A stretch of DNA of 64,000 bases from an uncultured Gammaproteobacteria bacterium (GTDB lineage: Bacteria > Patescibacteriota > Patescibacteriia > VMEV01 > CAYQCH01). The notes below the pieces were generated by a model. The model was not told the DNA's origin and searched no databases. It saw nothing but the letters and a program-made list of their open reading frames with translations. Position numbers and translations under genes: made by a program. Positions 1 through 64,000 of this stretch are shown here, piece by piece; within the stretch, counting starts at the first letter, position 1, and each line of letters opens with the position of its first letter. The stretch spans positions 13,047 through 77,046 of the forward strand of contig CAZDCG010000002.1 of the NCBI GenBank assembly GCA_964503955.1. The letters are read 5' to 3'.

Positions 1-36
1 GCCGGGCTTATTTGTTTTGTGGTATGCTGAACGCAT

Positions 37-570
37 ATGAAAAAACGCTTTCTCTTCATCTTCGCGCTTGTCCTTTTTGCACCTTCCATTGCCAATGCCT
101 GTTCCTGCATCCCTCCTGAACCGCCTCTTGAAGCAAAGGAGCGCGCTGCCGCAGTTTTTGCCGGCAGAGTGGAAAGCATTGAGCAATCTGATTGGCTCAT
201 GCAAGGCGGAGCTGATCCTGTGATTGTAAGGATGACTGTTTCAGACGTATGGAAAGGACCTGAGAATCAGAACGTGACCATTCGCACGGCGCGCGACAGT
301 GCTGCCTGCGGATACTCCTTTGAAGAAGGGAAAGCATATCTGGTCTACGCGCATGAATCGGATAACGGATTGGCAACCGGTATTTGTGAACGCACGGCCT
401 TGCTGAGCGACGCTGAAGAAGATGTCAAAGAGCTTGGCGAAGCAATCGAGCCGGCCAGTTCAGAGGAGCCAATCTCAGCAAGAGGGAAGGAAGAGTATCT
501 GGCCGTTTCCATTCTCGTTCTGGTGATTGCGGGGGCATTCCTCTTTTGGGTTCGGTCAAGACGAGCATAA
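37..570 (+). CDS. Secreted or membrane-anchored TIMP-like (NTR-domain) protein. Signal peptide, mature N-terminus CSC, C-terminal TM helix.
   Basis: N-terminal signal peptide MKKRFLFIFALVLFAPSIANA followed by CSCIPP. Downstream motifs KGPE, SAACGxS and GKxYLxxxxExDNG line up with the TIMP N-domain (CSCSPV, KGPE, SAVCGVS, KKEYL). C-terminal hydrophobic stretch YLAVSILVLVIAGAFLFWV. Confidence 0.5.
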   Translation: MKKRFLFIFALVLFAPSIANACSCIPPEPPLEAKERAAAVFAGRVESIEQSDWLMQGGADPVIVRMTVSDVWKGPENQNVTIRTARDSAACGYSFEEGKAYLVYAHESDNGLATGICERTALLSDAEEDVKELGEAIEPASSEEPISARGKEEYLAVSILVLVIAGAFLFWVRSRRA

Positions 571-588
571 CTACTTTTTTGGCTGCAT

Positions 589-1047
589 ATGCAATCAAAA
601 GCCGCGACAGTCGCCGCGTATCTCAAAGCATTGCCGGCCGAGAGGCGAAAAGCCTTGCAGGAAGTGCGAAAGGTGATAAAAGCGCATTTGCCAAAAGGCT
701 ACAAAGAAGTGATGCAATACGGAATGATCAGCTATGTCGTTCCGCTTTCCGTGTATCCGGCAGGATATCTCAATGATAAAAAAACGCCGCTACCATATGC
801 GGCGCTTGCTGCTCAGAAACATCATCTGGCAGTGTATCTGATGAATATCTATGCGGACAAAGACGCGAGCAAGTGGTTTACGGAAGCGTATAGGAAATCG
901 AGGAAGAAACTTGACGCTGGCAAATCCTGCGTGCGTTTTAAAAAGCTTGAAGACCTGCCGCTGGATGTGATTGGAAAAGCCGTGGCGCGTCATACGGTTT
1001 CCGCGTGGATCAAGGTGTACGAAGCATCACGGCGCAAGCGCGCATAA
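589..1047 (+). CDS. DUF1801 (YdhG-like) domain protein
   Basis: 152 aa. The N-terminus (AATVAAYLKALP...RKALQEVRKVIKAHLP) is typical of the YdhG/DUF1801 family. Recalled from memory. Confidence 0.45.
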   Translation: MQSKAATVAAYLKALPAERRKALQEVRKVIKAHLPKGYKEVMQYGMISYVVPLSVYPAGYLNDKKTPLPYAALAAQKHHLAVYLMNIYADKDASKWFTEAYRKSRKKLDAGKSCVRFKKLEDLPLDVIGKAVARHTVSAWIKVYEASRRKRA

Positions 1048-1062
1048 TCATTATCGATTCTT

Positions 1063-1488
1063 ATGCAATTCATTGAAAACCTGCGAAGAGAAGGAGCCGT
1101 CAAGGCGGTCCGGCACTTGATCTCGGCTCCATTTATCTATGCCATCTTCCCGGCATTTGTGCTTGTGCATGCCTTCTTTGAGCTCTATCATTTCGTTTGT
1201 TTCCCGCTCTACGGAATTCCGTATGTGCAACGCAGCAGGTATTTGCGCGTAGACCGGCAAAAGCTGAGCTATCTGAATTGGGTTGAGAAACTGAATTGCG
1301 TCTACTGCGGTTATGTAAACGGCATCTTAAATTATATGGTTGAAATTGCCGCTCGCACGGAAACATACTGGTGCGCCATCAAACATCAAAAATATCCCGG
1401 CATGATCGAGCCGGCACATCATGCTGATTTCGCGGAGTACGGAGATGAAGACGGATTTGTCAAAACATTGAATGACCGTCCCGAGTAA
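1063..1488 (+). CDS. Hypothetical membrane protein with CxxC motif
   Basis: 141-aa ORF with hydrophobic helices and a CVYCGY motif. No recognised family. Confidence 0.35.
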   Translation: MQFIENLRREGAVKAVRHLISAPFIYAIFPAFVLVHAFFELYHFVCFPLYGIPYVQRSRYLRVDRQKLSYLNWVEKLNCVYCGYVNGILNYMVEIAARTETYWCAIKHQKYPGMIEPAHHADFAEYGDEDGFVKTLNDRPE

Positions 1489-2529
1489 TCATTCCTTTTT
1501 GACGTGTTCATCAAAAAATTCGAGCGTGCGGCGCATGACAAGCGGCCAGGCATCGATAAATTCATGGGGTTCGCCTTCGTAGACATGATACAGATGCTTT
1601 TTGCCGGCCGCTTGCAAGGCCGTATCAAGTTCGTCTGACCAGGCGAGCGGAACATCTTTGTCATTTGTGCCATGATGCGTCATGACTGGGGCCGTGATCT
1701 GATCAAGAAAGTTCAGGGCAGAAACATGTTTCCAGAATTCAGGCTGCTCGCTGGGGGAGCCATAGAGCGCGAGAATCTGTTCAGCAATCTCGGTTCGCTG
1801 TTTTGTCCAGCGTTCAAAGTTTTTCCAGGCATCGCCGCTCACAGGCGCAAAAAGCACCGCCGCGTCAATAAGATCAGGTTTTGCCACCAGAATATTCAAC
1901 GTGATGCCGCCTCCCATGGAGTGGCCCAGCATGCCGATCCGGTCGGTATCCATAGATGGCAATCCAGATGCTTTCGCGGCGAATATGGCGTTGACCACAT
2001 CTTTTGCATAGGCAAGACGAAGCGAAAGCTCCTGATCGGGGTCTTTGTCGGATTGCGCGTGATTTCGATAGTCGGGGTGAATGACGATATAACCGTTTCG
2101 CGCAAAATAATCCTGCTCGCGTTTGAGCCCTCGGCCATTGGTATAAACGGCCGGGTCAATGTATCCGTGATTAAGAATCAGCACGGGGAAGGGACCGTCT
2201 CCGTGTGGAACATTCATGATGCCCGAAATCGTCAATTCGCCGCTTTTATACGTGATAAAGTAGCGGGTATAATCATTTGTGCGCGCAAGGACATCGCCGA
2301 CAGTGAAATCCCGGCCGTCAAATATTTCTTTGCTCAAGGCTTTTAAGGAAACCGGATGCGGCGATGCGGCATGAGCGTTTGCGTTTTCAGGCAGACTGTC
2401 GGTTTCACGCAATGCCGCAGGCTTTGCATCTGTTGAAAGTTCCGGCGCGGACTGTTTTTGTTGCGGCCAAAGAATCACCATGGCGCATAGGCCGGCGAAG
2501 AGGGTCAGTACCAATAGTCGTTGAGACAT
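1489..2529 (-). CDS. Secreted alpha/beta-hydrolase (S9 peptidase/esterase-like serine hydrolase)
   Basis: N-terminal signal peptide. GHSMGG nucleophile elbow (GxSxG). Alpha/beta fold pattern with C-terminal HxxxD. Confidence 0.7.
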   Translation of the reverse strand: MSQRLLVLTLFAGLCAMVILWPQQKQSAPELSTDAKPAALRETDSLPENANAHAASPHPVSLKALSKEIFDGRDFTVGDVLARTNDYTRYFITYKSGELTISGIMNVPHGDGPFPVLILNHGYIDPAVYTNGRGLKREQDYFARNGYIVIHPDYRNHAQSDKDPDQELSLRLAYAKDVVNAIFAAKASGLPSMDTDRIGMLGHSMGGGITLNILVAKPDLIDAAVLFAPVSGDAWKNFERWTKQRTEIAEQILALYGSPSEQPEFWKHVSALNFLDQITAPVMTHHGTNDKDVPLAWSDELDTALQAAGKKHLYHVYEGEPHEFIDAWPLVMRRTLEFFDEHVKKE

Positions 2530-2598
2530 ACTGCAAAGATAACAAATCAGGCGATCTATGCTATTCTATAATAAACTTAGCTTTTTTTACATGCTTTT

Positions 2599-3411
2599 AT
2601 GGTCATGAGAAAAATCGGACTCCTCATTGCCGTGCTGGTAATTGCGGGAGCTTTCTTTGCTCTTTATACTGCGAGAAATACGTCCGGCCCGTCAGACGAT
2701 GAAATGAAAAACGCCGATATGATGCGACAGGAGGCCAAATACGAAATCGAATCGGAAATGGTCGCGTATTTCGGCGATGTTGAAGGTTTATTCGCGCGTC
2801 CAAAAGGAGAGGGTCCCTTTCCCGGCGTGGTCGTGATTCATGAAAATCGAGGACTTCGCCCTGAAATTCGTGACACTGCCATGAACCTGGCAGGGCAGGG
2901 GTATATGGTATTGGCTGTTGATCTCCTTGGCGGCGTGGCGGAGGATCAGACCGGTGCGCGCGAGTTGACGGCAAAATTCAATCAGGAAACGGGGGTTGCC
3001 AATATGCGGGCGGCTGCTGCATTCCTTCGGGAGCAGGGCGCGCAGAGAATCGCGTCGCTTGGGTGGTGCTTTGGCGGACGCCAATCCTTGGCGCTGGCGA
3101 CATCGGGCGAGCAGCTTGACGCGACTATTGTGTATTACGGAGGCGGTATGCCGACAACCGAGCAGGAGCTCTCTCCGATCAAGTGGCCGGTTCTTGGTGT
3201 TTTCGGGGATCAGGATCAGGCAATTCCCGTTGAAAGAGTAAATGAGTTTGAATCATCTCTGAATGCGCTCGGCGTTGAAAATGAAGTCTATATCTATCCG
3301 GGTGTAGGCCATGCCTTTGCGAATCCTTCCGGCGCGAACTATGCTCCGGCAGAAACCATGGATGCCTGGGAGAAAACACTGCGTTTCTTAGAAGAGCATC
3401 TTGCAAACTAG
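2599..3411 (+). CDS. Dienelactone hydrolase family protein (membrane-anchored)
   Basis: N-terminal TM. VVVIHENRGL and GWCFGG (DLH Cys-nucleophile motif). C-terminal GVGHAF. Confidence 0.75.
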   Translation: MVMRKIGLLIAVLVIAGAFFALYTARNTSGPSDDEMKNADMMRQEAKYEIESEMVAYFGDVEGLFARPKGEGPFPGVVVIHENRGLRPEIRDTAMNLAGQGYMVLAVDLLGGVAEDQTGARELTAKFNQETGVANMRAAAAFLREQGAQRIASLGWCFGGRQSLALATSGEQLDATIVYYGGGMPTTEQELSPIKWPVLGVFGDQDQAIPVERVNEFESSLNALGVENEVYIYPGVGHAFANPSGANYAPAETMDAWEKTLRFLEEHLAN

Positions 3412-3547
3412 CAGTAAAATAATACATCTGAATTCTGAACTCAGGGTTCTGACCCTTGATCTGAAGACAGTTCAGCATCAGATAGAGAGTTCAGAGTACA
3501 GAGCTCAGTAAAAAGGGATCCATCTTGTCATCTTAACGGAAATAGCT

Positions 3548-4027
3548 ATGCCAAGCACGCAGTTGGCCACATTCGGAGGAGGATGTTTCTGGGGTGTTGA
3601 AGAATCCTTTCGAACCCTGGAGGGTGTTGCGCAAACGACCGTCGGCTATATGGGCGGCAACAAAGAACAGGCGACTTATGAGCAAGTCTGCACGGACAAA
3701 ACCGGCCATGTGGAAGTGGTGCACGTGGAATTTGATCCGCAAACGATCAGCTATGAATCGCTGGTCCGCACCTTCTTTGAAGTCCATGATCCAACTCAGG
3801 TCAACCGCCAGGGGCCCGATATTGGCACGCAGTACCGATCCGTCATTTTTTACCACTCTGCCGAACAAAAACAGGCGGCGGAACGAGTGAAAGACGAATT
3901 GGATGCGTCCGGCAAATTCGCTTTGCCGATCGCGACCGCCATTGAGCCGGCCAAGGAATTTTTCGAGGCAGAAGAGTATCACCAGAAATATCTTATGAAG
4001 CGGGGATTAAATGTCTGCCATGTCTGA
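3548..4027 (+). CDS. msrA: Peptide methionine sulfoxide reductase MsrA
   Basis: ATFGGGCFWGVE active-site motif. Length is about 159 aa. Confidence 0.9.
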   Translation: MPSTQLATFGGGCFWGVEESFRTLEGVAQTTVGYMGGNKEQATYEQVCTDKTGHVEVVHVEFDPQTISYESLVRTFFEVHDPTQVNRQGPDIGTQYRSVIFYHSAEQKQAAERVKDELDASGKFALPIATAIEPAKEFFEAEEYHQKYLMKRGLNVCHV

Positions 4028-4339
4028 TCCTCTGTTGATCGTGCTCAACAAGCGGGAGCGGCAGACCATGGTGAACAATAATTCAAGGCTTGTTTGAAGA
4101 GAAGGCATGTCAGCAGGAAATAACGGATTTTCTCTTGAAAATGGAGTATTTTGATGGTAGAGTACTCTATCAGGCGGCTTCGTAGCGCCCCCAGCTTTCC
4201 TTGCGCCAAAGTGTTTTCATGGCCGGTTGTTCTGCTTAGCTGCCAGTTTTGCTTGAATGTGCCGGCGAAACCTTTTATACTGCAGTATTGCCAGAAGCGT
4301 CATAAGTCGATGGCCGCACTTAACGCTTTTTTTGTCTCT

Positions 4340-5269
4340 ATGAATACGCTCACTGTCAGGAGGATAAGCAAAGAATATCACGGCGTGAAAGCCGTTGATT
4401 CCGTTGATTTTTCGATCCATAAAGGTCAAATCGTGGGGCTGCTCGGTCCAAATGGAGCAGGAAAGACCACAACCATGAGTATTATTTCAGGCATTTTGGC
4501 GCCTGAGTCAGGATCCGTGCTTTTTGACGACCAGGAGCTTGGTCCTGAAACGGAAATTGCGATTAAAAAACAAATCGGATTCCTTTCAGAAAGCAATCCG
4601 CTGTATCAGGACATGCTCGTGCGCGAGTATCTTGATTACGTTGCCGGGCTGCGGGGAATGAACAAAGAAGAACGAAAACGCGCGATTGACGAGGTCGTGC
4701 AAGAAACCGGCTTGCAGGATCGTCTCTATCAGCCAATTGAAGAACTTTCAAAAGGTTATAAGCAGCGCGTGGGGCTTGCCCAGGCGATTTTGCATAAACC
4801 TGATTTGCTGATTCTTGATGAACCGACCGAAGGACTCGATCCAAATCAGCGTGTCAGCATCAGAGATCTCATCGCAAAGCTCGGCAAAGAACGCACCGTA
4901 TTGATCAGCACGCATGTGCTTTCCGAAGTGCAAGCGATGTGCGATTCCGTCATCATCCTCAATGAAGGTAAAGTGATCGCGCAAGGCAGCGTTGACGAAA
5001 TTTTAAGGCAGAGCAAACAGGGGCAGCTCATTTCGCTTGAAGTACAAGGCAATGCAGTCAAAGACGCTTTGGAAAAAGCCGGGCTGCAAATCGTGGATCA
5101 TGAACAGAGAGAGGGAAGAGAAGTCTTCACCTTGCGCTCAACAAGCGCGGAGGATATGCGCCCAAAGGTATTTGCTATCGCCAAGGAGCAGTCCTGGATT
5201 TTGTATGAGCTGCATCAGAAAGCTCTCAACCTTGAAGAAACCTTCCGACAACTGACCAGCAAAGCGTAA
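4340..5269 (+). CDS. ABC transporter ATP-binding protein (ABC-2/GldA-like)
   Basis: Walker A GPNGAGKTT, signature LSKGYKQRVGLA, Walker B LILDEPT. The ORF track starts at 4151, but that N-terminal extension has no ABC homology, so the start is taken as the ATG at 4340 (MNTLTVRR). Confidence 0.85.
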   Translation: MNTLTVRRISKEYHGVKAVDSVDFSIHKGQIVGLLGPNGAGKTTTMSIISGILAPESGSVLFDDQELGPETEIAIKKQIGFLSESNPLYQDMLVREYLDYVAGLRGMNKEERKRAIDEVVQETGLQDRLYQPIEELSKGYKQRVGLAQAILHKPDLLILDEPTEGLDPNQRVSIRDLIAKLGKERTVLISTHVLSEVQAMCDSVIILNEGKVIAQGSVDEILRQSKQGQLISLEVQGNAVKDALEKAGLQIVDHEQREGREVFTLRSTSAEDMRPKVFAIAKEQSWILYELHQKALNLEETFRQLTSKA

Positions 5270-5273
5270 ACGT

Positions 5274-7493
5274 ATGAAATTCAACCCATTTTTGGCCGTC
5301 TTCAAAAAGGAAGTCAAAGCATATCTTGATCAGCCAATGGCCTATATACTTGCTGTTGTTTTCTTGGCGATCAATGCCTTCTTCTATTTCCGCACCAGTT
5401 TTCTTGAGGAGGTCGCAAGCCTGCGCTCCATGTTCCAGCTTTTGCCGTGGATCTTCCTTTTCTTTATTCCGGCTTTAACCATGCGGACCTGGGCTGAGGA
5501 GCGCCGCGAGAATACGCTTGGCATGCTTTTAAGTTATCCGGTTCATGTCTGGCAGATCATACTTGGCAAATATGCGGCCACGGTTTCCTATGTCGCGGTT
5601 ATTCTCGCCTTGACATGGATTATCCCGATCAGCCTTTCGGGGGCGGGGAATTTTGATTCCGGCACGATTATTGCTCAGTATCTTGGAGCTTTTCTGCTTA
5701 TGGCGGCTATGATCGCTGTTGGACAATGGGCATCCACGCTGACCAAAAACCAGGTGGTCGCTTTTATCATCAGCGTGGCTGTTTTGTTTGCTTTCGTTTT
5801 GGCGGGGCTTGACTTTGTGGTCCTGGCTTTGCCATATCCAATCAATTTGGTTTTTCAGCAGCTCGGTATCTTTTCGCACTTTCAGTCCATGACGCGCGGG
5901 CTGATCGACGCGCGCGATGTGCTCTACTTTGTGTCGCTTGCGGCCATCTTCCTGGCTTTGTCCTATCTGTGGCTGAATAAGGTGAAGCGTTCGGTAAAAA
6001 CCAAGGAGTGGAAAACCCTTCAGGCAACCATCGCCACCTTTGTCGCGATCGCCGTTGTGATCAATCTTTTTGGGCAAAGCCTTACCGTCCGCGCGGATAT
6101 CACGGAGCAGAAAGTGTACAGTCTCTCGCCGGCCACAAAATCTGTTTTGCGCAATCTGGAGGATACCATCCGATTGACGTTGTACCGGTCAAAAAAGCTG
6201 CCAACCCAGATCGAATTGCTCAGCCGCGATCTGCAGGACATTCTGGCTGATTATGACAAATTCGGCGGAAACAATGTTGATTTTTCCATCAAATACCCTG
6301 ATCAGGATCCGCAGATCGCGCAGGAAGCAAAACAGAAAGGCATTCCAGCCGTTCGCTTCAATGTGGTCCGCGAAGATGAATTCACCTTGCAGGAAGGATA
6401 TCTCGGCCTGGTGATCGAATACCTTGACGACCGCGAAGTACTGCCGTTCATCCAGCAAATCGGAGATCTTGAATACCAGCTCACAAGAGCCATGCTTGCT
6501 TTGCAAAGAGAACGGCTGCCGGTTCTTGGATATGTTTCTGATTTCGGCGGGAAAACCCTTGAAGAATTGTCTGCATTCGCGCCTGTTTTGCGCAAGGAAT
6601 TTACCGTGCAGCAGATTTCTCTTTCATCTGAAGAAGGGAGCAGTGAACCGGTTCAAATCGATGAGAGCATTGACGCGCTTTTCATTGCCGCTCCTACGCA
6701 AACGTATTCAGACGCCGCCGTTCAGGCCGTCCGCGACTATGTCAGCCGGGGAGGAAAGATTTTCTGGCTGGTTTCAGGGGTGAAAATCGATCAGGGCTCG
6801 TTAACGGTCAGCGCCAATACAACCGGCCTTGAGCCGATTCTTGCTGAGCACGGGATTACGCTTGAAAAAAATCTGGTCGCCGATCTGGCTTCTCATGAAA
6901 CCGTGAATTTCAGCGCGGGGTTATTTAATTACTTCCTTCCATATCCGCTTTGGGTCAAGGCGCGCGTCGGCCGTCATGTGATTGCTGGCAATACCTCGTC
7001 TATCACAATGGCCTGGCCAAGCTCCATCCAGCTGAGCAATGAGCAGGCGATTCCGCTTGTGACAACCTCCCCGTCATCGGTGGTGCAAACCGGTTCGTAT
7101 ATCGCGCATCCAGATCAGCTTGGCTCATTGCCAAAAGATAATTTCGCGTCCTATACGCTTGCCGCCGTCCTTCCGGATATTCCTGCGGATGAAGGAAATG
7201 AACCTGGCCGTTGGGTGGTTTTTGCAAGCAACCAGCTGCTTGAAAACACCATGCTGCAGCAAAACTCGCAGAATGCGGCGCTGGCGCTCAATGCACTTGA
7301 CTGGCTCTCGCAGAATGAAGCGCTTCTCTCTATTCGAACCAAAAACGCGGGCGCTCCGGTACTTGTCTGGTCATCAGCAGAGAAAAAGAATCTGGTGAAA
7401 TGGGGCAATATTGCCGGTGTTCCGCTGCTGGTCGCGGTTGCCGGAGCCGTGCATCTCATCCGCCGAAAACGTCTGTCTCAAAAACACGCTTAA
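5274..7493 (+). CDS. ABC-2 family permease fused to a GldG-like extracytoplasmic domain
   Basis: N-terminal region of about 250 aa with six hydrophobic helices. A large soluble domain is followed by a C-terminal TM. Its start is 4 nt after the ATPase stop. Confidence 0.65.
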   Translation: MKFNPFLAVFKKEVKAYLDQPMAYILAVVFLAINAFFYFRTSFLEEVASLRSMFQLLPWIFLFFIPALTMRTWAEERRENTLGMLLSYPVHVWQIILGKYAATVSYVAVILALTWIIPISLSGAGNFDSGTIIAQYLGAFLLMAAMIAVGQWASTLTKNQVVAFIISVAVLFAFVLAGLDFVVLALPYPINLVFQQLGIFSHFQSMTRGLIDARDVLYFVSLAAIFLALSYLWLNKVKRSVKTKEWKTLQATIATFVAIAVVINLFGQSLTVRADITEQKVYSLSPATKSVLRNLEDTIRLTLYRSKKLPTQIELLSRDLQDILADYDKFGGNNVDFSIKYPDQDPQIAQEAKQKGIPAVRFNVVREDEFTLQEGYLGLVIEYLDDREVLPFIQQIGDLEYQLTRAMLALQRERLPVLGYVSDFGGKTLEELSAFAPVLRKEFTVQQISLSSEEGSSEPVQIDESIDALFIAAPTQTYSDAAVQAVRDYVSRGGKIFWLVSGVKIDQGSLTVSANTTGLEPILAEHGITLEKNLVADLASHETVNFSAGLFNYFLPYPLWVKARVGRHVIAGNTSSITMAWPSSIQLSNEQAIPLVTTSPSSVVQTGSYIAHPDQLGSLPKDNFASYTLAAVLPDIPADEGNEPGRWVVFASNQLLENTMLQQNSQNAALALNALDWLSQNEALLSIRTKNAGAPVLVWSSAEKKNLVKWGNIAGVPLLVAVAGAVHLIRRKRLSQKHA

Positions 7494-7503
7494 TCTGAAC
7501 CGT

Positions 7504-8436
7504 ATGAAAAAACTCGCCATCTTGTTGTTGATTTTTGTCTTGCTTCTCGCCGGTTATTTCCTCGTCAGAAAACTATTAACGCCAGACGTGTTTCGCGCTC
7601 CGGAGGGATTTCGAACCGCAGAATGGAAGGAAGAAATGATCGATGAGATTTCCATTCAACAAGAGGGAGTTGAGGAATTGATCCTCCATAAGGAAGATGG
7701 AGCCTGGTCTGTTCAAGCGTACCCGGCGGATGCACAACGCGTCCGTGAGCTGTTTAACGCTTTGCAGAATAGCTTGATCACTTCGCGCGTTTCCTCTAAC
7801 AGTCTGAATCATGAACGGTTTGAAGTTGATGAAAAGAATGGGAAAACGGTCCGCTTCTCCCGCGAAGGAAATGAATTCCAGCGCATGATTGTCGGAAAAT
7901 CCGCCGGGGGAAATAGCGTCTATGTCCGCCTTGAAGGTGAAGAGAATGTGTTTGTGCTGAGCGGGCTTGCAAGCTACCTGGCCACCGCCGAGCAGGATTT
8001 TTGGCGGGATCGCCAGGTCTTTTCAATGGAGCATGATGATATCAGACTTGTTCGCTTCCAGACGGCAGCTGAAACATGGGAGATAAAAAAACAGAACGAA
8101 GGATGGGCGATCGCAAGAAATGCGCAAGCGCCTATGTCCTTGTCTGATGAGCGCGTCAGCAATTGGATGAATGGTTTGCTTGCTATGCAGGCGGGATCTT
8201 TTCCCGAAGAGGGGGATGCGATTTCTGGTGCGGCCAAAACACTGACCATTGAAACCGGAACTCCTGAAGAATTCAGCGCGTCATTTACCTACAAACTTGG
8301 TGCGCCTGAAAACGGATTTGTACTTGTCGCTCCTGAGCAGGGGTATCCGGTGCTTGTACAGGAATCGACCATCGACACAACGCTTCAATCGTATCAGAAG
8401 CTTTTAGAGACGTTGGCAGACCAGCCTTCCGCATAA
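7504..8436 (+). CDS. DUF4340-like membrane-anchored protein (GldG-associated)
   Basis: MKKLAILLLIFVLLLAGYF anchor. Its position directly after the GldG-like gene is the typical arrangement. The start was moved from 7411 to the ATG at 7504. Confidence 0.45.
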   Translation: MKKLAILLLIFVLLLAGYFLVRKLLTPDVFRAPEGFRTAEWKEEMIDEISIQQEGVEELILHKEDGAWSVQAYPADAQRVRELFNALQNSLITSRVSSNSLNHERFEVDEKNGKTVRFSREGNEFQRMIVGKSAGGNSVYVRLEGEENVFVLSGLASYLATAEQDFWRDRQVFSMEHDDIRLVRFQTAAETWEIKKQNEGWAIARNAQAPMSLSDERVSNWMNGLLAMQAGSFPEEGDAISGAAKTLTIETGTPEEFSASFTYKLGAPENGFVLVAPEQGYPVLVQESTIDTTLQSYQKLLETLADQPSA

Positions 8437-8461
8437 CAGCGTTTCAAACGCAAAGGCATGG

Positions 8462-8494
8462 CGGACGGGCTCGCTCGTCCGTTTATGTGTTTTT
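8462..8494 (+). terminator. Rho-independent terminator candidate after the DUF4340-like gene
   Basis: cggacg-ggctcgct-cgtccg hairpin followed by a T-rich run (tttatgtgttttt). Confidence 0.5.
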
Positions 8495-8545
8495 AAGGAA
8501 AATTTGCCAATCCGTTTGTTTTCTGTTCAGATAACGGCATGAACT

Positions 8546-10309
8546 ATGGCCAATGAAATCGAGGAAATCAAACAACGTCTTGATCTGGTGGATATCATTC
8601 AGGAATATATTCCGTTGAAGAAAGCGGGGACAAACTATAAAGCGAATTGCCCCTTCCATCAGGAAAAGTCGCCTTCGTTCATGGTCAGCCAGACCAAACA
8701 GATCTGGCACTGTTTTGGCTGCCATGAAGGAGGAGATCTCTTCACCTTTGTACAGAAAATGGAGGGAATGGACTTTTACGAGTCCCTCAAGCTTCTGGCA
8801 AACCGGGCCGGCGTGCAGCTCAAGCAGCAGTCATCACAGGAAAAAGGGAAGAAGCAGCGTTTGTCTGAAGCGCTTGAAGCGGCTGCCCAGTTTTTTCATA
8901 AGCTGCTGATGGAACATCCTGCCGGTGCGGCTGCCAAAGCATATGCCAAACAGCGCGGCTTGTCAGATGAAACCATCAAGCAATTCCAGCTTGGCTATGC
9001 TCCCGAATCGTGGGATACATTGCTGAAAGTTTTGCTTAAACGAGGATTCAGCCAGCAGGAGCTGATTGATGCCGGGCTTGTCATCTACAATCAGGAACGC
9101 AAAAGCACCTATGACCGTTTCCGCAATCGCTTCATGATCCCGCTTCGCGATCCTCATGGAAGCATCGTGGGATTTACCGCGCGCGCCTTGGAGGAACAAT
9201 TTGAAGGAGGGAAGTATATCAATACGCCGCAAACATCCTTATACGACAAGAGCCGGGTGATTTTTGGTCTCTCTGAGGCGAAAAAAGCCATCAAAGATGC
9301 GGGATATGCCGTGCTTGTGGAAGGCAATATGGACGTGATCTCCTCGCATCAGGCGGGAGTGAAACAGGTGGTAGCGGTTTCTGGGACCGCGCTTACTCCC
9401 GCCCAGCTTGGACTGCTGAAACGTTATACGCAGAAAGTGATCTTTTCCTTTGACGCGGATCAGGCTGGCTTTCAGGCAAGCCTGCGCGGGATTCAAGCCG
9501 CTTTGGAGCTTGGCTTTGAGGTAGAGATTCTGCGGCTGCTGGCTGGAAAGGATCCGGATGAATGTATCAAACAGGATCCTGAGCTTTGGAAAAAGTCGAT
9601 TGAAAACGCGCAGCATGTCGTGGATCATTTAATCGCGGTGGGGGATACCTCGTCTGTGCGTGGGAAGAAGGAACTCGCTGAACGAGCCGTGGCCATTATT
9701 CGGTATATACAGAATCCCATTGTCCGCGATCATTACGCGCAGAAAGTAGCCCAGGCCGTGCAGGTGAGCGCTTCCGCCATGCGCGAGCTGCTTGATCTGC
9801 AGCCGGCAGCCGGTCAGCCCGCTCCCCAGGTTTCAGCTGAAAAAGAGGTTGAAGATCCGCAGACAAAGGCCAAAAAGGAATTGTTCTCTCTCATGCTGCA
9901 AGACAGCCAGTTGCTGTCAAAGCTCTCAGAACTTGATGAAATCATGGGAGATGGGTCACTGGCTGATCTTTACAAAGAGCTGAAAATATCCTACGATAAG
10001 TCCGTACAAATGCAGGAAACACCAGCCTTTGAACAATTGCTCGTTTCGCTTGCTCCTGATTTACAAACAGCAGCTACACGTTTACACATGTACGGGGAAG
10101 CTCGCTTCCCGGATCTCACGCCGCAGCAACGCCGCGAAGCCTACGAGGCGCGGAAAACATTTCTTTTGCGGCTGCAGATCAAATCCAAGCTTGAAGCGGT
10201 CCAAAAAGCGCTTCAGGCGGCTGAACAGGCGGCGGATCAACAACATATTCGAACGCTCAGCGAAGAATTCTCCGCGCTGTCTCAGCGTCTAATCGGCCTT
10301 GATACCTAA
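8546..10309 (+). CDS. dnaG: DNA primase DnaG
   Basis: CHC2 zinc finger (CPFHQEKSPSF...CFGC), TOPRIM region (VLVEGNMDV...FDADQAG) and a C-terminal helical domain. Confidence 0.92.
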   Translation: MANEIEEIKQRLDLVDIIQEYIPLKKAGTNYKANCPFHQEKSPSFMVSQTKQIWHCFGCHEGGDLFTFVQKMEGMDFYESLKLLANRAGVQLKQQSSQEKGKKQRLSEALEAAAQFFHKLLMEHPAGAAAKAYAKQRGLSDETIKQFQLGYAPESWDTLLKVLLKRGFSQQELIDAGLVIYNQERKSTYDRFRNRFMIPLRDPHGSIVGFTARALEEQFEGGKYINTPQTSLYDKSRVIFGLSEAKKAIKDAGYAVLVEGNMDVISSHQAGVKQVVAVSGTALTPAQLGLLKRYTQKVIFSFDADQAGFQASLRGIQAALELGFEVEILRLLAGKDPDECIKQDPELWKKSIENAQHVVDHLIAVGDTSSVRGKKELAERAVAIIRYIQNPIVRDHYAQKVAQAVQVSASAMRELLDLQPAAGQPAPQVSAEKEVEDPQTKAKKELFSLMLQDSQLLSKLSELDEIMGDGSLADLYKELKISYDKSVQMQETPAFEQLLVSLAPDLQTAATRLHMYGEARFPDLTPQQRREAYEARKTFLLRLQIKSKLEAVQKALQAAEQAADQQHIRTLSEEFSALSQRLIGLDT

Positions 10310-10390
10310 CCTTCGGTTAACCCTGACCTGACCCCGGACCGGCAGCTGCTCGTCCGGCGGACTTGAGGGTAACAAGAGGGAAGATCACCT

Positions 10391-11623
10391 ATGCCAAAAT
10401 CGTCCCGTTCCCAAAGCAAGAAGCGTCCCGTAAAAAAATCAACCGCCAAAAAGAAGCCGGCTCAGAAAAAGACAAAGAAGGCGGCTCCGCGCAAAAAGCC
10501 AGTTTCAAAAAAGAAAAAAGCTCCGTACCAGCCGGCACTCGCTCCCGCAAAAGACGTGCTGGAACGTTTGTTCCGTACGGCTCAATCCCGCGGGTTTTTA
10601 ACGGAGCAGGAAATTTTGTACGTTTTTCCTGAAATCGAAGATTACGTTGACGAATATGAGGAATTCCTTGAATTGCTTGATGAACACGGCCTAAGCGTGA
10701 TTGAACAGCGCGGAGGTATTTTGCAATTGCCAAGCGAAAAGAAAAAGCAGGCGGAAGAATCAAAATCCAAGCTGGTTGGTATTGATCTCAGCGATATCTC
10801 GGCCGACTCCATTCAGATGTATCTGCGCGAAATCGGCAAAGTTCCTCTGCTCACCGCCGAGGAAGAAGTCGCGCTGGCTCGCCGCAAGGAACGGGGAGAC
10901 CAGGAAGCAAAACAACGTCTGATTGAAGCCAACCTGCGTCTGGTTGTTTCCATTGCTAAGAAATTCACCGGCAAATCGCTTTCGCTGCTTGATCTTATTC
11001 AAGAGGGGAATATCGGCCTGTTCCGTGCCGTGGAAAAGTTTGAATACCGCAAAGGGTTCAAGTTCTCCACATACGCGACCTGGTGGATTCGCCAGGCGAT
11101 TACGCGTGCCTTGGCAGATCAGAGCCGCACCATCCGTATTCCGGTGCATATGGTGGAAACCATCAACAAATTCCAGCAGGTGGAGCGCCGCCTCATCCAG
11201 GATCTTGGCCGCGAGCCGATGGCTGAAGAGATCGCCGCGGAAATGGGGCAGCCGATCGCCAAAGTCCGTCATATCATGAAAATCTCGCAGGACACGGTTT
11301 CACTAGAAACACCGGTTGGCGATGACGATGAAGACTCAACACTTGAGGAATTCATTGAAGATGAAAAGAATGTCATGCCTGACCGTTCAGCCGGACTTGA
11401 ATTGCTGCGAGATCATGTGCGTGAAATCATTCAGCAGCTTACCCCGCGCGAGCAGAAAATTCTTGAAATGCGCTTTGGGCTCAAAGACGGCGTAACGCAT
11501 ACGCTTGAAGAAGTAGGGCAGGAGTTTGGCGTGACGCGTGAGCGTATTCGTCAGATCGAAGCCAAAGCCCTGCAGAACGCGCAGAATATGGCCGCAATCG
11601 AAAAATTACGCGATTATTACTAG
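10391..11623 (+). CDS. rpoD: RNA polymerase sigma-70 factor RpoD with a lysine-rich N-terminal tail
   Basis: Region 2 ([50 protein letters not shown]). Region 3/4 ([15 protein letters not shown]...[24 protein letters not shown]). Sits immediately downstream of dnaG. Confidence 0.95.
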
Positions 11624-11661
11624 GGTGCGAATCCTCGAGTCGATGACAAGTTACAAAGAAA

Positions 11662-11690
11662 AACCGCCGGCGTTTCCGGCGGTTTTTCTG
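11662..11690. terminator. Bidirectional rho-independent terminator between rpoD (+) and the giant coiled-coil gene (-)
   Basis: ccgccgg-cgttt-ccggcgg hairpin flanked by aaaa on the 5' side and ttttt on the 3' side. Confidence 0.7.
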
Positions 11691-11700
11691 TATATAGCAC

Positions 11701-14700
11701 TTATACCAATAGGGAAGAAATTTGTTGGATTTCAGCAAGCAATTCTTTTGGTATATCAGCATTGTTGATTCTACCTTTCTTTCCAGCAGCGAGGCGTCTG
11801 ATCTGAAGCAGTAATGAACCTTTTTCTTTATCACCAAGAGATAGGGCATTAGGGATCTTGGGTGAGATGGCTTCAATCAGCGTTTTTTGAGCTCGAATCG
11901 CCCTTTTATCGATTTCTTTTGGTAATTTTTTCAATAGACTTTCCCATGCCTGATTCAACTCCAGCTGCAGCTCTTCAGGAGTTGGCTCGCGCAAGGATTC
12001 AATATATGTTTGCAGCTCCGTGAGTTTATCCCGTTTCTCAGCAGGAGTCTCTAACTGATCAAACTCATCCTGAAAGCCGTTAAGTGCTGCGTTGATATAT
12101 TCGCCATTTTCTTTTCTGGAGGCGGCGGTATTTCTTCCTTGTTCTACCAATTGCTGCCACTGCTTCTGTACGTCTTTTTCAGCATTTGCTTCAGTCTCTC
12201 TTCCGCTTTGTTCGATTTCACGTTCCCGGCTTACTAACGATTCTTTTAGTGTTTGCAGTTCAGTTGCCGAAAGTGTAGGTATCGGCTCTCGCTTTCCCTC
12301 CCCGTATCCAGGAGAAGATGGTCCTATCTCAAGTCCAAGCAATTGCCGGATGTGATAGACAGTGCCGCTGCGGCTTCTGTTAAATTGATCAAAATCTTTT
12401 TTATTAAGTCGCTCAATATCTTTTGCTATTGCCTTGAACGAATCTGATTGTTCCTTTGTTTTATCTGGCTTAGATGCGGAAGCCGGCGTTTCAATGAGGG
12501 ATTGGACTTTATTGATGAATACAACCATGTCCTGTTCAGCCTCTTGTCGTGCTTTTTTCTTTTCCTCCTCTGTAGCAGCCTTATTCAGCGCGTAAGCTAG
12601 TTCACGATTCAGAGCAGCATATCCGTGCATAATAGATCGAACCTGATCTTTTGAGAGTTTGGAGTCTGCTTCCTGCATTAGAGACCATGCCCTTAATCTG
12701 GTTTTTTCAGAAACCCCTGTCACATCGCTTGCTTTTTCCAATTTTTTTACGGTAACGGAAATAGGAGGCTTGCCTTCAGGTCGATCTCCTTTGGGAGATT
12801 CTTTTTTCGTTTTTTCTCTGATACCCCATTCATCAGCAATTTTGTCTATTTCTCGGTAGAATTCTGCGGGATCTTTCTTTTCGGATTTCAGAGCGTCATT
12901 CACCGTCTTTACGGCAGCATTAAGAAAATCGCGCTTCAATGCTTCCGTAACCGTTGGGGAGGAGAGCAGATTGTAGGCAGCTTCGTCTAATGCATGTTCC
13001 CTCCTTGAACGCTCTTTAGGGAGAATATTGTGTTGAACAAGCAATTTTGCCAGAGGGTTGATTGTCCTTCTTATTTCCTCATTCTCGGCAAGGCGCTGTT
13101 CCGTTTCTTGTAGAAGCGCTTCAATTTTTGCGATATGAGCCAGCAATTCACCCCGATTTTTGATAGCTTCGTAAGCCTTCTCGCCAGCGCTTATTCCAAT
13201 GAGCTGAATTCGATTCTTAACGGCTTCTTGATCAGGCTTTTTATCGCCATTTGAAAGAGATTTCTTCAAATCCTGATATTCTCCCCAAAGCCGTTCCTGG
13301 TCTTCCTTCCACTCTGGTGTCTCTGGTTTTGACGATGCCGGCTCATGTGCCGCATCCGGCGCTTCTCCTGAAACTTCCCCTGTGCCGGTCGATGAAGTGT
13401 CTGCTTCAGATCCGCTGGAACCTGTTTCTTTCGGCAAATCGGAAACAAGGGATTCAATGAGAGTCAGGTTGTAGTTCAAGTCGTTCAATAGCTTGGATTT
13501 CAGCATTCTGGTGCGTTCAATGAGTTTTGCATTGCTGAATTTGAGCAGATCTTTCTCAATGTTTTCTCGAATCTTTGTCACTGTTTCTGGGAGGGGATCA
13601 GGGGTATCAACTAAAATGCTATCTAATCGACTGGTGATTTCATCCTTGAGCGTCTCGGGGTTTTTGGCGTAGCGCTGAATCTCGTCTGGTAGGGATTCAG
13701 AAGCCTTGCTTCTCAGAAGTCCAATATTCAAATCGAGATCCTTTAACAATTGCCCCTGAAGCAAGCGGGAGCGTTCTTTTGAAGAAGCCTTGCTAAATTG
13801 ATCGATGATTTCTCTGGTTTTATTGAGAAGAGGTTTGATATCCTCTGGCAAATCCGCATCATCCATAGATTCGCCAAAACGGGCCTTGAGAATGCCTGAA
13901 AGTTTCTTTGAATATTCTTGCTGGAGAAGCACAGGTTCCTGCTCATATTTCCTATACACCTTGTAATGCTCAAGCGCGGATCGAATTTCAGCGAATTTTT
14001 CCTCGAGCAAAGAAAGATAGGTTGTTTTAAGAAGATTTTCATAAGACCCTTCTTTTGGCTTTTGAGCGTATTCAAGCCCCGCGTCCAATTGGGCGATCAG
14101 CTGCTGGATATGTTCTGGGAGATTCTTTTGCTCTGTATCAGTTCCAAGAACTTCGCGAATGGACTTCTGAAGAAATTCCTGAGCAACTTGTTTGAGTTGG
14201 TCTGGATTCTTTGTTGACTCCGCGCTATGTTCAAATCTGCCTGCGGTGCCTAGTTGGTCCATCAATTCTTCGATCTTGTCGAAAGCTTTGTACCGCTTCA
14301 CAACCGTGTCAGAAAGCACAAATTCTTTCATGTACCGGTTCACTTGTGCCACCAGTTCTTTCAAACGAGGCGGCTGGTTGTTAAGGTCATTGCCAAGCGC
14401 CTTATTCATTCTTTCGCTGATATGTTTCCTGTACAGGTCGGGATCTTCGAGGTAATCGATTCCGGCTTCATGCTCAATTTTGTCATCGCTTGTTGAAGAG
14501 ATGTGACCCTCATAAAGAGCGGCAATCTTTTTTCTCACGCCGCTTCTTCGCAATACATCCGTTACAGGCAAACCAGCAAGTTCTTGATAGAGTTCCATTA
14601 CCCGGTCAAGATCATAGCGGGCTCGTTCAAGATTATTTTCGTTCCCTTTGCTCGCCGCGTTTTCAACAATAGCTATCAATTCGGAGAAATGTTTCTTGTC

Positions 14701-15939
14701 GCGGGCTTCAGGTAATTGATCTTTAAGCTGGTACGCCTTTGCAAGAGCATTCACCGCCAAAGTCCACGATGATTCCTTGTACTGAGCCTGGCTAAGCTGC
14801 AAATGCCTCCTTCTTGTGTCCACAGCGGACAGAGCCTGCTTCAGCCCTTCGATCATCTTTTTGTAGGATGCCTTTTCATTGAAAGAAGACGAAGCCGCTA
14901 ATCCCTGCTCTTGTGCCGACTTCTCGTCTTGCTCAAGCAAAGCCAGCCGATTCTGATAATCGCTGAGCTTATCCTGAAGAAATGCTTCCTGCCTATCCAG
15001 AGCATTTGAAATGGTCCGCTGTTCCTGCTGGATCTGTTCTGCTTTATCCTTCACCAGCATTACTTCATCTTTCCTCAGCTCCGCAATCTTCTTGTTTGCC
15101 TGGTCAATCTCATCGTTATGCCGTTCATAGCTGGCCACGCCAGGAGCATCTTCAAGTGCGTCAGAGTTATTCTTCAAAAATCGATTTGCGTCTCTGGTTT
15201 TTCGAGTAACCTCCGCATTAACCTGGCGCAGCAGCTCGTTTGGGGCCAGATCCTGATTGCTTGAAAGATATTTTTTTAAATAAGCAGCCCGCTCTTTTTC
15301 AGGAACGACATCAAGCCCCTGAATCACTTTAAGAAAGGTATCCGCTTTTTTATCCACCCCTGCAATGACACGCTTTTGCTCTGCCGGGTTAACACTTGTG
15401 TCTATAATTTTCTCTTGCTTCTTTTGCTCGGCTTCCTGTTGCATGTACCGGTTGATCACTTGTCCGACAACAGGATAGTCTTTGAGTTTCTGCACCCATT
15501 TGGGCAGGCTGGATTTGGCAAGAATCTCCGGCTGAATCGGTTCAGCCGGAAGTTTGAGCATGCGCTCGTAGTTTTGCAGGACTTCGTTGCGGGCTTCTTC
15601 AAGCCTCGATAAAGCCCCCTTCATGGTGTCGATTGCTTTGAGCAGCGATTCAGGCGCTAGCGAAAGCTCTGAAAGCGCCTCATCGACCTCCGACTCTAGC
15701 CTTTCCATGCTCTTTTTCAATCTGTCGCGGTTGAGATCGACGAGATTGCGGACACTTTCCTGATCGGCACGAGATTTATAATCCTCTCTGAAGTATTGTG
15801 TATACCGGATAATATTGCTTGTCAGGTCGCGGATCTTGCGGCGTTGTGCTTCGATTTGAGCCGCATAGCGCTCCTCCTCCGGATTTGCCCGGCGCTCACT
15901 GGTTTCAGGTAATTCAAAAAGTTCCTTTGGAGTAGGCAT
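11701..15939 (-). CDS. Giant 1412-aa coiled-coil protein, cytoplasmic (no signal peptide or TM)
   Basis: Single uninterrupted 4.2-kb ORF. Composition is extremely E/K/L/Q/R-rich with heptad-like periodicity throughout. A Ser/Gly/Thr-rich linker lies mid-protein (GSSGSEADTSSTGTGEVSGEAPD). No Walker motifs were seen. Confidence 0.7.
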   Translation of the reverse strand: MPTPKELFELPETSERRANPEEERYAAQIEAQRRKIRDLTSNIIRYTQYFREDYKSRADQESVRNLVDLNRDRLKKSMERLESEVDEALSELSLAPESLLKAIDTMKGALSRLEEARNEVLQNYERMLKLPAEPIQPEILAKSSLPKWVQKLKDYPVVGQVINRYMQQEAEQKKQEKIIDTSVNPAEQKRVIAGVDKKADTFLKVIQGLDVVPEKERAAYLKKYLSSNQDLAPNELLRQVNAEVTRKTRDANRFLKNNSDALEDAPGVASYERHNDEIDQANKKIAELRKDEVMLVKDKAEQIQQEQRTISNALDRQEAFLQDKLSDYQNRLALLEQDEKSAQEQGLAASSSFNEKASYKKMIEGLKQALSAVDTRRRHLQLSQAQYKESSWTLAVNALAKAYQLKDQLPEARDKKHFSELIAIVENAASKGNENNLERARYDLDRVMELYQELAGLPVTDVLRRSGVRKKIAALYEGHISSTSDDKIEHEAGIDYLEDPDLYRKHISERMNKALGNDLNNQPPRLKELVAQVNRYMKEFVLSDTVVKRYKAFDKIEELMDQLGTAGRFEHSAESTKNPDQLKQVAQEFLQKSIREVLGTDTEQKNLPEHIQQLIAQLDAGLEYAQKPKEGSYENLLKTTYLSLLEEKFAEIRSALEHYKVYRKYEQEPVLLQQEYSKKLSGILKARFGESMDDADLPEDIKPLLNKTREIIDQFSKASSKERSRLLQGQLLKDLDLNIGLLRSKASESLPDEIQRYAKNPETLKDEITSRLDSILVDTPDPLPETVTKIRENIEKDLLKFSNAKLIERTRMLKSKLLNDLNYNLTLIESLVSDLPKETGSSGSEADTSSTGTGEVSGEAPDAAHEPASSKPETPEWKEDQERLWGEYQDLKKSLSNGDKKPDQEAVKNRIQLIGISAGEKAYEAIKNRGELLAHIAKIEALLQETEQRLAENEEIRRTINPLAKLLVQHNILPKERSRREHALDEAAYNLLSSPTVTEALKRDFLNAAVKTVNDALKSEKKDPAEFYREIDKIADEWGIREKTKKESPKGDRPEGKPPISVTVKKLEKASDVTGVSEKTRLRAWSLMQEADSKLSKDQVRSIMHGYAALNRELAYALNKAATEEEKKKARQEAEQDMVVFINKVQSLIETPASASKPDKTKEQSDSFKAIAKDIERLNKKDFDQFNRSRSGTVYHIRQLLGLEIGPSSPGYGEGKREPIPTLSATELQTLKESLVSREREIEQSGRETEANAEKDVQKQWQQLVEQGRNTAASRKENGEYINAALNGFQDEFDQLETPAEKRDKLTELQTYIESLREPTPEELQLELNQAWESLLKKLPKEIDKRAIRAQKTLIEAISPKIPNALSLGDKEKGSLLLQIRRLAAGKKGRINNADIPKELLAEIQQISSLLV

Positions 15940-15940
15940 A

Positions 15941-16118
15941 TTATTCTGTCATGGAATCAAGAGTCGAACGCGCCTGGGTGAGTTTGTCGGAATCCTCAAG
16001 CACGGAGCCAAGTTCATGCATAGCACGCTGCAAATCATGCAACTCGCTAAGTTGTTCTTCAAACTCGGTTACGAGTTTTGAAAGCTCATTTTTTAGGTCG
16101 TCAGTTTGGCTATCCATA
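15941..16118 (-). CDS. Small 58-aa acidic coiled-coil protein, translationally coupled upstream of the giant coiled-coil gene
   Basis: Read by eye, because it is below the ORF-track length cutoff. MDSQTDDLKNELSKLVTEFEEQLSELHDLQRAMHELGSVLEDSDKLTQARSTLDSMTE. Its stop TAA is at 15943..15941, one nucleotide before the ATG of the 1412-aa gene. Confidence 0.4.
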
Positions 16119-16175
16119 GAGAAAAATTCACAAAAATCTTTCTTCTATCATATCAGAAAGGAAACCCCTCACAAA

Positions 16176-16847
16176 ATGAATAACCGTGCAAAATATGCTA
16201 CGATGCGAAAGCTTATGAATAAGTTATTTTGGTTTGCTTCCATTCTTGCGGCCGCGGTCATGGCCTTCGCTGTTCTCGTCGGACTGCGGATCTATCGTTT
16301 CCCGCTTGTTCCGCAATACAAACACGCGGATTTTGCGATCTTCATCAATGGCCAGCGGCTTGACTACTCTACAGACCGCTACACAGACCCTGATTACTGT
16401 GAAGAAGGGATCTTCGTGGTGTCGGATGAAGAGACAAAGCCGGGAGATTATCTCCGTGAAGGAGGACAGGTTATTCATGTGCATAAGGGAACAGCCACCT
16501 ACGCAGATTTTTTCGATTCGATAGGAATTGAGTTTGACGGAGAGATATTCAAAGATGACCGAGGAAATGAATATACTCAGACCGAGACGCACGCCTTCCG
16601 TGTTTTTTTGAACAAGCAGGAAGTTAAGGCGGTTCATGAGCGGGAAATCAAGGATCTTGATCATCTTCTGATCAGTTATGGCAAGCGAGATCGAGAAGAA
16701 AGCGAACTCGCGTACGAGCTGGCCCAGCTTCCTGATTTAGCCTGCTTTTACTCGGTCGTTTGCCCTTATGAAGCTCCTTCCGTGAAAGATCTTTGCGTGC
16801 CGGATAACTATTATCGAACCATTCTTTACTACTGGTTTGGGATTTAA
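16176..16847 (+). CDS. Membrane-anchored hypothetical protein
   Basis: ATG at 16176 is preceded by aaaggaaa. N-terminal TM FWFASILAAAVMAFAVLVGL. The upstream part of track ORF 15951.. overlaps the minus-strand small gene and is rejected. Confidence 0.5.
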   Translation: MNNRAKYATMRKLMNKLFWFASILAAAVMAFAVLVGLRIYRFPLVPQYKHADFAIFINGQRLDYSTDRYTDPDYCEEGIFVVSDEETKPGDYLREGGQVIHVHKGTATYADFFDSIGIEFDGEIFKDDRGNEYTQTETHAFRVFLNKQEVKAVHEREIKDLDHLLISYGKRDREESELAYELAQLPDLACFYSVVCPYEAPSVKDLCVPDNYYRTILYYWFGI

Positions 16848-16851
16848 TGCT

Positions 16852-17646
16852 ATGCCTAAAAAGAACCACGTCACCTTGGTGAGTTGGAATGTAAATGGAA
16901 TCCGCGCTGCCGTAAAAAAGGGATTTCTTGATTGGTTAGATAAGACGCAGCCGGATATTCTTTGTTTGCAGGAAACGAAAGCGCATATCGAACAGCTCAG
17001 TGATGAAATCTTACATCCGAATGGATATGAAACCTTCTGGTCATCCGCGCAGAAAAAAGGCTATAGCGGGACGGCGGTATTTGTAAAGCACGCGCCCATG
17101 ATGTCCGTGACGAATTTTGAGCATGACTGGCTTGATGAAGAGGGGAGAGTGATTATGCTTGAGTACCCAGACTTCCTGCTGTTTAACGTCTATTTTCCAA
17201 ACGGCGGCCGCGGTCCGGAACGGCTGAAGTATAAACTCGATTTTTATAAGAAGTTTTTAGATTATACCGAAGCCTTTCGAAAAAAAGGCAAGCGCATTAT
17301 CATTTGCGGAGACGTGAACACGGCTCATCATGAAATCGACTTGGCTCGTCCGAAAGAGAACGAAAAGGTTTCAGGGTTCATGCCGATCGAGCGGGCCTGG
17401 CTGGACGAACTCGTCAAAAAAGACTATGTCGATACGTTTCGTCTCTTCAATAAAGAACCTCAGCAGTATTCCTGGTGGGATATGAAGTCGCGCGCCAGAG
17501 ACCGTAATGTTGGCTGGAGAATTGACTACTTTTGGGTAACCAAGGATCTTGCCCCTTTGATAAAAGAAGCTTTTATATGGCAGGACGTCATGGGTTCAGA
17601 TCACGCGCCGGTTGGCATTGTGATGGAGACAAAACTAAGCCATTAG
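16852..17646 (+). CDS. xth: Exodeoxyribonuclease III (Xth/AP endonuclease)
   Basis: VSWNVNGIRA, LCLQETK and C-terminal SDHAPV motifs of the EEP/ExoIII family. Confidence 0.9.
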   Translation: MPKKNHVTLVSWNVNGIRAAVKKGFLDWLDKTQPDILCLQETKAHIEQLSDEILHPNGYETFWSSAQKKGYSGTAVFVKHAPMMSVTNFEHDWLDEEGRVIMLEYPDFLLFNVYFPNGGRGPERLKYKLDFYKKFLDYTEAFRKKGKRIIICGDVNTAHHEIDLARPKENEKVSGFMPIERAWLDELVKKDYVDTFRLFNKEPQQYSWWDMKSRARDRNVGWRIDYFWVTKDLAPLIKEAFIWQDVMGSDHAPVGIVMETKLSH

Positions 17647-17720
17647 CATTCCACGCCCCTGATCTCCGTCCTTCATTTTAATCCTCATTCTCGAACTGAA
17701 GATAAGGTTCTGTCAGCCTC

Positions 17721-17850
17721 GAAGACATACACAGATGCACAGACACACAGACTGATTAGACACACAGACATTTGTTTCCGGACCCTAGATGAATACATGG
17801 GGCTCGGTGTCTGGGAGTCTGTCCACTCTGTGCGTCTGAGAGGTCTGGGG
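17721..17850. repeat. Array of CACAGAC / GTCTG units with a CTGATTAG core (intergenic repeat family, copy A)
   Basis: acacagatgcacagacacacagactgattagacacacagac, followed by gtctggg, agtctgtcc, cgtctgag and ggtctggg. Related to the 59501-59590 copy. Confidence 0.5.
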
Positions 17851-17909
17851 TAGACGATGCCTGTGTCAGCATTCGATTATCCTCAAATAAAAGGATAACT
17901 TCAAGAGAA

Positions 17910-17921
17910 GGGGGGGGGGGG
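17910..17921. repeat. G12 homopolymeric tract
   Basis: gaag-gggggggggggg-cgg read directly from the sequence. Intergenic, about 100 nt upstream of the atp operon. Confidence 0.9.
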
Positions 17922-17984
17922 CGGATAAGGGATAAAACAACACCGATTATCGATAAAATTGTCAAGTCCGACCCGCCCTTGTGA

Positions 17985-18013
17985 ATTGCAACCATTGACA
18001 AAGAAAAAAAAGC
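17985..18013 (+). promoter_or_regulatory. Sigma-70-like promoter candidate for the ATP synthase operon
   Basis: TTGACA at 17985-17990, a 17-bp A-rich spacer, then TAAATT at 18008-18013. Confidence 0.35.
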
Positions 18014-18025
18014 GCCGTAAATTGC

Positions 18026-18325
18026 TTGCGCCCAAATATGAAGGATGAAAAAGGCATGAAGCCGGATGAGCAGAATCAGACGAAACAGCCCGTCAAGGGA
18101 ATGTTTTCGTTAACAAAAGGACTTGCTCTCTCGGCTGTGATCAGCGGATATATTCTTGGACCGCTCTTCTTTTTTGGAGGAATCGGTCTCTTGCTGGACC
18201 ATTTCTTTTTCTCCTCGCATTGGGGATTGTTTATCGGATTAGCGATCGCTTTTCTCTTCAGTAATGTGCTGGTCGTTAAAAAGTCCGCGCGCATTGCTGA
18301 ACGGTTTACCGAAAAGCAGGAATAG
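18026..18325 (+). CDS. AtpI/AtpZ-like small membrane protein preceding atpB
   Basis: About 90-aa protein with two hydrophobic helices. Its position immediately upstream of atpB is coupled, with the stop at 18325 and the atpB ATG at 18327. The exact start is uncertain; alternative ATGs lie at 18041 and 18059. Confidence 0.45.
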   Translation: MRPNMKDEKGMKPDEQNQTKQPVKGMFSLTKGLALSAVISGYILGPLFFFGGIGLLLDHFFFSSHWGLFIGLAIAFLFSNVLVVKKSARIAERFTEKQE

Positions 18326-18326
18326 T

Positions 18327-19091
18327 ATGGATGTCCATTTGGCAGCACAAACCTTGTTTACCATCGCCGGTTTTCCTGTGACAAACGCCTTTTTGGCTGT
18401 GCTTGGCATCAGCGTTCTTTTGATTGTCTTCATGTGGCGCGCGACGCGAAAAATGAACGATGTGCCTAAAGGAGCGCAGTTTTGGGGCGAGATTTTGGTC
18501 ATGGAAGGGCTGGATTTTATGACAAGCATTACTGGAACCAGGGAGCGCGCCAAGAAAATGTTGCCGTTTATCGTCACCATGTTTCTTGTTTTCTTGCTGG
18601 CCAATTACCTTGCTTTCCTGCCGGGCATCGGCGCGTTGACCTACAACGGCATTCCGGTCTATCGCACAGCCACTTCTGATTACGCTTTCGTCTTTACCAT
18701 GGCGGTCCTATCAGTGATTATCATGCAGATTATCACCATTGCTACGGGAAGCCTGAAAGTCTATATCACAAAGTACTTGAATGTTTCAGGGCCATGGTCG
18801 ATGAAACCGATCAATTTGTTCTTGGGGTTGATGGACATCGTCAGCGAATTTGCGAAAATCATTTCGCTTTCGTTTCGTCTTTTCGGCAATATCTTTGCGG
18901 GTGAAGTGCTTGGCGCGGTGGTAGCGGGGTTGCTGCCTGTGATCCTCCCAATTCCGTTTGCTTTGCTTGGAACGCTAACTGCGCTTATTCAGGCAACGGT
19001 TTTCTCGATTCTCGTGCTGATTTTTATGAATATGAGCGTTGTGGAGCAGCAGATCGCGCAAGAGTACGAGAAAACGTCGTCCCGCGAATGA
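18327..19091 (+). CDS. atpB: F0F1 ATP synthase subunit a
   Basis: Multi-TM protein with LSFRLFGNIFAGE (conserved Arg-containing helix). Operon position. Confidence 0.9.
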   Translation: MDVHLAAQTLFTIAGFPVTNAFLAVLGISVLLIVFMWRATRKMNDVPKGAQFWGEILVMEGLDFMTSITGTRERAKKMLPFIVTMFLVFLLANYLAFLPGIGALTYNGIPVYRTATSDYAFVFTMAVLSVIIMQIITIATGSLKVYITKYLNVSGPWSMKPINLFLGLMDIVSEFAKIISLSFRLFGNIFAGEVLGAVVAGLLPVILPIPFALLGTLTALIQATVFSILVLIFMNMSVVEQQIAQEYEKTSSRE

Positions 19092-19158
19092 GGGAGGGGA
19101 TGCTGAGGGGAAAATATTCTCCTCCGAATCCTTTATCCTTATTCTTAACCACTACGAT

Positions 19159-19389
19159 ATGGATATTGAAGCAGCAAAATTCATCGCAGCTGGCTTTGCC
19201 GCCGGTGTCGGTGTTTTGGGTTCAGCGCTTGGTGAAGGGTACATTGCAGCCAAAGCCATGGAAGCAATGGGACGCAACCCTGAAGCGGGAGGAACCATTT
19301 TTACCCGTATGATTGTCGCGATGGCGATCACCGAATCATCTGCGATTTACGCGGTTGTCGTGGCGCTTGTTCTTCTCTTCGTTGTCTAG
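19159..19389 (+). CDS. atpE: F0F1 ATP synthase subunit c
   Basis: 77-aa hairpin protein with a GRNPEAGG loop and the conserved carboxylate (AITESSAIYA). Start taken at the ATG at 19159. Confidence 0.9.
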   Translation: MDIEAAKFIAAGFAAGVGVLGSALGEGYIAAKAMEAMGRNPEAGGTIFTRMIVAMAITESSAIYAVVVALVLLFVV

Positions 19390-19399
19390 TCTTTAGCGT

Positions 19400-19894
19400 A
19401 TGCAATTCTTCCAGGCATTTGGAATTGATTGGAAAATCGTTTTAGCGCAGTTGCTGAACTTCGGCATTCTGATGTTCATCTTGTACAAAATAGGCTATAA
19501 GCCATTGATGAAATTTGTCGAGGAACGAACGAACCGGATCGAAGAGGGCGTAAAGAATGCAGAACGTGCTCAGGCTGCGCTGGCAAATGCCAAAGCGGAG
19601 CAGGAGCAGATTCTGGCTGAAGCACGAAAAGAAGCGGTAGCCATTATTGAATCTGCTCGCCAGAAAGCGACGGAACAGGGAGACGCGCTGATTGCCAAGG
19701 CAAAGCAGGAAGTCGGTGCTGTCGTGGTGCAGGGCAAGAAGGCGATCGAAACCGAGCGTCAGAAAATGCTTGATGAAGTGAAGAGAGACGTGGTCGAAAT
19801 GGTCATGCAAAGCACGGAAAAAGTGCTTTCCGGAGCTATCGATGACCAGGTAGATGCTTCCTGGCTGAAAAAGCAGCTCGCTAAAGTGAAGTAA
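19400..19894 (+). CDS. atpF: F0F1 ATP synthase subunit b
   Basis: N-terminal TM followed by a long charged helix. Operon position. Confidence 0.85.
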   Translation: MQFFQAFGIDWKIVLAQLLNFGILMFILYKIGYKPLMKFVEERTNRIEEGVKNAERAQAALANAKAEQEQILAEARKEAVAIIESARQKATEQGDALIAKAKQEVGAVVVQGKKAIETERQKMLDEVKRDVVEMVMQSTEKVLSGAIDDQVDASWLKKQLAKVK

Positions 19895-19895
19895 T

Positions 19896-20285
19896 ATGCG
19901 CATCACTCCTCAACAATACGCTCAGGCTTGGTACGACGCTCTCAAAGCGACGGACGAGCAGCAATGGCCGGCAATTTCGCAGGCCATGCTTTCCCGTTTG
20001 CAGAGAGAAGGCAATCTTTCTCGTCTTGGCCAGATTCGCCAATATGTGGAAGAGCTTGAGCGCGAGGAACAGGGAGTGGTCAAAGTAACGGTCAAAACCG
20101 CCCATGACCTAGATAAGCAGGTAATCAGTGATCTGGTAAAACAGCTGCTTGCGGCTGAGGTGGAACTTGATATCCGCGAAGAAAAAGACCTGCTCGGCGG
20201 CGTGATTGTGGAAACGGCCGACCGCCGTTGGGATCTTTCCGCCCGCGGACAGCTTAACCAGCTTAAGCAACAATTAACCAGCTGA
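19896..20285 (+). CDS. atpH: F0F1 ATP synthase subunit delta (short, 129 aa)
   Basis: OSCP-like C-terminus ([25 protein letters not shown]). Sits between atpF and atpA. Confidence 0.75.
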
Positions 20286-20295
20286 TTCCATTTCA

Positions 20296-21828
20296 TTGAG
20301 GAACGATATGAAAAATCCGATTGTTGAACACTTAAAAGAACAAATCAGCGATTTCAAATCAAAGATCGCGACAGAAAAAATCGGCAATGTTGTCGAGGTT
20401 GGAGACGGCATCGCGCTTGCGACCGGTCTTGCCGACGCGAAGGCATCTGAAATTCTTGAATTTGAGAACGGCGCGCGCGGGATCGCGCTTAACCTTGAAG
20501 AAGGCCTTGTCGGTATTATCGTCATGGGTGACTACACGGGTATCCGCGAAGGCATGACCGTGAAGGGAACCGGACGCATTCTTGAAGTGCCGGTTGGCCA
20601 AAAAGTGATCGGCCGCGTGGTAGACGCCATGGGAATGCCAAAAGACGGCAAAGGTGAAATCAAGTCGGAGGCGTTTTATCCTGTTGAAAAAATCGCGCCG
20701 GGCGTGATGACCCGTAAATCCGTTCACCAGCCCGTGCAGACCGGTATCAAGGCGATCGACGCCATGATTCCTGTTGGACGCGGCCAGCGCGAATTGATTA
20801 TTGGCGACCGCCAGACCGGTAAAACCGCCATCGCCATCGACACCATTTTGAATCAGAAAGGCCAGGACATGGTTTGTATCTATGTCGCGATCGGCCAGAA
20901 AGAAAGCAAAGTTGCGCAAATCGTGCAGCGCCTTGAAGAAGCCGGTGCCATGGACTACACCGTTATCGTGGCGGCCGGCGCGGCTGAATCCGCTACAATG
21001 AGTTATTTGGCTCCGTATACCGGCTGCGCGATTGGAGAATACTTCATGGACAAAGGCAAAGACGCGCTGATCATTTACGATGATCTTTCAAAGCACGCGG
21101 TTGCGTATCGCCAGATTTCCTTGCTGCTTCGCCGTCCGCCGGGGCGTGAAGCGTATCCTGGAGACGTGTTCTACCTGCATTCACGTCTGCTTGAACGCGC
21201 CGCCAAGCTCAATGAAAACTATGGGGGAGGCTCATTAACCGCCTTGCCGATCATTGAAACGCAGGCTGGCGACGTATCTGCTTATATTCCAACCAATGTG
21301 ATTTCGATCACGGACGGACAGATTTACCTTGAAACGGATCTCTTCAACAAAGGCATCCGTCCGGCCGTAAACGTCGGTTTGTCGGTTTCCCGCGTGGGAG
21401 GTGCCGCGCAGATCAAAGCAATGAAGAAAGTCGCTGGAAAAATCCGCTTGTCATTGGCGCAATTCCGCGAACTTGAAGCCTTCGCGCAATTCGGTTCTGA
21501 TCTTGATGACACCACCAAGAAACAGCTTGAGCTTGGATACCGCATGGTGGAATTGCTCAAGCAGGAGCAGTACCGCCCGGTTGCCGTTGAAGCCCAGGTG
21601 GTGCAGATCTACGCGGGTATCAATGGATTGCTTGATGATATCAAGGTGGAAAAAATCAAGGCATTCGCGCAGGGGCTTGTTGAATACGTGCAGCAATCAG
21701 CAGGCGAGCTCTTCGAAAAAATCCGCAAGGATAAAGAATTCGACGAAGCCTGGGAAGAGAAGCTGAAAAAGGCAATCGCGGATTATAAATCTACTCTTGC
21801 GCCAGAATGGTTTGTTGAACAGAACTAA
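20296..21828 (+). CDS. atpA: F0F1 ATP synthase subunit alpha
   Basis: Walker A GDRQTGKT. Strong alpha-subunit similarity throughout. Confidence 0.97.
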
Positions 21829-21834
21829 GTATCT

Positions 21835-22761
21835 ATGCCGGCCAATACCAAACAAATTAAAGCCCGCATCAAGTCGGTAAAAAATACCAGAAAAGTGACG
21901 AAAGCCATGGAGCTGGTTGCTGCCGCGAAAATGCGCCGAGCCGTTGAATACGCGATCTCCACAAGAACCTATTCACGTTTGGTTTGGGAATTGGCCGAGC
22001 GTCTGTCGCAAAGTAAATCCATCCAGCCGGAGGATTATCTTCATAATTTTTTCCGGGTGCCGGAACATCCGCAAAAAGCGATTCTCGTTGTGTTCGCTTC
22101 CAATCGAGGGTTATGCGGCGCGTACAATTCCAATATGGTCAAAAAGGTGATCGCTTTCGTAAAGGAACGCGGCGAAGACAATGTTGAAATTATCGCGGTC
22201 GGGAAAAAAGTTGTCGCTCCGCTTAGCATGTTCGGCTTGAACGTGCATATGGCCTACGAGAAGAAAGATTCCGCCCGCAATGCAACATCGGTGGTGAATA
22301 TTGCCAACTATGTTTATGAATCGTTTAAAGCAGGCAAGGTGGACCAGGTGCTGATCGCGTATAACCAGTACGTTTCATCCCTGATCCAGGAGCCGGTGAT
22401 CCGCCCGCTCTTTCCATTTCAGAAGGAAGAAAGCACGATGGCTGGGGTGGAGGAACTTGCTGCCAAGCAGAATGTGGTCAATGGAAACGGCGGATTTGTG
22501 GAAACGGACTACCTGCATGAACCTTCCAAGCGCGACGTGCTTTCACACCTTGTCCCTCGTTTGGGAGAAGTACAGCTCTTTCAGGCGCTGCTTGAAAGCA
22601 ATGCGTCTGAGCATAGCGCGCGCATGCTCGCCATGAAAAATGCCAGCGACGCGGCAGGGGAAATGGTCGGTGATTTGACCTTGCTGTATAACCGCGCCCG
22701 TCAGGCGGCGATTACGCAGGAAATCGCAGAAATCTCAGCGGGAATGGCCGCAGTTACTTAA
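21835..22761 (+). CDS. atpG: F0F1 ATP synthase subunit gamma
   Basis: N-terminus IKARIKSVKNTRKVTKAMELVAAAKMRRA and a C-terminal helix typical of the gamma subunit. Confidence 0.9.
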   Translation: MPANTKQIKARIKSVKNTRKVTKAMELVAAAKMRRAVEYAISTRTYSRLVWELAERLSQSKSIQPEDYLHNFFRVPEHPQKAILVVFASNRGLCGAYNSNMVKKVIAFVKERGEDNVEIIAVGKKVVAPLSMFGLNVHMAYEKKDSARNATSVVNIANYVYESFKAGKVDQVLIAYNQYVSSLIQEPVIRPLFPFQKEESTMAGVEELAAKQNVVNGNGGFVETDYLHEPSKRDVLSHLVPRLGEVQLFQALLESNASEHSARMLAMKNASDAAGEMVGDLTLLYNRARQAAITQEIAEISAGMAAVT

Positions 22762-22770
22762 TCAATTAAC

Positions 22771-24219
<1,449 letters not shown>

Positions 24220-24223
24220 TTCT

Positions 24224-24643
24224 ATGGCCGACAAAGCCTCAATGCATTTGAAAGTTGTTTCACCTGAGCGCGTTTTGTTCCAAGACGATGTGCAGGAATT
24301 GGTGATTGATACCAAAAACGGCCAGATTACGGTGTTGCCGCATCATTTGGCCATGATCACGGTTCTGCGCGCGGGCCAGGCGCTTATCCGCAAAGACGGG
24401 CAGGAAACTCCGCTCGTGCTTTCCGGCGGCCTGCTTGAGGTGGCTGAAAACAAGGTCATTGTGCTGGCCGACACGGCTGAGCATATCAGCGAGCTTGATC
24501 TTGAGCGCGCGCAGCGAGCGGTTGAACTGGCGAAGAAATTGCTGTCTGAAAAGAAATACGATCTGAGCGAATACGAAACCCTGCTTGCGAATCTGGAAAA
24601 GCACGAAGCACGCGTCAGCGCGTTTACGAAGTGGAGAAAGTAG
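24224..24643 (+). CDS. atpC: F0F1 ATP synthase subunit epsilon
   Basis: 139 aa with a beta-sandwich N-terminus (LKVVSPERVLF) and a helical C-terminus. Last gene of the operon. Confidence 0.9.
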   Translation: MADKASMHLKVVSPERVLFQDDVQELVIDTKNGQITVLPHHLAMITVLRAGQALIRKDGQETPLVLSGGLLEVAENKVIVLADTAEHISELDLERAQRAVELAKKLLSEKKYDLSEYETLLANLEKHEARVSAFTKWRK

Positions 24644-24790
24644 GTTAGGTTGTAGTTTTTAGGTGTTAGGTTTTAGTAATCGCGTTCATTTGACTTTGTA
24701 TTCTACAACCTGATTCAATAAAAAGACGGCTTCATTGAAAGCCGTTTTTTGCGTTTAACGGAAATGTACTACAACCTACCAACTACCCAC
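24642..24790. repeat. Three copies of the 9-mer CTACAACCT (one inverted as AGGTTGTAG) flanking the atp terminator
   Basis: aggttaggttgtag at about 24642-24656. ctacaacct at 24703-24711 and again at 24766-24774 (ctacaacctaccaactacccactaca). Confidence 0.5.
24724..24749. terminator. Rho-independent terminator of the atp operon. Possibly bidirectional, because pth on the minus strand converges on it.
   Basis: acggctt-cattga-aagccgt hairpin followed by tttttt, with aataaaaag on the 5' side. Confidence 0.75.
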
Positions 24791-24801
24791 TACATCCTCA
24801 T

Positions 24802-25368
24802 CTAATGAAACCTATTCATGCATGTTTGCGCGTCTTCTGAAATCAAACAAGCAATGGCTTCTGCAATGCGCGGGAGCCATTTTTTGATGCGTCCGCGTTC
24901 AAGCAACCCAAACGGTTCTAAGACAAATTTATCGGCCGCGACACGATCGCGCTTTCCCGTTCGCACACCAAGTTTGAGGCGGGTGAACTCTTTGGTTCCA
25001 ATCGACTGGATCACGGATTGCACTCCGTTATGGCCTCCGGCGCCGCCTTCCATAGCAATCCGCATTTTGCAAAATGCCAAATCAATGTCGTCATAGACAA
25101 CAATAAGATCAGCAGGGGAGAGCTTATAATAAACAAGAATCTTTTGCACGGATCTCCCGGATTCATTCATGTACGTCTGCGGCTTGGCAAGCATGATTTT
25201 GTTGCCATCGAAATGAACCGACGTGGTTTCTGCCTCTAGCGAAGCGTCCGTTTTCCACTCCGGTGCGTGTTGCGCCTGAGCGAACGCGTCCAGGCTCATA
25301 AAACCCAGATTATGCCGTGAGCGGGCATAAGCTTTGCCCGGATTTCCCAGGCCGACAATGACCTTCAT
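24802..25368 (-). CDS. pth: Peptidyl-tRNA hydrolase
   Basis: MKVIVGLGNPGKAYARSRHNLGF N-terminal motif. Conserved His and Asp. Confidence 0.92.
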   Translation of the reverse strand: MKVIVGLGNPGKAYARSRHNLGFMSLDAFAQAQHAPEWKTDASLEAETTSVHFDGNKIMLAKPQTYMNESGRSVQKILVYYKLSPADLIVVYDDIDLAFCKMRIAMEGGAGGHNGVQSVIQSIGTKEFTRLKLGVRTGKRDRVAADKFVLEPFGLLERGRIKKWLPRIAEAIACLISEDAQTCMNRFH

Positions 25369-25379
25369 AGAAAAGACGT

Positions 25380-26729
25380 TTAAGTCGTTTGCGTGGCCCG
25401 CACATAGACGCGCACAGGCGTACCGGTGAATTCGAACTTTTCACGCAGCATTTTTTCCATGAACCGCACCCACGATTCAGCCAATGTGTCCTGATTCTGA
25501 ATGACAAGCTCAAAGGTGGGCGGCGCGGTATCAACCTGCTTAAGCGCATGCACGTAAGGGGCCTCGGGTCCCTTTTTCTTTTGCGGGCGGCGGCGCGCGA
25601 CGGCTTGTTTGAGCAGGCGGTCAAGCGCGCTTTGCGGTAATTCTCTGTAGCGGTTTTCATGCAGCTGCAAAACGGTTTTCAGCAAACGTTGCACATGCCA
25701 GCCGGTCAGCGCGCTGACGGGGATAATGGGAATCCAATGATAACCGCCCATGGAACGCAGCCAGCGTTCCTCAAATTCCTGATGGCGGTCTTCTCCTTCA
25801 AGCAAATCCCATTTATTGGCGGCAATAATCACGGACGCGCCGGATTTAATGATGGTGGAAAGAATATACCGTTCCTGCTCGCCCCAGGTATCTTGCGTGG
25901 CATCAATCACCAGAACAACCCATTCAGAGGCTTCAATGGCTTTATGGCTGAAATCCGCGCTCTTTTTTTGCAGCAATCCTCGCATCTTGCGCGCTTTACG
26001 GATACCGGCCGTATCAACAAGCGTGAAATCCCTTCCTTCAAACTGCAATTGCGTGTCGCGGGATTCGCGCGTGGTATGCGCCTGTTCGCTGACAATCACC
26101 TCCTCTCGTCCGAGCAGGGCATTGACAAGCGATGATTTGCCCATATTCGGCAACCCGGCAAAGGTAACGGAAATAGAGTCGTCCGGAGTTGCTTTCTTCG
26201 CCTTGCGGACCGCTTTCTTGGTGAGACTCTTTTTGAGTTTCAGCTCTTTGCTAAGCTCGTCTAAAAAGTCGGCTGTTCCTGTGCCATTTGCCGCGGAAAG
26301 AAAGTGGACATACTTGCTGAGCTTATGAAATTCCGTTGCTGCATTGCGGAGAGAAGGGGAGTCGGATTTATTCACGATAATGCCAAAGGGAATACCATTC
26401 TCGCGCAGTGCTTTGGCGATTTTCAAGTCGCCCGGGACAACACCGTCCTTTGCGTCGGTGACCAGGTAGACCTTGTTGGCGTCTTTCATGAATTTCCAGG
26501 CCTGTTCGATCACGCGCGCTTCGATGTCGTCCGGATGAGATAAATCAATACCGCCGGTATCGATCAGCTGAAAGCTTTTTGCTTCCCATTCCACCATCCC
26601 TTTATTGAAATCGCGCGTGGTGCCTGCAATCGGAGAAACCAAAGCCTGCTTACGTTCCGTAAGGCGGTTAAAGAGGCTTGATTTTCCGACATTCGTGCGT
26701 CCCACAAGGACGACGGAGGGAAGCGGCAT
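25380..26729 (-). CDS. der: Ribosome-biogenesis GTPase Der (EngA)
   Basis: Two tandem GTPase domains with P-loops GRTNVGKSS and GLPNMGKSS, plus a C-terminal KH-like domain. Confidence 0.95.
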   Translation of the reverse strand: MPLPSVVLVGRTNVGKSSLFNRLTERKQALVSPIAGTTRDFNKGMVEWEAKSFQLIDTGGIDLSHPDDIEARVIEQAWKFMKDANKVYLVTDAKDGVVPGDLKIAKALRENGIPFGIIVNKSDSPSLRNAATEFHKLSKYVHFLSAANGTGTADFLDELSKELKLKKSLTKKAVRKAKKATPDDSISVTFAGLPNMGKSSLVNALLGREEVIVSEQAHTTRESRDTQLQFEGRDFTLVDTAGIRKARKMRGLLQKKSADFSHKAIEASEWVVLVIDATQDTWGEQERYILSTIIKSGASVIIAANKWDLLEGEDRHQEFEERWLRSMGGYHWIPIIPVSALTGWHVQRLLKTVLQLHENRYRELPQSALDRLLKQAVARRRPQKKKGPEAPYVHALKQVDTAPPTFELVIQNQDTLAESWVRFMEKMLREKFEFTGTPVRVYVRATQTT

Positions 26730-26811
26730 AAGATGAGTGATAGCAATGGATAAAGAGTAGGTAGAGGGTAGGCTACAGTCCCTCTTACTATACCTATTGC
26801 TCTAGCTATTC

Positions 26812-28293
26812 CTAATAAGCAGTGTCGAGTCCAAGAATAATGAGGATATCTGCCTCAGTCGTCAAGCCCAGGGGGATTTGAGCCGTGATGTTATCCGTAT
26901 AGTTTCCAGCCAGAAAATCGATCGTTCTTGGGTATTTTCCGTTGGAAAAATCGTAAACAACCGTCTGTTCATAATCCTGTTCTTTGGCATTTGAGATAGC
27001 GATTACGTCGTATCCAAGCTCAGCCAGCTTTTCCTGGTTAGCCCTCGCCAGGCCGTTGACGAATGTTCCGTTTCTGATTTCTATTGTGGCGGTTTCCTCG
27101 GTTTCAACCGGATTTGGCAAGGTAACGCGCGGCAAGCCGGACGGATTGCTTGGAAGCTCAAAGGTTTTTTCCGGTGAAAACAAATTGGCCGCCATGAATT
27201 TCAACTCGCTGAAGTCTTCCACGCGGGGTTCAAGCACAAAGGCTCCTCCATAATTTGCCGCGCGCAATGGCCCGTCAGCGCTATTATCAAGCACCGTATG
27301 AATAATGTGCGGCGGATTTTCCTGTTCCTTGTAATCACGGGCAAGTTTTGCAAAGGCAACCATTTCATCTAGGGAGAGATTCGTATCGATATTTTCGTCA
27401 ACATTCTCGATGATTTTTTTAATCCGGCTCGGACGCAAAAGCGTGTTGAAAGAGACCAGTTTATCCGTAAGCGCGTTTATCACGATCTGCTGGCGGCTTG
27501 CGCGCGCGAAGTCCGAACCCTCTTCTCCAAGCGCATGGCGGGAGCGGACATACTTGAGCGCGGTGGAGCCGTCAAAATGCTGGGGGCCGGCTTCAACGTA
27601 CAGATGCTCGTATCGCTGATCTTCCGGATAATCCTCGCGTCCGGGAATTGGATACTTGTAATCAGAGAGCGTGCGAGGCACCTCAACGTCAACGCCGCCG
27701 ACCAGGTCAACAAGCTCTTCAAATCCGCTGAAGTCGATGCGCATGTAATACGGGATCTTCAAGCCGAAAATCTGGCTGATGATTTGCTTGGCATAATCTC
27801 CGCCGGTACCGCGGTCATTGGCTTCAGCAAGCGCGTAGAGATTATTGATCTTGCGCCAGCCGTAACCAGGAATCGGGATCAGCAGGTCGCGGGGGATTGA
27901 AAGCAATGCGGCTTGGTTGGTCGAAGGCTTGTAGCTGGCAATCATGATGGTGTCGGTCAGGTTGGCTCCATCATGTCCTTTGCCGCCGATACCCATCAGT
28001 AAAACATTCACCCGGTCTTCATCCATGCCGCTCAAAACATCCTGGGCATCGCTTGTAAAGGCGGACAGGGTATCGCCGAATCCAAACTTCGGTTTGATAT
28101 AACGCTCGGACGCGTCCACCAGCTGCGACCACACCGACGCGGAATCATCACTAACAATGGACGATTGGATGGTCAGGCTTAAGACAAAGAGGGCGCAGAA
28201 GAGCACAAGATAAAAAAAATAGCGCCATCTTGAGCGTCTTCGCTTCGCCGGTGCCTGTGGCTTGACAGAATCTGCAGAATAGTCTGAGTGCAT
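26812..28293 (-). CDS. LytR-CpsA-Psr (LCP) family cell-envelope phosphotransferase with a C-terminal extra domain
   Basis: N-terminal TM. LCP-domain motifs (VLLMGIGGKGHDGANLTDTIMIASY, RIDFSGF). Confidence 0.8.
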   Translation of the reverse strand: MHSDYSADSVKPQAPAKRRRSRWRYFFYLVLFCALFVLSLTIQSSIVSDDSASVWSQLVDASERYIKPKFGFGDTLSAFTSDAQDVLSGMDEDRVNVLLMGIGGKGHDGANLTDTIMIASYKPSTNQAALLSIPRDLLIPIPGYGWRKINNLYALAEANDRGTGGDYAKQIISQIFGLKIPYYMRIDFSGFEELVDLVGGVDVEVPRTLSDYKYPIPGREDYPEDQRYEHLYVEAGPQHFDGSTALKYVRSRHALGEEGSDFARASRQQIVINALTDKLVSFNTLLRPSRIKKIIENVDENIDTNLSLDEMVAFAKLARDYKEQENPPHIIHTVLDNSADGPLRAANYGGAFVLEPRVEDFSELKFMAANLFSPEKTFELPSNPSGLPRVTLPNPVETEETATIEIRNGTFVNGLARANQEKLAELGYDVIAISNAKEQDYEQTVVYDFSNGKYPRTIDFLAGNYTDNITAQIPLGLTTEADILIILGLDTAY

Positions 28294-28477
28294 GCGGTTG
28301 GAAAAGAATTGGGGCGATGATCGAACCGATCAGCGCATAAGAAAAAGTCATGATAGGTCCATTATATGCGGTTCATCCGAGCTTGCCAAGCGGAAAAAAG
28401 GCGGCAATTTTTTTGTTTGAAAAATGCTTTATTCCATGGTATAGTTAGCCAATCATAACTGTTCATCTTTCTTTCGC

Positions 28478-29107
28478 ATGTCGGAAAATAAGGAACAGAG
28501 CACCGGCTCTGCTTTACCTGAGTTTACTCCGCAAGAGGTTGAATCCGGAGGCTCCATCAAAGACTTCTTTGTGGAATTGCTGCAGGTCATCATCATCGCG
28601 CTGGCGATCATTATCCCGGTTCGTTATTTTTTTATCACGCCTTTCTACGTGAAAGGAGCTTCCATGGTGCCAACCTTCCATGAGAGCGAGTATCTTGTCG
28701 TGGACGAGATCAGCTATCGATTCAAAGAACCGGTGAGGGGAGAAGTAATCGTCTTTCGCTATCCGCGCAATGAGAAGGAATTTTTTATCAAGCGCATTAT
28801 CGGCCTGCCTGGCGAGACCGTCCAAATTACAGGCAATAAGGTCTATATCAATGGCGAAGAGCTAAGCGAGCCGTATCTTGATTCGGAAACGAAAACCACG
28901 GGAGAAATTGTGGTTACGCTTCAGACGGACGAATTCTTTGTCCTTGGTGACAATCGCAGCTTCAGCCTCGACTCCCGCGCATTTGGTCCGCTCAAGGAAC
29001 GGTATATCGTCGGCCGGACCTGGATCCGCGGCTGGCCGTTTGACAAGATCATGATTTTTGAACCGCCTCAGTACGAATTGCCTTCACAGGTGGATTCGCA
29101 ATCTTAA
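28478..29107 (+). CDS. lepB: Signal peptidase I
   Basis: TM anchor. GASMVPTF (catalytic Ser box), KRIIGLPGE (Lys box) and GDNRSFSLDSR. Confidence 0.88.
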   Translation: MSENKEQSTGSALPEFTPQEVESGGSIKDFFVELLQVIIIALAIIIPVRYFFITPFYVKGASMVPTFHESEYLVVDEISYRFKEPVRGEVIVFRYPRNEKEFFIKRIIGLPGETVQITGNKVYINGEELSEPYLDSETKTTGEIVVTLQTDEFFVLGDNRSFSLDSRAFGPLKERYIVGRTWIRGWPFDKIMIFEPPQYELPSQVDSQS

Positions 29108-29120
29108 CGTTTGTTTCTCT

Positions 29121-30452
29121 ATGGCGAAAAAGAAGAAAGCAGTACCAAAAGAAAAACCTTCTGTTCCCCAGCGCATTACGGGCCCGCGGTCATTGCAGCT
29201 CGTTTCCGGTCTGCGCGACCGCATCGGCAAAGAAGTAAAGTGGTGGGGGTATTATCAGCAAGTCGCCTTTGAGGTGATGGAGAAATATAATTTTTTCCTC
29301 ATGCATCCGGCGAGCATTGAGTACACCACCGCGTTTACGCGGACGCTTGGCAAAGATCACCCGCTCGTGAATGAAAATTTACTGACCGTTTTAGATTCCA
29401 CCAAGGAGCATCTCTCTTTGCGCCCAAGCTTTGACGTGTCGTACTTGCGCGCATATTACCTGCATCATCGACAGGATTTTGAAAACGGCATGCCGATCGA
29501 CCATTGGTATACCATCGGTTCGGTGTATGGCGAACAGTTTGATCCGCGCGAAAAGCTGCAGATGCATATGGCTGTTCTTGGGAATCCGCATCCTGTCGTG
29601 GACGCGGAATGCACTGTGGCCGCGTATCGCTTTCTGCAGGCGCTTGGATTTTCACAAATCCAGGTGTTGATCAACAGCATCGGGGGCAAGCAGTCGCAGC
29701 AGGCGTATAAACAGGAGCTGAGCACCTATTATAAAGACCACAAAAAAGATCTTCCGGCCGACGTGCATGCGCATATCGGCAAAGATCCATTCGCGATTTT
29801 GGCGTCAACGCATGAGCAGTGCAAGAAGGTGAATGCGGAAGCACCGCAAAGCGTTGACTGGCTTGTGGAGGAAGACAAGGAGCATTTCATCCGCGTGCTT
29901 GAATATCTTGACGAGCTTGAAGTGCCGTATATGCTCGCGCCGGACATGGTTCCAACCGGAGCCGAATTCCGCAACAAAACCTTGATCTCATTGAAGGTTA
30001 CAACGGACGACGGAACGGATTATCTCCTCGCGCAGGGGGGCCGCGCAGACGGCATCGGAGATGATATCATCGACATGGATGTTCCAATGATGAATATGTC
30101 CATTGATCTTGACCGATGTTTAACGGCCACGAGAAATCAGAAGCTTGAAATCCCGCAGGAACGGGTCGCGCAGGTTTTCCTCGCGCAGCTTGGAGATGAA
30201 GCAAAAAAGCGCGCTCTCAGTTTACGTGAAGAATTGCATGAAGCCGGCATCAAAACCGTTGAGCATTTCGGGCAAGACAGCTTAAAGGAGCAGCTGGAGC
30301 AGGCGATGAAGCTTGGAGTGGCCTACACCTGCATTCTGGGCCAGAAAGAAATTCTTGATAAAACCATTCTCGTCCGCGACATGGATGGGGGAATCCAGGA
30401 AGAAGTGCCTCTCAACAAGCTTGTTGTGGAGCTGAAGAAGCGTCTGGCCTGA
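29121..30452 (+). CDS. Histidyl-tRNA synthetase-like class II protein with a divergent catalytic core
   Basis: Homologous to HisRS over its whole length (LRPS.. corresponds to LRPEGT, and ...LINSIGG to ..LNSIGS). C-terminal anticodon-binding-like domain (VAYTCILGQKEILDKTILVRDMDGG). Motif-2 arginines are replaced (EKLQMHM against RYRQFHQ). N-terminal MAKKKKAVPKEKPSVP tail. Start taken at the ATG at 29121. Confidence 0.65.
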   Translation: MAKKKKAVPKEKPSVPQRITGPRSLQLVSGLRDRIGKEVKWWGYYQQVAFEVMEKYNFFLMHPASIEYTTAFTRTLGKDHPLVNENLLTVLDSTKEHLSLRPSFDVSYLRAYYLHHRQDFENGMPIDHWYTIGSVYGEQFDPREKLQMHMAVLGNPHPVVDAECTVAAYRFLQALGFSQIQVLINSIGGKQSQQAYKQELSTYYKDHKKDLPADVHAHIGKDPFAILASTHEQCKKVNAEAPQSVDWLVEEDKEHFIRVLEYLDELEVPYMLAPDMVPTGAEFRNKTLISLKVTTDDGTDYLLAQGGRADGIGDDIIDMDVPMMNMSIDLDRCLTATRNQKLEIPQERVAQVFLAQLGDEAKKRALSLREELHEAGIKTVEHFGQDSLKEQLEQAMKLGVAYTCILGQKEILDKTILVRDMDGGIQEEVPLNKLVVELKKRLA

Positions 30453-30545
30453 GATTGACGAATCAAGAGCATTTTAGTATGGTTCATGCATGCAGAGGCT
30501 GATGCGGCCTTCTGCCATTTACCATAATCTATTGTAGAAAGGAAG

Positions 30546-30806
30546 GTGATTTTTCTGTCTAGCGTTGTCGATGTAAAGAAGAAAAAAGGCGAACGATTCG
30601 ATTCACTCTTGCGCCGTTTCAACAAACGAGTTATTGCGAGCGGAAAGCTGTTTCAGGCTCGCAAAATCCGTTACCGTGAACGTCCAATGAGCAAAACCCG
30701 CGTGAAAGGGCGCGCATTGCGACGAATGGAAATTGGAGATAAGCGCGAGTGGTTAAGAAAGACCGGCCAGCTGGTTGAAGATCAGCAGGGCCGCCGACGA
30801 AGATAA
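30546..30806 (+). CDS. rpsU: 30S ribosomal protein S21
   Basis: KKGERFDSLLRRFNKRV matches the S21 signature (ExFDxALRRFKR). Basic C-terminus. GTG start at 30546 just after the RBS aaaggaagg. Confidence 0.75.
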   Translation: MIFLSSVVDVKKKKGERFDSLLRRFNKRVIASGKLFQARKIRYRERPMSKTRVKGRALRRMEIGDKREWLRKTGQLVEDQQGRRRR

Positions 30807-30863
30807 ATATAAAGAGAAGAGGATGCCTCTGTGTGGAGGAGGTTCTCTACAAACTGCTGAGCT

Positions 30864-32477
30864 ATGCGAAGTTTGAAGCCCCATTTGCGCGGCTTTGCCG
30901 GGTACCTGATACTCGCGATTGTTGTGCTCATTGGCGCAAACGCTGTCTTTAACACCCCTGCCTTGGCGCAGGTAGATGTTGGATTGGAGCAGGCTGAGCA
31001 GATTGGACTTACAGGAACCGATCCTCGACTCATTGTCGCTCGCATTATTCAAGTAGCCCTCGGCGTGCTGGGTATCACCGCCGTGGGGCTTCTTATTTAT
31101 GCGGGCTTTTTGTGGATGACATCCGGCGGGGAAGACGAAAAAGTCGGCCGAGCAAAGACGCTTTTGCGAAATGCGTTGATCGGCTTGATCCTGATTCTGT
31201 CCGCATTTGCCATCGTGACCTATGTCTTCAGCATTTTGCGCCCTGATCTGTATTCAACGCCTCCGATCGGTTCGCGGGGAGGGATTGGCGGTATCGGAGG
31301 CGGCGGAGGTTTCCCGATCGGTGTCATCTCCTCGCATTACCCGGATCGAGGACAAACCAATGTCGCGCGCAATACCAATATCATGGTGACATTCACCGAG
31401 CCGATACTTGTTGAAAGCATTATCGATAATGCCGGAACACCAGATAATCCCGCTGATGATCGTTTAAATACGGAAAACATTTTTATCCGACGTTCGGCCG
31501 ATGATCCAAATGATGGACCTTTCGTGCCGGCCGCAGCGGCTGCGTCTGAAGACGGACGTTCCTTTGTCTTTGACCCGATTGATCTTCTTGGTTCGTCTGA
31601 AGAAAACACCCTTTATACCGTCGTGCTTGGGGAAGGAATCACGACCGCGCAGGGAAGAGGCGCATTTGGAAATTTCGGTGCCTATGCATGGGAATTTGAA
31701 GTGGGAACCTTTATCGATCTTGAGCCGCCGCAGGTGGAAAGCGTGATTCCGGCGCAGAGTTCAACGCATCCTCGCAATGTCGTGGTGCAAATCAACTTTA
31801 ATGAAGCAATGAATCCGCTTACGGCCAGCGGAGAAGTAGGGGCTGGTTTTGATGCGATCTCGATCCGCCAAGCGGACGGCAGCGTCGTGGAAGGCCGATA
31901 CATGATCAGCAATCAGTATCGGACCGTCGAATTTATCACCAATGATTTGTGCGGGAAGAATTCCTGCGGCGAAGACGTGTTTTGTTTGCCCGGAGATGCC
32001 GCACTGACAGCTCTCCTGCGTGCGGCGACAATCAGTTTGTCACCCCCTACGGCGGCTTTTCCATATGACGGATTAACGGATGCGGCGGCAAATTCGCTCG
32101 ACGGAAATCTTGACGGTTCCGCGCAAGGTCCGCAAACGGATAATTATACCTGGTCGTTTCAAACAACCAATCAAATCGATTTGACCGCGCCGGTTATTGT
32201 CTCGGTATCGCCAAATCCATTTTCTACCCAGGTCGATCTGAATGCTCCGGTTACGGCAACTTTCAGCAAACCGCTTCAATTCAGCACCATCAACCGTAAA
32301 TCGGTGAGCGTGGACGGCCTGGAAGATTACCGGTTGAATGCCAGTTCGCAAGGCGGGCAATCTCGTATCGACATTCTGCATCGAGGGCTTTTGGAAGAGA
32401 CAACCTATACGCCGGTTGTGACATCAGATGTTCGCGATCTTTATCAGAATTGTTATCGCCCTTGTGTCGGTCCTTAA
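30864..32477 (+). CDS. Surface protein with an N-terminal T4SS-pilin-like two-helix domain and SbsA-type Ig-like repeats
   Basis: Signal peptide, then IIQVALGVLGITAVGLLIYAGFLWMTSGGEDEKVGRAKTLLRNALIGLILILSAFAIVTYVF (the hydrophobic-SGG-KAK-hydrophobic pattern of CPR VirB2/TrbC-like pilin domains). Gly-rich linker GGIGGIGGGGG. At least three repeats of the PPxVxSVxPxxxxxxVxxxxxIxxxFxExM type. Confidence 0.6.
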   Translation: MRSLKPHLRGFAGYLILAIVVLIGANAVFNTPALAQVDVGLEQAEQIGLTGTDPRLIVARIIQVALGVLGITAVGLLIYAGFLWMTSGGEDEKVGRAKTLLRNALIGLILILSAFAIVTYVFSILRPDLYSTPPIGSRGGIGGIGGGGGFPIGVISSHYPDRGQTNVARNTNIMVTFTEPILVESIIDNAGTPDNPADDRLNTENIFIRRSADDPNDGPFVPAAAAASEDGRSFVFDPIDLLGSSEENTLYTVVLGEGITTAQGRGAFGNFGAYAWEFEVGTFIDLEPPQVESVIPAQSSTHPRNVVVQINFNEAMNPLTASGEVGAGFDAISIRQADGSVVEGRYMISNQYRTVEFITNDLCGKNSCGEDVFCLPGDAALTALLRAATISLSPPTAAFPYDGLTDAAANSLDGNLDGSAQGPQTDNYTWSFQTTNQIDLTAPVIVSVSPNPFSTQVDLNAPVTATFSKPLQFSTINRKSVSVDGLEDYRLNASSQGGQSRIDILHRGLLEETTYTPVVTSDVRDLYQNCYRPCVGP

Positions 32478-32480
32478 CCT

Positions 32481-35400
32481 ATGAAGCGGATTTTGCTGAC
32501 CATTTTCATCGCGCTTTCCTTCTTTCTTCCTGCTTCCTCCGTTCTGGCGCAGGAAGCGGGGGCGGATTCTCCTGTTGAAACCGTCGTCCAGGAAACATCA
32601 TCGGTAAGCACCGGCTGGAGAGTTGCGCAGATTATCGCGCTGGCCGGGGCCGTCATCAGCCTTGGCATGCTGATTTACGGGGCGGTGTTGTGGCGCAATG
32701 CCGTGCAGAATAATGATTTGCTCATGGCCGACCGCGGCCGTAATCTAACCGTCTTGTTCGGTATCGTTTTTTTCCTGTTCCTTGTTCTATTGCTTATCAG
32801 CTTTGTGGTAATTGCGCGCCAGCAGTCGCGCCAGACGGAGCAACAGCAGCAAATACAAACAACCGGTACCGGCGGATTGAGCGTTCGGGACTCACTCTTG
32901 CTTGTTGAGGCGATTCCAAATTCCGCGGTTCCTATCCGCAATGTTGCTGTTCAGCTGCTGTTCAACCAACCCGTCAGTCAGATCAATGTAGAACAGCATA
33001 TTTTGGTATCAGCGCAAGAAGGAGAAGGACCGGTGGTCGGAACCTGGACCGTGGAAGGGGAATATGCCGTCTTTCAGCCGAATCAAGCCTGTCCCGCGCC
33101 CAATCAGAATCTGCGCTGTTTTGATGCCAACCAAACCTTTGTTGTGACTATTGCACAGGAATTGACGAGCGAAGACGGGGATGCGTTCCGTTGCTCGCTT
33201 GCCGCATCTTCCGAGCAATGCCGGTTTACCTTCACGACGGGAGAAGCGGTTGATTCCACCCCTCCGACGGCGCGCATCTCCTTGCCGCTCAATGATGCCG
33301 CGGTGGCTCAGGATTCCGCGCAGCAGGTAGAAGCGCTGGCAAGCGACGATCTGGCGGTGGCTTCCTTGCACTTCTTCGCGGATGGAGAACGAATCGGCGT
33401 ATCAGCCGCGCCGGGCAATGAGTTGCAAACTTCTTTTCGGGCATCCGCCATTTGGTTGACGGAAGGGCTCGCCATTGGATCGATGCATACGATCCGGGCG
33501 GTTGCGTATGATTTCGCCGGCAGAACGGGCGAAGCAGTGCCCGTGCAGGTGGAAATTCTTCCCGCTTACTGTTTTGACGGCCAGCAGAATGAAGACGAAG
33601 AAGGGCTTGATTGCGGAGGGCCGACCTGCCGCGCCTGCCAGGGAGCGGTCTGCAGCAGCAATGAGGATTGCGCATCAGGACTTTGCTTTAACGGTGTCTG
33701 TCAGGAATTCCCGGTGATTGAAGAAGTGATTTATCCAAACGGCGCTCCGGGAAACCTTGTGACGATTCGCGGGAAGAATTTCGGATCCGAGCCTGGATCC
33801 GTGATTTTCCTTGGAGGAGCCAGTGATGCGGATAATGTACCGGGGCAGCTTCCGCCATGCGAAGCATATTGGACGAATCAGGAAGTCATTATCGAGGTTC
33901 CAGCAGGAGCTGTCAGCGGGCCGCTTCGGCTTGAAACGGCACAGGCGCTCTACGATACCACCGACGACAGCAAAGGAGAGCGCGTTGTATTTGAAGTAAA
34001 CGATCTTGTCCGTCCAACGCTCTGCGCTGTTTTGCCGCCTTCGCAACAGGTGGGGCGATCTGTTCAGATTATCGGCAAAGCGCTTGGCGAGGAACCTGGC
34101 AAGGTCTTCTTCGGACAGAATGCCGCCAGCCGCGTTCAGGGCTGGGCCGATGACATCATTTCAGAAGTTTTTCTACCATCCATGCAGGCAGGTCCGGTTT
34201 CGGTCAGCGTGGAAGCGGCTGGAGAACGAAGCAATCCTGTGCACTTCCTTGTGCAGGAATCCGATACATTGCCGTTCATTGAATCGATCACGCCTGACCG
34301 CGGACCTGTCGGACAAATGTTCAGTCTGCGCGGGCGGCATTTCACCGCATCCGCGCTGGTTCGTTTTCTTGATCCGCGGACTGGGGAAACCATCCTTGCT
34401 GATACGCGATTGCCCCGGGAATGCGAGCAATATATTTCCAATCAGCAGCGCGCGTATCGCGTGCCAAATCTCGAACCGGGAACATATCAGGTTTATCTCG
34501 AAACGGAAATCGGCCAAAGCAATAGCGTTGATTTTGTGGTCACCCGCGGAGAACGCCTGCCAGGCCTTTGCGGCATGACACCGGACAATGGCCCGCTTGG
34601 CATTGAGGTCACGCTGCACGGAGAAGGGTTTGGAAGCCAAGCCGGCGCCGTGCGGTTCACTCCGCGCATTGATGACACGCAAATTCTTTCCTGGCGCGAT
34701 AACCGCGTGCAGGCGGTTGTGCCTGCGACAGCACAGTCAGGTCCTGTACAGGTTGTGAACGCGGCGGGCGCTTTAAGCAATGCTTTGGATTTCACCATTG
34801 GAACCTGCAGCCCGGATACATGCTCTGAAGGTCTTGTTTGTTGCGGCTCAGGCTCATGCCAGGCAGCCGGCAGCTGTGCGCAGAATATTCCATACTGTTC
34901 GTATCAATGGGTCTTTAGCACAGGTGATGATCTTGGCGGGCCTCCACGGGTGATTGAAGACGCTTCCTGCAGAAGCAATACGCAAAGCCCTTCTCCGTAT
35001 AAAGACACAAAAGACGCATGTTTGAACGCGCAAATCTCGGCGCGGTTTACCCACGACATGCTCGACAACTCGCTTTCAACCGACAATATCGTTGTACATC
35101 GCTGCAATACCGGCGACTTGCTTGATTCATCTCAATGCCAGGTCGAGGTCAATCTTGCGAGTCTCACCATCATCAATGCGGGACAACCAGGCGAGGGATT
35201 CATTGCCGCGCCGCAGGTCGCTCTTGAACCGGATACCTGGTACGAAGTTGTGCTCAGCACCGGGTTTACGGCTGAAAACGGGCTATCCATGGCATCACCG
35301 TATCGTTGGGTCTTTAAAACGCAGGTGGGAGACGGCCAATGCCAGGTCGATCATATCGAAGTTACACCAGCGTCCGCCACGCTCAGGCAGCTGCTTGATC

Positions 35401-37427
35401 GACAATCCTATGCTGCTCTTCCGATCGCTTTGAATTGCAATATTCTGAATCCTGATGAATTCACCTGGGGATGGCTGAGTTCGGACACCTCAAAAGCGCA
35501 AGTATTCTTCTCAAACGAGCCTCGAAATACGGCCACGGCCGTTGGACCAACTGATCCAGAACCGCCGGTACGCATCATTGGCCAATTGCCTGAATATGGG
35601 CTTTCTGATGAAGGACTTCTTACCGTGCGTTTGCAGCCGCCGCTGGTTGTGAACAAATGGCCGAATTGCGGCTCTGCCTGCGTGAATGCAATGATCGGTG
35701 CTCGCTTTGATCAAGCCATGAATGAATCTTCCGTGACCAACACGGCCAATGTTCAGCTATTCCGTTGTGCGGATCGCACCTGCGCTCGAGAGGGGATGGT
35801 TTCATCCGGGGTTTCTTCTCTGCGGTATAACCAAACCGATCAATCCCTCTTTTTCCTGCCGGCAGCCGGCGCTCTTGCTCAGAACACAACCTATCGCGTG
35901 GTTTTAAAGAATCTGACCAGCACCAGCGGCTTGGGATTAGGAAACCTCAATTATGACAGCGATGAGACAAGGGGGCTCGACAGTTATTCCTGGGTTTTCA
36001 GCGTGAGAGACAGCGCGGACCTTTGCACGGTTGAGGATGTCGCGGTGATCCCTTCTTTTGCTTCTTCTTCACTGATTGGTGAAGAATTCGATTATTTCTC
36101 TTTGCCGCTCTCTCCGCCGGATGCCTGCAGTCCTGAAGGACAATACCTCAATCCGGAAGCATATAACTGGGGATGGGCTTCCAGCCAGGCTGCGGTTGGA
36201 ACCGTGAGCACGGACGATATTGTTCCTCCTTCAGGATTCGTCGATCCGTATCAGATCACGAGAAGTACAGGACCTGGAGAAACTTCCATTACGGCACGCA
36301 CGCAGGACGCGAGCGGTGACGGCGATTTGCTTGTTGCCTGCGGATTCCAATCCGATCTTGATTGTCCGGCTCCGGCAACCGTGGATACCTTTGGCGTCGG
36401 CTCGGATTCCTGCTGCCGCGAGCGTCCAAGTGTGCGTTCATTCAATCCGCCTTCCGGATCAGAATCTGTTTGCACGACGCTTGGTATCGAGGTGCAATTC
36501 AACCAGGAAATGAATATCAGTTCCTTGCTCAGCAATATAGTCCTTGAGCGTTTCAACGGCTCGCAGCCATGCGCCGCGGTGCAGACAACCGCCTGGCAGA
36601 GAATGAAGGGGGTTGTGCATCGACTGCTTGCCTGGATGCTTCCGCCGGCATCAGCGCAGACTGAACATTGGTGTCAGATCCCTGCCAATATTGTGGTTAC
36701 GCAATACCTGGAAGGTTCCAGAGCGACCGTTTTTCCTCAATCTGAACTTGCGCAAAATACGCAATACCGTGTGCGCGTACAGGGGGATGCGGCCATCAAT
36801 GACGGAGTGAATCAGGGAGTAAGAAGCGCCTTTGATGTTTCCATGAATGGCGATGCCGTAAGCCTGTTCAGCACGGGCGAGGCGAAATGTAATCTTGATC
36901 TTGTTGATGTGATCATCACACCTCCGGGGAAACCTGGTTCAAAAGATGTCTTCTTCTGCGCGGTTCGCAACGATTGTCCGGGGGACGTGAATCCGGCAGT
37001 AGACGGCAATCAGCATCGATATGTTGCTGTTGGGCGCGATTTACGAGGTTTTGTCGTGCCAGGCAATTACCGATGGACAACAAACTCCGGCTCATTGGCC
37101 GGCTTGAACGCAACCGACCAGCAGGAGGTTGAAGTCAGCACGCAGCCGGAAAACGGAAATGCTTATGTTACCGTTCACGCGAACGCGGTGGCACCATCGG
37201 AGGGAAGCGTTTCGCGAACCGTCATGATCAAAATCTTCCTCTGTGAAAATCCATGGCCAAGCATTCTCGATTTCCCGTATACCGACTTCGATTTCAACTA
37301 TGATACATTCTACTGCCGCGATTTTGGCGAACCTGGTGTTTTCGATGACCTTCCTCCGCTCTCATCGCCGATTGTCGGAGACGCGGTAGGGGGCTTCCTG
37401 CACGAACGATTATTCATTGTTGAATGA
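32481..37427 (+). CDS. Giant 1648-aa surface protein with an N-terminal pilin-like domain, at least three IPT/TIG domains, Ig-like domains and a Cys-rich module
   Basis: N-terminus VAQIIALAGAVISLGMLIYGAVLWRNA...LFGIVFFLFLVLLLISFVVIA. IPT/TIG-like units VIEEVIYPNGAPGNLVTIRGKNFG, IESITPDRGPVGQMFSLRGRHF and LCGMTPDNGPLGIEVTLHGEGFG. Cys-rich block CFDGQQNEDEEGLDCGGPTCRACQGAVCSSNEDCASGLCFNGVCQ. Confidence 0.65.
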   Translation: MKRILLTIFIALSFFLPASSVLAQEAGADSPVETVVQETSSVSTGWRVAQIIALAGAVISLGMLIYGAVLWRNAVQNNDLLMADRGRNLTVLFGIVFFLFLVLLLISFVVIARQQSRQTEQQQQIQTTGTGGLSVRDSLLLVEAIPNSAVPIRNVAVQLLFNQPVSQINVEQHILVSAQEGEGPVVGTWTVEGEYAVFQPNQACPAPNQNLRCFDANQTFVVTIAQELTSEDGDAFRCSLAASSEQCRFTFTTGEAVDSTPPTARISLPLNDAAVAQDSAQQVEALASDDLAVASLHFFADGERIGVSAAPGNELQTSFRASAIWLTEGLAIGSMHTIRAVAYDFAGRTGEAVPVQVEILPAYCFDGQQNEDEEGLDCGGPTCRACQGAVCSSNEDCASGLCFNGVCQEFPVIEEVIYPNGAPGNLVTIRGKNFGSEPGSVIFLGGASDADNVPGQLPPCEAYWTNQEVIIEVPAGAVSGPLRLETAQALYDTTDDSKGERVVFEVNDLVRPTLCAVLPPSQQVGRSVQIIGKALGEEPGKVFFGQNAASRVQGWADDIISEVFLPSMQAGPVSVSVEAAGERSNPVHFLVQESDTLPFIESITPDRGPVGQMFSLRGRHFTASALVRFLDPRTGETILADTRLPRECEQYISNQQRAYRVPNLEPGTYQVYLETEIGQSNSVDFVVTRGERLPGLCGMTPDNGPLGIEVTLHGEGFGSQAGAVRFTPRIDDTQILSWRDNRVQAVVPATAQSGPVQVVNAAGALSNALDFTIGTCSPDTCSEGLVCCGSGSCQAAGSCAQNIPYCSYQWVFSTGDDLGGPPRVIEDASCRSNTQSPSPYKDTKDACLNAQISARFTHDMLDNSLSTDNIVVHRCNTGDLLDSSQCQVEVNLASLTIINAGQPGEGFIAAPQVALEPDTWYEVVLSTGFTAENGLSMASPYRWVFKTQVGDGQCQVDHIEVTPASATLRQLLDRQSYAALPIALNCNILNPDEFTWGWLSSDTSKAQVFFSNEPRNTATAVGPTDPEPPVRIIGQLPEYGLSDEGLLTVRLQPPLVVNKWPNCGSACVNAMIGARFDQAMNESSVTNTANVQLFRCADRTCAREGMVSSGVSSLRYNQTDQSLFFLPAAGALAQNTTYRVVLKNLTSTSGLGLGNLNYDSDETRGLDSYSWVFSVRDSADLCTVEDVAVIPSFASSSLIGEEFDYFSLPLSPPDACSPEGQYLNPEAYNWGWASSQAAVGTVSTDDIVPPSGFVDPYQITRSTGPGETSITARTQDASGDGDLLVACGFQSDLDCPAPATVDTFGVGSDSCCRERPSVRSFNPPSGSESVCTTLGIEVQFNQEMNISSLLSNIVLERFNGSQPCAAVQTTAWQRMKGVVHRLLAWMLPPASAQTEHWCQIPANIVVTQYLEGSRATVFPQSELAQNTQYRVRVQGDAAINDGVNQGVRSAFDVSMNGDAVSLFSTGEAKCNLDLVDVIITPPGKPGSKDVFFCAVRNDCPGDVNPAVDGNQHRYVAVGRDLRGFVVPGNYRWTTNSGSLAGLNATDQQEVEVSTQPENGNAYVTVHANAVAPSEGSVSRTVMIKIFLCENPWPSILDFPYTDFDFNYDTFYCRDFGEPGVFDDLPPLSSPIVGDAVGGFLHERLFIVE

Positions 37428-37478
37428 TATTTCGTGATGCATGGAACTTTGGTATCATAGAAAGATGAAATCATTCTT

Positions 37479-40124
37479 ATGAAACGACTTTTCTTTTTCT
37501 TCGCCTTCGCGCTGCTCGCAGCACTTCCATTCGCGAATGCTCACGCGCAATCCGGTCCGCGCGACGCGATCGCCATACGCGTGGTCCCAAATCCGGATCG
37601 CATGCCGCCGCTTTTGTGGTATCGAAACAATGTCCCAAATCCCGGAGCTCCTGTTCCGCTCGAGATTGACGGATATCCTGCCGTGCGCGACGGGCGGACG
37701 GTTTACGTGGCTGCAACCAATTACGCACCTGAAGCCGGCGCGCTTTATAGTAATATCTACCTCATTTCACATAGCGAAGCGGCAGGGGAGAAGGTGCAGG
37801 CGGTTTTTGAAGAATTTCTACAGGAATTCAGATTCAACTCTAATATCGCCGATGATGAGACCCGGGCGCAGCTGCGCCGCGATATGAGGCGAGCCAATGA
37901 TCTTTATGCGATCCGGTTGAACCTGGAGCAATACCGCCTCAGAACAGGCTCGTATCCAAACTTTGAAGCGGGCAGCTATCTGCCAAATACCACGTATAGC
38001 ACGTGGCCGTCATGGCAAACGACATTAGGCAATTTGCTAGGAACTGCCTTGCCGGTTGATCCTCGCAACCAGTTTATCGGGTGTGAAGCGCCTTTTGACG
38101 GTTCAACCTGCTGGGATCAGACCGCCAGACAATTTGCTTGTCCGCCGCAAGCGTACGTGTACGGATACCGTGCAACAGGAAGCGGCGCGACCTATCAGCT
38201 ATTTGCGAATTACGAGTACAAGGGGCCTGGCAATTGGCAATCCGTTACATTGCAGCAGCAATCAGGCGACCAGTGTTTCAATTTCGCTTTTTCAGACGTT
38301 TCAGACCCTGACGGAGATGGAATCCTAACAGGAGCGGATAATTGTGAATTTGAGCATAACCCAGATCAAACTGACAGTGATGCCGACGGCATTGGCGACG
38401 CATGCGATCTCTGCCCGAATGATCCCACCAATGACCGCGATAGTGACGGTATTTGCGGCAATATCGACAATTGTCCGACGATTGGCAATCCGTCTCAGGC
38501 GGATCTTGATGATGACGGAATCGGCGATGCCTGTGATTTTCAAGGATGCGGGAACAATGTCACCGAAGGATCCGAGGTCTGCGACGGTCAGTCCGGCATC
38601 GGACCGTTTCAAAGCTGCTCCGCTGATTGCCGGTCGGTTATCCAGCTCAGTTATTGCGGCGACGGGGTGGTCAACAATCCCAATGACCAGGGACTTTTTG
38701 AAGAGTGCGATGGCAATAGTGAAGAAATCATCTGCGAACAGCGGATCAACGGCTATGTAACGCAGCGCCGAAGAGAGTGCCGCGATACCTGCCGGTTTAC
38801 GCCATTTACTGCTTGCGAACCGATTGAATATGCGGGAGACGGTATTGTTAACGGATTTGAACAATGCGACGCAGGCGATCAAAACGGTGTTCAGTGCCAG
38901 GCTGCTTATGATCAGACCTGCCAATACTGCACTTCCGATGGACGTTTTGAATTGGCTCAAGGACCAACATGCGGCGATGGAATCGTTAATGGACCGGAGC
39001 AATGTGATGAAGGCGTGAACAATGGACGCGTTTGCACGCCCGCCTATGGAAGAACGTGTACGTATTGCGGCAACTCCTGCCGCATCGAAACGGTTCCGGC
39101 TCCATTCTGCGGGGACGGGACAAGAAATATTCCGTTTGAAGAATGCGATTCTGAAGAGGAGGATATCCCTTGTGAATCGCCGCCGGGGTATTTATATAAA
39201 AAACGCTTTTGCGCCACGCAATCAACCGCTTCGAATGTCGCCTGCAGCTGGCTGCCATTTGAAGCCTGCCGCTCGATCGGTTCCTGCGGAGACGGCATGA
39301 TCAATGGTCCGGAACCATGCGATGATGCCAAAACACCTGGCTTATGTGAACAATGCAAGATCAAGGATAATACAGTGAGCCTTACCTACAATATCGAAGG
39401 GACGAGAATCGCTTCAGCATGCGTGGGCAAAAAATCAGCCTGGCCGACAAATTTCCGCTTTGGAGGAGCTATCCCATTGACAACCGCAGAATTGAATCAA
39501 ACCTGTAATAATGCGGCAATCATCAATCCCTTTACCCGGGATGGGCAGCCATTCAGTTCTCCTTGGGGATGGCCAAGAAACGGCATGCTTTCTACGCTTC
39601 CGATTTCTATGAGGGTGGAAACTATTTTCTGGCAGCATTGGAATTGCGGCGCGCATTTTGTTGCATTGCGAAATTCCGGCGTTGAGGTAACGAGCTCGCC
39701 GTTCCATGTTCCAAAACAGGGAAAACATTGCTCAAATGACTGGCAAGTTCAGGTTGTAGACACTGGCGGCGTAACAGCCGACCAAATCCTGGCGGATGAA
39801 AGCGGTTCCCAGCCAGGCCATCTCCCGGGAGGAATCCTTAAGGGGTACTACCAGTTCGGGCAGACGAGATCGATTCGAACGTCTGATCGCATCGTCGTGC
39901 TGGAGCGTCTTTCTGAACGCAGAGATACCATGGGAAATCTGCTGCCGAATGATACATATAAACTTCTCAGCACTAGCGGCAATGGATTCATGGTCTGGTT
40001 TGGAAATACCGCCACAACGCTTGCAAGCCAGGGAAGCTCTTCCACGCCAAATACCAGCACTTTCGTACTCGGCTGCGTAGATTTCGACAATAATCGCACT
40101 TGTGACTTCATGCAGGAACTATGA
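37479..40124 (+). CDS. Secreted 881-aa protein with thrombospondin type-3 calcium-binding repeats and CGDG...CD cysteine-rich repeats
   Basis: Signal peptide MKRLFFFFAFALLAALPFANAHA. TSP3-like units DPDGDGILTGADNCEFEHNPDQTDSDADGIGDACDLCPNDPTNDRDSDGICGNIDNCPTIGNPSQADLDDDGIGDACD. At least six repeats of the CGDG(V/I/T)xNxxExCD type. Confidence 0.65.
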   Translation: MKRLFFFFAFALLAALPFANAHAQSGPRDAIAIRVVPNPDRMPPLLWYRNNVPNPGAPVPLEIDGYPAVRDGRTVYVAATNYAPEAGALYSNIYLISHSEAAGEKVQAVFEEFLQEFRFNSNIADDETRAQLRRDMRRANDLYAIRLNLEQYRLRTGSYPNFEAGSYLPNTTYSTWPSWQTTLGNLLGTALPVDPRNQFIGCEAPFDGSTCWDQTARQFACPPQAYVYGYRATGSGATYQLFANYEYKGPGNWQSVTLQQQSGDQCFNFAFSDVSDPDGDGILTGADNCEFEHNPDQTDSDADGIGDACDLCPNDPTNDRDSDGICGNIDNCPTIGNPSQADLDDDGIGDACDFQGCGNNVTEGSEVCDGQSGIGPFQSCSADCRSVIQLSYCGDGVVNNPNDQGLFEECDGNSEEIICEQRINGYVTQRRRECRDTCRFTPFTACEPIEYAGDGIVNGFEQCDAGDQNGVQCQAAYDQTCQYCTSDGRFELAQGPTCGDGIVNGPEQCDEGVNNGRVCTPAYGRTCTYCGNSCRIETVPAPFCGDGTRNIPFEECDSEEEDIPCESPPGYLYKKRFCATQSTASNVACSWLPFEACRSIGSCGDGMINGPEPCDDAKTPGLCEQCKIKDNTVSLTYNIEGTRIASACVGKKSAWPTNFRFGGAIPLTTAELNQTCNNAAIINPFTRDGQPFSSPWGWPRNGMLSTLPISMRVETIFWQHWNCGAHFVALRNSGVEVTSSPFHVPKQGKHCSNDWQVQVVDTGGVTADQILADESGSQPGHLPGGILKGYYQFGQTRSIRTSDRIVVLERLSERRDTMGNLLPNDTYKLLSTSGNGFMVWFGNTATTLASQGSSSTPNTSTFVLGCVDFDNNRTCDFMQEL

Positions 40125-40738
40125 AAAAGCCTCTTCTGATTGTGCTATCAATACTGCTTCTGGGCGGTGCGTACATGGGATACAAAGAAATCCGCCGTAT
40201 GCGTTTGCTCAGCTCGGGGCGCGATGTCCTAGTGGTAAACAAGAAGGCAGGAACCTATTCCTTTACCAGCTTGATGGAATCAGACGATATTACGAGAGCT
40301 TACAAAGCGATTGGTTATACGGAGGAACTTTCCGAGGAGAAAATTCAAAAACGGATTGGCGGGCTTACTCTCATTGGTACAAAGTTCGATCCGATTCCGC
40401 CGGAATCAATCGCGGTTGTGCCCAATGCCTTTCAGCAGGATGCCTGGAGCAATGCCTTGCAGGTACTTACGTCTGAGCAGCGGGAGTTGTGCGATCAGCT
40501 GGGAAGATCAGAAGATGTGCAATCCTGCCTTTTTCGTCATTACATCTCGCAATTGCTGGCCACGCAGAATGTGGAAGGTTGCAAGGCTATTTTTGTTGAA
40601 GCATTCGTCCAGGAATGTGAAAACGTCGTCTCCCAAAATCTCCAAAACGCCGTTTATGATGCGGATAACGACCATTTGATTGATCAGTACGAATTCAAAG
40701 CTGATCCGGAATCATTTGAAGCGGATCCATTAGGATAA
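40121..40738 (+). CDS. Membrane-anchored protein with a C-terminal EF-hand-like loop
   Basis: N-terminal TM LLIVLSILLLGGAYMGY. C-terminal DADNDHLIDQYE fits the 12-residue EF-hand loop pattern (D-x-D-x-D...I...E). Its start overlaps the stop of the 881-aa gene by 4 nt. Confidence 0.45.
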   Translation: MKKPLLIVLSILLLGGAYMGYKEIRRMRLLSSGRDVLVVNKKAGTYSFTSLMESDDITRAYKAIGYTEELSEEKIQKRIGGLTLIGTKFDPIPPESIAVVPNAFQQDAWSNALQVLTSEQRELCDQLGRSEDVQSCLFRHYISQLLATQNVEGCKAIFVEAFVQECENVVSQNLQNAVYDADNDHLIDQYEFKADPESFEADPLG

Positions 40739-40764
40739 GCAAGTTCCTTTGCTGTGAAAAATCC

Positions 40765-40770
40765 TTTATA
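40765..40770 (+). promoter_or_regulatory. Perfect TATAAT -10 hexamer upstream of the 40801 gene
   Basis: cctttataatgc lies 30 nt upstream of the ATG. No clear -35. Confidence 0.25.
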
Positions 40771-40800
40771 ATGCATTTACTGTCGCCTTAAACGAATTCT

Positions 40801-41424
40801 ATGTTCGACGATCAACCACAAAGAGAACCGGAAGACATTTTTTCCAATACGGACCCGTTGCAGAATCCTGCCGGTCAAAACCCGGTTCAGTCAAACCAGG
40901 TTCCACCGGCTCCAGCTCCTCAACTTACACCAGAACCTCCAAGCGGGGGCAATAAAATGGTCGTGGTCGCGATCATCGTCATCGCTGCCGTCCTCTTGTT
41001 GATTGCCGTTCTGGTCGGCCTATGGCTTGTGCGAAGAGGTGAATCCGTTCAGCAGCCTGTCCAAAATCAGCAGACACAGCAGGAAGCAACGAATAATGAG
41101 ACAAATACTTCTGAGCAGCTATCAGAAGCTCAGCAGGAAACGCAATTGCCTGCGGTTCCGGTTGATACTGACGGCGATGGATTAAGCGACGAAGAAGAGC
41201 GCGTACTTGGCACCTCGCCGATCGCGGCAGACAGCGACCAGGACGGATTGAATGATTATGAAGAGGTCATGGTCTGGAATACGGATCCTCTCAATCCTGA
41301 CACGGATGGAGACACGTATTCAGACGGCCAGGAAGTAAGCTCCGGCTACGATCCAAATCAGGAAGGAGCACGTTTGCTCGAGTTAAACGGCGCAACGACA
41401 TTGCCAGCACCTGTCAATCAATAA
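40801..41424 (+). CDS. Single-pass membrane protein with a Q-rich spacer and three DxDxDG calcium-binding-type repeats
   Basis: Pro/Gln-rich cytoplasmic N-terminus. TM VVVAIIVIAAVLLLIAVLVGLWLV. Repeats VDTDGDGLSDEEE, DSDQDGLNDYEE and DTDGDTYSDGQE. Confidence 0.5.
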   Translation: MFDDQPQREPEDIFSNTDPLQNPAGQNPVQSNQVPPAPAPQLTPEPPSGGNKMVVVAIIVIAAVLLLIAVLVGLWLVRRGESVQQPVQNQQTQQEATNNETNTSEQLSEAQQETQLPAVPVDTDGDGLSDEEERVLGTSPIAADSDQDGLNDYEEVMVWNTDPLNPDTDGDTYSDGQEVSSGYDPNQEGARLLELNGATTLPAPVNQ

Positions 41425-41427
41425 TGT

Positions 41428-42414
41428 ATGGACGAACGAAACAACAGTTTGATCCCCTCCTCAGGAATGGGATCCCTTGATGGACGCATCAGCGTGATGC
41501 CACAGGCTTATTTGCCGAAAACATCGTCAGGGCTTTCCACAAAAGCGCTGTTGTTTATTCTTGGCGGTCTTATTGTCGTGGCGCTCATTGTTGTTATTGC
41601 TGTTCTGCTGGTTAGCCAATCAAGAGAAGCGGCACAGCTCGCTGCTCAGCAGCAAGTTCAGCAGCCGGCGCAAACGCAGACCAGTCAGCCAACCCAGCCA
41701 GTTCAGGAAAGCACGCAGACAACCGAGCAGCCGTCCTCTCCAATCCAACAGGTTGATACAACGCAGGAACCACAAAATCAAATTGTTTTGCCAGACATTT
41801 TCGCAAGCGTGGCCCTGCCGGCTGTCGACACCGACCAGGACGGTCTGACTGATCTTGAAGAACAGCTCTTTGCCACCAGCCCCGCTGTTCCGGATACCGA
41901 TCAGGATGGATTCCTTGATGGCTCAGAGCTTCTTAATTTGTATGATCCAGCAAGTCCTCGCGCGCTTCTAGAGATTTCGCCGCAGATCAAGATTGCCAGA
42001 AATGATTCAAGGGGCTTTCAATTCTATATTCCTGTTTCCTGGACGGCTTCAAAACAAACCCCTGACGGACGCCTGTTCACGGTTCTGCCTGATTCTGGAG
42101 ATCAGCAGTTCAGCTTTTCAACCTATGATAATCCGGATCGATTATCAGCGGTTCAGTGGTATCAGGCCAATAATCCGGGCGCAGATTTAAATCAGTTTGT
42201 GAATTTCAGCAATGAGGCCGGCTGGGTGGGAATCCAGTCCCGTGATTCGCGCCTGATTATCGCCACCTTTGGAGAATCAGGGGCAGGGGCGCGCGCATTC
42301 ATTTTCGTCATGCATTATGATACTGGCGCGTCAAACGTCCTTGAGTATGCGAGCGTCTGGCAGATGATGGCCAACAGCGTAACGGTCGCGGACACGTCCA
42401 CGGTTACTCCATAG
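41428..42414 (+). CDS. Paralogous single-pass membrane protein with a Q-rich spacer, two DTDQDG repeats and a C-terminal domain of about 150 aa
   Basis: TM LLFILGGLIVVALIVVIAVLLV. Q-rich low-complexity stretch. VDTDQDGLTDLEEQ and DTDQDGFLDGSE repeats. Same architecture as the preceding gene. Confidence 0.5.
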   Translation: MDERNNSLIPSSGMGSLDGRISVMPQAYLPKTSSGLSTKALLFILGGLIVVALIVVIAVLLVSQSREAAQLAAQQQVQQPAQTQTSQPTQPVQESTQTTEQPSSPIQQVDTTQEPQNQIVLPDIFASVALPAVDTDQDGLTDLEEQLFATSPAVPDTDQDGFLDGSELLNLYDPASPRALLEISPQIKIARNDSRGFQFYIPVSWTASKQTPDGRLFTVLPDSGDQQFSFSTYDNPDRLSAVQWYQANNPGADLNQFVNFSNEAGWVGIQSRDSRLIIATFGESGAGARAFIFVMHYDTGASNVLEYASVWQMMANSVTVADTSTVTP

Positions 42415-42416
42415 CT

Positions 42417-42905
42417 ATGGCAAAGCGGATCTCGGTTGATCTTGTGAAAAAGACGCGCGTCGGTTATCAGACCGACGTTTCTTCTTATGCGAAAAAAATC
42501 GTCAGCAGCAAGGCGATGCCTTCAAGATTGAACAGATTTCAGAAGTTTTCCGTTGAGCTGATTCTGGTTGACGACAAAGAAATCCAAATCTTGAACAAAC
42601 GTTATCGAAAAAAAAATAAACCGACCGACGTACTCTCTTTTGCGTACTGGCAGGATGCAGATCCAAAGCTTGATCCCGTTTGTTTCCTGGGGCAGATCAT
42701 TATCAGCTCGGATACTCTTCGCCGGCAAGCAAAAGCGCAGGGACATGCCTATAGGACCGAATTGGGCATCCTTTTTGTCCACGGTCTTTTGCATATACTG
42801 GGCTTTGATCATGAAACAGAAAAAGAGCTAAAAACCATGCTGGAAATGGAGCGAATTTTCCTTGGGGATAACGCCGGCCTTATCGCACGCAGCAGGCTTG
42901 AGTAA
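42417..42905 (+). CDS. ybeY: rRNA maturation endoribonuclease YbeY
   Basis: HGLLHILGFDHE zinc-binding motif (H-x3-H-x5-H). Confidence 0.88.
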   Translation: MAKRISVDLVKKTRVGYQTDVSSYAKKIVSSKAMPSRLNRFQKFSVELILVDDKEIQILNKRYRKKNKPTDVLSFAYWQDADPKLDPVCFLGQIIISSDTLRRQAKAQGHAYRTELGILFVHGLLHILGFDHETEKELKTMLEMERIFLGDNAGLIARSRLE

Positions 42906-42992
42906 GATACGTATTCAGAGGGAAACAAGGTCTTTCGTGCTGAGCAGAATCTGTGTTCAGGCTGCCGTATTGGCAGAGCTTTTCTGAACACT

Positions 42993-42998
42993 TATAAT
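42993..42998 (+). promoter_or_regulatory. TATAAT -10 hexamer upstream of ftsA
   Basis: acacttataatgtcac lies about 60 nt upstream of the ftsA ATG. Confidence 0.25.
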
Positions 42999-43060
42999 GT
43001 CACTATGCAAGATCTCGCTGTTTCTCATAAGCCTGGTCTTTACCGTTATCGAACACACAA

Positions 43061-44314
43061 ATGCAACGCGGAGATATCATCACTGGTTTAGATGTCGGAT
43101 CAACCATGATCCGGCTGGTGGTAGGTGAACTGGTTGACGACGGAACGGGAGAATCTACCAACCTGCACATTATCGGAGTCGCGGAGACCCCTGCTCTTGG
43201 CATTAACAAGGGTGTTGTCACAAGCATTGAAGATGCGGTCTCAAGCCTGACAGCCTGTCTCGAAAAAGGAGAGCGCATGGCAGGCGTGCCTCTTGAACGC
43301 GCCTATGTCAGTATTTCCGGCGCGCATATCATCTCCCAGCCATCTAAAGGCGTGATCGCCGTTTCAAAAGCGAACGGGGAAATCAACCAGGATGATGTGG
43401 AACGCGTGGTGGAAGCCGCTCAGGCCGTTGCCACACCTCCAAATTACGAAATTTTGCATGTTGTTCCGCGTTCGTACACGGTTGATAATCAGACAAGCAT
43501 CAAGGACCCTGTCGGCATGACCGGCGTGCGATTGGAAGTGGAGGCCCAGATCATTCAGGGATTGTCCGCGCAGATCAAAAATCTGACCAAGGCCGTGTAT
43601 CGAACAGGAGTGGACATTGAAGATCTTGTTTTTGGCGCCCTTGCGGCAGCCGAAAGCACGCTTGATAAGCAGCAGAAAGAGCTTGGCGTGGCTCTGGTTA
43701 ATATCGGCGGCGCGACCACGAGCCTCGTCGTTATTGAAGAGGGCGACGTGCTCCACACGGCGGTTCTGCCGATCGGGGCGGGGCATATCACTTCCGATAT
43801 TGCAATCGGGCTTCGCACGTCTATTGAAGTGGCGGAACAAGTGAAAATCCAATATGGAACAGCTCTGCCTGAGACCGTCGATAAAAAGGAAATGATTGAT
43901 TTGAGTGAATTTCAGGAAGCAGAAACCCAAATGATTTCGCGAAAACAGGTGGCGGAAATCATTGAAGCGCGCATTGAGGAGATTTTTAAACTCGTCAATA
44001 AAGAGCTGAAAAAGATCAACCGAAGCGGATTGCTGCCAGCCGGCGTCGTGCTCACCGGCGGCGGTGCAAGACTCACGGGCATTACCGAAGTTGCCAAACG
44101 CGAATTTCGTTTGCCCGCATCCATTGGCATCCCCCGCGATGTCACAACCGCCATTGAGAAGGTCAATGATCCGATGTTTTCTGTCTGTGTAGGGCTGCTT
44201 ATGTGGGGATCCCAGGATCTTGAAGCCTCATCCCGCCGTTCGCTCCCATCCTTCAAAAATCTTGGTGCCTGGGGCGACAAAGTGAAAGGCTGGGTGAAAT
44301 CATTAATTCCGTAA
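43061..44314 (+). CDS. ftsA: Cell division protein FtsA
   Basis: Actin-fold motifs (GLDVGSTMIRLVVGE, VNIGGATTSLVV). Position upstream of ftsZ. Confidence 0.92.
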   Translation: MQRGDIITGLDVGSTMIRLVVGELVDDGTGESTNLHIIGVAETPALGINKGVVTSIEDAVSSLTACLEKGERMAGVPLERAYVSISGAHIISQPSKGVIAVSKANGEINQDDVERVVEAAQAVATPPNYEILHVVPRSYTVDNQTSIKDPVGMTGVRLEVEAQIIQGLSAQIKNLTKAVYRTGVDIEDLVFGALAAAESTLDKQQKELGVALVNIGGATTSLVVIEEGDVLHTAVLPIGAGHITSDIAIGLRTSIEVAEQVKIQYGTALPETVDKKEMIDLSEFQEAETQMISRKQVAEIIEARIEEIFKLVNKELKKINRSGLLPAGVVLTGGGARLTGITEVAKREFRLPASIGIPRDVTTAIEKVNDPMFSVCVGLLMWGSQDLEASSRRSLPSFKNLGAWGDKVKGWVKSLIP

Positions 44315-44380
44315 TAACAATTGACGATTGACATGCGGCCTCTGGCTTCCACAACCGTCAATGGTTGCATGTCAAAGTAA
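44312..44380. promoter_or_regulatory. Conserved ACAATTGACGATT element plus 9-bp inverted repeat (TTGACATGC / GCATGTCAA) upstream of ftsZ
   Basis: acaattgacgatt at 44317-44329 is identical to 22783-22795. ttgacatgc at 44328-44336 pairs with gcatgtcaa at 44367-44375. Confidence 0.5.
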
Positions 44381-44386
44381 ACGCGT

Positions 44387-45607
44387 ATGGAGATCAAACC
44401 GGATATCGAAACATTCGCAAAAATAAAAGTCATTGGAGTAGGGGGAAGCGGAGGATCAACCGTGAACCAGATGATCGCCTCAAAAATCAGAGGCGTGGAA
44501 TTTGTTACGATCAATACCGACGCGCAGGCTTTGCATCATTCGCGCGCGGCTGTGCGGATGCATATCGGAAAAACCATCACGCGCGGGCTTGGTGCCGGCA
44601 TGGATCCTGAAATGGGCAGAAAAGCCGCGGAAGAGAATCAGAACGAACTGCGCGAGATGCTCAAAGATACGGATATGGTATTTGTCACCTGCGGTCTTGG
44701 CGGGGGTACGGGAAGCGGTGCCGCGCCGGTTGTGGCGGGCATTGCCAAGGAGCTTGGCGCGCTGACCATCGGCGTTGTTACAAAGCCGTTTACGTTTGAA
44801 GGCAATCAGCGCCGCCAGATCGCAGAGAAAGCATACGAAGAATTATCCAGCAAGGTTGATACCATCATTTCAATTCCCAATGACCGTATTCTGCAGGTGA
44901 TCGAAAAGAGAACCAGCATGATGGAAGCCTTTGACATTGTCGACGATGTTTTGCGCCAGGGCGTGCAGGGAATCTCGGAACTCGTCACGATACACGGCGT
45001 AACCAATGTGGACTTTGCCGACGTGAAGGCGATTATGAAGGATGCAGGTTCCGCTTTGATGGGGATCGGCTATGGTTCAGGCGATAATCGCGCTGTTGAA
45101 GCGGCCAAAGCGGCCATCAACAGCCCATTGCTTGAAGTCGCTATCGACGGTGCCAAGGGAATTCTCTTCACCATCACCGGCGGCAAAGACCTTGGCATGT
45201 ATGAGCTCAATGAAGCGGCAACCATCATTACGGAAAAAGCGGATCCGAATGCCAAGATCATTTACGGAACCGTTATTGATGAAAATATGAAGGACGAGCT
45301 GCGCATTACGGTGATTGCGGCTGGATTTGGTAAACAAAAAGTTGCAAATCCTGCCAATTTCGAACGCCAGACGGCAAATTTCGGACAGAAGCTCGCAGCT
45401 GATGCGTATCAGAATCCCTTGATGAGGCTTTCGCAGCAAAAAACGGAGGATACATCTTCTACGTATCGTTCTGTCCGCGAAGAAGCCATGCAGGATCCGA
45501 TTATGACAGAGCCTGTGCGTCAGGAAGAAACCGCGACACAGCGTGTTGAAGCTGATGAGGAAGAGGATTTGGAAATCCCGGCCTTTATCCGGAAAAAAAT
45601 GATGTAG
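44387..45607 (+). CDS. ftsZ: Cell division GTPase FtsZ
   Basis: GVGGSGGSTV, tubulin signature GGGTGSGAAPVVA and NTDAQAL. Acidic C-terminal tail with a conserved EIPAFIRKK peptide. Confidence 0.97.
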   Translation: MEIKPDIETFAKIKVIGVGGSGGSTVNQMIASKIRGVEFVTINTDAQALHHSRAAVRMHIGKTITRGLGAGMDPEMGRKAAEENQNELREMLKDTDMVFVTCGLGGGTGSGAAPVVAGIAKELGALTIGVVTKPFTFEGNQRRQIAEKAYEELSSKVDTIISIPNDRILQVIEKRTSMMEAFDIVDDVLRQGVQGISELVTIHGVTNVDFADVKAIMKDAGSALMGIGYGSGDNRAVEAAKAAINSPLLEVAIDGAKGILFTITGGKDLGMYELNEAATIITEKADPNAKIIYGTVIDENMKDELRITVIAAGFGKQKVANPANFERQTANFGQKLAADAYQNPLMRLSQQKTEDTSSTYRSVREEAMQDPIMTEPVRQEETATQRVEADEEEDLEIPAFIRKKMM

Positions 45608-45717
45608 ATGCTGCCCAGACCCTCCATTAGGTTCTCGGCAAAATGAAAGCATGTCCATTTAAAGAAGAGGGCCGGAAATCGGTCCTTTTCTCGGCTAAAC
45701 CCTGTTAAGTATCAGTT

Positions 45718-46986
45718 ATGGTCAGAGGAGCGACAAAACGGCGGCGTATGGGACGGGGCGGGTATATTTTATTCAGCCTGGCCATTCTCCTGTTTGCGGG
45801 CTGGAAATTGTTCGATCCAGGCTCGCAGCATCCTGAGCCAGCACTCGCGGATCTGGCGGTGGATCAACCCACTGCTCCTTCGCAGTCCATGAAAGCTTTT
45901 TTTGATTCCTATGAAGGGCGGCACATTGTGCAAGAAGGGGATGTTCTTTCGTCGGTTTTTGCTGGTTATGAAATTCCGTTCAATGAGATTGTCGGGCTGC
46001 AAAACGCGCAGAGCGATAACTTTCGTTTTACAAATATCCAGGTAGGCAAAACCGTGTATTTTTCTTTGTATCCAGAGGGAAGCGACTTGGTCTTAAAGGA
46101 GGTCGTGTACCAGCCGGATTCGTTGCGCATCATCAAAGCCAAGCAGACTGTCACGGGCTGGATTATTGAGGAAGAAATGATTCCGTATGAAACCAGAGTG
46201 GGGCAGCGCGCCGGCACCGTGCAGGAATCATTGTATGTCTCCGCTCTCCGGCAGGGGGTTGATGAAAAAGTCATTCTCGCTTTTGCCGATGTCTTTGCCT
46301 GGGATATCGATTTTGCCTTGCAGACGCGCTCAGGTGACGCATACAAGGTTATTTACGAGGAGCGATATCTGGATGGAGAGTTGGTTACAACAGGAAGAGT
46401 CCTTGCGGCTGAATACACGAATAAGGGGACGGTGTATCGCGCCTTCTTCTTTCAGGAAGGAGAAAAGAGAGGCTATTTTGATGAGGAGGGAAATGCCTTG
46501 CAAAAAGCGTTCCTAAAAGCCCCGGTCAATTACCGTTATGTAACATCCGGGTTCACCTCAGCTCGGTTCCATCCGATTCTTGGCTCCGTAATGCCTCATA
46601 ACGGCGTTGATTATGCCGCAGCTTATGGCACGCCGATTATTGCGGTGGCCGATGGAATTGTTTCACGCTCCGGCTGGCAGACTGGCTATGGAAACCGCAT
46701 CGAGCTAAAACATGGGGATCGGTATGGAACACAGTATTCACATATGTCAGCCTATGTGCCGGGCCTGTCCGTGGGCGATGCGGTCAAACAAGGCGATGTG
46801 ATCGGTTATGTCGGGTCAACCGGCTACTCCACCGGGAACCATGTCCACTATTCCGTAACGGATCGCGGAAGCTATGTGGATCCTTCATCAATCGATGTTC
46901 CGGACGGAGAACCGGTTTCCGATCAATACCGGGAGGAGTTCGATGCCATGGTCGCACAGCGTTTGAGCGAGCTTGAATCTCTGTAA
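45718..46986 (+). CDS. M23 family metalloendopeptidase (membrane-anchored)
   Basis: N-terminal TM. C-terminal HNGVDYAA...GNHVHY M23 zinc-ligand motifs. Confidence 0.85.
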   Translation: MVRGATKRRRMGRGGYILFSLAILLFAGWKLFDPGSQHPEPALADLAVDQPTAPSQSMKAFFDSYEGRHIVQEGDVLSSVFAGYEIPFNEIVGLQNAQSDNFRFTNIQVGKTVYFSLYPEGSDLVLKEVVYQPDSLRIIKAKQTVTGWIIEEEMIPYETRVGQRAGTVQESLYVSALRQGVDEKVILAFADVFAWDIDFALQTRSGDAYKVIYEERYLDGELVTTGRVLAAEYTNKGTVYRAFFFQEGEKRGYFDEEGNALQKAFLKAPVNYRYVTSGFTSARFHPILGSVMPHNGVDYAAAYGTPIIAVADGIVSRSGWQTGYGNRIELKHGDRYGTQYSHMSAYVPGLSVGDAVKQGDVIGYVGSTGYSTGNHVHYSVTDRGSYVDPSSIDVPDGEPVSDQYREEFDAMVAQRLSELESL

Positions 46987-46987
46987 T

Positions 46988-47437
46988 ATGAATTGTCCTG
47001 TTTGCCAATCCGCAACCCAGGTGCTTGATTCAAGACTCACGCATGAAGGGCAGGGCGTGCGGCGAAGACGAAAATGCCGCGCCTGTTCTTTCCGATTCTC
47101 CACGCTTGAAGAAAGCCGCATTCTTGATCTTATTGTCGTAAAACGGGATGGTTCGCGCGAACCCTATATGAGAGAAAAGCTTGAGCGAGGCCTGGCCGTG
47201 GCGCTGCGGAAACGGGCTTTCACAAAGGAATCGTTTTCCTGTTTGCTGCGAGACATTGAATTGGATATTCAGAGAGCCAAGCAGCAGGAAATCACGAGCC
47301 AGTCGCTTGGAGAAATCGTCATGGACAATCTAAGAAGGTTTGATAAAGTTGCCTATATACGGTTTGCTTCCGTGTACAGGCAATTCAAAGACGTTGAGAC
47401 ATTTGCCGATGAAATTCGCCAGTTAAGCGATCAATAA
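46988..47437 (+). CDS. nrdR: Transcriptional repressor NrdR
   Basis: MNCPVCQ...RRRKCRACSFRFSTLE zinc ribbon plus an ATP-cone. Start at the ATG at 46988. Confidence 0.9.
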   Translation: MNCPVCQSATQVLDSRLTHEGQGVRRRRKCRACSFRFSTLEESRILDLIVVKRDGSREPYMREKLERGLAVALRKRAFTKESFSCLLRDIELDIQRAKQQEITSQSLGEIVMDNLRRFDKVAYIRFASVYRQFKDVETFADEIRQLSDQ

Positions 47438-47439
47438 TT

Positions 47440-47724
47440 ATGGAGGACCAATCAACCATTCTCAAAGAGTTACGCGAGCAAAGGCAGATGCTCATGGAGC
47501 TGAGCCAAGCCGTGAAAAAGATTGAACGAGCTTCAAGATGGGGATTTGTCATGAATATGCTTCGCTTGGTCATCATTTTGATCCCGCTCATCCTTGCCGT
47601 TTTATATCTGCCGCCTCTTGTGGAGCGGCTGCTTGAAACCATCAGCCCAGCTGAAATGACCGATCGTTTGCGGCTGCCGGCCGAAATTGATATCGACCGC
47701 TTGCGTGATTTGTTTGAAAGATAA
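47440..47724 (+). CDS. Small membrane protein (hypothetical)
   Basis: 94 aa, helical N-terminus with a single TM LRLVIILIPLILAVLYL. Confidence 0.35.
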   Translation: MEDQSTILKELREQRQMLMELSQAVKKIERASRWGFVMNMLRLVIILIPLILAVLYLPPLVERLLETISPAEMTDRLRLPAEIDIDRLRDLFER

Positions 47725-47745
47725 AGTCCAGCTTTTTGTATGAAC

Positions 47746-47774
47746 AGGCGTCAATCCTCGTCTGACGCTTTTTA
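47746..47774 (+). terminator. Rho-independent terminator candidate after nrdR and the small membrane protein
   Basis: gcgtca-atcctcgtc-tgacgc hairpin followed by ttttt. Confidence 0.5.
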
Positions 47775-47781
47775 AACCATA

Positions 47782-49077
47782 ATGTGCTTTATGGAACAGC
47801 AACAAACTTCTGAAACGCAAATACAAAAAGAAGAGAGCATTAATGTTTCCACGCTCAAGGGGCTTGTGACCATTGTTCTGGTGCTCGGCATCATCGCCGG
47901 TGGAACGGCGGGGGCGCTTGTCTCTGTTGTCTTGCAAAAAGGCGAATTGCCCCGCGGCGTGGACAAAGATTTGTCTCTGAATAGGAGCCAGACCATGGTT
48001 GTGGAGGAATCGTCAATCGTGCAAACAGTTCAGAATGCGTCTGAATCGGTTGTCAGTATTATCGTGGAAAAGCCGGCCTCTCAGGCGACCGGCCCCATCA
48101 GTCCTTTTTTCGACTTGAGGATCCCGGGTTTTGACATTCTCCAGCCTGATGACCGGCGCGGAAGCGATGTTGATTCGCGTTCAAACCAGGAGGAATACGT
48201 TCAGGTCAGCGCAGGAACGGGCTTTGTCGTCTCGTCTAACGGGCATATCCTGACCAATAAGCATGTTGTTCAGGACAAAGAAGCGCGCTATACCATTATT
48301 ACGAAATCCGGCGACCGCCATGAGGTGGAAGTGCTTGGTGTTGATCCGGTAAACGACCTGGCTCTCATCAAGACGAAAAACCCAGCCGAGTTGCCACCGG
48401 CGCTTGAGCTTGGAAACTCAGACCAGATTCAAATCGGCCAGCAGGTGATTGCCATTGGCAACAGTCTGGGCGAATTCAGCCATACGGTGACAAGCGGGAT
48501 TATCAGCGGTATTGATCGGCGCGTCACGGCTGGGGACGGGCTTGGTTTCTCCGAGGTTTTAGAAAAGGTCATTCAAACCGATGCGGCGATCAATCCGGGC
48601 AATTCAGGAGGCCCCTTGCTGAATCTGGCCGGCCAGGTGATCGGGGTGAATACGGCAGTCAGCCAGCAGGGACAGTTGATCGGCTTTGCGATTCCAATCA
48701 ATGATGCGGTCAGGTTTATCGAACAGATCCAGGAACATGGAAAAGTCGTCCGCCCGTATATGGGGGTACGTTATGTCCTTATCGATGAGCGCATTAAAAA
48801 GGTGAATGGGTTGTCCGTCGGTTATGGTGCGCTCCTGCGACGGGGAGATGATCCAAGCGAGCTCGCTGTCATCCCGGGAAGTCCGGCCGATAAAGCAGGG
48901 CTTGAAGAAAATGATATTCTCCTTGAGGTTGACGGGCAGAAGGTGGGCGTTGATCAGAGCCTTGTGCGCATTCTAAGCCAATACGCGCCTGGAGATGCAG
49001 TGGAACTAACGGTCTTAAAAAATGGGGAGGAGCAGCGGGTGGCGCTGGTTTTGGGAGAGTTTGCTGATGAAGGGTAA
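47782..49077 (+). CDS. HtrA/DegP-family serine protease with a PDZ domain
   Basis: N-terminal TM, then a trypsin-like fold (HILTNKHVV, DLALIK, GNSGGPLLN) and a C-terminal PDZ domain. Confidence 0.87.
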   Translation: MCFMEQQQTSETQIQKEESINVSTLKGLVTIVLVLGIIAGGTAGALVSVVLQKGELPRGVDKDLSLNRSQTMVVEESSIVQTVQNASESVVSIIVEKPASQATGPISPFFDLRIPGFDILQPDDRRGSDVDSRSNQEEYVQVSAGTGFVVSSNGHILTNKHVVQDKEARYTIITKSGDRHEVEVLGVDPVNDLALIKTKNPAELPPALELGNSDQIQIGQQVIAIGNSLGEFSHTVTSGIISGIDRRVTAGDGLGFSEVLEKVIQTDAAINPGNSGGPLLNLAGQVIGVNTAVSQQGQLIGFAIPINDAVRFIEQIQEHGKVVRPYMGVRYVLIDERIKKVNGLSVGYGALLRRGDDPSELAVIPGSPADKAGLEENDILLEVDGQKVGVDQSLVRILSQYAPGDAVELTVLKNGEEQRVALVLGEFADEG

Positions 49078-49096
49078 AAGCCTCTCTTCTTCGATC

Positions 49097-49127
49097 AAAA
49101 AAACCGCCTTTGGCGGTTTTTTTGTGG
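49097..49127. terminator. Rho-independent terminator after htrA
   Basis: aaaaaaa-accgcc-tttg-ggcggt-ttttttt. A symmetric A/T flank suggests it is bidirectional. Confidence 0.75.
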
Positions 49128-49253
49128 CCTCAATGAAGAGGTATCTCTTCGCTCAGGCCAGCGCCAGATCATACCCTTGCGAGTATATCCGGCGCGGGAA
49201 AGGCGGATCAGACGTGCTCTGATCCTTGTGGCGGTTATGCGCCGCCTTTCTTG

Positions 49254-50549
49254 CTAAAACTGGGCGGCTTCAGTGGATCCCGCGAGTGCGGTGGTCTTCA
49301 CTTCGCTGCCTTCGATCGTCTGGCGGATCTGGTCGTAGAGACCGGTCCCCACTTCCTGTTGATGCGCGGCGAACGTGTAGCCGAGCTCTCTCGCGAGGAA
49401 CTCCTCCTGCTGCAGTTCGCTGTACGCGGCCATGCCATGGTCGCGGTAGGCGCGTGCAAGCTTGAAGGAGTGATAGTTGTTGCTGTGGATTCCTGCGAGG
49501 GTCACGAACTGGAACACGTAGCCGTACTCGGCAAGTTGCGCCTGGAATGCGGCGATCTCGCCAAGATCCAGGTTGCGCCGCCAGTTGAAGGAAGGCGAGC
49601 AGTTGTACGCCAGGAGCTTGCCAGGGTGTTCAAGGAAGAACTCCTCGGCGAACTCGCGGGCGTAGCCGACATCGGGCGTGGAGGTCTCACACCAGATCAT
49701 GTCGGCGTACCTTCCATACGCCTTCGCGCGGGCGATGGCGGACTCGATCCCGTTCTGGACCTCGTAGAAACCGTTGGCATCGCGCCTGCCGGTGATGAAA
49801 GGCTGGTCACGGGGATCGATGTCGGACGTGAGCAAGGTCGCGGAGTCCGCGTCGGTTCGCGCCACAATGATGGTGGGCACGCGGTAACTGTCCGCAGCGA
49901 GCCGTGCTGCGACGAGATTCTTCTCGGCCATTCGGGTGGGGATCAGAACCTTCCCGCCCAAGTGGCCGCACTTCTTCTCACCGCCGAGCTGATCTTCGAA
50001 GTGGACGCCGGCTGCTCCAGCCTCGATCATCGCCTTCATCAGCTCAAACGCGTTCAGCGGGCTGCTTGGCGCGTCGCCGTCCGCCACCATGGGCAGGAGG
50101 AAATCGACGTAACCGTCGTCTCCAGGCAAGACACGTCTGGCCCACTGAATCTTGTCAGCCTGCTGCTGCGCCCGTGCGATCCGTCTGACAAGCGTCGGAA
50201 CGGTGTTGACGGGATACAGGGCAAGGTCCGGATACGTCGTCTCCGCCGTATTGGCGTCGGCCGCAGCCTGCCAGCCGGAGATGTAGAGCGCCTGCAAGCC
50301 CGCACGAGCGTATTGCTGCGCCTGCATGCCGGTGAGCGCTCCCAGCGTGTTCACGTAGCCGTTGCGGGCCTTGCCATGAAGCAGATCCCAGAGGCGTTCG
50401 GCCGCGTACCTGGCGTGCGGGTACTCCGGTAGGAGCGACCCGTACAGGTCAACGGCCTTGTCAGGCGCATATGGCCTGTGTACGTTCTTCCAGCGGCGAT
50501 TCTCCTTCCAGTCTTCGTTCAGAGACGCGGTCAACTTTCCCCGATCCAT
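49254..50549 (-). CDS. aceA: Isocitrate lyase
   Basis: KKCGHLGGKVL signature (K[KR]CGH). About 431 aa from MDRGKL. Local GC is about 63% against a window background of about 50%. Confidence 0.85.
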   Translation of the reverse strand: MDRGKLTASLNEDWKENRRWKNVHRPYAPDKAVDLYGSLLPEYPHARYAAERLWDLLHGKARNGYVNTLGALTGMQAQQYARAGLQALYISGWQAAADANTAETTYPDLALYPVNTVPTLVRRIARAQQQADKIQWARRVLPGDDGYVDFLLPMVADGDAPSSPLNAFELMKAMIEAGAAGVHFEDQLGGEKKCGHLGGKVLIPTRMAEKNLVAARLAADSYRVPTIIVARTDADSATLLTSDIDPRDQPFITGRRDANGFYEVQNGIESAIARAKAYGRYADMIWCETSTPDVGYAREFAEEFFLEHPGKLLAYNCSPSFNWRRNLDLGEIAAFQAQLAEYGYVFQFVTLAGIHSNNYHSFKLARAYRDHGMAAYSELQQEEFLARELGYTFAAHQQEVGTGLYDQIRQTIEGSEVKTTALAGSTEAAQF

Positions 50550-50817
50550 GGGCCTACCTTTCAGATTGGCCCCCCCAACAAGTGTTTCCCACATGACAAC
50601 TGAAGAAAGAACGCGCATCTCCGTTTGCTTTCACAATCAGAACCCTGCGATCACCTGGAGATGCTGAAAAAGCGTAACAGGAACATTGAATTCTTGTCAA
50701 TTGGTGACGATAGTGTTTGAAAGAGAAAGAAAGGCTAATGTCAGCAAAATTTGACGACAGTTTGCAAAAAGTGCCTATTCACCCAAAAAAACAATGTTTT
50801 TGCGATCTTGGGTCATG

Positions 50818-50852
50818 CCGGTCGCTCTACCCGTAAAGGGGAGCGACCGGCT
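50818..50852. other. Perfect 11-bp-stem hairpin between the 291-aa gene and aceA
   Basis: gccggtcgctc-tacccgtaaaggg-gagcgaccggc. Confidence 0.5.
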
Positions 50853-50887
50853 GACGTAGATCGGGCTCAACTCTGCAAAGCCTACGT

Positions 50888-51763
50888 CTAGCGCGAAAGA
50901 ACTTGCTCAAGCTTGCGGATGACCTCAATCAGAGGGTCGGGGCCTCCGAGTGTAAACGAAATGATCTGGCCGCAGGTGCGCCTGATGTGGTTACTGAACA
51001 CGCCATTTTCATCCATCTCCTCCCAATAGACGAGGCTGATGAAGCTTGCTAAGAGGCCTTCGCATCGCCAGGCCTGTTCTTGCCGGTCATCAGGCAGGGC
51101 TACCTCAAAGAGCTGATCCTCCCAGTCTCGTTGCCTGTCCAGAGTCTCCCCAGCAAAGCCCGTGATGCTTCGAGCACGGATAGCGCGGTACTGTTGGCGC
51201 AGTTGGTCAAAGCGGCGATGAATCTCCTCTTTGTCATTCAGCGACCTGAGAAGATCCTTTTGAGTAAACAATGTTTCAGCAACTTCCGGAGAGAAGCAGC
51301 ATGAGGCAATCCTCAGAAAGCAGAATGCTTCTATGGCGTGTATTTCCGGATGCGAAACCATGAACGGGAAATCTCCTTCACCGCATTGCACCAAGAGGGT
51401 GAATCGAAGAACGCTTCGGGGTTCCCAATCGGTAAAGGAAGAAAGGAGGTCTCTGACTCCGTTAATGGAGTCAACCTCAAGCGGTTCTCTACCGGTGGCG
51501 AGGATCGCGGGGCCGTAACCGCAATGGGCGGCAAGCTCCAGCATCTCGCGTGGGAGATCACCTACGCTGACGCGTTCAAGAAGGTAAGTGGCCTCATCTT
51601 GGGCCAAACCTGTTTCCTTCCACTTGCGCTCAAGCCTACGCAATCGAGAGTCCGTCACTTCTGCCTCGTAGAGTCCCGCAAGGAACAAGCATGGGAAAGA
51701 GCAAACGTTGATATCCACCAGCCCAAAAAAATAAAAGAAACTTGCCAAAATGTCAAGAAACAC
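50888..51763 (-). CDS. Hypothetical protein (291 aa)
   Basis: Long ORF upstream of aceA on the same strand. No recognised motifs. The true start may be internal. Confidence 0.35.
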   Translation of the reverse strand: MFLDILASFFYFFGLVDINVCSFPCLFLAGLYEAEVTDSRLRRLERKWKETGLAQDEATYLLERVSVGDLPREMLELAAHCGYGPAILATGREPLEVDSINGVRDLLSSFTDWEPRSVLRFTLLVQCGEGDFPFMVSHPEIHAIEAFCFLRIASCCFSPEVAETLFTQKDLLRSLNDKEEIHRRFDQLRQQYRAIRARSITGFAGETLDRQRDWEDQLFEVALPDDRQEQAWRCEGLLASFISLVYWEEMDENGVFSNHIRRTCGQIISFTLGGPDPLIEVIRKLEQVLSR

Positions 51764-51898
51764 GTAAAAAAGAAAGTGGTTTGTGTACCAGATCCAAATC
51801 CCGCAACCCGTTAACGCGTAAACCCGTTAACTTTATTCGTAGACATTCGCCCGCCTGCCAAAGGCTCGTAGCAATGGCGGGCAGGTATTCGTACCCTT

Positions 51899-53000
51899 AT
51901 GAAACACATCATCGCTAATCTCGATAACCTTGCTGGGCGGGTTGACGAGGCATGGAGGTTACTTTGACCTGGACTCGTCTTTAGCGAGAATCAAAGAACT
52001 TCTGTCTATTACAGCCGATCCGAATTTTTGGTCGAACCAGGAAAAAGCAACGGCCATCAATCAGGAACTCAGCGATTTGCAAAAAGAAGTCGATCTTTGG
52101 CAGGGAATCCGTTCAGAGATTCAGGATGCTTTAGATTTGGCCAATGTAGCTCAGTCGGAAGGAGATGAGTCGTTCCATGATGAGCTGATGAAGCGGACGG
52201 AGGAACTAACGGCCAAGTTTGAAAAAATGGAATTTCTCATGCTGTTTGATGGAGAATACGACAAGAGTAACGCTATCTTAGCCTTTCATGCCGGCTCGGG
52301 GGGAACGGAAGCACAAGATTGGACGGAAATGCTTTTTCGCATGATCAGCCGTTTTATCGAACAGCAGGAGTGGAAAGCCGAAATCCTTGATATGAATCGC
52401 GGCCAGGAAGCCGGCATCAAGAGCGCGATTATCCGCGTGCAGGGAAGATACGCCTATGGATATTTAAAATCCGAAAACGGTGTTCATCGGCTGGTACGCA
52501 TCTCTCCGTTTGACGCGGAGCAGATGCGCCATACGTCTTTTGCCATGATTGAGGTCATGCCCGAACTGGATGAAACCATCCATATCGAGATCGACCCGAA
52601 AGATTTGCGCATTGATACCTTTGCGGCCGGCGGCAAAGGCGGGCAGAAGGTGAATACGACGAATTCAGCCGTCCGCATCGTGCATTTGCCCACAAAAATT
52701 TCCGTCAGCTGCCAGAATGAACGTTCACAGGGGCAAAATAAAGAAACAGCCATGAAGATTCTGAAAGCCAAGCTTCACCAGCTTGAATTGCAGAAGCAGG
52801 CCGCGCAAAAAAAGGAGCTGCGGGGCGAGTATACCAGCGCTGAATGGGGCAGCCAGATCCGATCCTATGTTTTGCATCCGTATAAAATGGTTAAAGACCA
52901 TCGCACGTCGCACGAATCCAAGGAACCGGACCGAGTGCTCGACGGAGAATTGGGGCCGTTTATGGAAGCCTATTTGCGTTGGAGAAAAGAGGCAGCCTAG
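51899..53000 (+). CDS. prfB: Peptide chain release factor 2 with a programmed +1 frameshift
   Basis: Frame 0: ATG at 51899 then MKHIIANLDNLAGRVDEAWRLL, ending at the in-frame TGA at 51965-51967 in the context ggaggttaCTTTGAC. Frame +1 continues DLDSSLARIKE... through the SPF and GGQ domains (AAGGKGGQKVN). Confidence 0.9.
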
Positions 53001-53059
53001 GCCTCTGGTTTCTTCGAATAAAGAACGGTATTCTTTGTTCAGGATTCATCAATCATTGT

Positions 53060-53974
53060 ATGAAGATTTTAGTGAGCGGGGGAGCAGGATTTATCGGATC
53101 GCATCTTACGCATTGTCTGCTGGACGAAGGGCATGAGGTGATTGTGCTTGATGACTTGAGTTCGGGGCAGAGACGCAATCTCGCCAAAGGCGTTCAGCTC
53201 ATCAAAATGGATATCGCTCATCCGCGTTTACGCAAAAAATTGCCGAAAACCATAGATATCATTTATCATCTTGCCGCGCAGATAGACGTACGAAAATCGG
53301 TTCATGATCCGGTTAAGGACGCGGCCATCAATGTGCTTGGCACCGTTCAGCTCCTTGAATACGCGAAAGAAGCCGCGGCAAAGCAGCTTATTTTTTCCTC
53401 AAGCGGAGGCGCTATTTACGGGGAAGCAGCCGTGTATCCCACGCCCGAAACGGCTCCTGAACAGCCGCTTTCACCGTATGGAACGGCAAAACTGAGCGCG
53501 GAGCAGTATGTCCATCTTTATGCGCGCTTGTACGGCCTTCATACAACGGTTCTGCGTTACGCGAATGTCTATGGTCCCGGACAAGCCGGCAGCAAAGAAT
53601 CCGGTGTCATCGCGATCTTTTCCGAGCGCGCGCGAAAGAATCTCCCTTTGACCGTTCACGGTGATGGCCGTCAAACCAGAGATTTCGTTTACGTTAAGGA
53701 TGTGGTTTTGGCAAACCTTGCCGCGCTCAGGCAGCAGGTTTCAGGTATTTTTAATATCGGCACGGGAGTGGAGACCTCGATCAATGAGCTGATTGATCTG
53801 CTGAAATCCCTCTCAGAATCCGAGCTGAACATTCGTTATGAACAAGCGAAACAAGGGGACTTGCCTCGCAGCGTGCTTGATTGTTCGCGCGCAGCCGATC
53901 GCTTGAACTGGAAAGCGAAAACCTCGCTGCCAGAGGGATTGCGTCTTACGTTTGCTGCTTTGAATGCCGAGTAA
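53060..53974 (+). CDS. NAD-dependent epimerase/dehydratase (UDP-glucose 4-epimerase-like)
   Basis: MKILVSGGAGFIGSHL Rossmann GxxGxxG. SPYGTAK (YxxxK catalytic motif). Confidence 0.8.
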   Translation: MKILVSGGAGFIGSHLTHCLLDEGHEVIVLDDLSSGQRRNLAKGVQLIKMDIAHPRLRKKLPKTIDIIYHLAAQIDVRKSVHDPVKDAAINVLGTVQLLEYAKEAAAKQLIFSSSGGAIYGEAAVYPTPETAPEQPLSPYGTAKLSAEQYVHLYARLYGLHTTVLRYANVYGPGQAGSKESGVIAIFSERARKNLPLTVHGDGRQTRDFVYVKDVVLANLAALRQQVSGIFNIGTGVETSINELIDLLKSLSESELNIRYEQAKQGDLPRSVLDCSRAADRLNWKAKTSLPEGLRLTFAALNAE

Positions 53975-54024
53975 AATTTGCTATACTATCAACAGCCCAC
54001 ACCCTTGTTCAAGGGTGTTTTTAT

Positions 54025-55500
54025 ATGCCTACGCGCTGGCAATTGCCTCTGATCTGCTCGGCATTTCTCTGCGGCGTTATTTGCGCTGATCTCTTCAGCC
54101 TAAGCCGCACGGCTGTTCTTGCTGTAGGAATCTTTCTGATCATCGTGAGCGTTAAATCACGTTTTCAATCGCTCGCTCTTTTGTTTGTCGTAAGCTTTCT
54201 CTGTGGATGTACCGTTTTTAACTTCCTATACTCAAAAAAGGTTTCCCATTGGATTGATTCGGGAAAGCCGATCGAAATGCAAGGAAGAATCTATGCCAAG
54301 GAGAAATCCATCTCTGGTTACCGGTTAAAAATCATCAGCACGGAGCAGAAAGTTTACGCCTATACCAATTTCACCACGGCCAATGCCGGAGATCTTGTTC
54401 ATGTCGCATGCGTACAGCAAATGCCGGAGGAGCGCAGATACCTTCTCTACCTTCTTTCCCAGGGGATGTCTGGTATTTGCTATGACGCGCGGATCAGCCC
54501 GGTGGCGGATGAATTGGAATTTCGCCAGGCCCCATTCTTATTTATCCGGCTGGCTATTTCGCATCGCATTAAGCAGCTCTGGAGCAATCCGGTAAGCGCG
54601 CTTGTTGCCGGGTTGCTTCTGGGAACAAGGGAGGATTTTCCTCAGCGAGTGCTTGATGATTTCCGCAAAGCTGGCGTAACGCATATCATCGCTCTTTCCG
54701 GTTTTAATATCAGCATTCTCATCGTCTTTTTCGAGCTGATTCTCGTGCATTTGCTCGTGCCAAAACGCGCGAGGCTGCCGGTGATTCTGATCGGCATAAC
54801 GCTCTTTACGATTTTCGTGGGCGCGGCCGCGTCGATCACCAGAGCCGCTTTCATGGGCTCGATTGCTTTGACCGGGAAATACGTGGCCCGCCAGGTTTCC
54901 GTTCTGCGGATAGGCCTTTTGACCGCGGCGGTAATGGTATTCTTCAATCCTTTGATCCTCTTGTATGATCTTGGCTTTCAGCTTTCTTTTCTGGCGACCA
55001 TCGGACTTGTTTCAACGGCGGAGTGGTTCGATGAGAAACTGGCCATCCTGCCTAATATTTTTGAGCTGCGTACTTCGCTTGCAACAACGCTCGCAGCTTC
55101 ACTGCCGACAACGCCCTTGCTTATTTGGCAATTCGAAGCGCTCTCAATTATTTCTCCGGCCGCCAATGTGCTTGTCTTGCCCTTCATTCCATTGATTATG
55201 GCGGCCGGAGCCTGCGTGGTTGGTGTCTCTTTTTTCTCTCCTGAACTGGCCGGTCTTTTTGTCATCCCCGTGGCGCAGATGAGCCGGTTTGTTTTAAGCA
55301 TCAGCTCATTTTCCGCATCTTTTCCTTGGGCATACAGTGAAATTTCACAAGGTCGAACACTGTTATGCGCGGGCAGCATCGTGCTCTTTATCGCGATTCT
55401 CTATGACAAATACCGTCAAAATCGTCCTCTGCATTCTGATCGTGGCCTGGATAGCGGCAATGCGTCCGCCCGCACATCCCGTTTCCATGCATCTGCTTGA
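54025..55500 (+). CDS. comEC: ComEC/Rec2 competence protein, N-terminal DUF4131 plus polytopic Competence-domain part
   Basis: About 10 TM helices. GVTHIIALSGFNISIL motif of the ComEC competence domain. The ORF tail after ...AILYDK reads like out-of-frame sequence. Confidence 0.7.
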   Translation: MPTRWQLPLICSAFLCGVICADLFSLSRTAVLAVGIFLIIVSVKSRFQSLALLFVVSFLCGCTVFNFLYSKKVSHWIDSGKPIEMQGRIYAKEKSISGYRLKIISTEQKVYAYTNFTTANAGDLVHVACVQQMPEERRYLLYLLSQGMSGICYDARISPVADELEFRQAPFLFIRLAISHRIKQLWSNPVSALVAGLLLGTREDFPQRVLDDFRKAGVTHIIALSGFNISILIVFFELILVHLLVPKRARLPVILIGITLFTIFVGAAASITRAAFMGSIALTGKYVARQVSVLRIGLLTAAVMVFFNPLILLYDLGFQLSFLATIGLVSTAEWFDEKLAILPNIFELRTSLATTLAASLPTTPLLIWQFEALSIISPAANVLVLPFIPLIMAAGACVVGVSFFSPELAGLFVIPVAQMSRFVLSISSFSASFPWAYSEISQGRTLLCAGSIVLFIAILYDKYRQNRPLHSDRGLDSGNASARTSRFHASA

Positions 55501-56296
55501 TGTCGGCCAGGGTGACAGTATTCTCCTGCAATTTGCAAACAATCATCAGATGCTCATAGACGGCGGTCCTGACGATGCCGTGATCAATGAGCTAAGAACC
55601 GTGATGCCGCCGGGAGATGACCAGATCGAGTGGGTGGTGCTTTCCCACGCGGACAAGGATCATTTAGGCGGGTTGCTGGTCGTGCTTGAAGCCTACCAGG
55701 TACAAAACGTATTTTTGAATGATCTTTCCGCTTCTTCAAGGCTTCAGGAAAATTGGCTCTCACTGCTGCAGGCGGAAGGAGCGCGTGTCATTGAGGTGAA
55801 AGAAAGGCAGGGCGTTGCCATTGCTGGAGGGGAAGGACTCTTTTTGCCCCCCTTAAAATCTCGCGACAGAAATAATGACTCGCTTGTGCTGCGCCTGGAA
55901 CTTGAAGGGATTACCTTGCTCTTTACGGGAGATATTGAGACGGAGCGCGAGGCCGAGCTGCTGGACTGCTGCGCGGAACTGCTGGCGGCTGATATCCTTA
56001 AAGTCGGACATCATGGAAGCAGGACTTCGACCACGCAGGGATTCCTTCAGGCGGTCGATCCTGAAATTGCTTTGATTCAAGCGGGGAAAGGGAACAGTTA
56101 CGGACATCCGCATGCAAGCGTTCTGCGCAGGCTTGAGCGCGCGCAAGTCCGCATCTTCCGCACGGATGAGCAGGGGAGAATGGAATTTGGCCTCAGCCAA
56201 GGAATGCTCTATAAAGCGGAGCCTTTTTTTGAGCAATTTGGGCTGAGATTTGGAAAAAAATGGCTGCGCGTGTATAATTCTTTGCACAAGAACTAA
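55403..56296 (+). CDS. comEC: ComEC C-terminal metallo-beta-lactamase domain, encoded in a different frame overlapping the N-terminal part
   Basis: HLLDVGQGDSILLQ and VVLSHADKDHLGGL (the HxHxDH MBL motif variant of ComEC). An internal ATG at 55403 (MTNTVKIVLCILIVAWIAA) gives a TM helix preceding the MBL domain. Confidence 0.65.
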   Translation: MTNTVKIVLCILIVAWIAAMRPPAHPVSMHLLDVGQGDSILLQFANNHQMLIDGGPDDAVINELRTVMPPGDDQIEWVVLSHADKDHLGGLLVVLEAYQVQNVFLNDLSASSRLQENWLSLLQAEGARVIEVKERQGVAIAGGEGLFLPPLKSRDRNNDSLVLRLELEGITLLFTGDIETEREAELLDCCAELLAADILKVGHHGSRTSTTQGFLQAVDPEIALIQAGKGNSYGHPHASVLRRLERAQVRIFRTDEQGRMEFGLSQGMLYKAEPFFEQFGLRFGKKWLRVYNSLHKN

Positions 56297-56309
56297 TCAT
56301 TTTCCATGT

Positions 56310-56684
56310 ATGGCAGAAGGTAAAATCAAGGTGCTACTGGTCGAAGATGACAAGATGATCATCGACATGTACACCCTAAAATTCAGTCAGGAGGGATTTG
56401 ACGTCGTTCAGGCTGAAAACGGCAAAGACGCGTTGGAGCTTGCAAAGAGCCAAAAATTCGACATCATTTTGCTTGATATCATTCTCCCTCACATGGACGG
56501 CTTTACCATCCTGAAGGAATTGAAATCAGACGAAGGCACCAAAAATGTTCCCGTCGTTTTGTTGACAAATCTCGGTCAAGACGGCGACGTGAAGAAAGGG
56601 ATGGAACTTGGTGCGACCGACTACCTGATCAAGGCGAATTTCACGCCTTCACAGGTCGTTGACAAGGTTAAATCCATCATTTAA
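56310..56684 (+). CDS. Stand-alone response-regulator receiver (CheY-like)
   Basis: KVLLVEDDKMI (acid pocket DD), phospho-acceptor region ILLDIILPHMDG, and T and K residues (LLTNL...KANF). Only 125 aa and no output domain. Confidence 0.8.
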   Translation: MAEGKIKVLLVEDDKMIIDMYTLKFSQEGFDVVQAENGKDALELAKSQKFDIILLDIILPHMDGFTILKELKSDEGTKNVPVVLLTNLGQDGDVKKGMELGATDYLIKANFTPSQVVDKVKSII

Positions 56685-56781
56685 CTTTGCAGATACACAG
56701 GGCGACGCGGACAGGTGAAAGCCTGTCCTTTCGTTTCTCTGGCCTTATCTGCAACTCTCATTGATTCATAACCGTACAATT

Positions 56782-57258
56782 ATGGAAAAGACACTCGTGA
56801 TCATCAAGCCGGACGCAGTGCAGCGCGGCCTTATTGGGGAGGTAACCTCTCGGTTCGAAAAAAAAGGGCTTAAGCTCATGGGCATGAAAATGATGTATCT
56901 TACGGATGATATTTTAAAAGAGCATTATTCCCATATCGCGGACAAGCCGTTTTTTCCAGGAATCGCTGATTTTATGAAATCCAGTCCTTCGGTTTTTCAG
57001 GTCTGGACCGGACTTGATGTGGTAAACGCGGTGCGCATCCTAACCGGCATCACCAAGGCGCGTGAAGCCGACGCGGGCAGTATCCGTGGAGATTTGGCGA
57101 TGAGCATTCAGTGCAATGTTATTCACGCTTCTGATTCTGTCGAAAACGGAGAAGCTGAAGTGAAACGCTTCTTCAAGGAAGAAGAACTATTCACCTACGA
57201 TAAAAGCGAATGGCTGCATGTTTACGCTGAAGACGAACGCCGGCAGCTTGGCTTCTAA
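56782..57258 (+). CDS. ndk: Nucleoside diphosphate kinase
   Basis: MEKTLVIIKPDAVQRGLIGEV and NVIHASDS (catalytic His region). Confidence 0.9.
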   Translation: MEKTLVIIKPDAVQRGLIGEVTSRFEKKGLKLMGMKMMYLTDDILKEHYSHIADKPFFPGIADFMKSSPSVFQVWTGLDVVNAVRILTGITKAREADAGSIRGDLAMSIQCNVIHASDSVENGEAEVKRFFKEEELFTYDKSEWLHVYAEDERRQLGF

Positions 57259-57353
57259 GCCTTTTAAGCGTGTTTTGACGTGCGGCCAGAGATCGTTCAT
57301 GTGGATAAAATCATCCCCTTTTTGATTTATGCCATTCGTGATTTAATGGGGTT

Positions 57354-57719
57354 ATGCTTGAGCAATGGCAGCAATTCCTTGGCCGACCGCCCGTCTGGAT
57401 AACATTGATCAGCGCGGCCTTTTTTAACCTCGCCTCCTGGGGGATCTTATTGCTGAACATTACGCCCAGGGAAGAACAAATCATTCTGCATTACACCTTG
57501 TCATTCGGCGTTGACCGGGTGGGGATGTGGTATGAAGCGTTTTTCCTCCCCCTGCTGGCCTTCATCCTGTTGCTTGTTGACCTCTGCTTTGCCAAGTATT
57601 TGTTCCGTCGTTCAAGAATTGCAAGCTTTTTCTTCCTGATCTCTGGCGCCGTCTTTCAGCTGCTTGCTTTTCTGGCCGCGCTTTTCCTGGTTATCGCGAA
57701 TTTACCCGTAACAACTTGA
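57354..57719 (+). CDS. Hypothetical polytopic membrane protein
   Basis: 121 aa with three or four hydrophobic helices. Confidence 0.35.
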   Translation: MLEQWQQFLGRPPVWITLISAAFFNLASWGILLLNITPREEQIILHYTLSFGVDRVGMWYEAFFLPLLAFILLLVDLCFAKYLFRRSRIASFFFLISGAVFQLLAFLAALFLVIANLPVTT

Positions 57720-57722
57720 TGC

Positions 57723-58775
57723 ATGGAAACCGTCCAAGTATTGCGCATTTTCATTCTGACCTCAGCCGGATTTCTGCTTGCTCTGGTGGGGACGCCGCTC
57801 ATGACAAGCTTTTTGTATCGGTTTCGTTTCGGCAAATCCATCCGCGCTTCAGAAGACGCGCCGATCATGTCCAGCATGCACGCGAAGAAAGCCGGAACGC
57901 CGACCATGGGCGGAGTGCTCATCTGGATGACGGTATTGCTGCTGGCAGCCTTGCTTGGAACTCTTGGATATCTTTTTCCTGAATCGGCATTTGCCCGCAT
58001 GAATTTCCTTTCACGCAGTGAGACGCTCTTGCCGATCGGTCTCATGGTCCTTGGCGCAGTCGTGGGCATGTTTGATGATGTCTTTAATATTCTGCGCATG
58101 GGGCCCAAAGGAGGCGGCTTCAGTGTGAGACACCGCCTGCTTTTATATACATTGCTGGCGGCCGTGGGAGCCTGGTGGTTTCATTATAAGCTTGGTTTTA
58201 CCGAATTACACGTTCCCTTTTTTGGTGATGTTCAGCTAGGAATCTGGTATATTCCATTTTTTATTCTTGTCATGGCCGCCACAACGCATGCGCTCAATAT
58301 TACCGACGGGCTAGACGGTCTTGCGGGGGGCAGCATCGCGACTGCGCTTTCAGCGTATCTCGTTATCGCCTTTATTCAGGGGCGTTTTGACCTGGCCGTC
58401 ATGCTGGGTGTCGTCATCGGCGCGCTCATGGCCTTTCTTTGGTTTAATGTCAATCCGGCTCGCTTTTTCATGGGGGATACGGGCTCCATGTCGCTTGGAT
58501 TCGTGCTGGCTTCCGTTGCCATGCTCACAGATACGGCCTTGCTATTGCCGGTGATCGCTTTATTGCCGGTTCTTGAAACCCTCTCGGTCATTGTCCAGCT
58601 CATTTCAAAGAAAGTACGCAAAAAGAAGATTTTTCACTCGGCTCCCATTCATCATCATTTCGAGGCGATTGGATGGCCGGAAACAAAAATCGTGATGCGT
58701 TTTTGGATTATCTCCGCGGTCAGCGCCGTTTGCGGCATGGCGCTTTTTCTGCTGGATCGTGGTTTTACCGTTTAA
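57723..58775 (+). CDS. mraY: Phospho-N-acetylmuramoyl-pentapeptide transferase MraY
   Basis: GTPTMGG, NITDGLDGLAGG, FMGDTGS and APIHHHFE motifs align with MraY. Confidence 0.88.
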   Translation: METVQVLRIFILTSAGFLLALVGTPLMTSFLYRFRFGKSIRASEDAPIMSSMHAKKAGTPTMGGVLIWMTVLLLAALLGTLGYLFPESAFARMNFLSRSETLLPIGLMVLGAVVGMFDDVFNILRMGPKGGGFSVRHRLLLYTLLAAVGAWWFHYKLGFTELHVPFFGDVQLGIWYIPFFILVMAATTHALNITDGLDGLAGGSIATALSAYLVIAFIQGRFDLAVMLGVVIGALMAFLWFNVNPARFFMGDTGSMSLGFVLASVAMLTDTALLLPVIALLPVLETLSVIVQLISKKVRKKKIFHSAPIHHHFEAIGWPETKIVMRFWIISAVSAVCGMALFLLDRGFTV

Positions 58776-58807
58776 TTTCGTTCTTTTTAGCCAAGGGTTG
58801 ATCGTTT

Positions 58808-59359
58808 TTGCCCTTCCTGCTAAGTTACCCCGTCACAAGGATGTTTAAGGAAGGAGTGACAAGCGTGTACAAGGTCGGATTCGCCAGGCCGGACAGGAAG
58901 CTGCGGCCGCACCTGGAAAAGGTGTTCGGCACGCTGAACTGGGTACTGTGTGATCTGGACAGGGTCGATGCCATCTGGCGTGACATCCATCTTGTCCTGG
59001 TTTCCACCGCGATCGAGCTGCCCAAGTCGGGCGCCGTTTCGACCGCGTTCAATTACGAGTGGAGGGAAATCGTTCACAGGATTCGCGAGCGTGATGCAAC
59101 CATTCCGGTCGCCATGGTCACCTCGATTCCCTCCAACCACTTCGACGGCATGCTCAAGCCCATGCTTGAAGCCCGCCTTGGCGAGGGCGTGCAGCTGGTC
59201 AAGGTCGAGGAGGGCGCGCAGGGAAATCCCGCGCTTGGTCTGCCCAAAACGCTTGTGGTGATCGGCGAGGCCGACATGAACGCCCGCAAGGGACCTGTCG
59301 ACGCTCAGCTGATCGGGAGGATTCTGGATGCGCATATCCGGAATCGGCGAAGTGTTTGA
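58808..59359 (+). CDS. Hypothetical protein in a GC-rich segment
   Basis: Coherent-looking protein on + (VYKVGFARPDRKLRPHLEKVFGTLNWVLCDL...), while the overlapping minus-strand ORF is R/G/P-rich junk. A likely start is near the RBS aaggaagga at 58844-58852, followed by GTG/ATG. Confidence 0.35.
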   Translation: MPFLLSYPVTRMFKEGVTSVYKVGFARPDRKLRPHLEKVFGTLNWVLCDLDRVDAIWRDIHLVLVSTAIELPKSGAVSTAFNYEWREIVHRIRERDATIPVAMVTSIPSNHFDGMLKPMLEARLGEGVQLVKVEEGAQGNPALGLPKTLVVIGEADMNARKGPVDAQLIGRILDAHIRNRRSV

Positions 59360-59500
59360 TCGCAAAAGCCGCTTCTTTCCCGCGAGGGGAGGAGGCGGCA
59401 TTGTGTTTTTTATTGACAAAACCCCTTGAATTTAGCTATTCTCAGGTGAGAACGAGCCGATTTTTGTGTCCCAGCACAGCTCTGGGATTTTTTTAATAAA

Positions 59501-59590
59501 GGCCCACAGACGCACAGGTTTTTCAGACGTACAGACTGAATTGCGATTGTCTGTGAGTCTGATAAGTCTGATTAGTCTGTGAGTCTCATC
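59501..59590. repeat. CACAGAC / GTCTGTGAGTCT / CTGATTAG repeat array (intergenic repeat family, copy B) immediately upstream of aspS
   Basis: cccacagacgcacagg...cagacgtacagactgaattgcgattgtctgtgagtctgataagtctgattagtctgtgagtctc. Confidence 0.5.
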
Positions 59591-59592
59591 AT

Positions 59593-61368
59593 ATGTATCG
59601 AACCCATACCTGCGCGGAATTGAATAAAGAACATGTTGGAAAGGAAGTGACGCTTTCCGGCTGGGTGCATAGCCGCCGTGATCACGGAGGGGTGATTTTC
59701 ATCGACCTTCGCGATATGTTTGGCATGACGCAGGTAACATTCAATCCCGAACAGAGCAAGGAAGCCTGGGAAGTAGCGGACAAAGTCCGTTCCGAATACG
59801 TGATTAAAATCATTGGCGAAGTGGTCGCGCGCCCGGCTGAAATGGTCAATGACAAACTTTCAACAGGCGAGATCGAGGTCATGGTCAAGTCAGCCGAAGT
59901 GATCGGCGCGTCGCAGCCGCTGCCGTTTGAAATTGAAAGCGACGTGCAGGTCAGCGAAGAAGTCCGACTCAAATACCGGTTTCTTGATTTGCGCCGCGAA
60001 AAGATGAAGCAGAATCTGCTCTTCCGAGGCAAGGTGATCAAGTTTCTCCGCGACTGGTGCTATGGCCATGGCTTTACCGAATTTGAAACACCGATTCTTA
60101 CCGCGTCTTCGCCTGAAGGCGCGCGTGATTTCCTCGTGCCGTCCCGTTTGCATCCAGGCAAATTCTACGCGCTGCCTCAGGCGCCGCAGCAGTATAAGCA
60201 GCTCTTGATGATGTCGGGGTTTGATAAGTATTTCCAGATCGCTCCATGCTTTCGCGATGAAGACCCCCGCGCGGACCGAAGTCCGGGAGAATTCTACCAG
60301 CTGGATGTTGAGACAAGCTTCCTCACCCAGGATGAATTCTTCGCGCTCATGGAGCCGCTATTTATCGAATTGTCCGAGAAATTCGGCGGCGGGAAAAAAG
60401 TCTTGCAAAATCCATTTCCTCGCATTCCATTCCGCCAGGCTATGCTTGAATACGGAACGGACAAGCCTGATCTTCGTTTCGATCTGAAAATCCAGGAAGT
60501 CTCTGAATTGGTTAAAGATTCCGGATTCAAGGTATTCGCCGACGCTGTTGCCAATGGCGGCGTTGTCCGATGCATTGTCGCGCCGCAGGCAAGCGAAATG
60601 CCTCGTTCAGCCATTGATGAACTTACGGAATTCGCCCAGTCGCATGGCGCCAAAGGCCTTGCGTATATCGTTGTAGAGAAGAGCGGCGATCTGAAATCTC
60701 CAATCCTCAAGTTCCTTGGCGATGATCTGACAAAGCGATTGATCGAACAGGTCGGCGCAAAAAACGGCGACGTGGTCTTTTTTGGCGCAGACAAAGAGAA
60801 GACAGTGGCTACCGTGCTTGGACAGGTTCGTGTTGAACTTGCAAAACGCCTGAACCTGATCGATACCTCATTGCTTGCCTGGGCATGGATCGTTGATTTC
60901 CCATTCTTTGAATACGACGAGAAAGAAAAGAAAATCGACTTTGCCCATAATCCATTCTCCATGCCGCAGGGCGGGCTTGAAGCTTTGGAAAACCAGGATC
61001 CTCTCACCATAAACGCGTATCAGTATGACATTGTGTGCAACGGCGTTGAGCTTAGCTCGGGCGCGGTGCGAAACTACAATCCTGAGGTGATGTACAAAGC
61101 ATTTGAAACGGTCGGCTACAAACGAGAAGATGTCGACAAAGAATTTCAAGGGATGCTTTCTGCGTTCAAGTACGGAGCTCCGCCAACCTGCGGATTCGCT
61201 CCCGGTATCGAACGCATGATTATGGTCCTTCGAGATGAACCGAATATCCGTGAAATCACCGCCTTCCCCAAGAACGGAAAAGCCGAAGACCTGGTGATGG
61301 GCGCGCCGTCTGTGGTGAAAGAATCACAGCTGAAGGAGTTGTTCATCAAACTTGATTTGAAGAAGTAA
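59593..61368 (+). CDS. aspS: Aspartyl-tRNA synthetase
   Basis: OB-fold N-terminus (LSGWVHSRRDHGGVIFIDLRD). Class II motifs (FRDED, QLDVE, GFAPGIERMIM). 591 aa. Confidence 0.95.
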   Translation: MYRTHTCAELNKEHVGKEVTLSGWVHSRRDHGGVIFIDLRDMFGMTQVTFNPEQSKEAWEVADKVRSEYVIKIIGEVVARPAEMVNDKLSTGEIEVMVKSAEVIGASQPLPFEIESDVQVSEEVRLKYRFLDLRREKMKQNLLFRGKVIKFLRDWCYGHGFTEFETPILTASSPEGARDFLVPSRLHPGKFYALPQAPQQYKQLLMMSGFDKYFQIAPCFRDEDPRADRSPGEFYQLDVETSFLTQDEFFALMEPLFIELSEKFGGGKKVLQNPFPRIPFRQAMLEYGTDKPDLRFDLKIQEVSELVKDSGFKVFADAVANGGVVRCIVAPQASEMPRSAIDELTEFAQSHGAKGLAYIVVEKSGDLKSPILKFLGDDLTKRLIEQVGAKNGDVVFFGADKEKTVATVLGQVRVELAKRLNLIDTSLLAWAWIVDFPFFEYDEKEKKIDFAHNPFSMPQGGLEALENQDPLTINAYQYDIVCNGVELSSGAVRNYNPEVMYKAFETVGYKREDVDKEFQGMLSAFKYGAPPTCGFAPGIERMIMVLRDEPNIREITAFPKNGKAEDLVMGAPSVVKESQLKELFIKLDLKK

Positions 61369-61388
61369 GGGTATTAATAAAAGCGAAG

Positions 61389-61436
61389 AGGCTGCTGTCG
61401 ACACCACCCGTGGGGCGGATAGACAGCAGCCTCTTT
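61389..61436. terminator. Bidirectional terminator hairpin between convergent aspS and the 518-aa gene
   Basis: agaggctgctgtc ...19-nt loop... gacagcagcctct, followed by tttgtt. 13-bp perfect stem. Confidence 0.7.
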
Positions 61437-61439
61437 TGT

Positions 61440-62996
61440 TCAGCGGAACAGGAGCTGGATCACTTCGTTCAGTTCTTCGCGACTGATGGCCTTGGCTCGG
61501 TAGTAGGCAAGAAGGAGACGTAGGGTCACTGTTCTCCTCCCGCTCCTCAGGTTGTGACAGGCTTGTGGCGACTTCTTGATCAGTCGAAACACCATCGCAT
61601 CAGATCGCGAGTTGGTCATTGCCTTCAGGCGATCGAGGACGATGCCGTTCCTCGCCTTCCATCCACTACGCTCTGTCGCGGAGAATGGAACTGGTCGACC
61701 CCGATGTGCAGGAGCTGTCATCCACCCTGTTGCTGATAGTGGGTTGGCCTTGTAGGCGATGAGCCGTTCGGTGGCCCGATAAGGCAGTTCCTCTTTCAGG
61801 CAGATATCGGAGATTTCCATCAAAGAGATCTGCTGCCATCGGTCGATGACGGGCCGGAGCTTCTCGGCTTGATCAGGGCTCATGAACCGCAGAAGGAGAT
61901 CTTGCGGGATGCTCTCTTCTTGCTCGGGCTGGAGCCTCCTCGAGAAGTACCGGGCTACTCGCGACTGAATTCGGCATTCCCGAATCGACATCTCATCGGC
62001 CAGTTTCAGGAAGGCCGAGGCGCGCTTTGCGCTTGCCGCCAGCTTATACAGCGCGCCCAGGGCTTGGCATCGAGCCGCGCAGATCAGGTTGCTCGCCGCG
62101 TAAACATCGCAGGTGCAAGCGATGCGGAGTCCGCTTGCCAGCCCCTGGTACGAAAAGTCGAGTTCCAGTGTTGCCGTGCGCATGGGTGGCATCCACCAGT
62201 GCTGTTCATCTTCGTACGAGTAGACGTCACTCGTCGCGTCGGTAAACCACAGTTCGTAGGGGCGTTCGAGCCCGTCCGTCGCGACAGTCAGACGGTCGGC
62301 TGTTTGGCTGAGGCATCGTTGTCCAGCAACATACCTGATCGCTGCCAGGATTTCCTCACTGGGCTTCGAGAACAGCCGTACTAGTTCTACCCGAAGCTCC
62401 TCTGAGTACGGCAGGTTCCCGACGGCGTGTGCGGCATGGCCGCGCACGAGAGGAAGGGGGTTGAACAGGTGGCCGATCAGCATGAACCGGATCTGCGCGA
62501 AGTTTCCCCACTTCGGCAGGCTGGGAAGCTGACCCAAGAGCTCGAGGGCTTCCTGCACAGGGTGCCGACCATTGGCCTTGAGCATGACCATCAAATCTTC
62601 GCTGAGGCGACCTTGCCTGGAGCGCGACATCCCCTGGAGCAGGTAAGCATAAGCCTTGGCCGGAGCAAGCATGGTCTTTGAAGCCCAGCTGGGATGATCG
62701 ATGTCGTCGTCGATCTCGGAGTGGCCACGTAAGGCCTCCTCGAGAGAGGCGTTGATCGCCTCCCGTATACGCGGATCTTCTGATCCGTCACTGGCCAGGA
62801 TGATCTCGTCGATCAGAGGGATCAGCTCAGATCGTCTGGTCACGTGTGCGGCCAGCTCGCTGATCGCGGTGGCCAGAATCTTTGGGTTGCCGTTTCTGGC
62901 AAATGCGAGCAGCATGGTCTTCCTCCTTAGGTTTTTGTGTTTTTCATCCTCAGGATGAGGGTGGCTCAGAGTACCCATTTTTGTTGAAATTGTCAA
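61440..62996 (-). CDS. Hypothetical 518-aa protein (GC about 58-60%)
   Basis: Long minus-strand ORF with elevated GC. No recognisable catalytic motifs. Probably a helical repeat protein. Confidence 0.5.
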   Translation of the reverse strand: MTISTKMGTLSHPHPEDEKHKNLRRKTMLLAFARNGNPKILATAISELAAHVTRRSELIPLIDEIILASDGSEDPRIREAINASLEEALRGHSEIDDDIDHPSWASKTMLAPAKAYAYLLQGMSRSRQGRLSEDLMVMLKANGRHPVQEALELLGQLPSLPKWGNFAQIRFMLIGHLFNPLPLVRGHAAHAVGNLPYSEELRVELVRLFSKPSEEILAAIRYVAGQRCLSQTADRLTVATDGLERPYELWFTDATSDVYSYEDEQHWWMPPMRTATLELDFSYQGLASGLRIACTCDVYAASNLICAARCQALGALYKLAASAKRASAFLKLADEMSIRECRIQSRVARYFSRRLQPEQEESIPQDLLLRFMSPDQAEKLRPVIDRWQQISLMEISDICLKEELPYRATERLIAYKANPLSATGWMTAPAHRGRPVPFSATERSGWKARNGIVLDRLKAMTNSRSDAMVFRLIKKSPQACHNLRSGRRTVTLRLLLAYYRAKAISREELNEVIQLLFR

Positions 62997-63136
62997 TCAA
63001 ATCGACTGGTGGAAGAGTTGAATAGAATCAATCAAGATTCTACGAATGCCTAGGCTGGCGGGTTTCTATGAGGGAAGAGTCAGAAGGCCTCAAATATGGT
63101 AAACTAAATGAACCAGCAGAGGCTGGAACCTTTCCT

Positions 63137-63838
63137 ATGCGAACCTACCGTCTCGAACAATTTGAGGGGCCGTTGGATCTGCTTTTGCAGATGATTCAGC
63201 GTGAGGAGCTTGATATTTCCGCGATTTCGTTGGCTTCCGTGGCGGAACAGTTCGTTTCCTACATCAAAGACAACCCTGACGGCATCAGCGGGGAAGAAAT
63301 GGCCGATTTTCTTGTCGTAGCCGCGCAATTGTTTTTGCTCAAATCACAGCTGCTCTTACCTGATCTAGAGCACGATGACGAACTTAATCCTGATTCGCTT
63401 GAAACGCAATTGAAGCTCTACCGGCGTTTCGTTGATGCCGCGCAAAAATTGCAGACAAAAATTGAGCAGAAAACATTTCTATACACGCAACCAAAATCGC
63501 GTTTGCAAATGCAGGCCCGGTTCAGCCCTCCTCCAGGTCTTCAGGCGGAAACGCTGCGAACACTCATGCAAGAAGTGATTGCGCGCCTGGAGCCGATTGT
63601 GATTCTACCGGAAAGCACCATGGAAAAAACCGTGACGCTTCACGAAAAGATCTCGCAGATCCAGGAGCTGCTCAAGCGGGCGAAAGGATTGAGTTTCAAA
63701 CAGATTCTTGGCCAATCCCGCTCAAAAATCGAACAGATTGTCAGTTTTCTCGCTTTGCTTGAATTGGTGAAACAAGAGGAGGTTTCCGTGCGGCAAAGCG
63801 GTGCCTTTGAAGACATTCTCATTGACCGATCTTCTTAA
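63137..63838 (+). CDS. scpA: Segregation and condensation protein A
   Basis: FEGPLDLLLQMIQREELDISAISLASVAEQF N-terminal kleisin motif. Confidence 0.85.
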   Translation: MRTYRLEQFEGPLDLLLQMIQREELDISAISLASVAEQFVSYIKDNPDGISGEEMADFLVVAAQLFLLKSQLLLPDLEHDDELNPDSLETQLKLYRRFVDAAQKLQTKIEQKTFLYTQPKSRLQMQARFSPPPGLQAETLRTLMQEVIARLEPIVILPESTMEKTVTLHEKISQIQELLKRAKGLSFKQILGQSRSKIEQIVSFLALLELVKQEEVSVRQSGAFEDILIDRSS

Positions 63839-63847
63839 TCAATACAC

Positions 63848-64000
63848 ATGCCTACGCTCGCAACACAAATTGAAAGCTTATTGCTCTATACGAATAAGCC
63901 CATGAAAGCCAAAGATTTGCTTAAGGCAACTGGTGCAGAAGTTCAAGCTTTTTCAGAAGCCATCGCGTCGCTTGAAAGCAAGTACAATAATGAACAGTCA
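63848..64000 (+). CDS. scpB: Segregation and condensation protein B (5' partial, runs off the window)
   Basis: MPTLATQIESLLLYTNKPMKAKDLLKATGAE resembles the ScpB N-terminus. It starts 10 nt after scpA. Confidence 0.55.
   Translation, partial: MPTLATQIESLLLYTNKPMKAKDLLKATGAEVQAFSEAIASLESKYNNEQS

Follow-up and report, generated by a model that had tools for sequence, protein, structure and literature searches.

Two adjacent genes on a 64,000-nt stretch of DNA (the window) from an ultrasmall Patescibacteria/CPR bacterium raise the question of what a pilin-like hairpin is doing at the N-terminus of large proteins built of Ig-like domains. The genes, P1 and P2, are separated by 3 nt and read as ORFs for proteins of 537 and 1648 aa, as the first-pass annotation had them; both peptide strings that it quoted are present in the sequence. 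The reading preferred here, at a probability of roughly 0.6, is that P1 and P2, conserved as a pair, function together at the cell surface of a Patescibacteria (CPR) lineage, each anchored by its hairpin; no description of such a pair was found in the literature searched. Coordinates of the locus are given in Table 1.

P1 and P2 have the same layout. A Sec signal peptide ending in AxA/Q (slash, cleavage site) is followed by two hydrophobic helices that form a hairpin around a short polar loop; a flexible linker then leads to an Ig-like ectodomain. By Kyte-Doolittle hydropathy each protein has three hydrophobic segments (aa 11-29, 61-79, and 104-122 of P1; aa 4-22, 51-69, and 93-111 of P2), the first of which is closed by a signal-peptidase-I motif (ALA35/Q in P1, VLA23/Q in P2). 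In the family alignment A35 of P1 is near-invariant and followed by Q, and the A-Q site is kept across the P2-clade alignment; both signal peptides are probably cleaved, and the lepB product is the candidate processing enzyme. In the AlphaFold2 (AF2) model of P1 (pLDDT 82), a signal helix (7-30) and a hairpin (54-86 and 91-125) precede the disordered linker (126-150), and residues 155-537 form a beta-rich ectodomain. Hydropathy for both proteins and the modeled hairpin of P1 bear out the earlier description of a signal followed by two hydrophobic helices around a short polar loop. Net charge over 145 family modules is -2.3 for the N-flank, +0.76 for the loop, and -1.0 for the C-flank, a pattern that, with hydropathy, the AF2 model, and family conservation, fits a hairpin topology of N-out, loop-in, C-out. 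The architecture is not a chance arrangement, since hundreds of homologues repeat it.

The poly-Gly hinge GGIGGIGGGGG reported for the 537-aa protein lies between anchor and Ig-like region (aa 139-149, nt 31278-31310); it is encoded by mixed Gly codons without a homopolymer tract, and aa 126-150 have a pLDDT below 50. Linkers of P1 orthologues are Gly/Pro-rich, with up to 24 G in a row (L023), and the P2 linker lies where P1 and P2 orthologues carry Gly/Pro linkers. Ig-like (Big_5/TIG) domains follow in both proteins, in keeping with the anchor role that had been proposed for the hairpin. The P1 ectodomain (Big_5, 101 bits) contains invariant Cys and Asp/Asn motifs in the family alignment (SHYP, RNT, CGxNSCGxxVFCLP, NSLDGNxDG, and DIYQNCYxPC), and its fold resembles bacterial Ig-like surface arrays, with Foldseek matches to the BIg domains of LdtMt2 and to the S-layer proteins SbsC and Sap.

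Table 1. Features of the P1/P2 locus, in positions of the window.
Feature	Position	Strand	Description	Basis
lepB (signal peptidase I)	28478..29107	+	two to three genes upstream of P1, position conserved	Peptidase_S26 in orthologous loci
S21-like ORF	30546..30806	+	small, basic, directly upstream of P1	PF01165 18.4 bits vs cut-off 27
P1 gene	30864..32477	+	537-aa hairpin-anchored Ig-like surface protein, PF18895 + 3x Big_5	ORF, Pfam, AF2
P1 signal peptide, aa 1-35	30864..30968	+	predicted SPase I cleavage after ALA35
P1 mature N-terminal extension + PF18895 hairpin, aa 36-125	30969..31238	+	helices 54-86, 91-125; loop motif YAGFLWMTSGGEDEKVGRAK
P1 flexible linker, aa 126-152	31239..31319	+	contains the poly-Gly hinge
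P1 ectodomain	31320..32474	+	three Ig-like Big_5 domains; pLDDT >90	Pfam Big_5 x3
P2 gene	32481..37427	+	1648-aa giant: Big_5 x5, TIG x3, Big_7, Cys-rich knots	Pfam
P2 signal peptide, aa 1-23	32481..32549	+	predicted cleavage after VLA23/Q
P2 diverged pilin-like hairpin, aa 45-113	32613..32819	+	helices ~47-71, ~89-112; loop RNAVQNNDLLMADRGRN
P2 Gln/Thr/Gly-rich linker, aa 113-133	32817..32879	+	RQQSRQTEQQQQIQTTGTGG	read from sequence
P3	37479..40124	+	881-aa secreted TSP3/Cys-rich repeat protein	Pfam TSP_3 37.7 bits
Two single-TM proteins	40801..42414	+	207 aa and 328 aa	TM segments by hydropathy

Judged by its sequence, the P1 anchor is a bona fide PF18895 (T4SS_pilin) domain: aa 60-121 match the Pfam model at 33.0 bits, above the gathering cut-off of 26.6. 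The module is 39-54% identical to stand-alone PF18895 pilins of 112-163 aa (E = 1e-19 to 1e-33); the identity spans the polar loop and the TM stretches, and invariant G/W/T/G positions are common to both. The first-pass annotation had seen a pilin-like anchor in both proteins, which for P2 does not stand by threshold: the module scores 14.3 bits with TrbC (PF04956; cut-off 27.9), PF18895 is not matched, and many spurious membrane-protein matches surround its sub-threshold pilin-model matches. Aligned profile to profile with small pilins (hhalign), the P2 module reaches a probability of 43.7% across 24 columns; its identity with the P1 module of this genome is 31% over 65 aa, and its loop motif is lost. 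The P2 anchor would be a diverged copy of the pilin module, because the alignment of P2 with PF18895-bearing giants of 2000-2700 aa (P0150, P0151, and P0154) is collinear and starts at residue 1-3, and because 65 of 67 P2 orthologues of other species have a clear module (about 111 bits against the small-pilin HMM). A 3354-aa protein (P0289) has PF18895, Big_5, Big_7, and TIG in the same order as P2; P2 orthologues are 1646-1680 aa long and PF18895-bearing P2 homologues 1690-2719 aa. Fold comparison gives no confirmation of a VirB2 fold for the hairpin.

The sub-threshold, noisy matches of P2 would agree with a signal peptide and an ordinary two-TM anchor whose pilin likeness is functionally meaningless noise of hydrophobic composition, but this is very improbable: P1 exceeds a curated Pfam threshold, its matches to stand-alone pilins take in the polar loop, and the family modules of P1 and P2 score about 111-113 bits against the small-pilin HMM, the level of stand-alone pilins. 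Fusion of the pilin module is also a common, conserved architecture and no oddity of this genome. Among the 52 best cluster representatives with a single module, 15 (29%) carry it as an N-terminal fusion, in proteins of up to 3689 aa, so that the premise of pilins as normally stand-alone proteins of about 100 aa was half true.

In VirB2, TrbC, and TraA pilins, signal peptidase I cleaves the leader, a short charged loop joins two hydrophobic helices, and both termini lie on the outer side of the membrane; some are cyclised head to tail, which a C-terminal fusion would preclude. P1 and P2 are like them in leader, helices, loop, and predicted termini-out topology, whereas the classical pilins are small and encoded inside T4SS operons; the PF04956 signal is weak, with matches from five of 19 related small modules, none reaching threshold. 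The Mycoplasma ICE Mbov_0395 pilin-like protein (NF045849) and the conjugation TM protein pLS20_p028 are small two-helix membrane proteins of monoderm conjugation systems. P1 matches NF045849 with E = 1.6e-7 and 30.9 bits (below the NCBIfam cut-off of 40). All 19 small modules match it as well (best 3.5e-11), and three of them match pLS20_p028. Unlike P1 and P2, both proteins are small and are carried on ICEs or plasmids; neither is known to form a pilus. T4P minor pilins with a large C-terminal domain (TcpB/CofB-type) prime assembly and sit at the tip. By analogy only, these also join an N-terminal pilin polymerisation module to a large extra domain; their module is unrelated, having one N-terminal helix and a class III signal peptide that a prepilin peptidase processes, in contrast to the Sec-type sites and two-helix hairpin of P1 and P2.

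In the same phylum, stand-alone PF18895 pilins form tandem arrays of 2-11 genes (PMC12102498, PMC10633639) and have in common with P1 and P2 the signal peptide, a short acidic N-extension, and two hydrophobic helices; the loop motif [YF]xG[FW]xWMTxGG...KAKK is a shared feature of the module. These pilins are 112-165 aa long, lack an ectodomain, and lie in multi-gene arrays, often near virB4 according to the literature, whereas P1 and P2 carry Ig-like ectodomains of 400 to >1500 aa behind a Gly-rich linker and occupy a fixed position among housekeeping genes, with T4SS genes missing from the neighbourhood. CPR bacteria such as Vampirococcus lugosii encode giant membrane or surface proteins (1392-4163 aa in that species), which are reported as probable mediators of host contact or components of the fibrous surface (PMC8080830). 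CPR giants and Gram-positive Ig-like adhesins and S-layer proteins (SbsC, Sap) are, like P1 and P2, large, Ig-like-rich, and alike in ectodomain fold, but are anchored by LPXTG, SLH, a single TM, or unknown means; the hairpin anchor, the pairing, and the fixed locus are unreported for them in the literature searched.

Almost all of the 456 protein homologues of P1 share its two-domain architecture, and a P1 relative is encoded in at least 523 species-representative genomes. Among the 80 loci surveyed for synteny, the best matches to P1, the gene order pth-der-LCP-lepB-hisS-S21-like-P1-P2-TSP3tm-TM-ybeY-ftsA-ftsZ recurs in nearly all; by synteny, at least 80 related species have the pair at the same fixed place in the chromosome. 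A P2-like giant, 1544 to >3400 aa across species, follows P1 in 67 of 72 loci, and an S21-like homologue directly precedes P1 in 66 of 67. No terminator-like site lies between the S21-like gene and P1, and promoter and terminator scans gave signals not above chance. The two single-TM genes are kept between P2 and ybeY-ftsA-ftsZ across loci, and the 207-aa product has bacterial TSP3 Ca-binding repeats (PF18884, 58.5 bits). P3 is a lineage-variable member of the cluster, with a P3-like ORF after P2 in eight of the 80 loci (L008, L009, L011, L037, L064, L073, L084, and L085). The cognate T4SS or T4P ATPase that the first-pass annotation had suggested looking for did not turn up in the 64-kb window, and no VirB4/VirD4-type ATPase lies within 10 kb on either side in the 80 related loci, one of which (L040) carries a PilB-type ATPase.

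Conservation of P1 and P2 is housekeeping-like: identity at equal distance is 43% for P1 and 33% for P2, compared with 33% for HisS, 38% for Der, and 55% for FtsA. Within P1 the hairpin is the best-conserved region (mean pairwise identity 54.7%), followed by ectodomain (46.5%), linker (27.3%), and signal peptide (25.6%). Within one genome the P1 and P2 hairpins are 63.1% identical, versus 51.2 +/- 0.65 when permuted, and none of 10,000 permutations reaches the observed value; in 20 of 59 cases the top-ranked match is the partner from the same genome, and in 40 that partner is among the top three. At the level of sequence, the two anchors co-evolve within a genome, which, like the conservation of the hairpin, would be unexpected of a passive anchor; the hairpin is more than that. 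Gene conversion between the adjacent paralogues, with nucleotide identity of up to 87% (L045), could produce within-genome likeness without physical contact. In the window's sub-clade the anchor of P2 is strongly diverged from that of P1 (31% identity), which weakens the argument that they must match, as far as this particular genome is concerned.

Possibly, though at well under even odds, P1 and P2 are mega-pilins that enter a VirB2-type (T4SS) pilus as minor or tip subunits: a T4SS would pull the hairpin from the membrane for co-polymerisation with stand-alone PF18895 pilins from arrays elsewhere, and, because the pilin C-terminus points outward, the giant ectodomain would lie at the tip or first-assembled end as an adhesin. 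The identity of P1 hairpin and loop with stand-alone pilins, the equally strong HMM scores, and the hairpin's conservation above that of the ectodomain favor this account; the predicted topology is compatible with outward display, and a cytoplasmic loop motif strongly conserved in common with stand-alone pilins would fit extraction by a VirB4-type ATPase too. T4SS and VirB2-like pilin arrays are widespread in Patescibacteria, class ABY1 included, with no PrgB-like adhesin detected (PMC12102498), and pilin arrays are essential in Southlakia epibionticum (PMC10633639). Against it, T4SS genes are absent from the window and from within 10 kb of the 80 loci, the closest stand-alone pilin arrays (L088 and L090) likewise do not adjoin T4SS ATPases, and the fixed site by ftsA/ftsZ and housekeeping-like conservation look like those of a core envelope component; the P2 loop motif is lost in this genome, and no solved conjugative pilin is retrieved by sequence or by fold, which leaves even PF18895 itself a putative pilus former.

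Less probable again is a paracrystalline CPR surface layer of which P1 and P2 would be the membrane-anchored blocks, with hairpins packing laterally in the membrane as an analogue of two-component archaeal S-layers. Such a coat would suit the universal presence, the fixed site by envelope and division genes, the housekeeping-like conservation, and the conserved Ca-binding TSP3 partners downstream; the ribosomal-protein-like gene directly upstream, with no terminator-like site between, would suit high expression. The Foldseek matches to SbsC (E = 3.8e-9) and Sap point the same way but are generic for Ig arrays, with low TM-scores; Pfam detects neither SLH nor any other domain known to anchor S-layers, and the more than two-fold length range of P2 is commoner in adhesins than in lattice proteins.

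As a hairpin-anchored surface pair, P1 and P2 would be exported by Sec and lose their signal peptides to signal peptidase I, encoded just upstream. The PF18895 (VirB2-like) hairpin would stay in the cytoplasmic membrane, with the mature N-terminus outside, the basic loop inside, and the C-terminus outside, while the Gly- or Gln-rich flexible linker would take the ectodomain out through the wall. P1 would display its three Big_5 domains, and P2 a Big_5/TIG/Big_7 stretch of >1500 aa. The hairpin is the module of the stand-alone pilins, no other part of P1 is as well conserved, and the P1 and P2 copies co-evolve; the two anchors may therefore pack on each other, or on one shared partner, like pilin subunits. 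P1 and P2 probably form a heteromeric surface fibre or adhesion complex in which the two Ca-binding TM proteins encoded downstream also take part; such a complex would belong to the core envelope, with its genes next to those for division, and would not be an accessory of a T4SS locus.

According to the first-pass annotation, two adjacent genes encode pilin-like N-termini fused to giant ectodomains; the observation is confirmed and its interpretation is partly supported. Both ORFs, for P1 (the smaller, upstream protein) and P2 (the giant that follows it), and all quoted peptide strings are found as described, with the GGIGGIGGGGG hinge at residues 139-149 of P1. Hydropathy analysis gives three hydrophobic segments in each protein (11-29, 61-79, and 104-122 in P1; 4-22, 51-69, and 93-111 in P2), in agreement with the cleavable-looking signal and two hydrophobic helices initially described; the first segment belongs to a Sec-type n-h-c signal peptide whose end is an AxA|Q site, ALA35|Q for P1 and VLA23|Q for P2. 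An AlphaFold2 model of P1, built with a 27-sequence family alignment (mean pLDDT 82.1), contains a signal helix (7-30), a hairpin of two helices (54-86 and 91-125) joined by a four-residue turn, a disordered linker (126-150), and a confident, beta-rich ectodomain (155-537). In 145 family modules, the stretch ahead of helix 1 has a net charge of -2.3, the loop one of +0.76, and the stretch that follows helix 2 one of -1.0, a pattern in keeping with a topology of N-out, loop-in, C-out. For P1 and P2, cleavage, topology, surface exposure, and assembly are predicted properties. The poly-Gly hinge was considered as a slippage or phase-variation tract and rejected, since its Gly codons are mixed; a promoter and terminator scan to delimit the operon gave counts no higher than the shuffled expectation.

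Features in the window and in one related locus
Feature	Sequence	Coordinates	Strand	Description
1412-aa ORF	window	11701..15939	-	no Pfam match, no TM segment
P1	window	30864..32477	+	537 aa
P2	window	32481..37427	+	1648 aa; gap to P1, 3 nt
P3	window	37479..40124	+	secreted, 881 aa; thrombospondin type-3 and Cys-rich repeats
Isocitrate lyase family protein	window	49254..50618	-	PF00463, 337 bits
ComEC competence channel	window	53881..55500	+	PF03772, 157 bits
PilB-type T2SSE ATPase	related locus L040	4356-6059	+	PF00437, 414 bits

The P1 anchor is a member of the T4SS_pilin family PF18895, scoring 33.0 bits (E = 6.4e-8) against a gathering threshold of 26.6, with residues 60-121 aligned to profile positions 11-71 of 71. 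In addition to the signal peptide and two hydrophobic helices, P1 carries the loop motif [YF]xG[FW]xWMTxGG...KAK as YAGFLWMTSGGEDEKVGRAK, and the invariant G/W/T/G positions are common to this loop and the small pilins. The first 140 residues of P1 retrieve only stand-alone PF18895 proteins (112-163 aa, 39-54% identity). P1 also matches NF045849, the 'pilin-like conjugal transfer' model of Mycoplasma ICEs, with E = 1.6e-7, under the model cut-off; PF04956 (VirB2/TrbC) gives it no match. Among related small modules, NF045849 is matched by 19 of 19, PF04956 weakly by 5 of 19, and pLS20_p028 by 3 of 19, which is consistent, at the level of sequence, with a link between PF18895 and the two-helix proteins of conjugation systems. 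A PDB sequence search with the small-pilin profile returned no VirB2 or TraA; its sole matches, to designed 'Pizza' propellers, were dismissed as a summed-repeat artefact. In type IV pilins and T2SS pseudopilins, prepilin peptidase removes a class III signal peptide (G|F/M-xxxE), and only one hydrophobic helix is present, at the N-terminus. Such an identity is rejected for P1 and P2 by their Sec-type ALA|Q and VLA|Q signal peptides and two helices; neither protein has a type IV pilin Pfam match.

For P2 the proposed pilin identity does not stand on direct model matches and is reached instead through homologous giants. PF18895 has no Pfam match in P2 or in any of its eight close orthologues, and P2 scores 14.3 bits against PF04956, or 22.9 when the N-terminus is scanned alone, below the gathering threshold of 27.9. 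The helices and a YGAVLW string are retained and the loop motif is lost, so that P2 shows the PF18895 features only in part. A profile-profile comparison (hhalign) of the P2 N-terminus with the small pilins gave a weak 43.7% probability over 24 columns; this direct link was set aside as too weak and replaced by collinear whole-protein homology. P2 is collinear from residue 1-3 with the PF18895-bearing giants P0150, P0151, and P0154 (2004-2719 aa in that group); in P0289 (3354 aa), an above-threshold PF18895 domain precedes Big_5, Big_7, and TIG; and with the small-pilin HMM the orthologous giant reaches about 111 bits, equal to P1, in 65 of the 67 related genomes. Because of these three observations, the P2 anchor appears to be a diverged PF18895 module.

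The ectodomains place both proteins among bacterial Ig-like surface proteins. P1 scores 101.2 bits for Big_5 (PF13205) in three stretches; P2 scores 102.1 bits for Big_5 in five stretches and 57 bits for TIG (PF01833) in three, all above gathering thresholds, and 23.5 bits for Big_7 (PF17957), slightly below the cut-off of 24.1. The C-termini (...YQNCYRPCVGP in P1, ...HERLFIVE in P2) contain no LPXTG sorting signal or TM segment, and Pfam finds no SLH domain in either protein; LPXTG and SLH anchoring are rejected.

The view that pilins of this kind are normally stand-alone proteins of about 100 aa describes the majority and overlooks a sizeable minority. In a set of 1.84 billion proteins, the small-pilin profile matches 74,234 cluster representatives with E <= 1e-3; 37 of the best 52 single-module representatives are stand-alone, and the other 15 (29%) are fusions, in which the module is always N-terminal and seven of which are at least 2030 aa long. 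Pilin-module fusions are therefore common, and visible in precomputed Pfam annotations. No description of PF18895/VirB2 modules fused to large proteins was found in the literature searched; a supplement of Kuroda et al. includes, for a Paceibacteria MAG, a PF18895 gene of 1230 nt, which supports the fusion without a clue to function. P1 and P2 represent an architectural variant within a known module family, and this variant is widespread, conserved, and undescribed in that literature.

Ninety-eight of the best 150 small-pilin profile matches (P0171-P0318) are 'polypilins' with 2 to at least 10 tandem PF18895 modules per ORF (e.g., P0196, 1775 aa; P0172, 820 aa; P0179, 247 aa), which may be either true polyproteins or gene calls that read through; in P0179, two complete modules (two Pfam stretches) flank an internal signal-peptidase-like AHAQ|G site. 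One Logan contig (5379 bp) has a frameshift in the poly-Gly linker of a P1 orthologue, which divides the protein into P0001 (155 aa), which resembles a 'stand-alone pilin', and P0041 (386 aa), which resembles a Big_5 protein. An assembly error is the probable cause, and the case illustrates a route by which fused forms can be mis-annotated as small pilins.

A search with full-length P1 gives 456 homologues at E <= 1e-3; the best 120 of these are nearly all PF18895 plus Big_5 proteins of 526-864 aa from Patescibacteria, whose names say no more than 'Ig-like domain-containing protein' or 'hypothetical'. With each GTDB species represented by a single genome, P1 relatives occur in at least 523 species, with titles that include Komeili-, Falkow-, Uhr-, Buchanan-, and Magasanikbacteria, lineages that belong to class ABY1 in GTDB. 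The pilin module is present on P1 in 80 of the 80 best loci. A small basic S21-like ORF lies directly 5' of P1 in 66 of 67 loci, and a P2-like giant follows P1 in 67 of 72; in the remaining five, the ORF with the pilin module is truncated. The longest complete giant in the 80 loci measures 3452 aa, and the longest representative elsewhere 3689 aa. The recurring gene order is pth-der-LCP-lepB-hisS-S21-like-P1-P2-TSP3 TM protein-TM protein-ybeY-(dagK)-ftsA-ftsZ-nrdR, and the window as a whole is a housekeeping region (dnaG, rpoD, ATP synthase, der, lepB, hisS, ybeY, ftsA, ftsZ, nrdR, htrA, comEC, mraY, and aspS). The locus can also host stand-alone pilin-like genes, since some lineages have an extra PF18895-module gene between P1 and P2 or just 5' of P1 (L007/L047, 382 aa; L057, 171 aa; L070, 174 aa; L073, 242 aa; L077, 127 aa). 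Many of the Patescibacteria MAG records surveyed (L008-L087), which come from a single large batch of binchicken and SRP/ERP co-assemblies, bear the title 'uncultured Gammaproteobacteria bacterium', evidently a placeholder or mislabel given their gene content.

Other features of the window were noted alongside. A P3-like ORF follows P2 in 8 of the 80 loci; residues 139-196 of P3 form a weak T2SS-G/pseudopilin-like globular segment (PF08334, 13 bits) without the pilin N-terminal helix, and the C-terminal extension of P0053, an 831-aa P1 homologue, has 'ALxxYxxxxGxFP' motifs similar to P3. The isocitrate lyase family gene, whose genome otherwise looks like that of metabolically reduced Patescibacteria, lies in a stretch of raised GC (0.565 at 48-50 kb versus about 0.50 elsewhere) and was possibly acquired horizontally. 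The 1412-aa ORF coincides with low GC (0.444) and a strongly negative AT skew.

The conservation of P1 and P2 is like that of housekeeping proteins: at the same distance, identity is 43% for P1 and 33% for P2, compared with 33% for HisS, 38% for Der, 55% for FtsA, and 67% for FtsZ. Within P1, mean pairwise identity is 54.7% in the hairpin, 46.5% in the ectodomain, 27.3% in the linker, and 25.6% in the signal peptide. That the hairpin is the most conserved part is not expected of a passive anchor, and the idea that it is a generic anchor without meaning is very improbable. Paralogues older than a clade should have a mutual distance that does not depend on sharing a genome. Within one genome, the P1 and P2 hairpins (75 aa) share 63.1% identity, versus 51.2 +/- 0.65 in permuted pairings (0/10,000); among 59 cases, the partner from the same genome comes first in 20 and is one of the three highest-ranked in 40. 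This excess indicates concerted evolution or co-evolution, and with it a shared constraint: mutual contact, contact with one partner, or gene conversion. The exception is the window's own sub-clade, in which the P2 anchor has diverged to 31% identity with that of P1. The favored reading, with a probability of roughly 0.6, is that P1 and P2 are a conserved surface pair, held in the membrane by a packing hairpin. Both proteins would be exported by Sec and then processed by signal peptidase I; the pilin-type hairpin would keep them in the membrane and mediate specific packing, and together with the downstream Ca-binding TM proteins they would act as a core envelope or adhesion structure.

The alternatives assign P1 and P2 to a filament or a lattice. 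They might be pulled into a VirB2-type pilus as tip adhesins, which is rather unlikely; the bolder proposal of 'mega-pilins', in which the modules are extracted and built into, or at the tip of, a T4SS-type pilus of monoderm ultrasmall bacteria with the ectodomain as adhesin, is unlikely. A cognate T4SS or T4P ATPase was looked for in the window and in related loci: the 64-kb window has no such ATPase and no T4SS gene (virB4 etc.), nor do the approximately 1-1.2 kb past each window end (short Logan contigs), and the 80 loci have no T4SS gene within 10 kb, all Walker-A-bearing unlabelled ORF clusters there being without a VirB4- or VirD4-like protein. The sole secretion-type ATPase near the pair in those loci is the PilB-type protein of L040, about 4 kb upstream of P1 in the usual lepB-hisS place. 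The closest stand-alone pilins themselves occur in arrays of 5-11 PF18895 genes with no T4SS ATPase within 10 kb. The comEC gene of the window, about 16 kb downstream, has no T4SS gene adjoining; in the literature, T4SS loci of ABY1 are often found beside competence and recombination genes. That P1 and P2 make up the S-layer is improbable. The P1 ectodomain fold resembles the S-layer proteins SbsC and Sap, and these are among the generic bacterial Ig arrays that it resembles.

Patescibacteria are a large share of bacterial diversity, and little is known of envelope construction and host attachment in them. VirB2-like pilins have recently been recognised in Patescibacteria, where they are treated as small proteins and, in the only species amenable to genetics, are essential; an adhesin associated with the T4SS has yet to be found (PMC12102498, PMC10633639, PMC12857230). 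If the 'mega-pilins' proposal were true, P1 and P2 would be the first conjugative-type pilin fused to an adhesin, would supply the adhesin reported missing in Patescibacteria T4SS surveys, and would give a direct handle on epibiont-host contact. What is new in either case is that two large Ig-like surface proteins, conserved as a pair, also use the pilin module as an anchor at the N-terminus. At least 80 species have this pair next to their division genes, and at least 523 have relatives. The findings suggest a core surface structure in a class-level lineage and extend the role of the 'pilin' family from filament subunit to general assembly or anchoring module; P1 and P2 are concrete candidates for cryo-ET, proteomics, and genetics.

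Follow-up and report, generated by a model that had tools for sequence, protein, structure and literature searches.

Within the window, by which we mean the whole 64,000-nucleotide stretch of DNA analysed here, one open reading frame of 881 residues encodes what appears from its sequence to be the outer, separately exported segment of a giant surface protein that is split into two genes in this lineage. Since the giant is conserved in many ultra-small Patescibacteria and the target supplies its outer end as a separate export, the protein is most likely a rigid stalk with a variable binding head, and we put at roughly 0.55 the probability that it is a stalk stiffened by Ca2+ and disulfides which presents a swappable binding head. 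An earlier note on this DNA had drawn attention to the repeats of the protein, all of which lie in this reading frame (Table 1); it overlooked two non-repeat domains as well as the apparent origin of the protein as the split-off distal part of the adjacent giant. The new point is the gene context and not the repeat combination.

Table 1. Features of the target protein and of its gene neighbourhood (nucleotide positions are those of the window; aa, residues of the target; SP, signal peptide; TM, transmembrane)
Feature	Nucleotides	Strand	Residues	Description
537-aa protein	30864..32477	+		SP, 2 TM helices, PF18895 T4SS_pilin, Big_5; first gene of the conserved cluster
Upstream giant, 1648 aa	32481..37427	+		SP and 2 TM helices (VirB2/TrbC-like), Big_5, TIG, 47 Cys
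Target ORF	37479..40124	+		881 aa; carries all flagged repeats
Sec signal peptide	37479..37547	+	aa 1-23	MKRLFFFFAFALLAALPFANAHA, followed by QS
N-module	37560..38294	+	aa 28-272	conserved Patescibacteria module
TSP3 block	38304..38537	+	aa 276-353	four DxDxDGxxDxxD Ca-type loops, 6 Cys
TSP3 loop 1			aa 276-287	DPDGDGILTGAD
TSP3 loop 2			aa 299-310	DSDADGIGDACD
TSP3 loop 3			aa 319-330	DRDSDGICGNID
TSP3 loop 4			aa 342-353	DLDDDGIGDACD
CGDG…E-x-CD block	38547..39368	+	aa 357-630	six units, 30 Cys
U1	38547-38654	+	from aa 357	starts CGNN
U2	38655-38831	+	from aa 393	59-aa unit with long insert
U3	38832-38969	+	from aa 452	starts AGDG, first Cys missing; 46-aa, 6-Cys variant
U4	38970-39107	+	from aa 498	46-aa, 6-Cys variant
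U5	39108-39284	+	from aa 544	59-aa unit with long insert
U6	39285-39368	+	from aa 603	
C-terminal β-rich domain	39369..40121	+	aa 631-881	variable; candidate binding head
207-aa membrane protein	40801-41424	+		one TM, acidic DxDxDG (TSP3_bac) repeats, no Cys
328-aa membrane protein	41428-42414	+		one TM, acidic DxDxDG (TSP3_bac) repeats, no Cys

That the protein is secreted, as the earlier note had proposed, is borne out by a Sec signal peptide without an anchor: in a topology scan this peptide is the sole hydrophobic segment and is followed by an A-H-A motif, while topology and motif scans of the whole protein detect neither a second transmembrane segment nor LPxTG beyond it. The N-termini of the orthologues are equivalent in the alignment and end in ..A-x-AQ. 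Both repeat types do lie in one protein, with the thrombospondin type 3 (TSP3) repeats preceding the CGDG block in a single reading frame. When the 64-kb window was searched in six frames with regular expressions, six of six CGDG-type hits and both strict TSP3-type hits fell inside this frame; 50 codon shuffles of the window gave 0 hits, and 2,000 residue shuffles of residues 271-632, which preserve composition (9.9% Cys, 11.6% Asp, 11.9% Gly), gave means of 0.002 and 0.004.

The relation to the giant emerges from four relatives (L026, L045, L052 and L061), in each of which one reading frame aligns to the upstream 1648-residue protein through residue 1648 and then, about 6 residues on, to residue 28/29 of the target, continuing to about residues 564-616. 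In the window the two genes are separated by a 51-nucleotide gap without a convincing terminator, and scanning the surroundings of the cluster for promoters and terminators gave nothing better than shuffles did. A search of related genomes, suggested earlier, returned 19 full-length orthologues. About 20 orthologues, 50-57% identical to the target, keep the split arrangement in which the distal gene encodes a signal peptide, as do L003-L006 and L008.

The order of the locus is kept in about 52-69 of 84 loci, in Kerfeld-, Buchanan-, Uhr- and Falkowbacteria and others: the gene for the 537-residue protein is present in 55 of the 84, and the genes for the 207- and 328-residue membrane proteins follow the one carrying the N-module in 64 and 61 of them, respectively. 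The cluster adjoins ybeY-ftsA-ftsZ in 52-56 of the 84 loci, and this adjacency, seen in most genomes, also fits a housekeeping envelope role as opposed to host attachment. We found no description of the locus in the literature on Patescibacteria with thrombospondin, DUF4215 or PF18895. The neighbouring pilin-domain giants that had been pointed out before are indeed there: PF18895 (T4SS_pilin, E = 6.4e-8) occurs in the 537-residue protein beside Big_5 (6.2e-29), its N-terminus matching the N-termini of the fused giants, and the 1648-residue protein combines a signal peptide, two transmembrane helices and a weak TrbC match with Big_5 (3.4e-29) and TIG (2e-15). VirB2-like pilins (PF18895/PF04956) are widespread in Patescibacteria (PMC12102498); the neighbours of the target start with the same pilin-like signal peptide and two-helix domain, here extended by fused ectodomains that range from 400 to about 4,800 residues. 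A pilin domain is absent from the target. The downstream pair of membrane proteins matches TSP3_bac in Pfam (5.4e-16), and the neighbours are membrane proteins, rich in ectodomains and with repeats of Ca type.

Two domains of the target are without known fold or family, and the first of them is the N-module. It is single-copy within the 64-kb window, has relatives in at least 127 species-level genomes and is 64-69% identical among orthologues. A β/α part (residues ~30-116) can be distinguished from a long helix (126-156) with a four-cysteine lobe. Searches of Pfam, NCBIfam and PDB sequences gave no match, nor did Foldseek against the PDB (best E 0.19). A pilin-like fold (type IV pilin or pseudopilin), suggested by the ‘RRDMRRANDL…YP’ helix, is rejected for now because neither Foldseek nor PDB sequence searches returned a match. 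We propose that the N-module is a joint which would dock, probably non-covalently, onto the end of the upstream 1648-residue protein, a suggestion drawn from fusion/fission logic only.

The earlier report of four TSP3 units at about 38300-38540 holds for the TSP3 block. With a cut-off of 25 bits, PF02412 (TSP_3) gives 37.7 for the whole protein and 47.3 for the isolated block, where it matches in three stretches, and Pfam finds TSP_3 in 24 of 24 family members. As Pfam counts only one to three stretches in the target, ‘four units’ is to be read as four Ca loops, or as two N-type/C-type pairs. The Asp, Asn, Gly and Cys positions of the loops are invariant across the 24 sequences aligned. In the PDB the block matches COMP (3fby), thrombospondin-2 (1yo8/2rhp) and thrombospondin-1 (1ux6) with E-values from 4.5e-22 to 2e-14, the best belonging to COMP/thrombospondin-2; these matches are essentially limited to residues 276-354, one weak stretch (0.33) extending to residue 374. 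A residue-by-residue alignment to COMP and thrombospondin-2 shows that the target shares the DxDxDGxxDxxD loops, their DNC and NxxQ flanks and the Cys positions, at about 50% identity per repeat. The loops are presumably Ca2+-wrapped and disulfide-stapled without regular secondary structure, like the ‘calcium wire’ of these proteins, and the AF2 model of the target has no helices or strands within the block. The target differs from COMP and the thrombospondins in its bacterial context and in having four loops only, where the signature domain of metazoan thrombospondins has thirteen. A Pfam scan of the whole protein gave no TSP_C or EGF match, and no lectin-like thrombospondin C-terminal domain, EGF or coiled coil was detected in the target. 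We thus regard it as a repeat-containing protein and reject the idea of a thrombospondin proper (metazoan TSP/COMP). Bacterial surface proteins often contain TSP3 repeats, examples being those covered by the MtsC and Omp28-related NCBIfam models; identity with MtsC or the Omp28-related selenoprotein was rejected, as the matches involve repeats only and lie far below the cut-offs of these models.

The six units of the cysteine-rich block agree in number with the ‘at least six repeats’ placed earlier at about 38540-39330, and the two repeat strings quoted at the time are both present (residues 498-512 and 603-616); the block itself runs to 39368, slightly past the former end at 39330/39340. The match to TIGR02232 that had been claimed holds with a caveat. 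On the whole protein TIGR02232 reaches 15.6 bits, below its cut-off of 20.8, and exceeds it with 31.5 bits on the isolated 275-residue block, and DUF4215 (PF13948) behaves likewise (14.8 and 29.5 bits, cut-off 27). The TIGR02232 alignment to the block covers model positions 2-18 of 38 only, that is, the first half, leaving the second half unaligned; that of DUF4215 covers positions 17-47 and falls on U6. Among family members, 17 of 24 match TIGR02232 at E ≤ 0.01 and 5 of 24 match DUF4215, and of nine relatives scanned singly P0005 (24.9 bits) and P0026 (46.5 bits) exceed the TIGR02232 cut-off. The target shares the C-G-[DN]-G-x5-6-E-x-C-D start and, in U1, the cysteine spacing with this Myxococcus repeat but differs from it in the six-cysteine units U3 and U4, the long inserts of U2 and U5 and the half-model alignment. 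Judging by their sequences, the CGDG units would be divergent sub-types of the TIGR02232/DUF4215 repeat. The giant L026 has more typical four-cysteine CGDx…E-x-CDDGN units at the position of the target’s block. Literature and PDB sequence searches gave no known function or solved structure for the TIGR02232/DUF4215 family, and neither phmmer with the block nor a 22-sequence unit profile found a PDB sequence relative. We take ‘CGNG…EECD’ to resemble ADAM/snake-venom disintegrin and pappalysin-1; kinship of the CGDG units with ADAM disintegrin or PAPP-A was rejected, phmmer and the unit profile returning no such chain at E ≤ 10.

Counting the Cys spacing, as had been recommended, establishes a four-cysteine pattern for U1 (C-x10-C-x11-C-x3-C) and a six-cysteine pattern for U4 (C-x10-C-x9-C-x7-C-x2-C-x3-C). 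Of the 46 cysteines of the target, the CGDG block contains 30, the TSP3 repeats 6, the C-terminal domain another 6 and the N-module 4; all 46 are conserved in the 19 full-length orthologues, C723 at 95%. The C-G-D…E-x-C-D positions of the units are invariant among relatives. Positions C452 and C488 are lost together in 3 of 20 canonical units, those of P0001, P0012 and P0020 only; this paired loss points to a disulfide between the first and the last cysteine (C1–C6) of the six-cysteine unit, and is the first case in which natural covariation indicates a disulfide in a DUF4215-type unit. Some 15 disulfides would be expected in the block, the map beyond this one pair being presumptive. The repeats probably bind Ca2+, and the conserved acidic C-G-D…E-x-C-D positions may do so too. 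The Ca2+-stabilised, disulfide-rich scaffold envisaged in the earlier note is consistent with the invariant Asp and Cys positions.

The C-terminal domain, the second without known family, is the least conserved part of the protein: the orthologues are 28% identical over residues 631-760 and 44% over residues 761-881, against 59-69% elsewhere in the target. It ends in the conserved motif GCVD-x-D-x-N-x-x-CDF, has no Pfam or PDB sequence match and only 11 matches among 1.84 billion representatives, and is a portable domain, also seen in other small secreted proteins. AF2 models it as all-β with a pLDDT of about 85, compared with only 50-80 for the repeat region. Whole-chain Foldseek searches returned weak resemblances to CBM6/29/32/61/86, discoidin and neuropilin b1 (probability 0.9-0.99, E 1e-3 to 1e-2, TM on the target ~0.4); the output gives no aligned query range, and we would assign these matches to the C-terminal domain. 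The fused giant L052 ends in a VWA domain (E 2.2e-10) instead of the β-domain, and L026 has VWA below threshold only (17.7 against 23.8 bits). The distal domain differs by lineage, being a β-domain, a vWA or nothing.

The claim that the two repeat types are unusual together did not hold up. The Buchananbacteria giant L026 carries TSP_3 and then DUF4215 after an N-module like that of the target, and the Polyangiaceae protein P0095 carries PF02412 and PF13948. Family-specific HMMs were too narrow for distant giants and missed L026, which Pfam detects, so our counts of TSP3/DUF4215 co-occurrence are a lower bound; the combination is by itself ordinary. Proteins of CPR bacteria that are exported, rich in Cys and weakly similar to the Myxococcus repeat were reported in 2016, when Anantharaman et al. 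described large Peribacteria proteins of this kind and proposed a role in attachment (PMC4736985), which offers a precedent for such a role. Like these, the target is a very Cys-rich, signal-peptide-bearing CPR protein; it differs in that they come from another lineage, and neither a conserved locus or gene split nor an N-module or TSP3 block was described for them. Comprising the distal segment alone, the target is also smaller.

Taken as a mechanism, the target would be a Sec-exported, modular surface protein without an anchor from an uncultivated member of the Patescibacteria (CPR). The 1648-residue protein would form the proximal part, anchored by its VirB2-like membrane domain, and four TSP3 Ca2+ loops together with six disulfide-knotted units would produce a stiff, protease-resistant stalk. 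The variable C-terminal β-domain may then be a ligand-binding head, most plausibly for host-cell or surface attachment, and the function of the protein presumably adhesive. Fibrous adhesins, such as vWA-tipped surface proteins and phage fibres with C1q/CBM/LamG heads, likewise join a repeat stalk to a globular terminal domain, and L052 has its vWA at the position of the target’s head. The likeness is one of layout only: the Foldseek resemblances of the target are weak, their TM-scores do not exceed 0.42, and sequence kinship is absent.

A different, and in our view unlikely, account would make the protein a housekeeping scaffold of envelope or division, part of a surface layer or a septum-associated structure in which the repeats merely build a rigid Ca2+-bridged lattice. 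The ybeY-ftsA-ftsZ linkage, the presence of the cluster in many Patescibacteria classes, the core-protein-like conservation of N-module and repeats (about 60-69% identity) and the downstream membrane proteins with Ca-type repeats all fit this account; however, streamlined genomes can keep gene order without a functional link, and a highly variable distal domain exchanged between lineages is usual for ligand-binding tips but not for lattice proteins. The pilin-like N-termini, with PF18895 in the 537-residue protein and a TrbC-like start in the 1648-residue one, and the wide occurrence of VirB2-like pilins in Patescibacteria (PMC12102498) could instead indicate giants that are pilin-fused and assembled by a type IV secretion system (T4SS), with the target as a pilus-tip or pilus-associated factor. 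We consider this rather improbable: Pfam found neither VirB4 nor any other additional T4SS component among the roughly 35 window reading frames scanned, the signal peptide of the target is of the ordinary Sec type, and the pilin-like domain may be a mere two-helix membrane anchor.

Far less credible is a protein for sequestering metals or Ca2+, or a metal-binding one like MopE, that serves chiefly to bind ions instead of presenting a head; dense acidic loops and a distant match named ‘MopE-related’ (P0101) speak for it, but the target has only four TSP3 loops, a modular surface-protein architecture and no PF11617 match. Finally, since a single reading frame covers both proteins in other lineages, the two genes might be the remains of a pseudogenised or mis-assembled giant. 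We give this hardly any credence and have rejected it on conservation: it is effectively refuted by the recurrence of the split in independent assemblies and in the orthologues, where every split copy begins, with a start codon and signal peptide of its own, precisely at the linker site and the 46 cysteines are conserved.

Under the preferred reading of a stiffened stalk with an exchangeable head, an odd repeat protein becomes a defined candidate: a conserved cluster in which one gene encodes a membrane-anchored giant and another the arm, exported on its own. In the domain map the scaffold, built of TSP3 and DUF4215-type units, stands apart from the part that probably determines specificity, the C-terminal domain or, in relatives, vWA. 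To our knowledge, little has been learned, beyond a few cultivated Saccharibacteria, of how ultra-small Patescibacteria recognise and hold their hosts. More tentatively, and as a possibility that we do not favour, the cluster might encode one version of an undescribed surface apparatus that is widespread in Patescibacteria: a VirB2-like-anchored giant with an arm made of a new-fold joint, a Ca2+/disulfide stalk and an exchangeable head, here a rare β-domain and in at least one other lineage vWA. The arm could be encoded separately and would re-dock through the joint. If this were true, it would be a principal host-attachment device of these episymbionts, kept beside ftsA/ftsZ.

Both kinds of repeat that the earlier note had reported lie within one ORF of 881 aa, and the strings it quoted are found there. 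Within the 64-kb window, TSP3-type and CGDG-type motifs occur in this ORF only; 50 codon shuffles of the window gave no match of either type, and 2,000 residue shuffles of the protein's Cys/Asp/Gly-rich segment gave motif means of 0.002 and 0.004. The TSP3 assignment is sound: TSP_3 (PF02412) scores 37.7 bits for the whole protein and 47.3 bits for the block on its own (cut-off 25), and phmmer against PDB sequences returned only COMP (3fby), thrombospondin-2 (1yo8, 2rhp) and thrombospondin-1 (1ux6), with E from 4.5e-22 to 2e-14, every Asp, Asn and Cys position of the block being matched in these alignments. The proposed TIGR02232 assignment holds for the isolated 275-aa CGDG block, which exceeds both cut-offs (TIGR02232 31.5 bits, DUF4215 29.5 bits) while aligning with only the first half of the TIGR02232 model (positions 2-18 of 38), but not for the whole protein, which falls below them (15.6 against 20.8 bits and 14.8 against 27). 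Across the family TSP_3 matches 24/24 sequences, TIGR02232 17/24 (best 2.2e-12) and DUF4215 5/24.

Layout of the 881-aa protein and other features of the window
Feature	Window (strand)	Residues	Remarks
537-aa protein	30864-32477 (+)		upstream of the 1648-aa protein; T4SS_pilin PF18895, Big_5
1648-aa protein	32481-37427 (+)		directly upstream of the 881-aa protein; Big_5, TIG, weak TrbC
881-aa protein	37479-40124 (+)	1-881	both repeat types
Sec signal peptide	(+)	1-23	…ANAHA/QS; sole hydrophobic segment
N-terminal module (N-module)	(+)	28-272	
Four acidic DxDxDGxxDxxD loops (TSP3)	38304-38537 (+)	276-353	
Six CGDG…E-x-CD cysteine-rich units	38547-39368 (+)	357-630	starts 357, 393, 452, 498, 544, 603
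All-β C-terminal domain	(+)	631-881	
g205, 205-aa ORF	40121-40738		start overlaps stop of the 881-aa ORF
Single-pass membrane protein	40801-41424		acidic DxDxDG (TSP3_bac) repeats, Q/P-rich linkers, no Cys
Single-pass membrane protein	41428-42414		acidic DxDxDG (TSP3_bac) repeats, Q/P-rich linkers, no Cys
1412-aa ORF	11701-15939 (-)		E/K/L/Q-rich, coiled-coil look
Isocitrate lyase family gene	49254-50618 (-)		PF00463, E 1.8e-100
ComEC-type competence protein	53881-55500		PF03772, E 6e-46; about 14 kb downstream of cluster

The protein has about 20 full-length orthologues at 50-57% identity, and in 19 of them all 46 of its cysteines are conserved; their even number and their distribution over the four modules (4 / 6 / 30 / 6) fit 23 disulfides. 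Unit 1 opens with CGNN and is spaced C-x10-C-x11-C-x3-C, unit 3 opens with AGDG, units 3 and 4 are 46-aa six-Cys variants, and units 2 and 5 are 59-aa units with inserts. In the window protein and its relatives P0012 and P0020, unit 3 lacks both its first and its last Cys (C452→A, C488→G), whereas every other canonical unit keeps both; such a joint loss is evidence for a C1–C6 disulfide in units of this type, so that covariation suggests at least one disulfide. Across 24 sequences neither the acidic and Gly residues of the TSP3 loops nor the C-G-D…E-x-C-D framework of the units shows any change. Both repeat families are bona fide, and their Cys and metal-ligand-type positions do not vary. A search of the PDB found no sequence-related solved structure for the CGDG block or unit profile, and kinship with ADAM disintegrins or pappalysin gave nothing at E ≤ 10. 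Identity to the window protein is 59-69% over every segment from the N-module through the TSP3 block to unit 6, and falls to 28% (aa 631-760) and 44% (aa 761-881) in the C-terminal domain.

The window encodes ATP synthase, HisRS, signal peptidase I, LytR, YbeY, FtsA, FtsZ, DnaG, RpoD, AspRS and ComEC. The closest named relatives of its AspRS belong to Candidatus Uhrbacteria and Kerfeldbacteria (66%) and to the Parcubacteria/Patescibacteria group (63%), the best relative overall being 79% identical. Many 'MAG TPA_asm' records (L005, L006, L008, L016 and others) are titled 'uncultured Gammaproteobacteria bacterium'; they nonetheless hold this Patescibacteria-type locus, with FtsA 60-86% identical, and their titles look placeholder or wrong. 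The isocitrate lyase family gene, unexpected in a Patescibacteria genome, sits in the window's most GC-rich stretch (0.565 vs about 0.50); it may have been acquired horizontally or may encode a related PEP-mutase/ICL-superfamily enzyme. The 1412-aa ORF, with neither a Pfam match nor a signal peptide, lies in a stretch of lower GC (0.44-0.47) and strong negative AT skew.

Relatives of the N-module occur in at least 127 genomes (alignment scan, one genome per species), with informative titles naming Kerfeld-, Buchanan-, Uhr- and Falkowbacteria, Parcubacteria and the 'Patescibacteria group'. The gene order of the window (30864-46986) and loci L003-L084 runs (SPase I, HisRS), VirB2-like/Big_5, TIG/Big_5 giant, N-module, TM/TSP3_bac, 328-aa homologue, YbeY, FtsA and FtsZ, and is strikingly constant: about 52-69 of the 84 loci, which come from many Patescibacteria classes, keep it. 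By tblastn of the window's neighbour proteins against these 84 loci, the pilin-like N-terminus was found in 55, the TIG/Big_5 giant in 69, the N-module in 83, the TM/TSP3_bac protein in 64, the 328-aa homologue in 61, YbeY in 56, FtsA in 55 and FtsZ in 52. In 64 and 61 of the 84 loci, respectively, the two downstream single-pass proteins come straight after the N-module gene, and they may act as partners of the secreted arm in the membrane; g205, which matches no family, was detected in the five closest loci only, making it a lineage-specific addition to the cluster.

Most genomes have no separate N-module gene. In L026, L045, L052 and L061 one ORF aligns with the 1648-aa protein through residue 1648 and, some 6 residues on, resumes at residue 28/29 of our protein, the first after its signal peptide, continuing to about aa 564-616; what is a single giant there is thus divided between two genes in the window. 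Independent assemblies reproduce the split, and so does every orthologue, with a signal peptide of its own in each case; it is therefore neither an assembly artefact nor a pseudogene. In Kerfeldbacteria (L012, L015, L025) the N-module is the C-terminal end of a giant of ~1,900-2,300 aa, elsewhere it lies inside giants that measure 3,000-4,946 aa and contain as many as 274 Cys, and it stands alone as a secreted protein (~270-390 aa, hydrophobic N-terminus) in L013, L023, L034, L049, L047 and L054. It often appears as two HMM matches with an insert between its sub-domains. The 537-aa and 1648-aa proteins each have a signal peptide and two TM helices followed by a large ectodomain, and their domains bear out the adjacency to pilin-domain giants that the note had described. 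Our protein, which has no LPxTG, is secreted, anchor-less and modular, and represents the distal part of a giant anchored in the membrane.

What follows the N-module varies. In the Buchananbacteria giant L026 come TSP3 motifs (TSP_3 27.1 bits) and then usual-type 4-Cys CGDx…E-x-CDDGN units (DUF4215 26.0 bits, slightly below 27). Both repeat families, PF02412 and PF13948, are also present in a Polyangiaceae protein, P0095. The pairing, called unusual in the earlier note, recurs in a second class, in the same place, and is not peculiar to our protein; correct as the note was about the repeats, a secreted combination of TSP3 with Myxococcus-type Cys-rich units is ordinary. A 2016 study (PMC4736985) had described Cys-rich proteins exported by CPR bacteria that weakly resemble the Myxococcus repeat, and proposed that they mediate attachment; our protein belongs in this class. 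Its exact architecture (N-module, TSP3, units 1-6, β-domain) is confined to close orthologues, in a census that is a lower bound because the HMMs used were narrow. The terminal domain is variable: the C-terminus of the L052 giant (aa ~3000-3260) is a von Willebrand A domain (E 2.2e-10) in the place of our β-domain, and L026 has a MIDAS-like DLSASM…SDG stretch at aa ~2930-3250 (VWA sub-threshold, 17.7 < 23.8 bits).

The N-module and the C-terminal domain match no known fold or family. The AF2 model of the N-module (pLDDT 77, pTM 0.77; 1 of 5 models confident) predicts a β/α sub-domain, then a helix of 30 residues and a lobe stapled by cysteines; neither Foldseek against the PDB (best E 0.19) nor a profile against PDB sequences gave a match, leaving a pilin-like N-module unsupported. 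The C-terminal domain, modelled as all-β (pLDDT about 85), matches nothing in Pfam or among PDB sequences and is rare: 1.84 billion representatives yielded 11 matches, of which 5 are strong, namely one orthologue of 883 aa and four short, partial sequences that cover the domain. The distant ones are small secreted proteins in which the domain closes with the same motif, aCvD-x-[DN]-x-N-x-x-CDF, before DNDGDG-type repeats begin. In P0128-P0130, P0132 and L085, small secreted proteins of other organisms, the β-domain is N-terminal and precedes a series of C-x-DG-x-DNDGDG-x-x-DFP-x-DPGC motifs; a weak match to it is P0131 (2689 aa, 13 DUF7933 copies). Whole-chain Foldseek returned many carbohydrate-binding or discoidin β-sandwiches with high 'prob' and weak E and TM, and a viral library gave fibre-plus-head proteins; both resemblances are suggestive only.

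Calcium binding is an established property of the TSP3 repeat in COMP and thrombospondin. By analogy, the TSP3 loops here would bind Ca2+ and, together with CGDG units acting as disulfide knots, would form a stiff stalk. The N-module, by the logic of gene fusion and fission, may dock this arm to the end of the 1648-aa protein, and the C-terminal head would bind a ligand on a host cell or surface. We put the probability of such a stalk-plus-head adhesin arm at roughly 55%. The protein might instead be a self-directed scaffold of the envelope or of division, which the adjacency of ftsA and ftsZ favours, an accessory of a T4SS pilus, or a metal-sequestering protein.

Extending the adhesin arm to an attachment apparatus widespread in Patescibacteria, with a new docking module, is a tentative and rather doubtful step. 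In the literature searched we found no description of the conserved locus, of the gene split that exchanges a linker for a signal peptide, or of the two domains that lack a known fold or family, and it is these three that raise the interest of the protein.

Follow-up and report, generated by a model that had tools for sequence, protein, structure and literature searches.

The window, a stretch of DNA of 64,000 nucleotides, comes from a Parcubacteria-like member of the CPR (Patescibacteria): the named best matches of its HtrA protein are Parcubacteria or Patescibacteria, and its CPR-typical content includes a T4SS-pilin-like gene and ComEC. Two plus-strand genes frame the locus. On the left, htrA (47782-49077) encodes an S1C protease with a PDZ domain (Pfam); on the right, prfB (51899-53000; Pfam PCRF and RF-1) encodes RF2, begins with an ATG at 51899 and contains a programmed +1 frameshift at CTT TGA C (51962-51968), a motif also conserved in the relatives L005 and L008. 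Between them lie two minus-strand genes, one for an isocitrate lyase (ICL) of 431 aa (49254-50549) and one, here called ORF291, for a protein of 256 aa (50888-51658). The left edge is marked by a bidirectional intrinsic terminator (49096-49124), a 13-bp perfect inverted repeat, CAAAAAAACCGCC-TTT-GGCGGTTTTTTTG, flanked by an A-run and a T-run, which is common to htrA (+) and the ICL transcript (-); the htrA terminator invoked in an earlier note on this DNA is located here. A repeat and hairpin scan of the intergenic DNA at the right edge (51805-51886) found the direct repeat AACCCGTTAAC twice, at 51805 and 51821, and a GC-rich hairpin at ~51849-51886, just 5' of prfB, whose fold is only slightly more stable than that of shuffled sequence (z about -2). 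Rightward homology to relatives resumes at 51898, the prfB edge.

The gene at 49254-50549 encodes an ICL of the AceA type, as matches to NCBIfam, Pfam and PDB entries indicate, and both the full-length open reading frame and the KKCGHLGG motif (residues 192-199) reported in the earlier note are confirmed. The protein scores 623.6 bits against the AceA equivalog model NF011645 (cut-off 562), 526.4 bits against TIGR01346 (cut-off 275.9) and 337.7 bits against Pfam PF00463 (cut-off 26, E 1.4e-100), and matches the PDB entries 3lg3 (E 5e-162) and 1igw (E 1e-158); its AF2 model is confident (pTM 0.85). A longer ICL reading frame of 454 aa, up to 50618, is an upstream extension favoured neither by homologues nor by the conserved ribosome-binding site. 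With the bacterial AceA/ICL1 enzymes (1IGW, E. coli; 3LG3, Yersinia pestis; 1F8I and 5DQL, M. tuberculosis) the protein shares its length class, the KKCGH loop, the S-G-W glyoxylate site, the NCSPS motif and the C-terminal lid sequence. Unlike the usual AceA, it is encoded next to neither aceB nor aceK and sits in a CPR genome. In a pairwise alignment to 5DQL_A, all substrate-contact residues of M. tuberculosis ICL1 are kept (M. tuberculosis numbering: Y89, S91, G92, W93, D108, D153, H180, E182, K189-H193, R228, E285, N313, S315, S317 and T347). Three of these, G92, S315 and S317, also count among the substrate-binding or Mg-site residues of ICL1. Roles of S91, W93, D108, D153, E182, R228, E285, N313 and T347 in ICL1 have been described (PMC8099091). 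The catalytic loop K192-K193-C194-G195-H196 aligns to K189-H193 of the M. tuberculosis enzyme, in which Cys191 is the general acid (PMC7609661).

A member of the ICL/PEP-mutase superfamily with another substrate, such as methylisocitrate, had also been considered in the earlier note, a reading that the family models do not support: the protein passes the AceA cut-off and fails badly against the PrpB models TIGR02317 (89 bits, cut-off 354) and NF008455 (62 bits, cut-off 353). The features compared for PrpB membership were the curated cut-off, a length of about 295 aa and a prpBCDE context. Membership of the TIM-barrel superfamily is shared with PrpB and PEP mutase (Pfam PEP_mutase match, 1.7e-11), but the window ICL exceeds PrpB by ~135 residues, and its KKCGH loop and C-terminal lid are specific to ICLs. 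A Pfam and open-reading-frame search of the 64-kb window found no prp genes, prpC and prpD included. The metal motif of the window ICL is D-x-D, whereas that of bacterial ICLs is D-x-E. PrpB-type enzymes use a D-x-D metal motif.

The window ICL is the most divergent AceA-type ICL in the collections searched. ICLs of different phyla share 64-77% identity, whereas this one shares at most 61% with any ICL in a word search of 5.8 billion proteins, in the GTDB species representatives and in JGI metagenome contigs. Of 194 near-invariant columns (those at least 97% conserved in 119 diverse ICLs), 25 are altered in it; the other ICLs depart at a median of 0 columns and at no more than 10. The departures include the metal loop: all 119 closest homologues read D-x-E-A-G-F-G-G, and the window ICL reads D-G-D-A-P-(gap)-S-S, that is, a remodelled Mg-site loop D157-G-D159-A-P-S-S in which AGFGG has become AP-SS with one deletion. 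Among single residues, E155D replaces a second-shell Mg ligand, Q109L and S110A flank the catalytic D108, and R130Q is a further change. Since D-x-E-A-G-F-G-G is a trait conserved across the family and not part of its formal definition, the departure from it lowers confidence in canonical kinetics, not in membership of the ICL family. Given the 25 departures, with E155D, AP-SS, Q109L and S110A among them, full ICL activity is not assured, and the unusual Mg-site loop makes a changed or broadened specificity conceivable.

Candidate expression signals of the ICL gene lie at 50547-50700 on the minus strand: a predicted -35 box TTGACA (50700-50695), a predicted extended -10 element TGTTACGCT (50679-50671) and, after the 5' UTR, a ribosome-binding site with the start codon, AAAGGTAGG plus ATG (50561-50547). 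A consensus scan missed this promoter, and its putative boxes were read directly from the sequence. Boxes and ribosome-binding site are 100% identical across two strain haplotypes, with only 53% identity in the spacer and 65.5% in the 5' UTR. The fold of the 5' UTR is on a par with that of shuffled sequence (z -0.5). Downstream, the 3' untranslated region (49126-49253, -) is GC-rich and folds into three consecutive stem-loops (-71.7 kcal/mol, z -8.8 vs shuffles); it is 100% identical in the strain contigs L001 and L090 and was probably imported together with the gene. No Rfam family matches anywhere in the window.

ORF291 has a separate character. Alignment of homologues places its start at a GTG (51658), as in most of the 150 best matches listed residue 1-2 of the homologue aligns with residue 36-37 of ORF291, and a GAGG box lies 5 nt upstream. 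While a word-based homologue search found almost nothing, a HMMER search found 989 library proteins matching at E<=0.001. At its N-terminus the ORF291 protein carries a conserved domain of 58 aa, MxDxRLRxLERxWKExG...LELAAxxGx, and towards the C-terminus a PWxLGxxDP-like motif. The product is an all-alpha protein of an uncharacterised family: no match was found in Pfam, NCBIfam or PADLOC, its AF2 model (pLDDT 74) has no fold match in the PDB, and multi-domain relatives gave no functional clue. Comparison of the strain contigs L001 and L090 with the window (blastn and alignment) delimits a strain-variable cassette of 968 bp (50760-51727, -) that is missing in both contigs, where 28 nt stand instead. 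The cassette carries the gene and a hairpin and has TTTTTTGGG direct repeats at both ends; these short repeats flank the cassette only, not the ICL segment. A sigma-70-like promoter reading into the gene (TTGACA-17-TATTTT, 51728-51756, -; 10/12 consensus matches in the scan) is retained in L001 and L090 and so belongs to the DNA common to both haplotypes. The hairpin, detected by inverted-repeat scan and folding, has the perfect 11-bp stem described in the earlier note, at coordinates shifted by one (50817-50851, -, not 50818-50852). Its arms (50817-50827 and 50841-50851) pair at 11 of 11 positions around a 13-nt loop, with a fold z-score of -7.7, and each is unique in the window, which gives no sign of a repeated element. 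Beginning 36 nt 3' of the stop codon, it is likely a 3'-end structure or a terminator of the second gene, a non-canonical one since no U-tract follows directly.

The GC content of the ICL gene is 62.4% vs 50.8% for the window, and the sample at 49261-49320 taken in the earlier note has 63.3%. Among all 1365-bp windows of the 64-kb stretch, the ICL region is the maximum (0.624; mean 0.508, sd 0.028), the outcome of the GC plot that the earlier note had proposed. With a GC3 of 0.792, ICL ranks first among 47 genes (mean 0.560, sd 0.059; z about 3.9). Its dinucleotide signature deviates too, by 0.140 vs 0.066 (sd 0.024, z about 3). The synonymous codon likelihood per gene gave no separation (-1.138 vs a mean of -1.113), which is why GC3 and the dinucleotide signature are used here. 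High GC is not intrinsic to ICL genes, since in 13 other bacteria they track their own genome, lying within ~5 points of their own locus; here the gene is 11.7 points above it. No gene of the window stands out more in composition than ICL, but two others also deviate in GC3 (58808-59359, 0.745; 61440-62996, 0.678). The earlier note had described both minus-strand genes as GC-rich; this is right for ICL and does not apply to the second gene, whose composition is ordinary for the genome (53.0% GC, GC3 0.58). The GC island is therefore confined to ICL and its 3' flank, about 49126-50600, with a sharp compositional step at the ICL gene borders, and the two genes do not form one GC-rich unit, the second belonging to a cassette of its own that varies among strains.

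In three relatives, whose HtrA proteins are 67-71% identical to that of the window, htrA is followed directly by prfB after a spacer of ~105-150 nt (L005-L007, L008-L009 and one JGI contig), within the collinear order YbeY, FtsA, FtsZ, M23, NrdR, HtrA, PrfB, epimerase, ComEC. In the window the spacer is 2.8 kb, and the direct adjacency of the two genes in these relatives identifies the stretch as a lineage-specific insertion. A fourth relative (L095) has two different minus-strand genes in the same spacer, homologous to ORF291 and ~6-7 GC points above their own flanks; such other cargo at the same spot marks the spacer as a variable hotspot. ICL is not found there in any of the four. Logan contigs of six different runs reproduce one or both insertion junctions: L003 covers the entire stretch from htrA to prfB, L001, L002 and L004 contain the htrA-ICL junction, and L090 reaches the prfB edge. 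The runs SRR11843815, -16, -27, -34 and -36 carry the htrA-ICL junction, the ICL-prfB side or both, at 97-100% identity. No tRNA was found in the 64-kb window, the insert has no integrase or transposase among its open reading frames (Pfam included), and no meaningful repeats, direct or inverted, flank the ICL segment, which also shows no clear target duplication. Unlike classical islands, the locus has no integrase, prophage or tRNA. With the islands and transfers documented in Patescibacteria (PMC12455944) it shares the addition of a single metabolic gene to a streamlined CPR genome from a donor that was not recovered; unlike these precedents, it has an insertion site that syntenic relatives fix at base resolution, and purifying selection and strain variation at the hotspot are resolved.

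Within the population, ICL is under purifying selection: strains differ by seven synonymous changes and one non-synonymous (dN/dS 0.043, binomial P 2.5e-4), and the gene is present in 3 of 3 haplotypes seen, while the second gene is absent from some. Its dS (0.023) equals that of the flanking htrA (0.025) closely enough to indicate that it predates the strain split. Patescibacteria are missing among the named entries (about a quarter) of the 120 best protein matches and from the 80 best loci in GTDB. Neither a donor nor a sister sequence turned up in the word search of 5.8 billion proteins, GTDB or the JGI contigs, where identity reached 61% at most; at 56-61% identity the protein is equidistant from ICLs of Chloroflexota, Bacillota, Actinomycetota and Pseudomonadota, and a NJ tree places it as a long branch at the midpoint root, with no sister group there or by clade-wise identities. 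The long branch fits poorly with the un-ameliorated GC3. Without such a sequence, synteny and composition are the only guides to where the gene came from and which way it moved.

The earlier note had seen no malate synthase or TCA gene in the window, and a Pfam search of open reading frames of at least 150 aa agrees: neither malate synthase nor any TCA-cycle family was found in the 64 kb. Extending the flanks by a few kb revealed no TCA or glyoxylate gene and no malate synthase; the "orphan" status of ICL holds for this window and these flanks only. CPR cells are generally TCA-poor, and CPR/Patescibacteria are believed to rely on hosts and to be devoid of a TCA cycle. ICL detected together with undetected malate synthase, here within 64 kb, is shared with groundwater CPR MAGs, as pooled genomes have shown (PMC12114108).

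The best explanation, to which we give a probability of about 0.75, is a lineage-specific insertion between htrA and prfB whose main cargo is a horizontally acquired AceA-type ICL kept by selection. Horizontal acquisition, suggested in the earlier note, is supported by four independent lines: composition, synteny, best matches free of Patescibacteria (as far as these are named) and reproducible junctions. The donor would most likely be an unsampled lineage of roughly 60-65% genomic GC, and the gene would have arrived as a self-contained unit, with its own sigma-70-type promoter, ribosome-binding site and multi-hairpin 3' end abutting the htrA terminator. The neighbouring 256-aa gene has a separate history: it belongs to a strain-variable cassette, and its family turns up again at the hotspot in a relative. 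We infer that the enzyme most likely catalyses Mg2+-dependent cleavage of isocitrate to succinate and glyoxylate, with Cys194 as general acid. Its physiological role is likewise something that we only infer: with neither malate synthase nor a TCA gene in its neighbourhood, and in cells of a generally TCA-poor group, it probably serves as a stand-alone step on organic acids from host or environment. More speculatively, it could provide succinate together with glyoxylate, from which for instance glycine or serine might be made, or operate in the reverse direction.

An improbable, though not negligible, alternative is that the enzyme has acquired a new or broadened function, its substrate or metal preference having changed after transfer or in the donor lineage, so that it no longer belongs to the glyoxylate shunt; it might use 2-methylisocitrate or some other 2-hydroxy-acid, or work mostly as a condensing enzyme. 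The 25 departures (the next ICL has 10), E155D, the change from AGFGG to AP-SS, Q109L and S110A beside D108, and the missing shunt partner in the window would all fit, as would purifying selection, which implies that whatever the enzyme does matters; M. tuberculosis ICL1 is itself bifunctional, acting on isocitrate and methylisocitrate. However, the protein lies above the AceA equivalog threshold and far below those of PrpB and other superfamily models, the glyoxylate/succinate contacts of ICL1 and the KKCGH loop are all kept, and prpC and prpD are not nearby. That ICL is instead a non-functional or transient passenger, a recent pick-up at the hotspot awaiting purge, is quite improbable: variation of the cargo among strains and species, the un-ameliorated composition, several altered invariant residues and the absence of a pathway context could be read in this way, but the reading frame is intact, strain differences are seven synonymous to one non-synonymous, the dS shared with htrA makes the gene older than the strain split, all three haplotypes keep it while the neighbouring gene is lost from some, and promoter boxes and ribosome-binding site are conserved in a leader that has diverged by 35-47%.

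Vertical descent of a native ICL, in a lineage with rising genome GC and with the high GC of the gene a local heterogeneity (e.g., GC-biased gene conversion at the hotspot), is very improbable. The host window has 50.8% GC vs 37-41% in the syntenic relatives, two other genes in it are GC3-rich and the cargo of L095 is also elevated over its flanks; against this stand the same spacer without ICL in four relatives, the lack of Patescibacteria among the named best proteins and best GTDB loci, and the ordinary GC3 of the adjacent cassette in the very same hotspot. The sharp step in composition might also be produced by an assembly chimera or binning contamination joining a high-GC fragment to a CPR contig, which is hardly credible when Logan assemblies of several runs hold the junctions nearly identical to the window and the bidirectional terminator at which the ICL transcript stops is the host's own, that of htrA.

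Horizontal acquisition of a selected ICL makes the locus a base-resolved, population-supported case of a CPR cell that acquires and keeps one central-carbon enzyme, partnerless in the 64 kb examined, in a small recombination hotspot that swaps cargo among strains between two housekeeping genes. Transfer into Patescibacteria and ICL without malate synthase are already on record (PMC12455944; PMC12114108), so that the advance is incremental unless a new activity is proven: the locus is a clear, though not unprecedented, example of a single metabolic enzyme borrowed by a minimal cell. The metal-site loop, unlike that of all 119 closest ICLs, makes the protein a cheap target for biochemistry. A bolder view, which we consider rather unlikely, is that a CPR epibiont has domesticated a lone, remodelled ICL (AP-SS loop, E155D) with altered substrate, metal or direction. 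If so, the enzyme would work on its own; it could, for example, tap host-derived tricarboxylates to yield glyoxylate and succinate, or condense them. The ICL family would then gain a novel functional subtype, and ultra-small symbionts a metabolic shortcut of a new kind. The locus offers a concrete handle on the metabolites that CPR cells take from their surroundings.

The spacer between htrA and prfB measures 2.8 kb in the window (49078-51898) and holds two minus-strand genes, an isocitrate lyase (ICL) gene at 49254-50549 and a second, unnamed gene. The surroundings are typical of CPR bacteria (a T4SS-pilin-like protein, giant Ig/TSP3 surface proteins, ComEC, FtsA, FtsZ, MraY, NrdR and an F-type ATP synthase), and the named HtrA homologues belong to Parcubacteria or Patescibacteria. 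Inspection of the genes around the nearest HtrA relatives showed three lineages (HtrA 67-71% identical) to be collinear with the window: L005-L007, L008-L009 from GCA_964352335.1, and one JGI contig. The shared order is YbeY, FtsA, FtsZ, M23, NrdR, a small ORF, HtrA, PrfB, epimerase, ComEC and MBL, and prfB directly follows htrA in all three, with a gap of ~105-150 nt. Given this difference in spacer length, the ICL and second genes are a lineage-specific insertion. In a fourth relative, L095 (HtrA 70%), the spacer carries a pair of ORFs (231 and 254 aa) on the minus strand (L095 4436-6005), both homologous to the window's second gene; in the more distant L096 (HtrA 61%) synteny is lost. Since the spacer is empty in three relatives and differently loaded in L095, it is a cargo-swapping hotspot, holding ICL with or without the second gene in the window's species and two paralogues of the second gene's family in L095. 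Among the relatives seen, ICL occupies this spacer solely in the window's species. The adjoining prfB starts at ATG 51899, rather than at the TTG ORF start 51930, and at 51962-51968 contains CTT TGA C, a classical site of programmed +1 frameshifting. A GGAGG lies ahead of the site, which is conserved in the CPR relatives (window 51899-51968; L005 9471-9540; L008 9469-9538).

The htrA-ICL-prfB arrangement is no artefact. Contigs in the Logan assemblies of SRR11843827, -16 and -15 match the window at 99.99-100% identity, and one of them, L003, extends from upstream of htrA through prfB into the epimerase gene. A second haplotype, represented by L001 (SRR11843834) and L090 (SRR11843836), retains ICL with its 3' flank, as well as the DNA next to prfB (51728-51897), and has 28 nt in place of window 50760-51727. 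This 968-bp cassette, which contains the second gene and a hairpin, is bracketed by TTTTTTGGG repeats. The perfect 11-bp-stem hairpin described in the earlier note is indeed present, at 50817-50851 (fold z-score -7.7). Because homologues begin at residue 36 of the second gene's ORF and GTG 51658 has a GAGG box in front of it, this gene spans 50888-51658 (-) and encodes 256 aa; a sigma-70-like promoter at 51756-51728 is directed into it. Its product is one of a large, unnamed family of ~200-250-aa proteins with a conserved N-terminal domain of ~58 aa (MxDxRLRxLERxWKExG...LELAA) and a C-terminal PWxLGxxDP-like motif, for which Pfam, NCBIfam and PADLOC gave no match and no fold match was found.

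The 431-aa product of the ICL gene carries the KKCGHLGG motif, as had been read from the sequence. The gene's GC content, 62.4%, compares with 50.8% over the window, and the windowed and codon-level checks that the earlier note proposed identify it as the GC maximum among all 1365-bp windows (0.624; mean 0.508, sd 0.028) and the gene with the highest GC3 of 47 (0.792 versus 0.560, sd 0.059; z ~3.9); the stretch sampled in that note, 49261-49320, measures 63.3% GC. The dinucleotide signature also deviates (0.140 versus 0.066, sd 0.024). The second gene is ordinary for the window (GC 53.0%, GC3 0.58), so that the description of two GC-rich genes is only half right, holding for ICL. ICL genes are not intrinsically GC-rich, since in 13 other bacteria they lie within ~5 points of the GC of their own locus; the window's ICL exceeds its locus by 11.7 points. 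A 393-aa ORF antisense to ICL (49251-50432, +) is a shadow ORF typical of high-GC coding DNA and no gene. The window as a whole, at 50.8% GC, compares with 37-41% in the collinear relatives L005, L008 and L095 (HtrA 67-71% identical); its lineage underwent a large genome-wide GC shift. Two further compositional outliers may be foreign genes: a 518-aa ORF at 61440-62996 (-) with GC3 0.68, whose dinucleotide signature deviates more than any other in the window (z 3.5), and a 172-183-aa ORF at 58808-59359 (+) with GC3 0.745; neither has a Pfam or NCBIfam match. Several window proteins are very large, including the Ig/TSP3-repeat surface proteins (30864-40124) and a 1412-aa ORF at 11701-15939 (-) with low GC (45.6%), strongly negative AT skew and no Pfam match.

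Insertion at a defined site and foreign composition support the horizontal acquisition suggested earlier. Transfer into Patescibacteria is already documented (PMC12455944), and a study of pooled CPR genomes from groundwater noted ICL in them without malate synthase (PMC12114108). The composition fits a donor genome of ~60-65% GC. In GTDB a Ktedonobacterales MAG ranks first; the top 80 loci there include no Patescibacteria, and neither do the named protein-search matches. Because a search of 5.8 billion proteins, GTDB species representatives and JGI contigs returned no relative above 61% identity, we infer that the donor is unsampled or that ICL has evolved rapidly. A long branch and an un-ameliorated GC3 are still hard to reconcile.

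Eight ICL codons differ between L090 and the window, seven synonymously and one conservatively (V294I), giving a dN/dS of 0.043 (binomial P 2.5e-4 for at least 7 of 8 changes synonymous). Since dS (0.023) is close to that of the htrA 3' end (0.025, measured against L001 of the same haplotype) and 7/8 changes are synonymous, ICL predates the strain split and is under purifying selection. Upstream on the minus strand, the -35 box TTGACA (50700-50695), an extended -10 box TGTTACGCT (50679-50671) and the RBS with the ATG (50561-50547) are 100% identical between haplotypes, whereas the 15-nt promoter spacer is 53% and the 5' UTR 65.5% identical (50562-50694; window versus L001 and L090). Invariant boxes and RBS within a diverged leader mark a predicted functional promoter, with transcription predicted to start near 50664. 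Identity in the adjoining coding sequence is 99.4%, and non-coding divergence in the leader is ~15-fold above synonymous divergence, an excess suggestive of allele replacement at this spot or of a mutational hotspot. The 128 nt 3' of the stop codon (49126-49253, -) form a series of three strong hairpins (-71.7 kcal/mol, z -8.8), are identical in all strain contigs, match no Rfam family and continue into the bidirectional htrA terminator.

The alternative raised earlier, a superfamily member acting on another substrate such as methylisocitrate, finds no support in the family models: the protein passes the AceA equivalog model (623.6 bits, cut-off 562), falls short of the PrpB and other superfamily models, and is not a PrpB. 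In the PDB it comes closest to the ICLs of Yersinia and E. coli (E 5e-162 and 1e-158). Mapped onto M. tuberculosis ICL1 (sequence checked against 5DQL_A), it keeps Y89, S91, G92, W93, D108, D153, H180, E182, K189-H193, R228, E285, N313, S315, S317 and T347, residues whose roles are mostly described (PMC8099091, PMC7609661), and the AceA-type active site is intact. The AceA-type protein is nevertheless an outlier among ICLs. Its identity to the 119 best homologues averages 58.7% (maximum 61%), while these average 73.7% among themselves, and it is equidistant from all clades (56-61%; between-clade identities 64-77%). At 25 of the 194 columns conserved at 97% or more it is altered, where the other sequences depart at no more than 10 (median 0); its changes include E155 to D, R130Q, and Q109L and S110A beside the catalytic D108. 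The otherwise invariant AGFGG loop reads AP-SS, with one deletion, and the protein agrees with the ICL family on every testable point except this conserved metal-loop motif. Overall confidence in the AF2 model is good (pLDDT 81, pTM 0.85); it is low at residues 98-113, the catalytic loop and the C-terminal lid.

CPR cells generally lack the TCA cycle. As the earlier note had observed, neither malate synthase nor a TCA-cycle enzyme is encoded in the 64-kb window (Pfam scan of every ORF of at least 150 aa). ICL would cleave isocitrate into glyoxylate and succinate and, with partner genes absent nearby in a cell type generally without the cycle, may be a stand-alone step acting on imported organic acids. 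Speculatively, it could provide glyoxylate for glycine or serine, supply succinate, or run the reverse condensation, a role that would hinge on the rest of the genome beyond the window. The remodelled active-site loop might confer a new activity.
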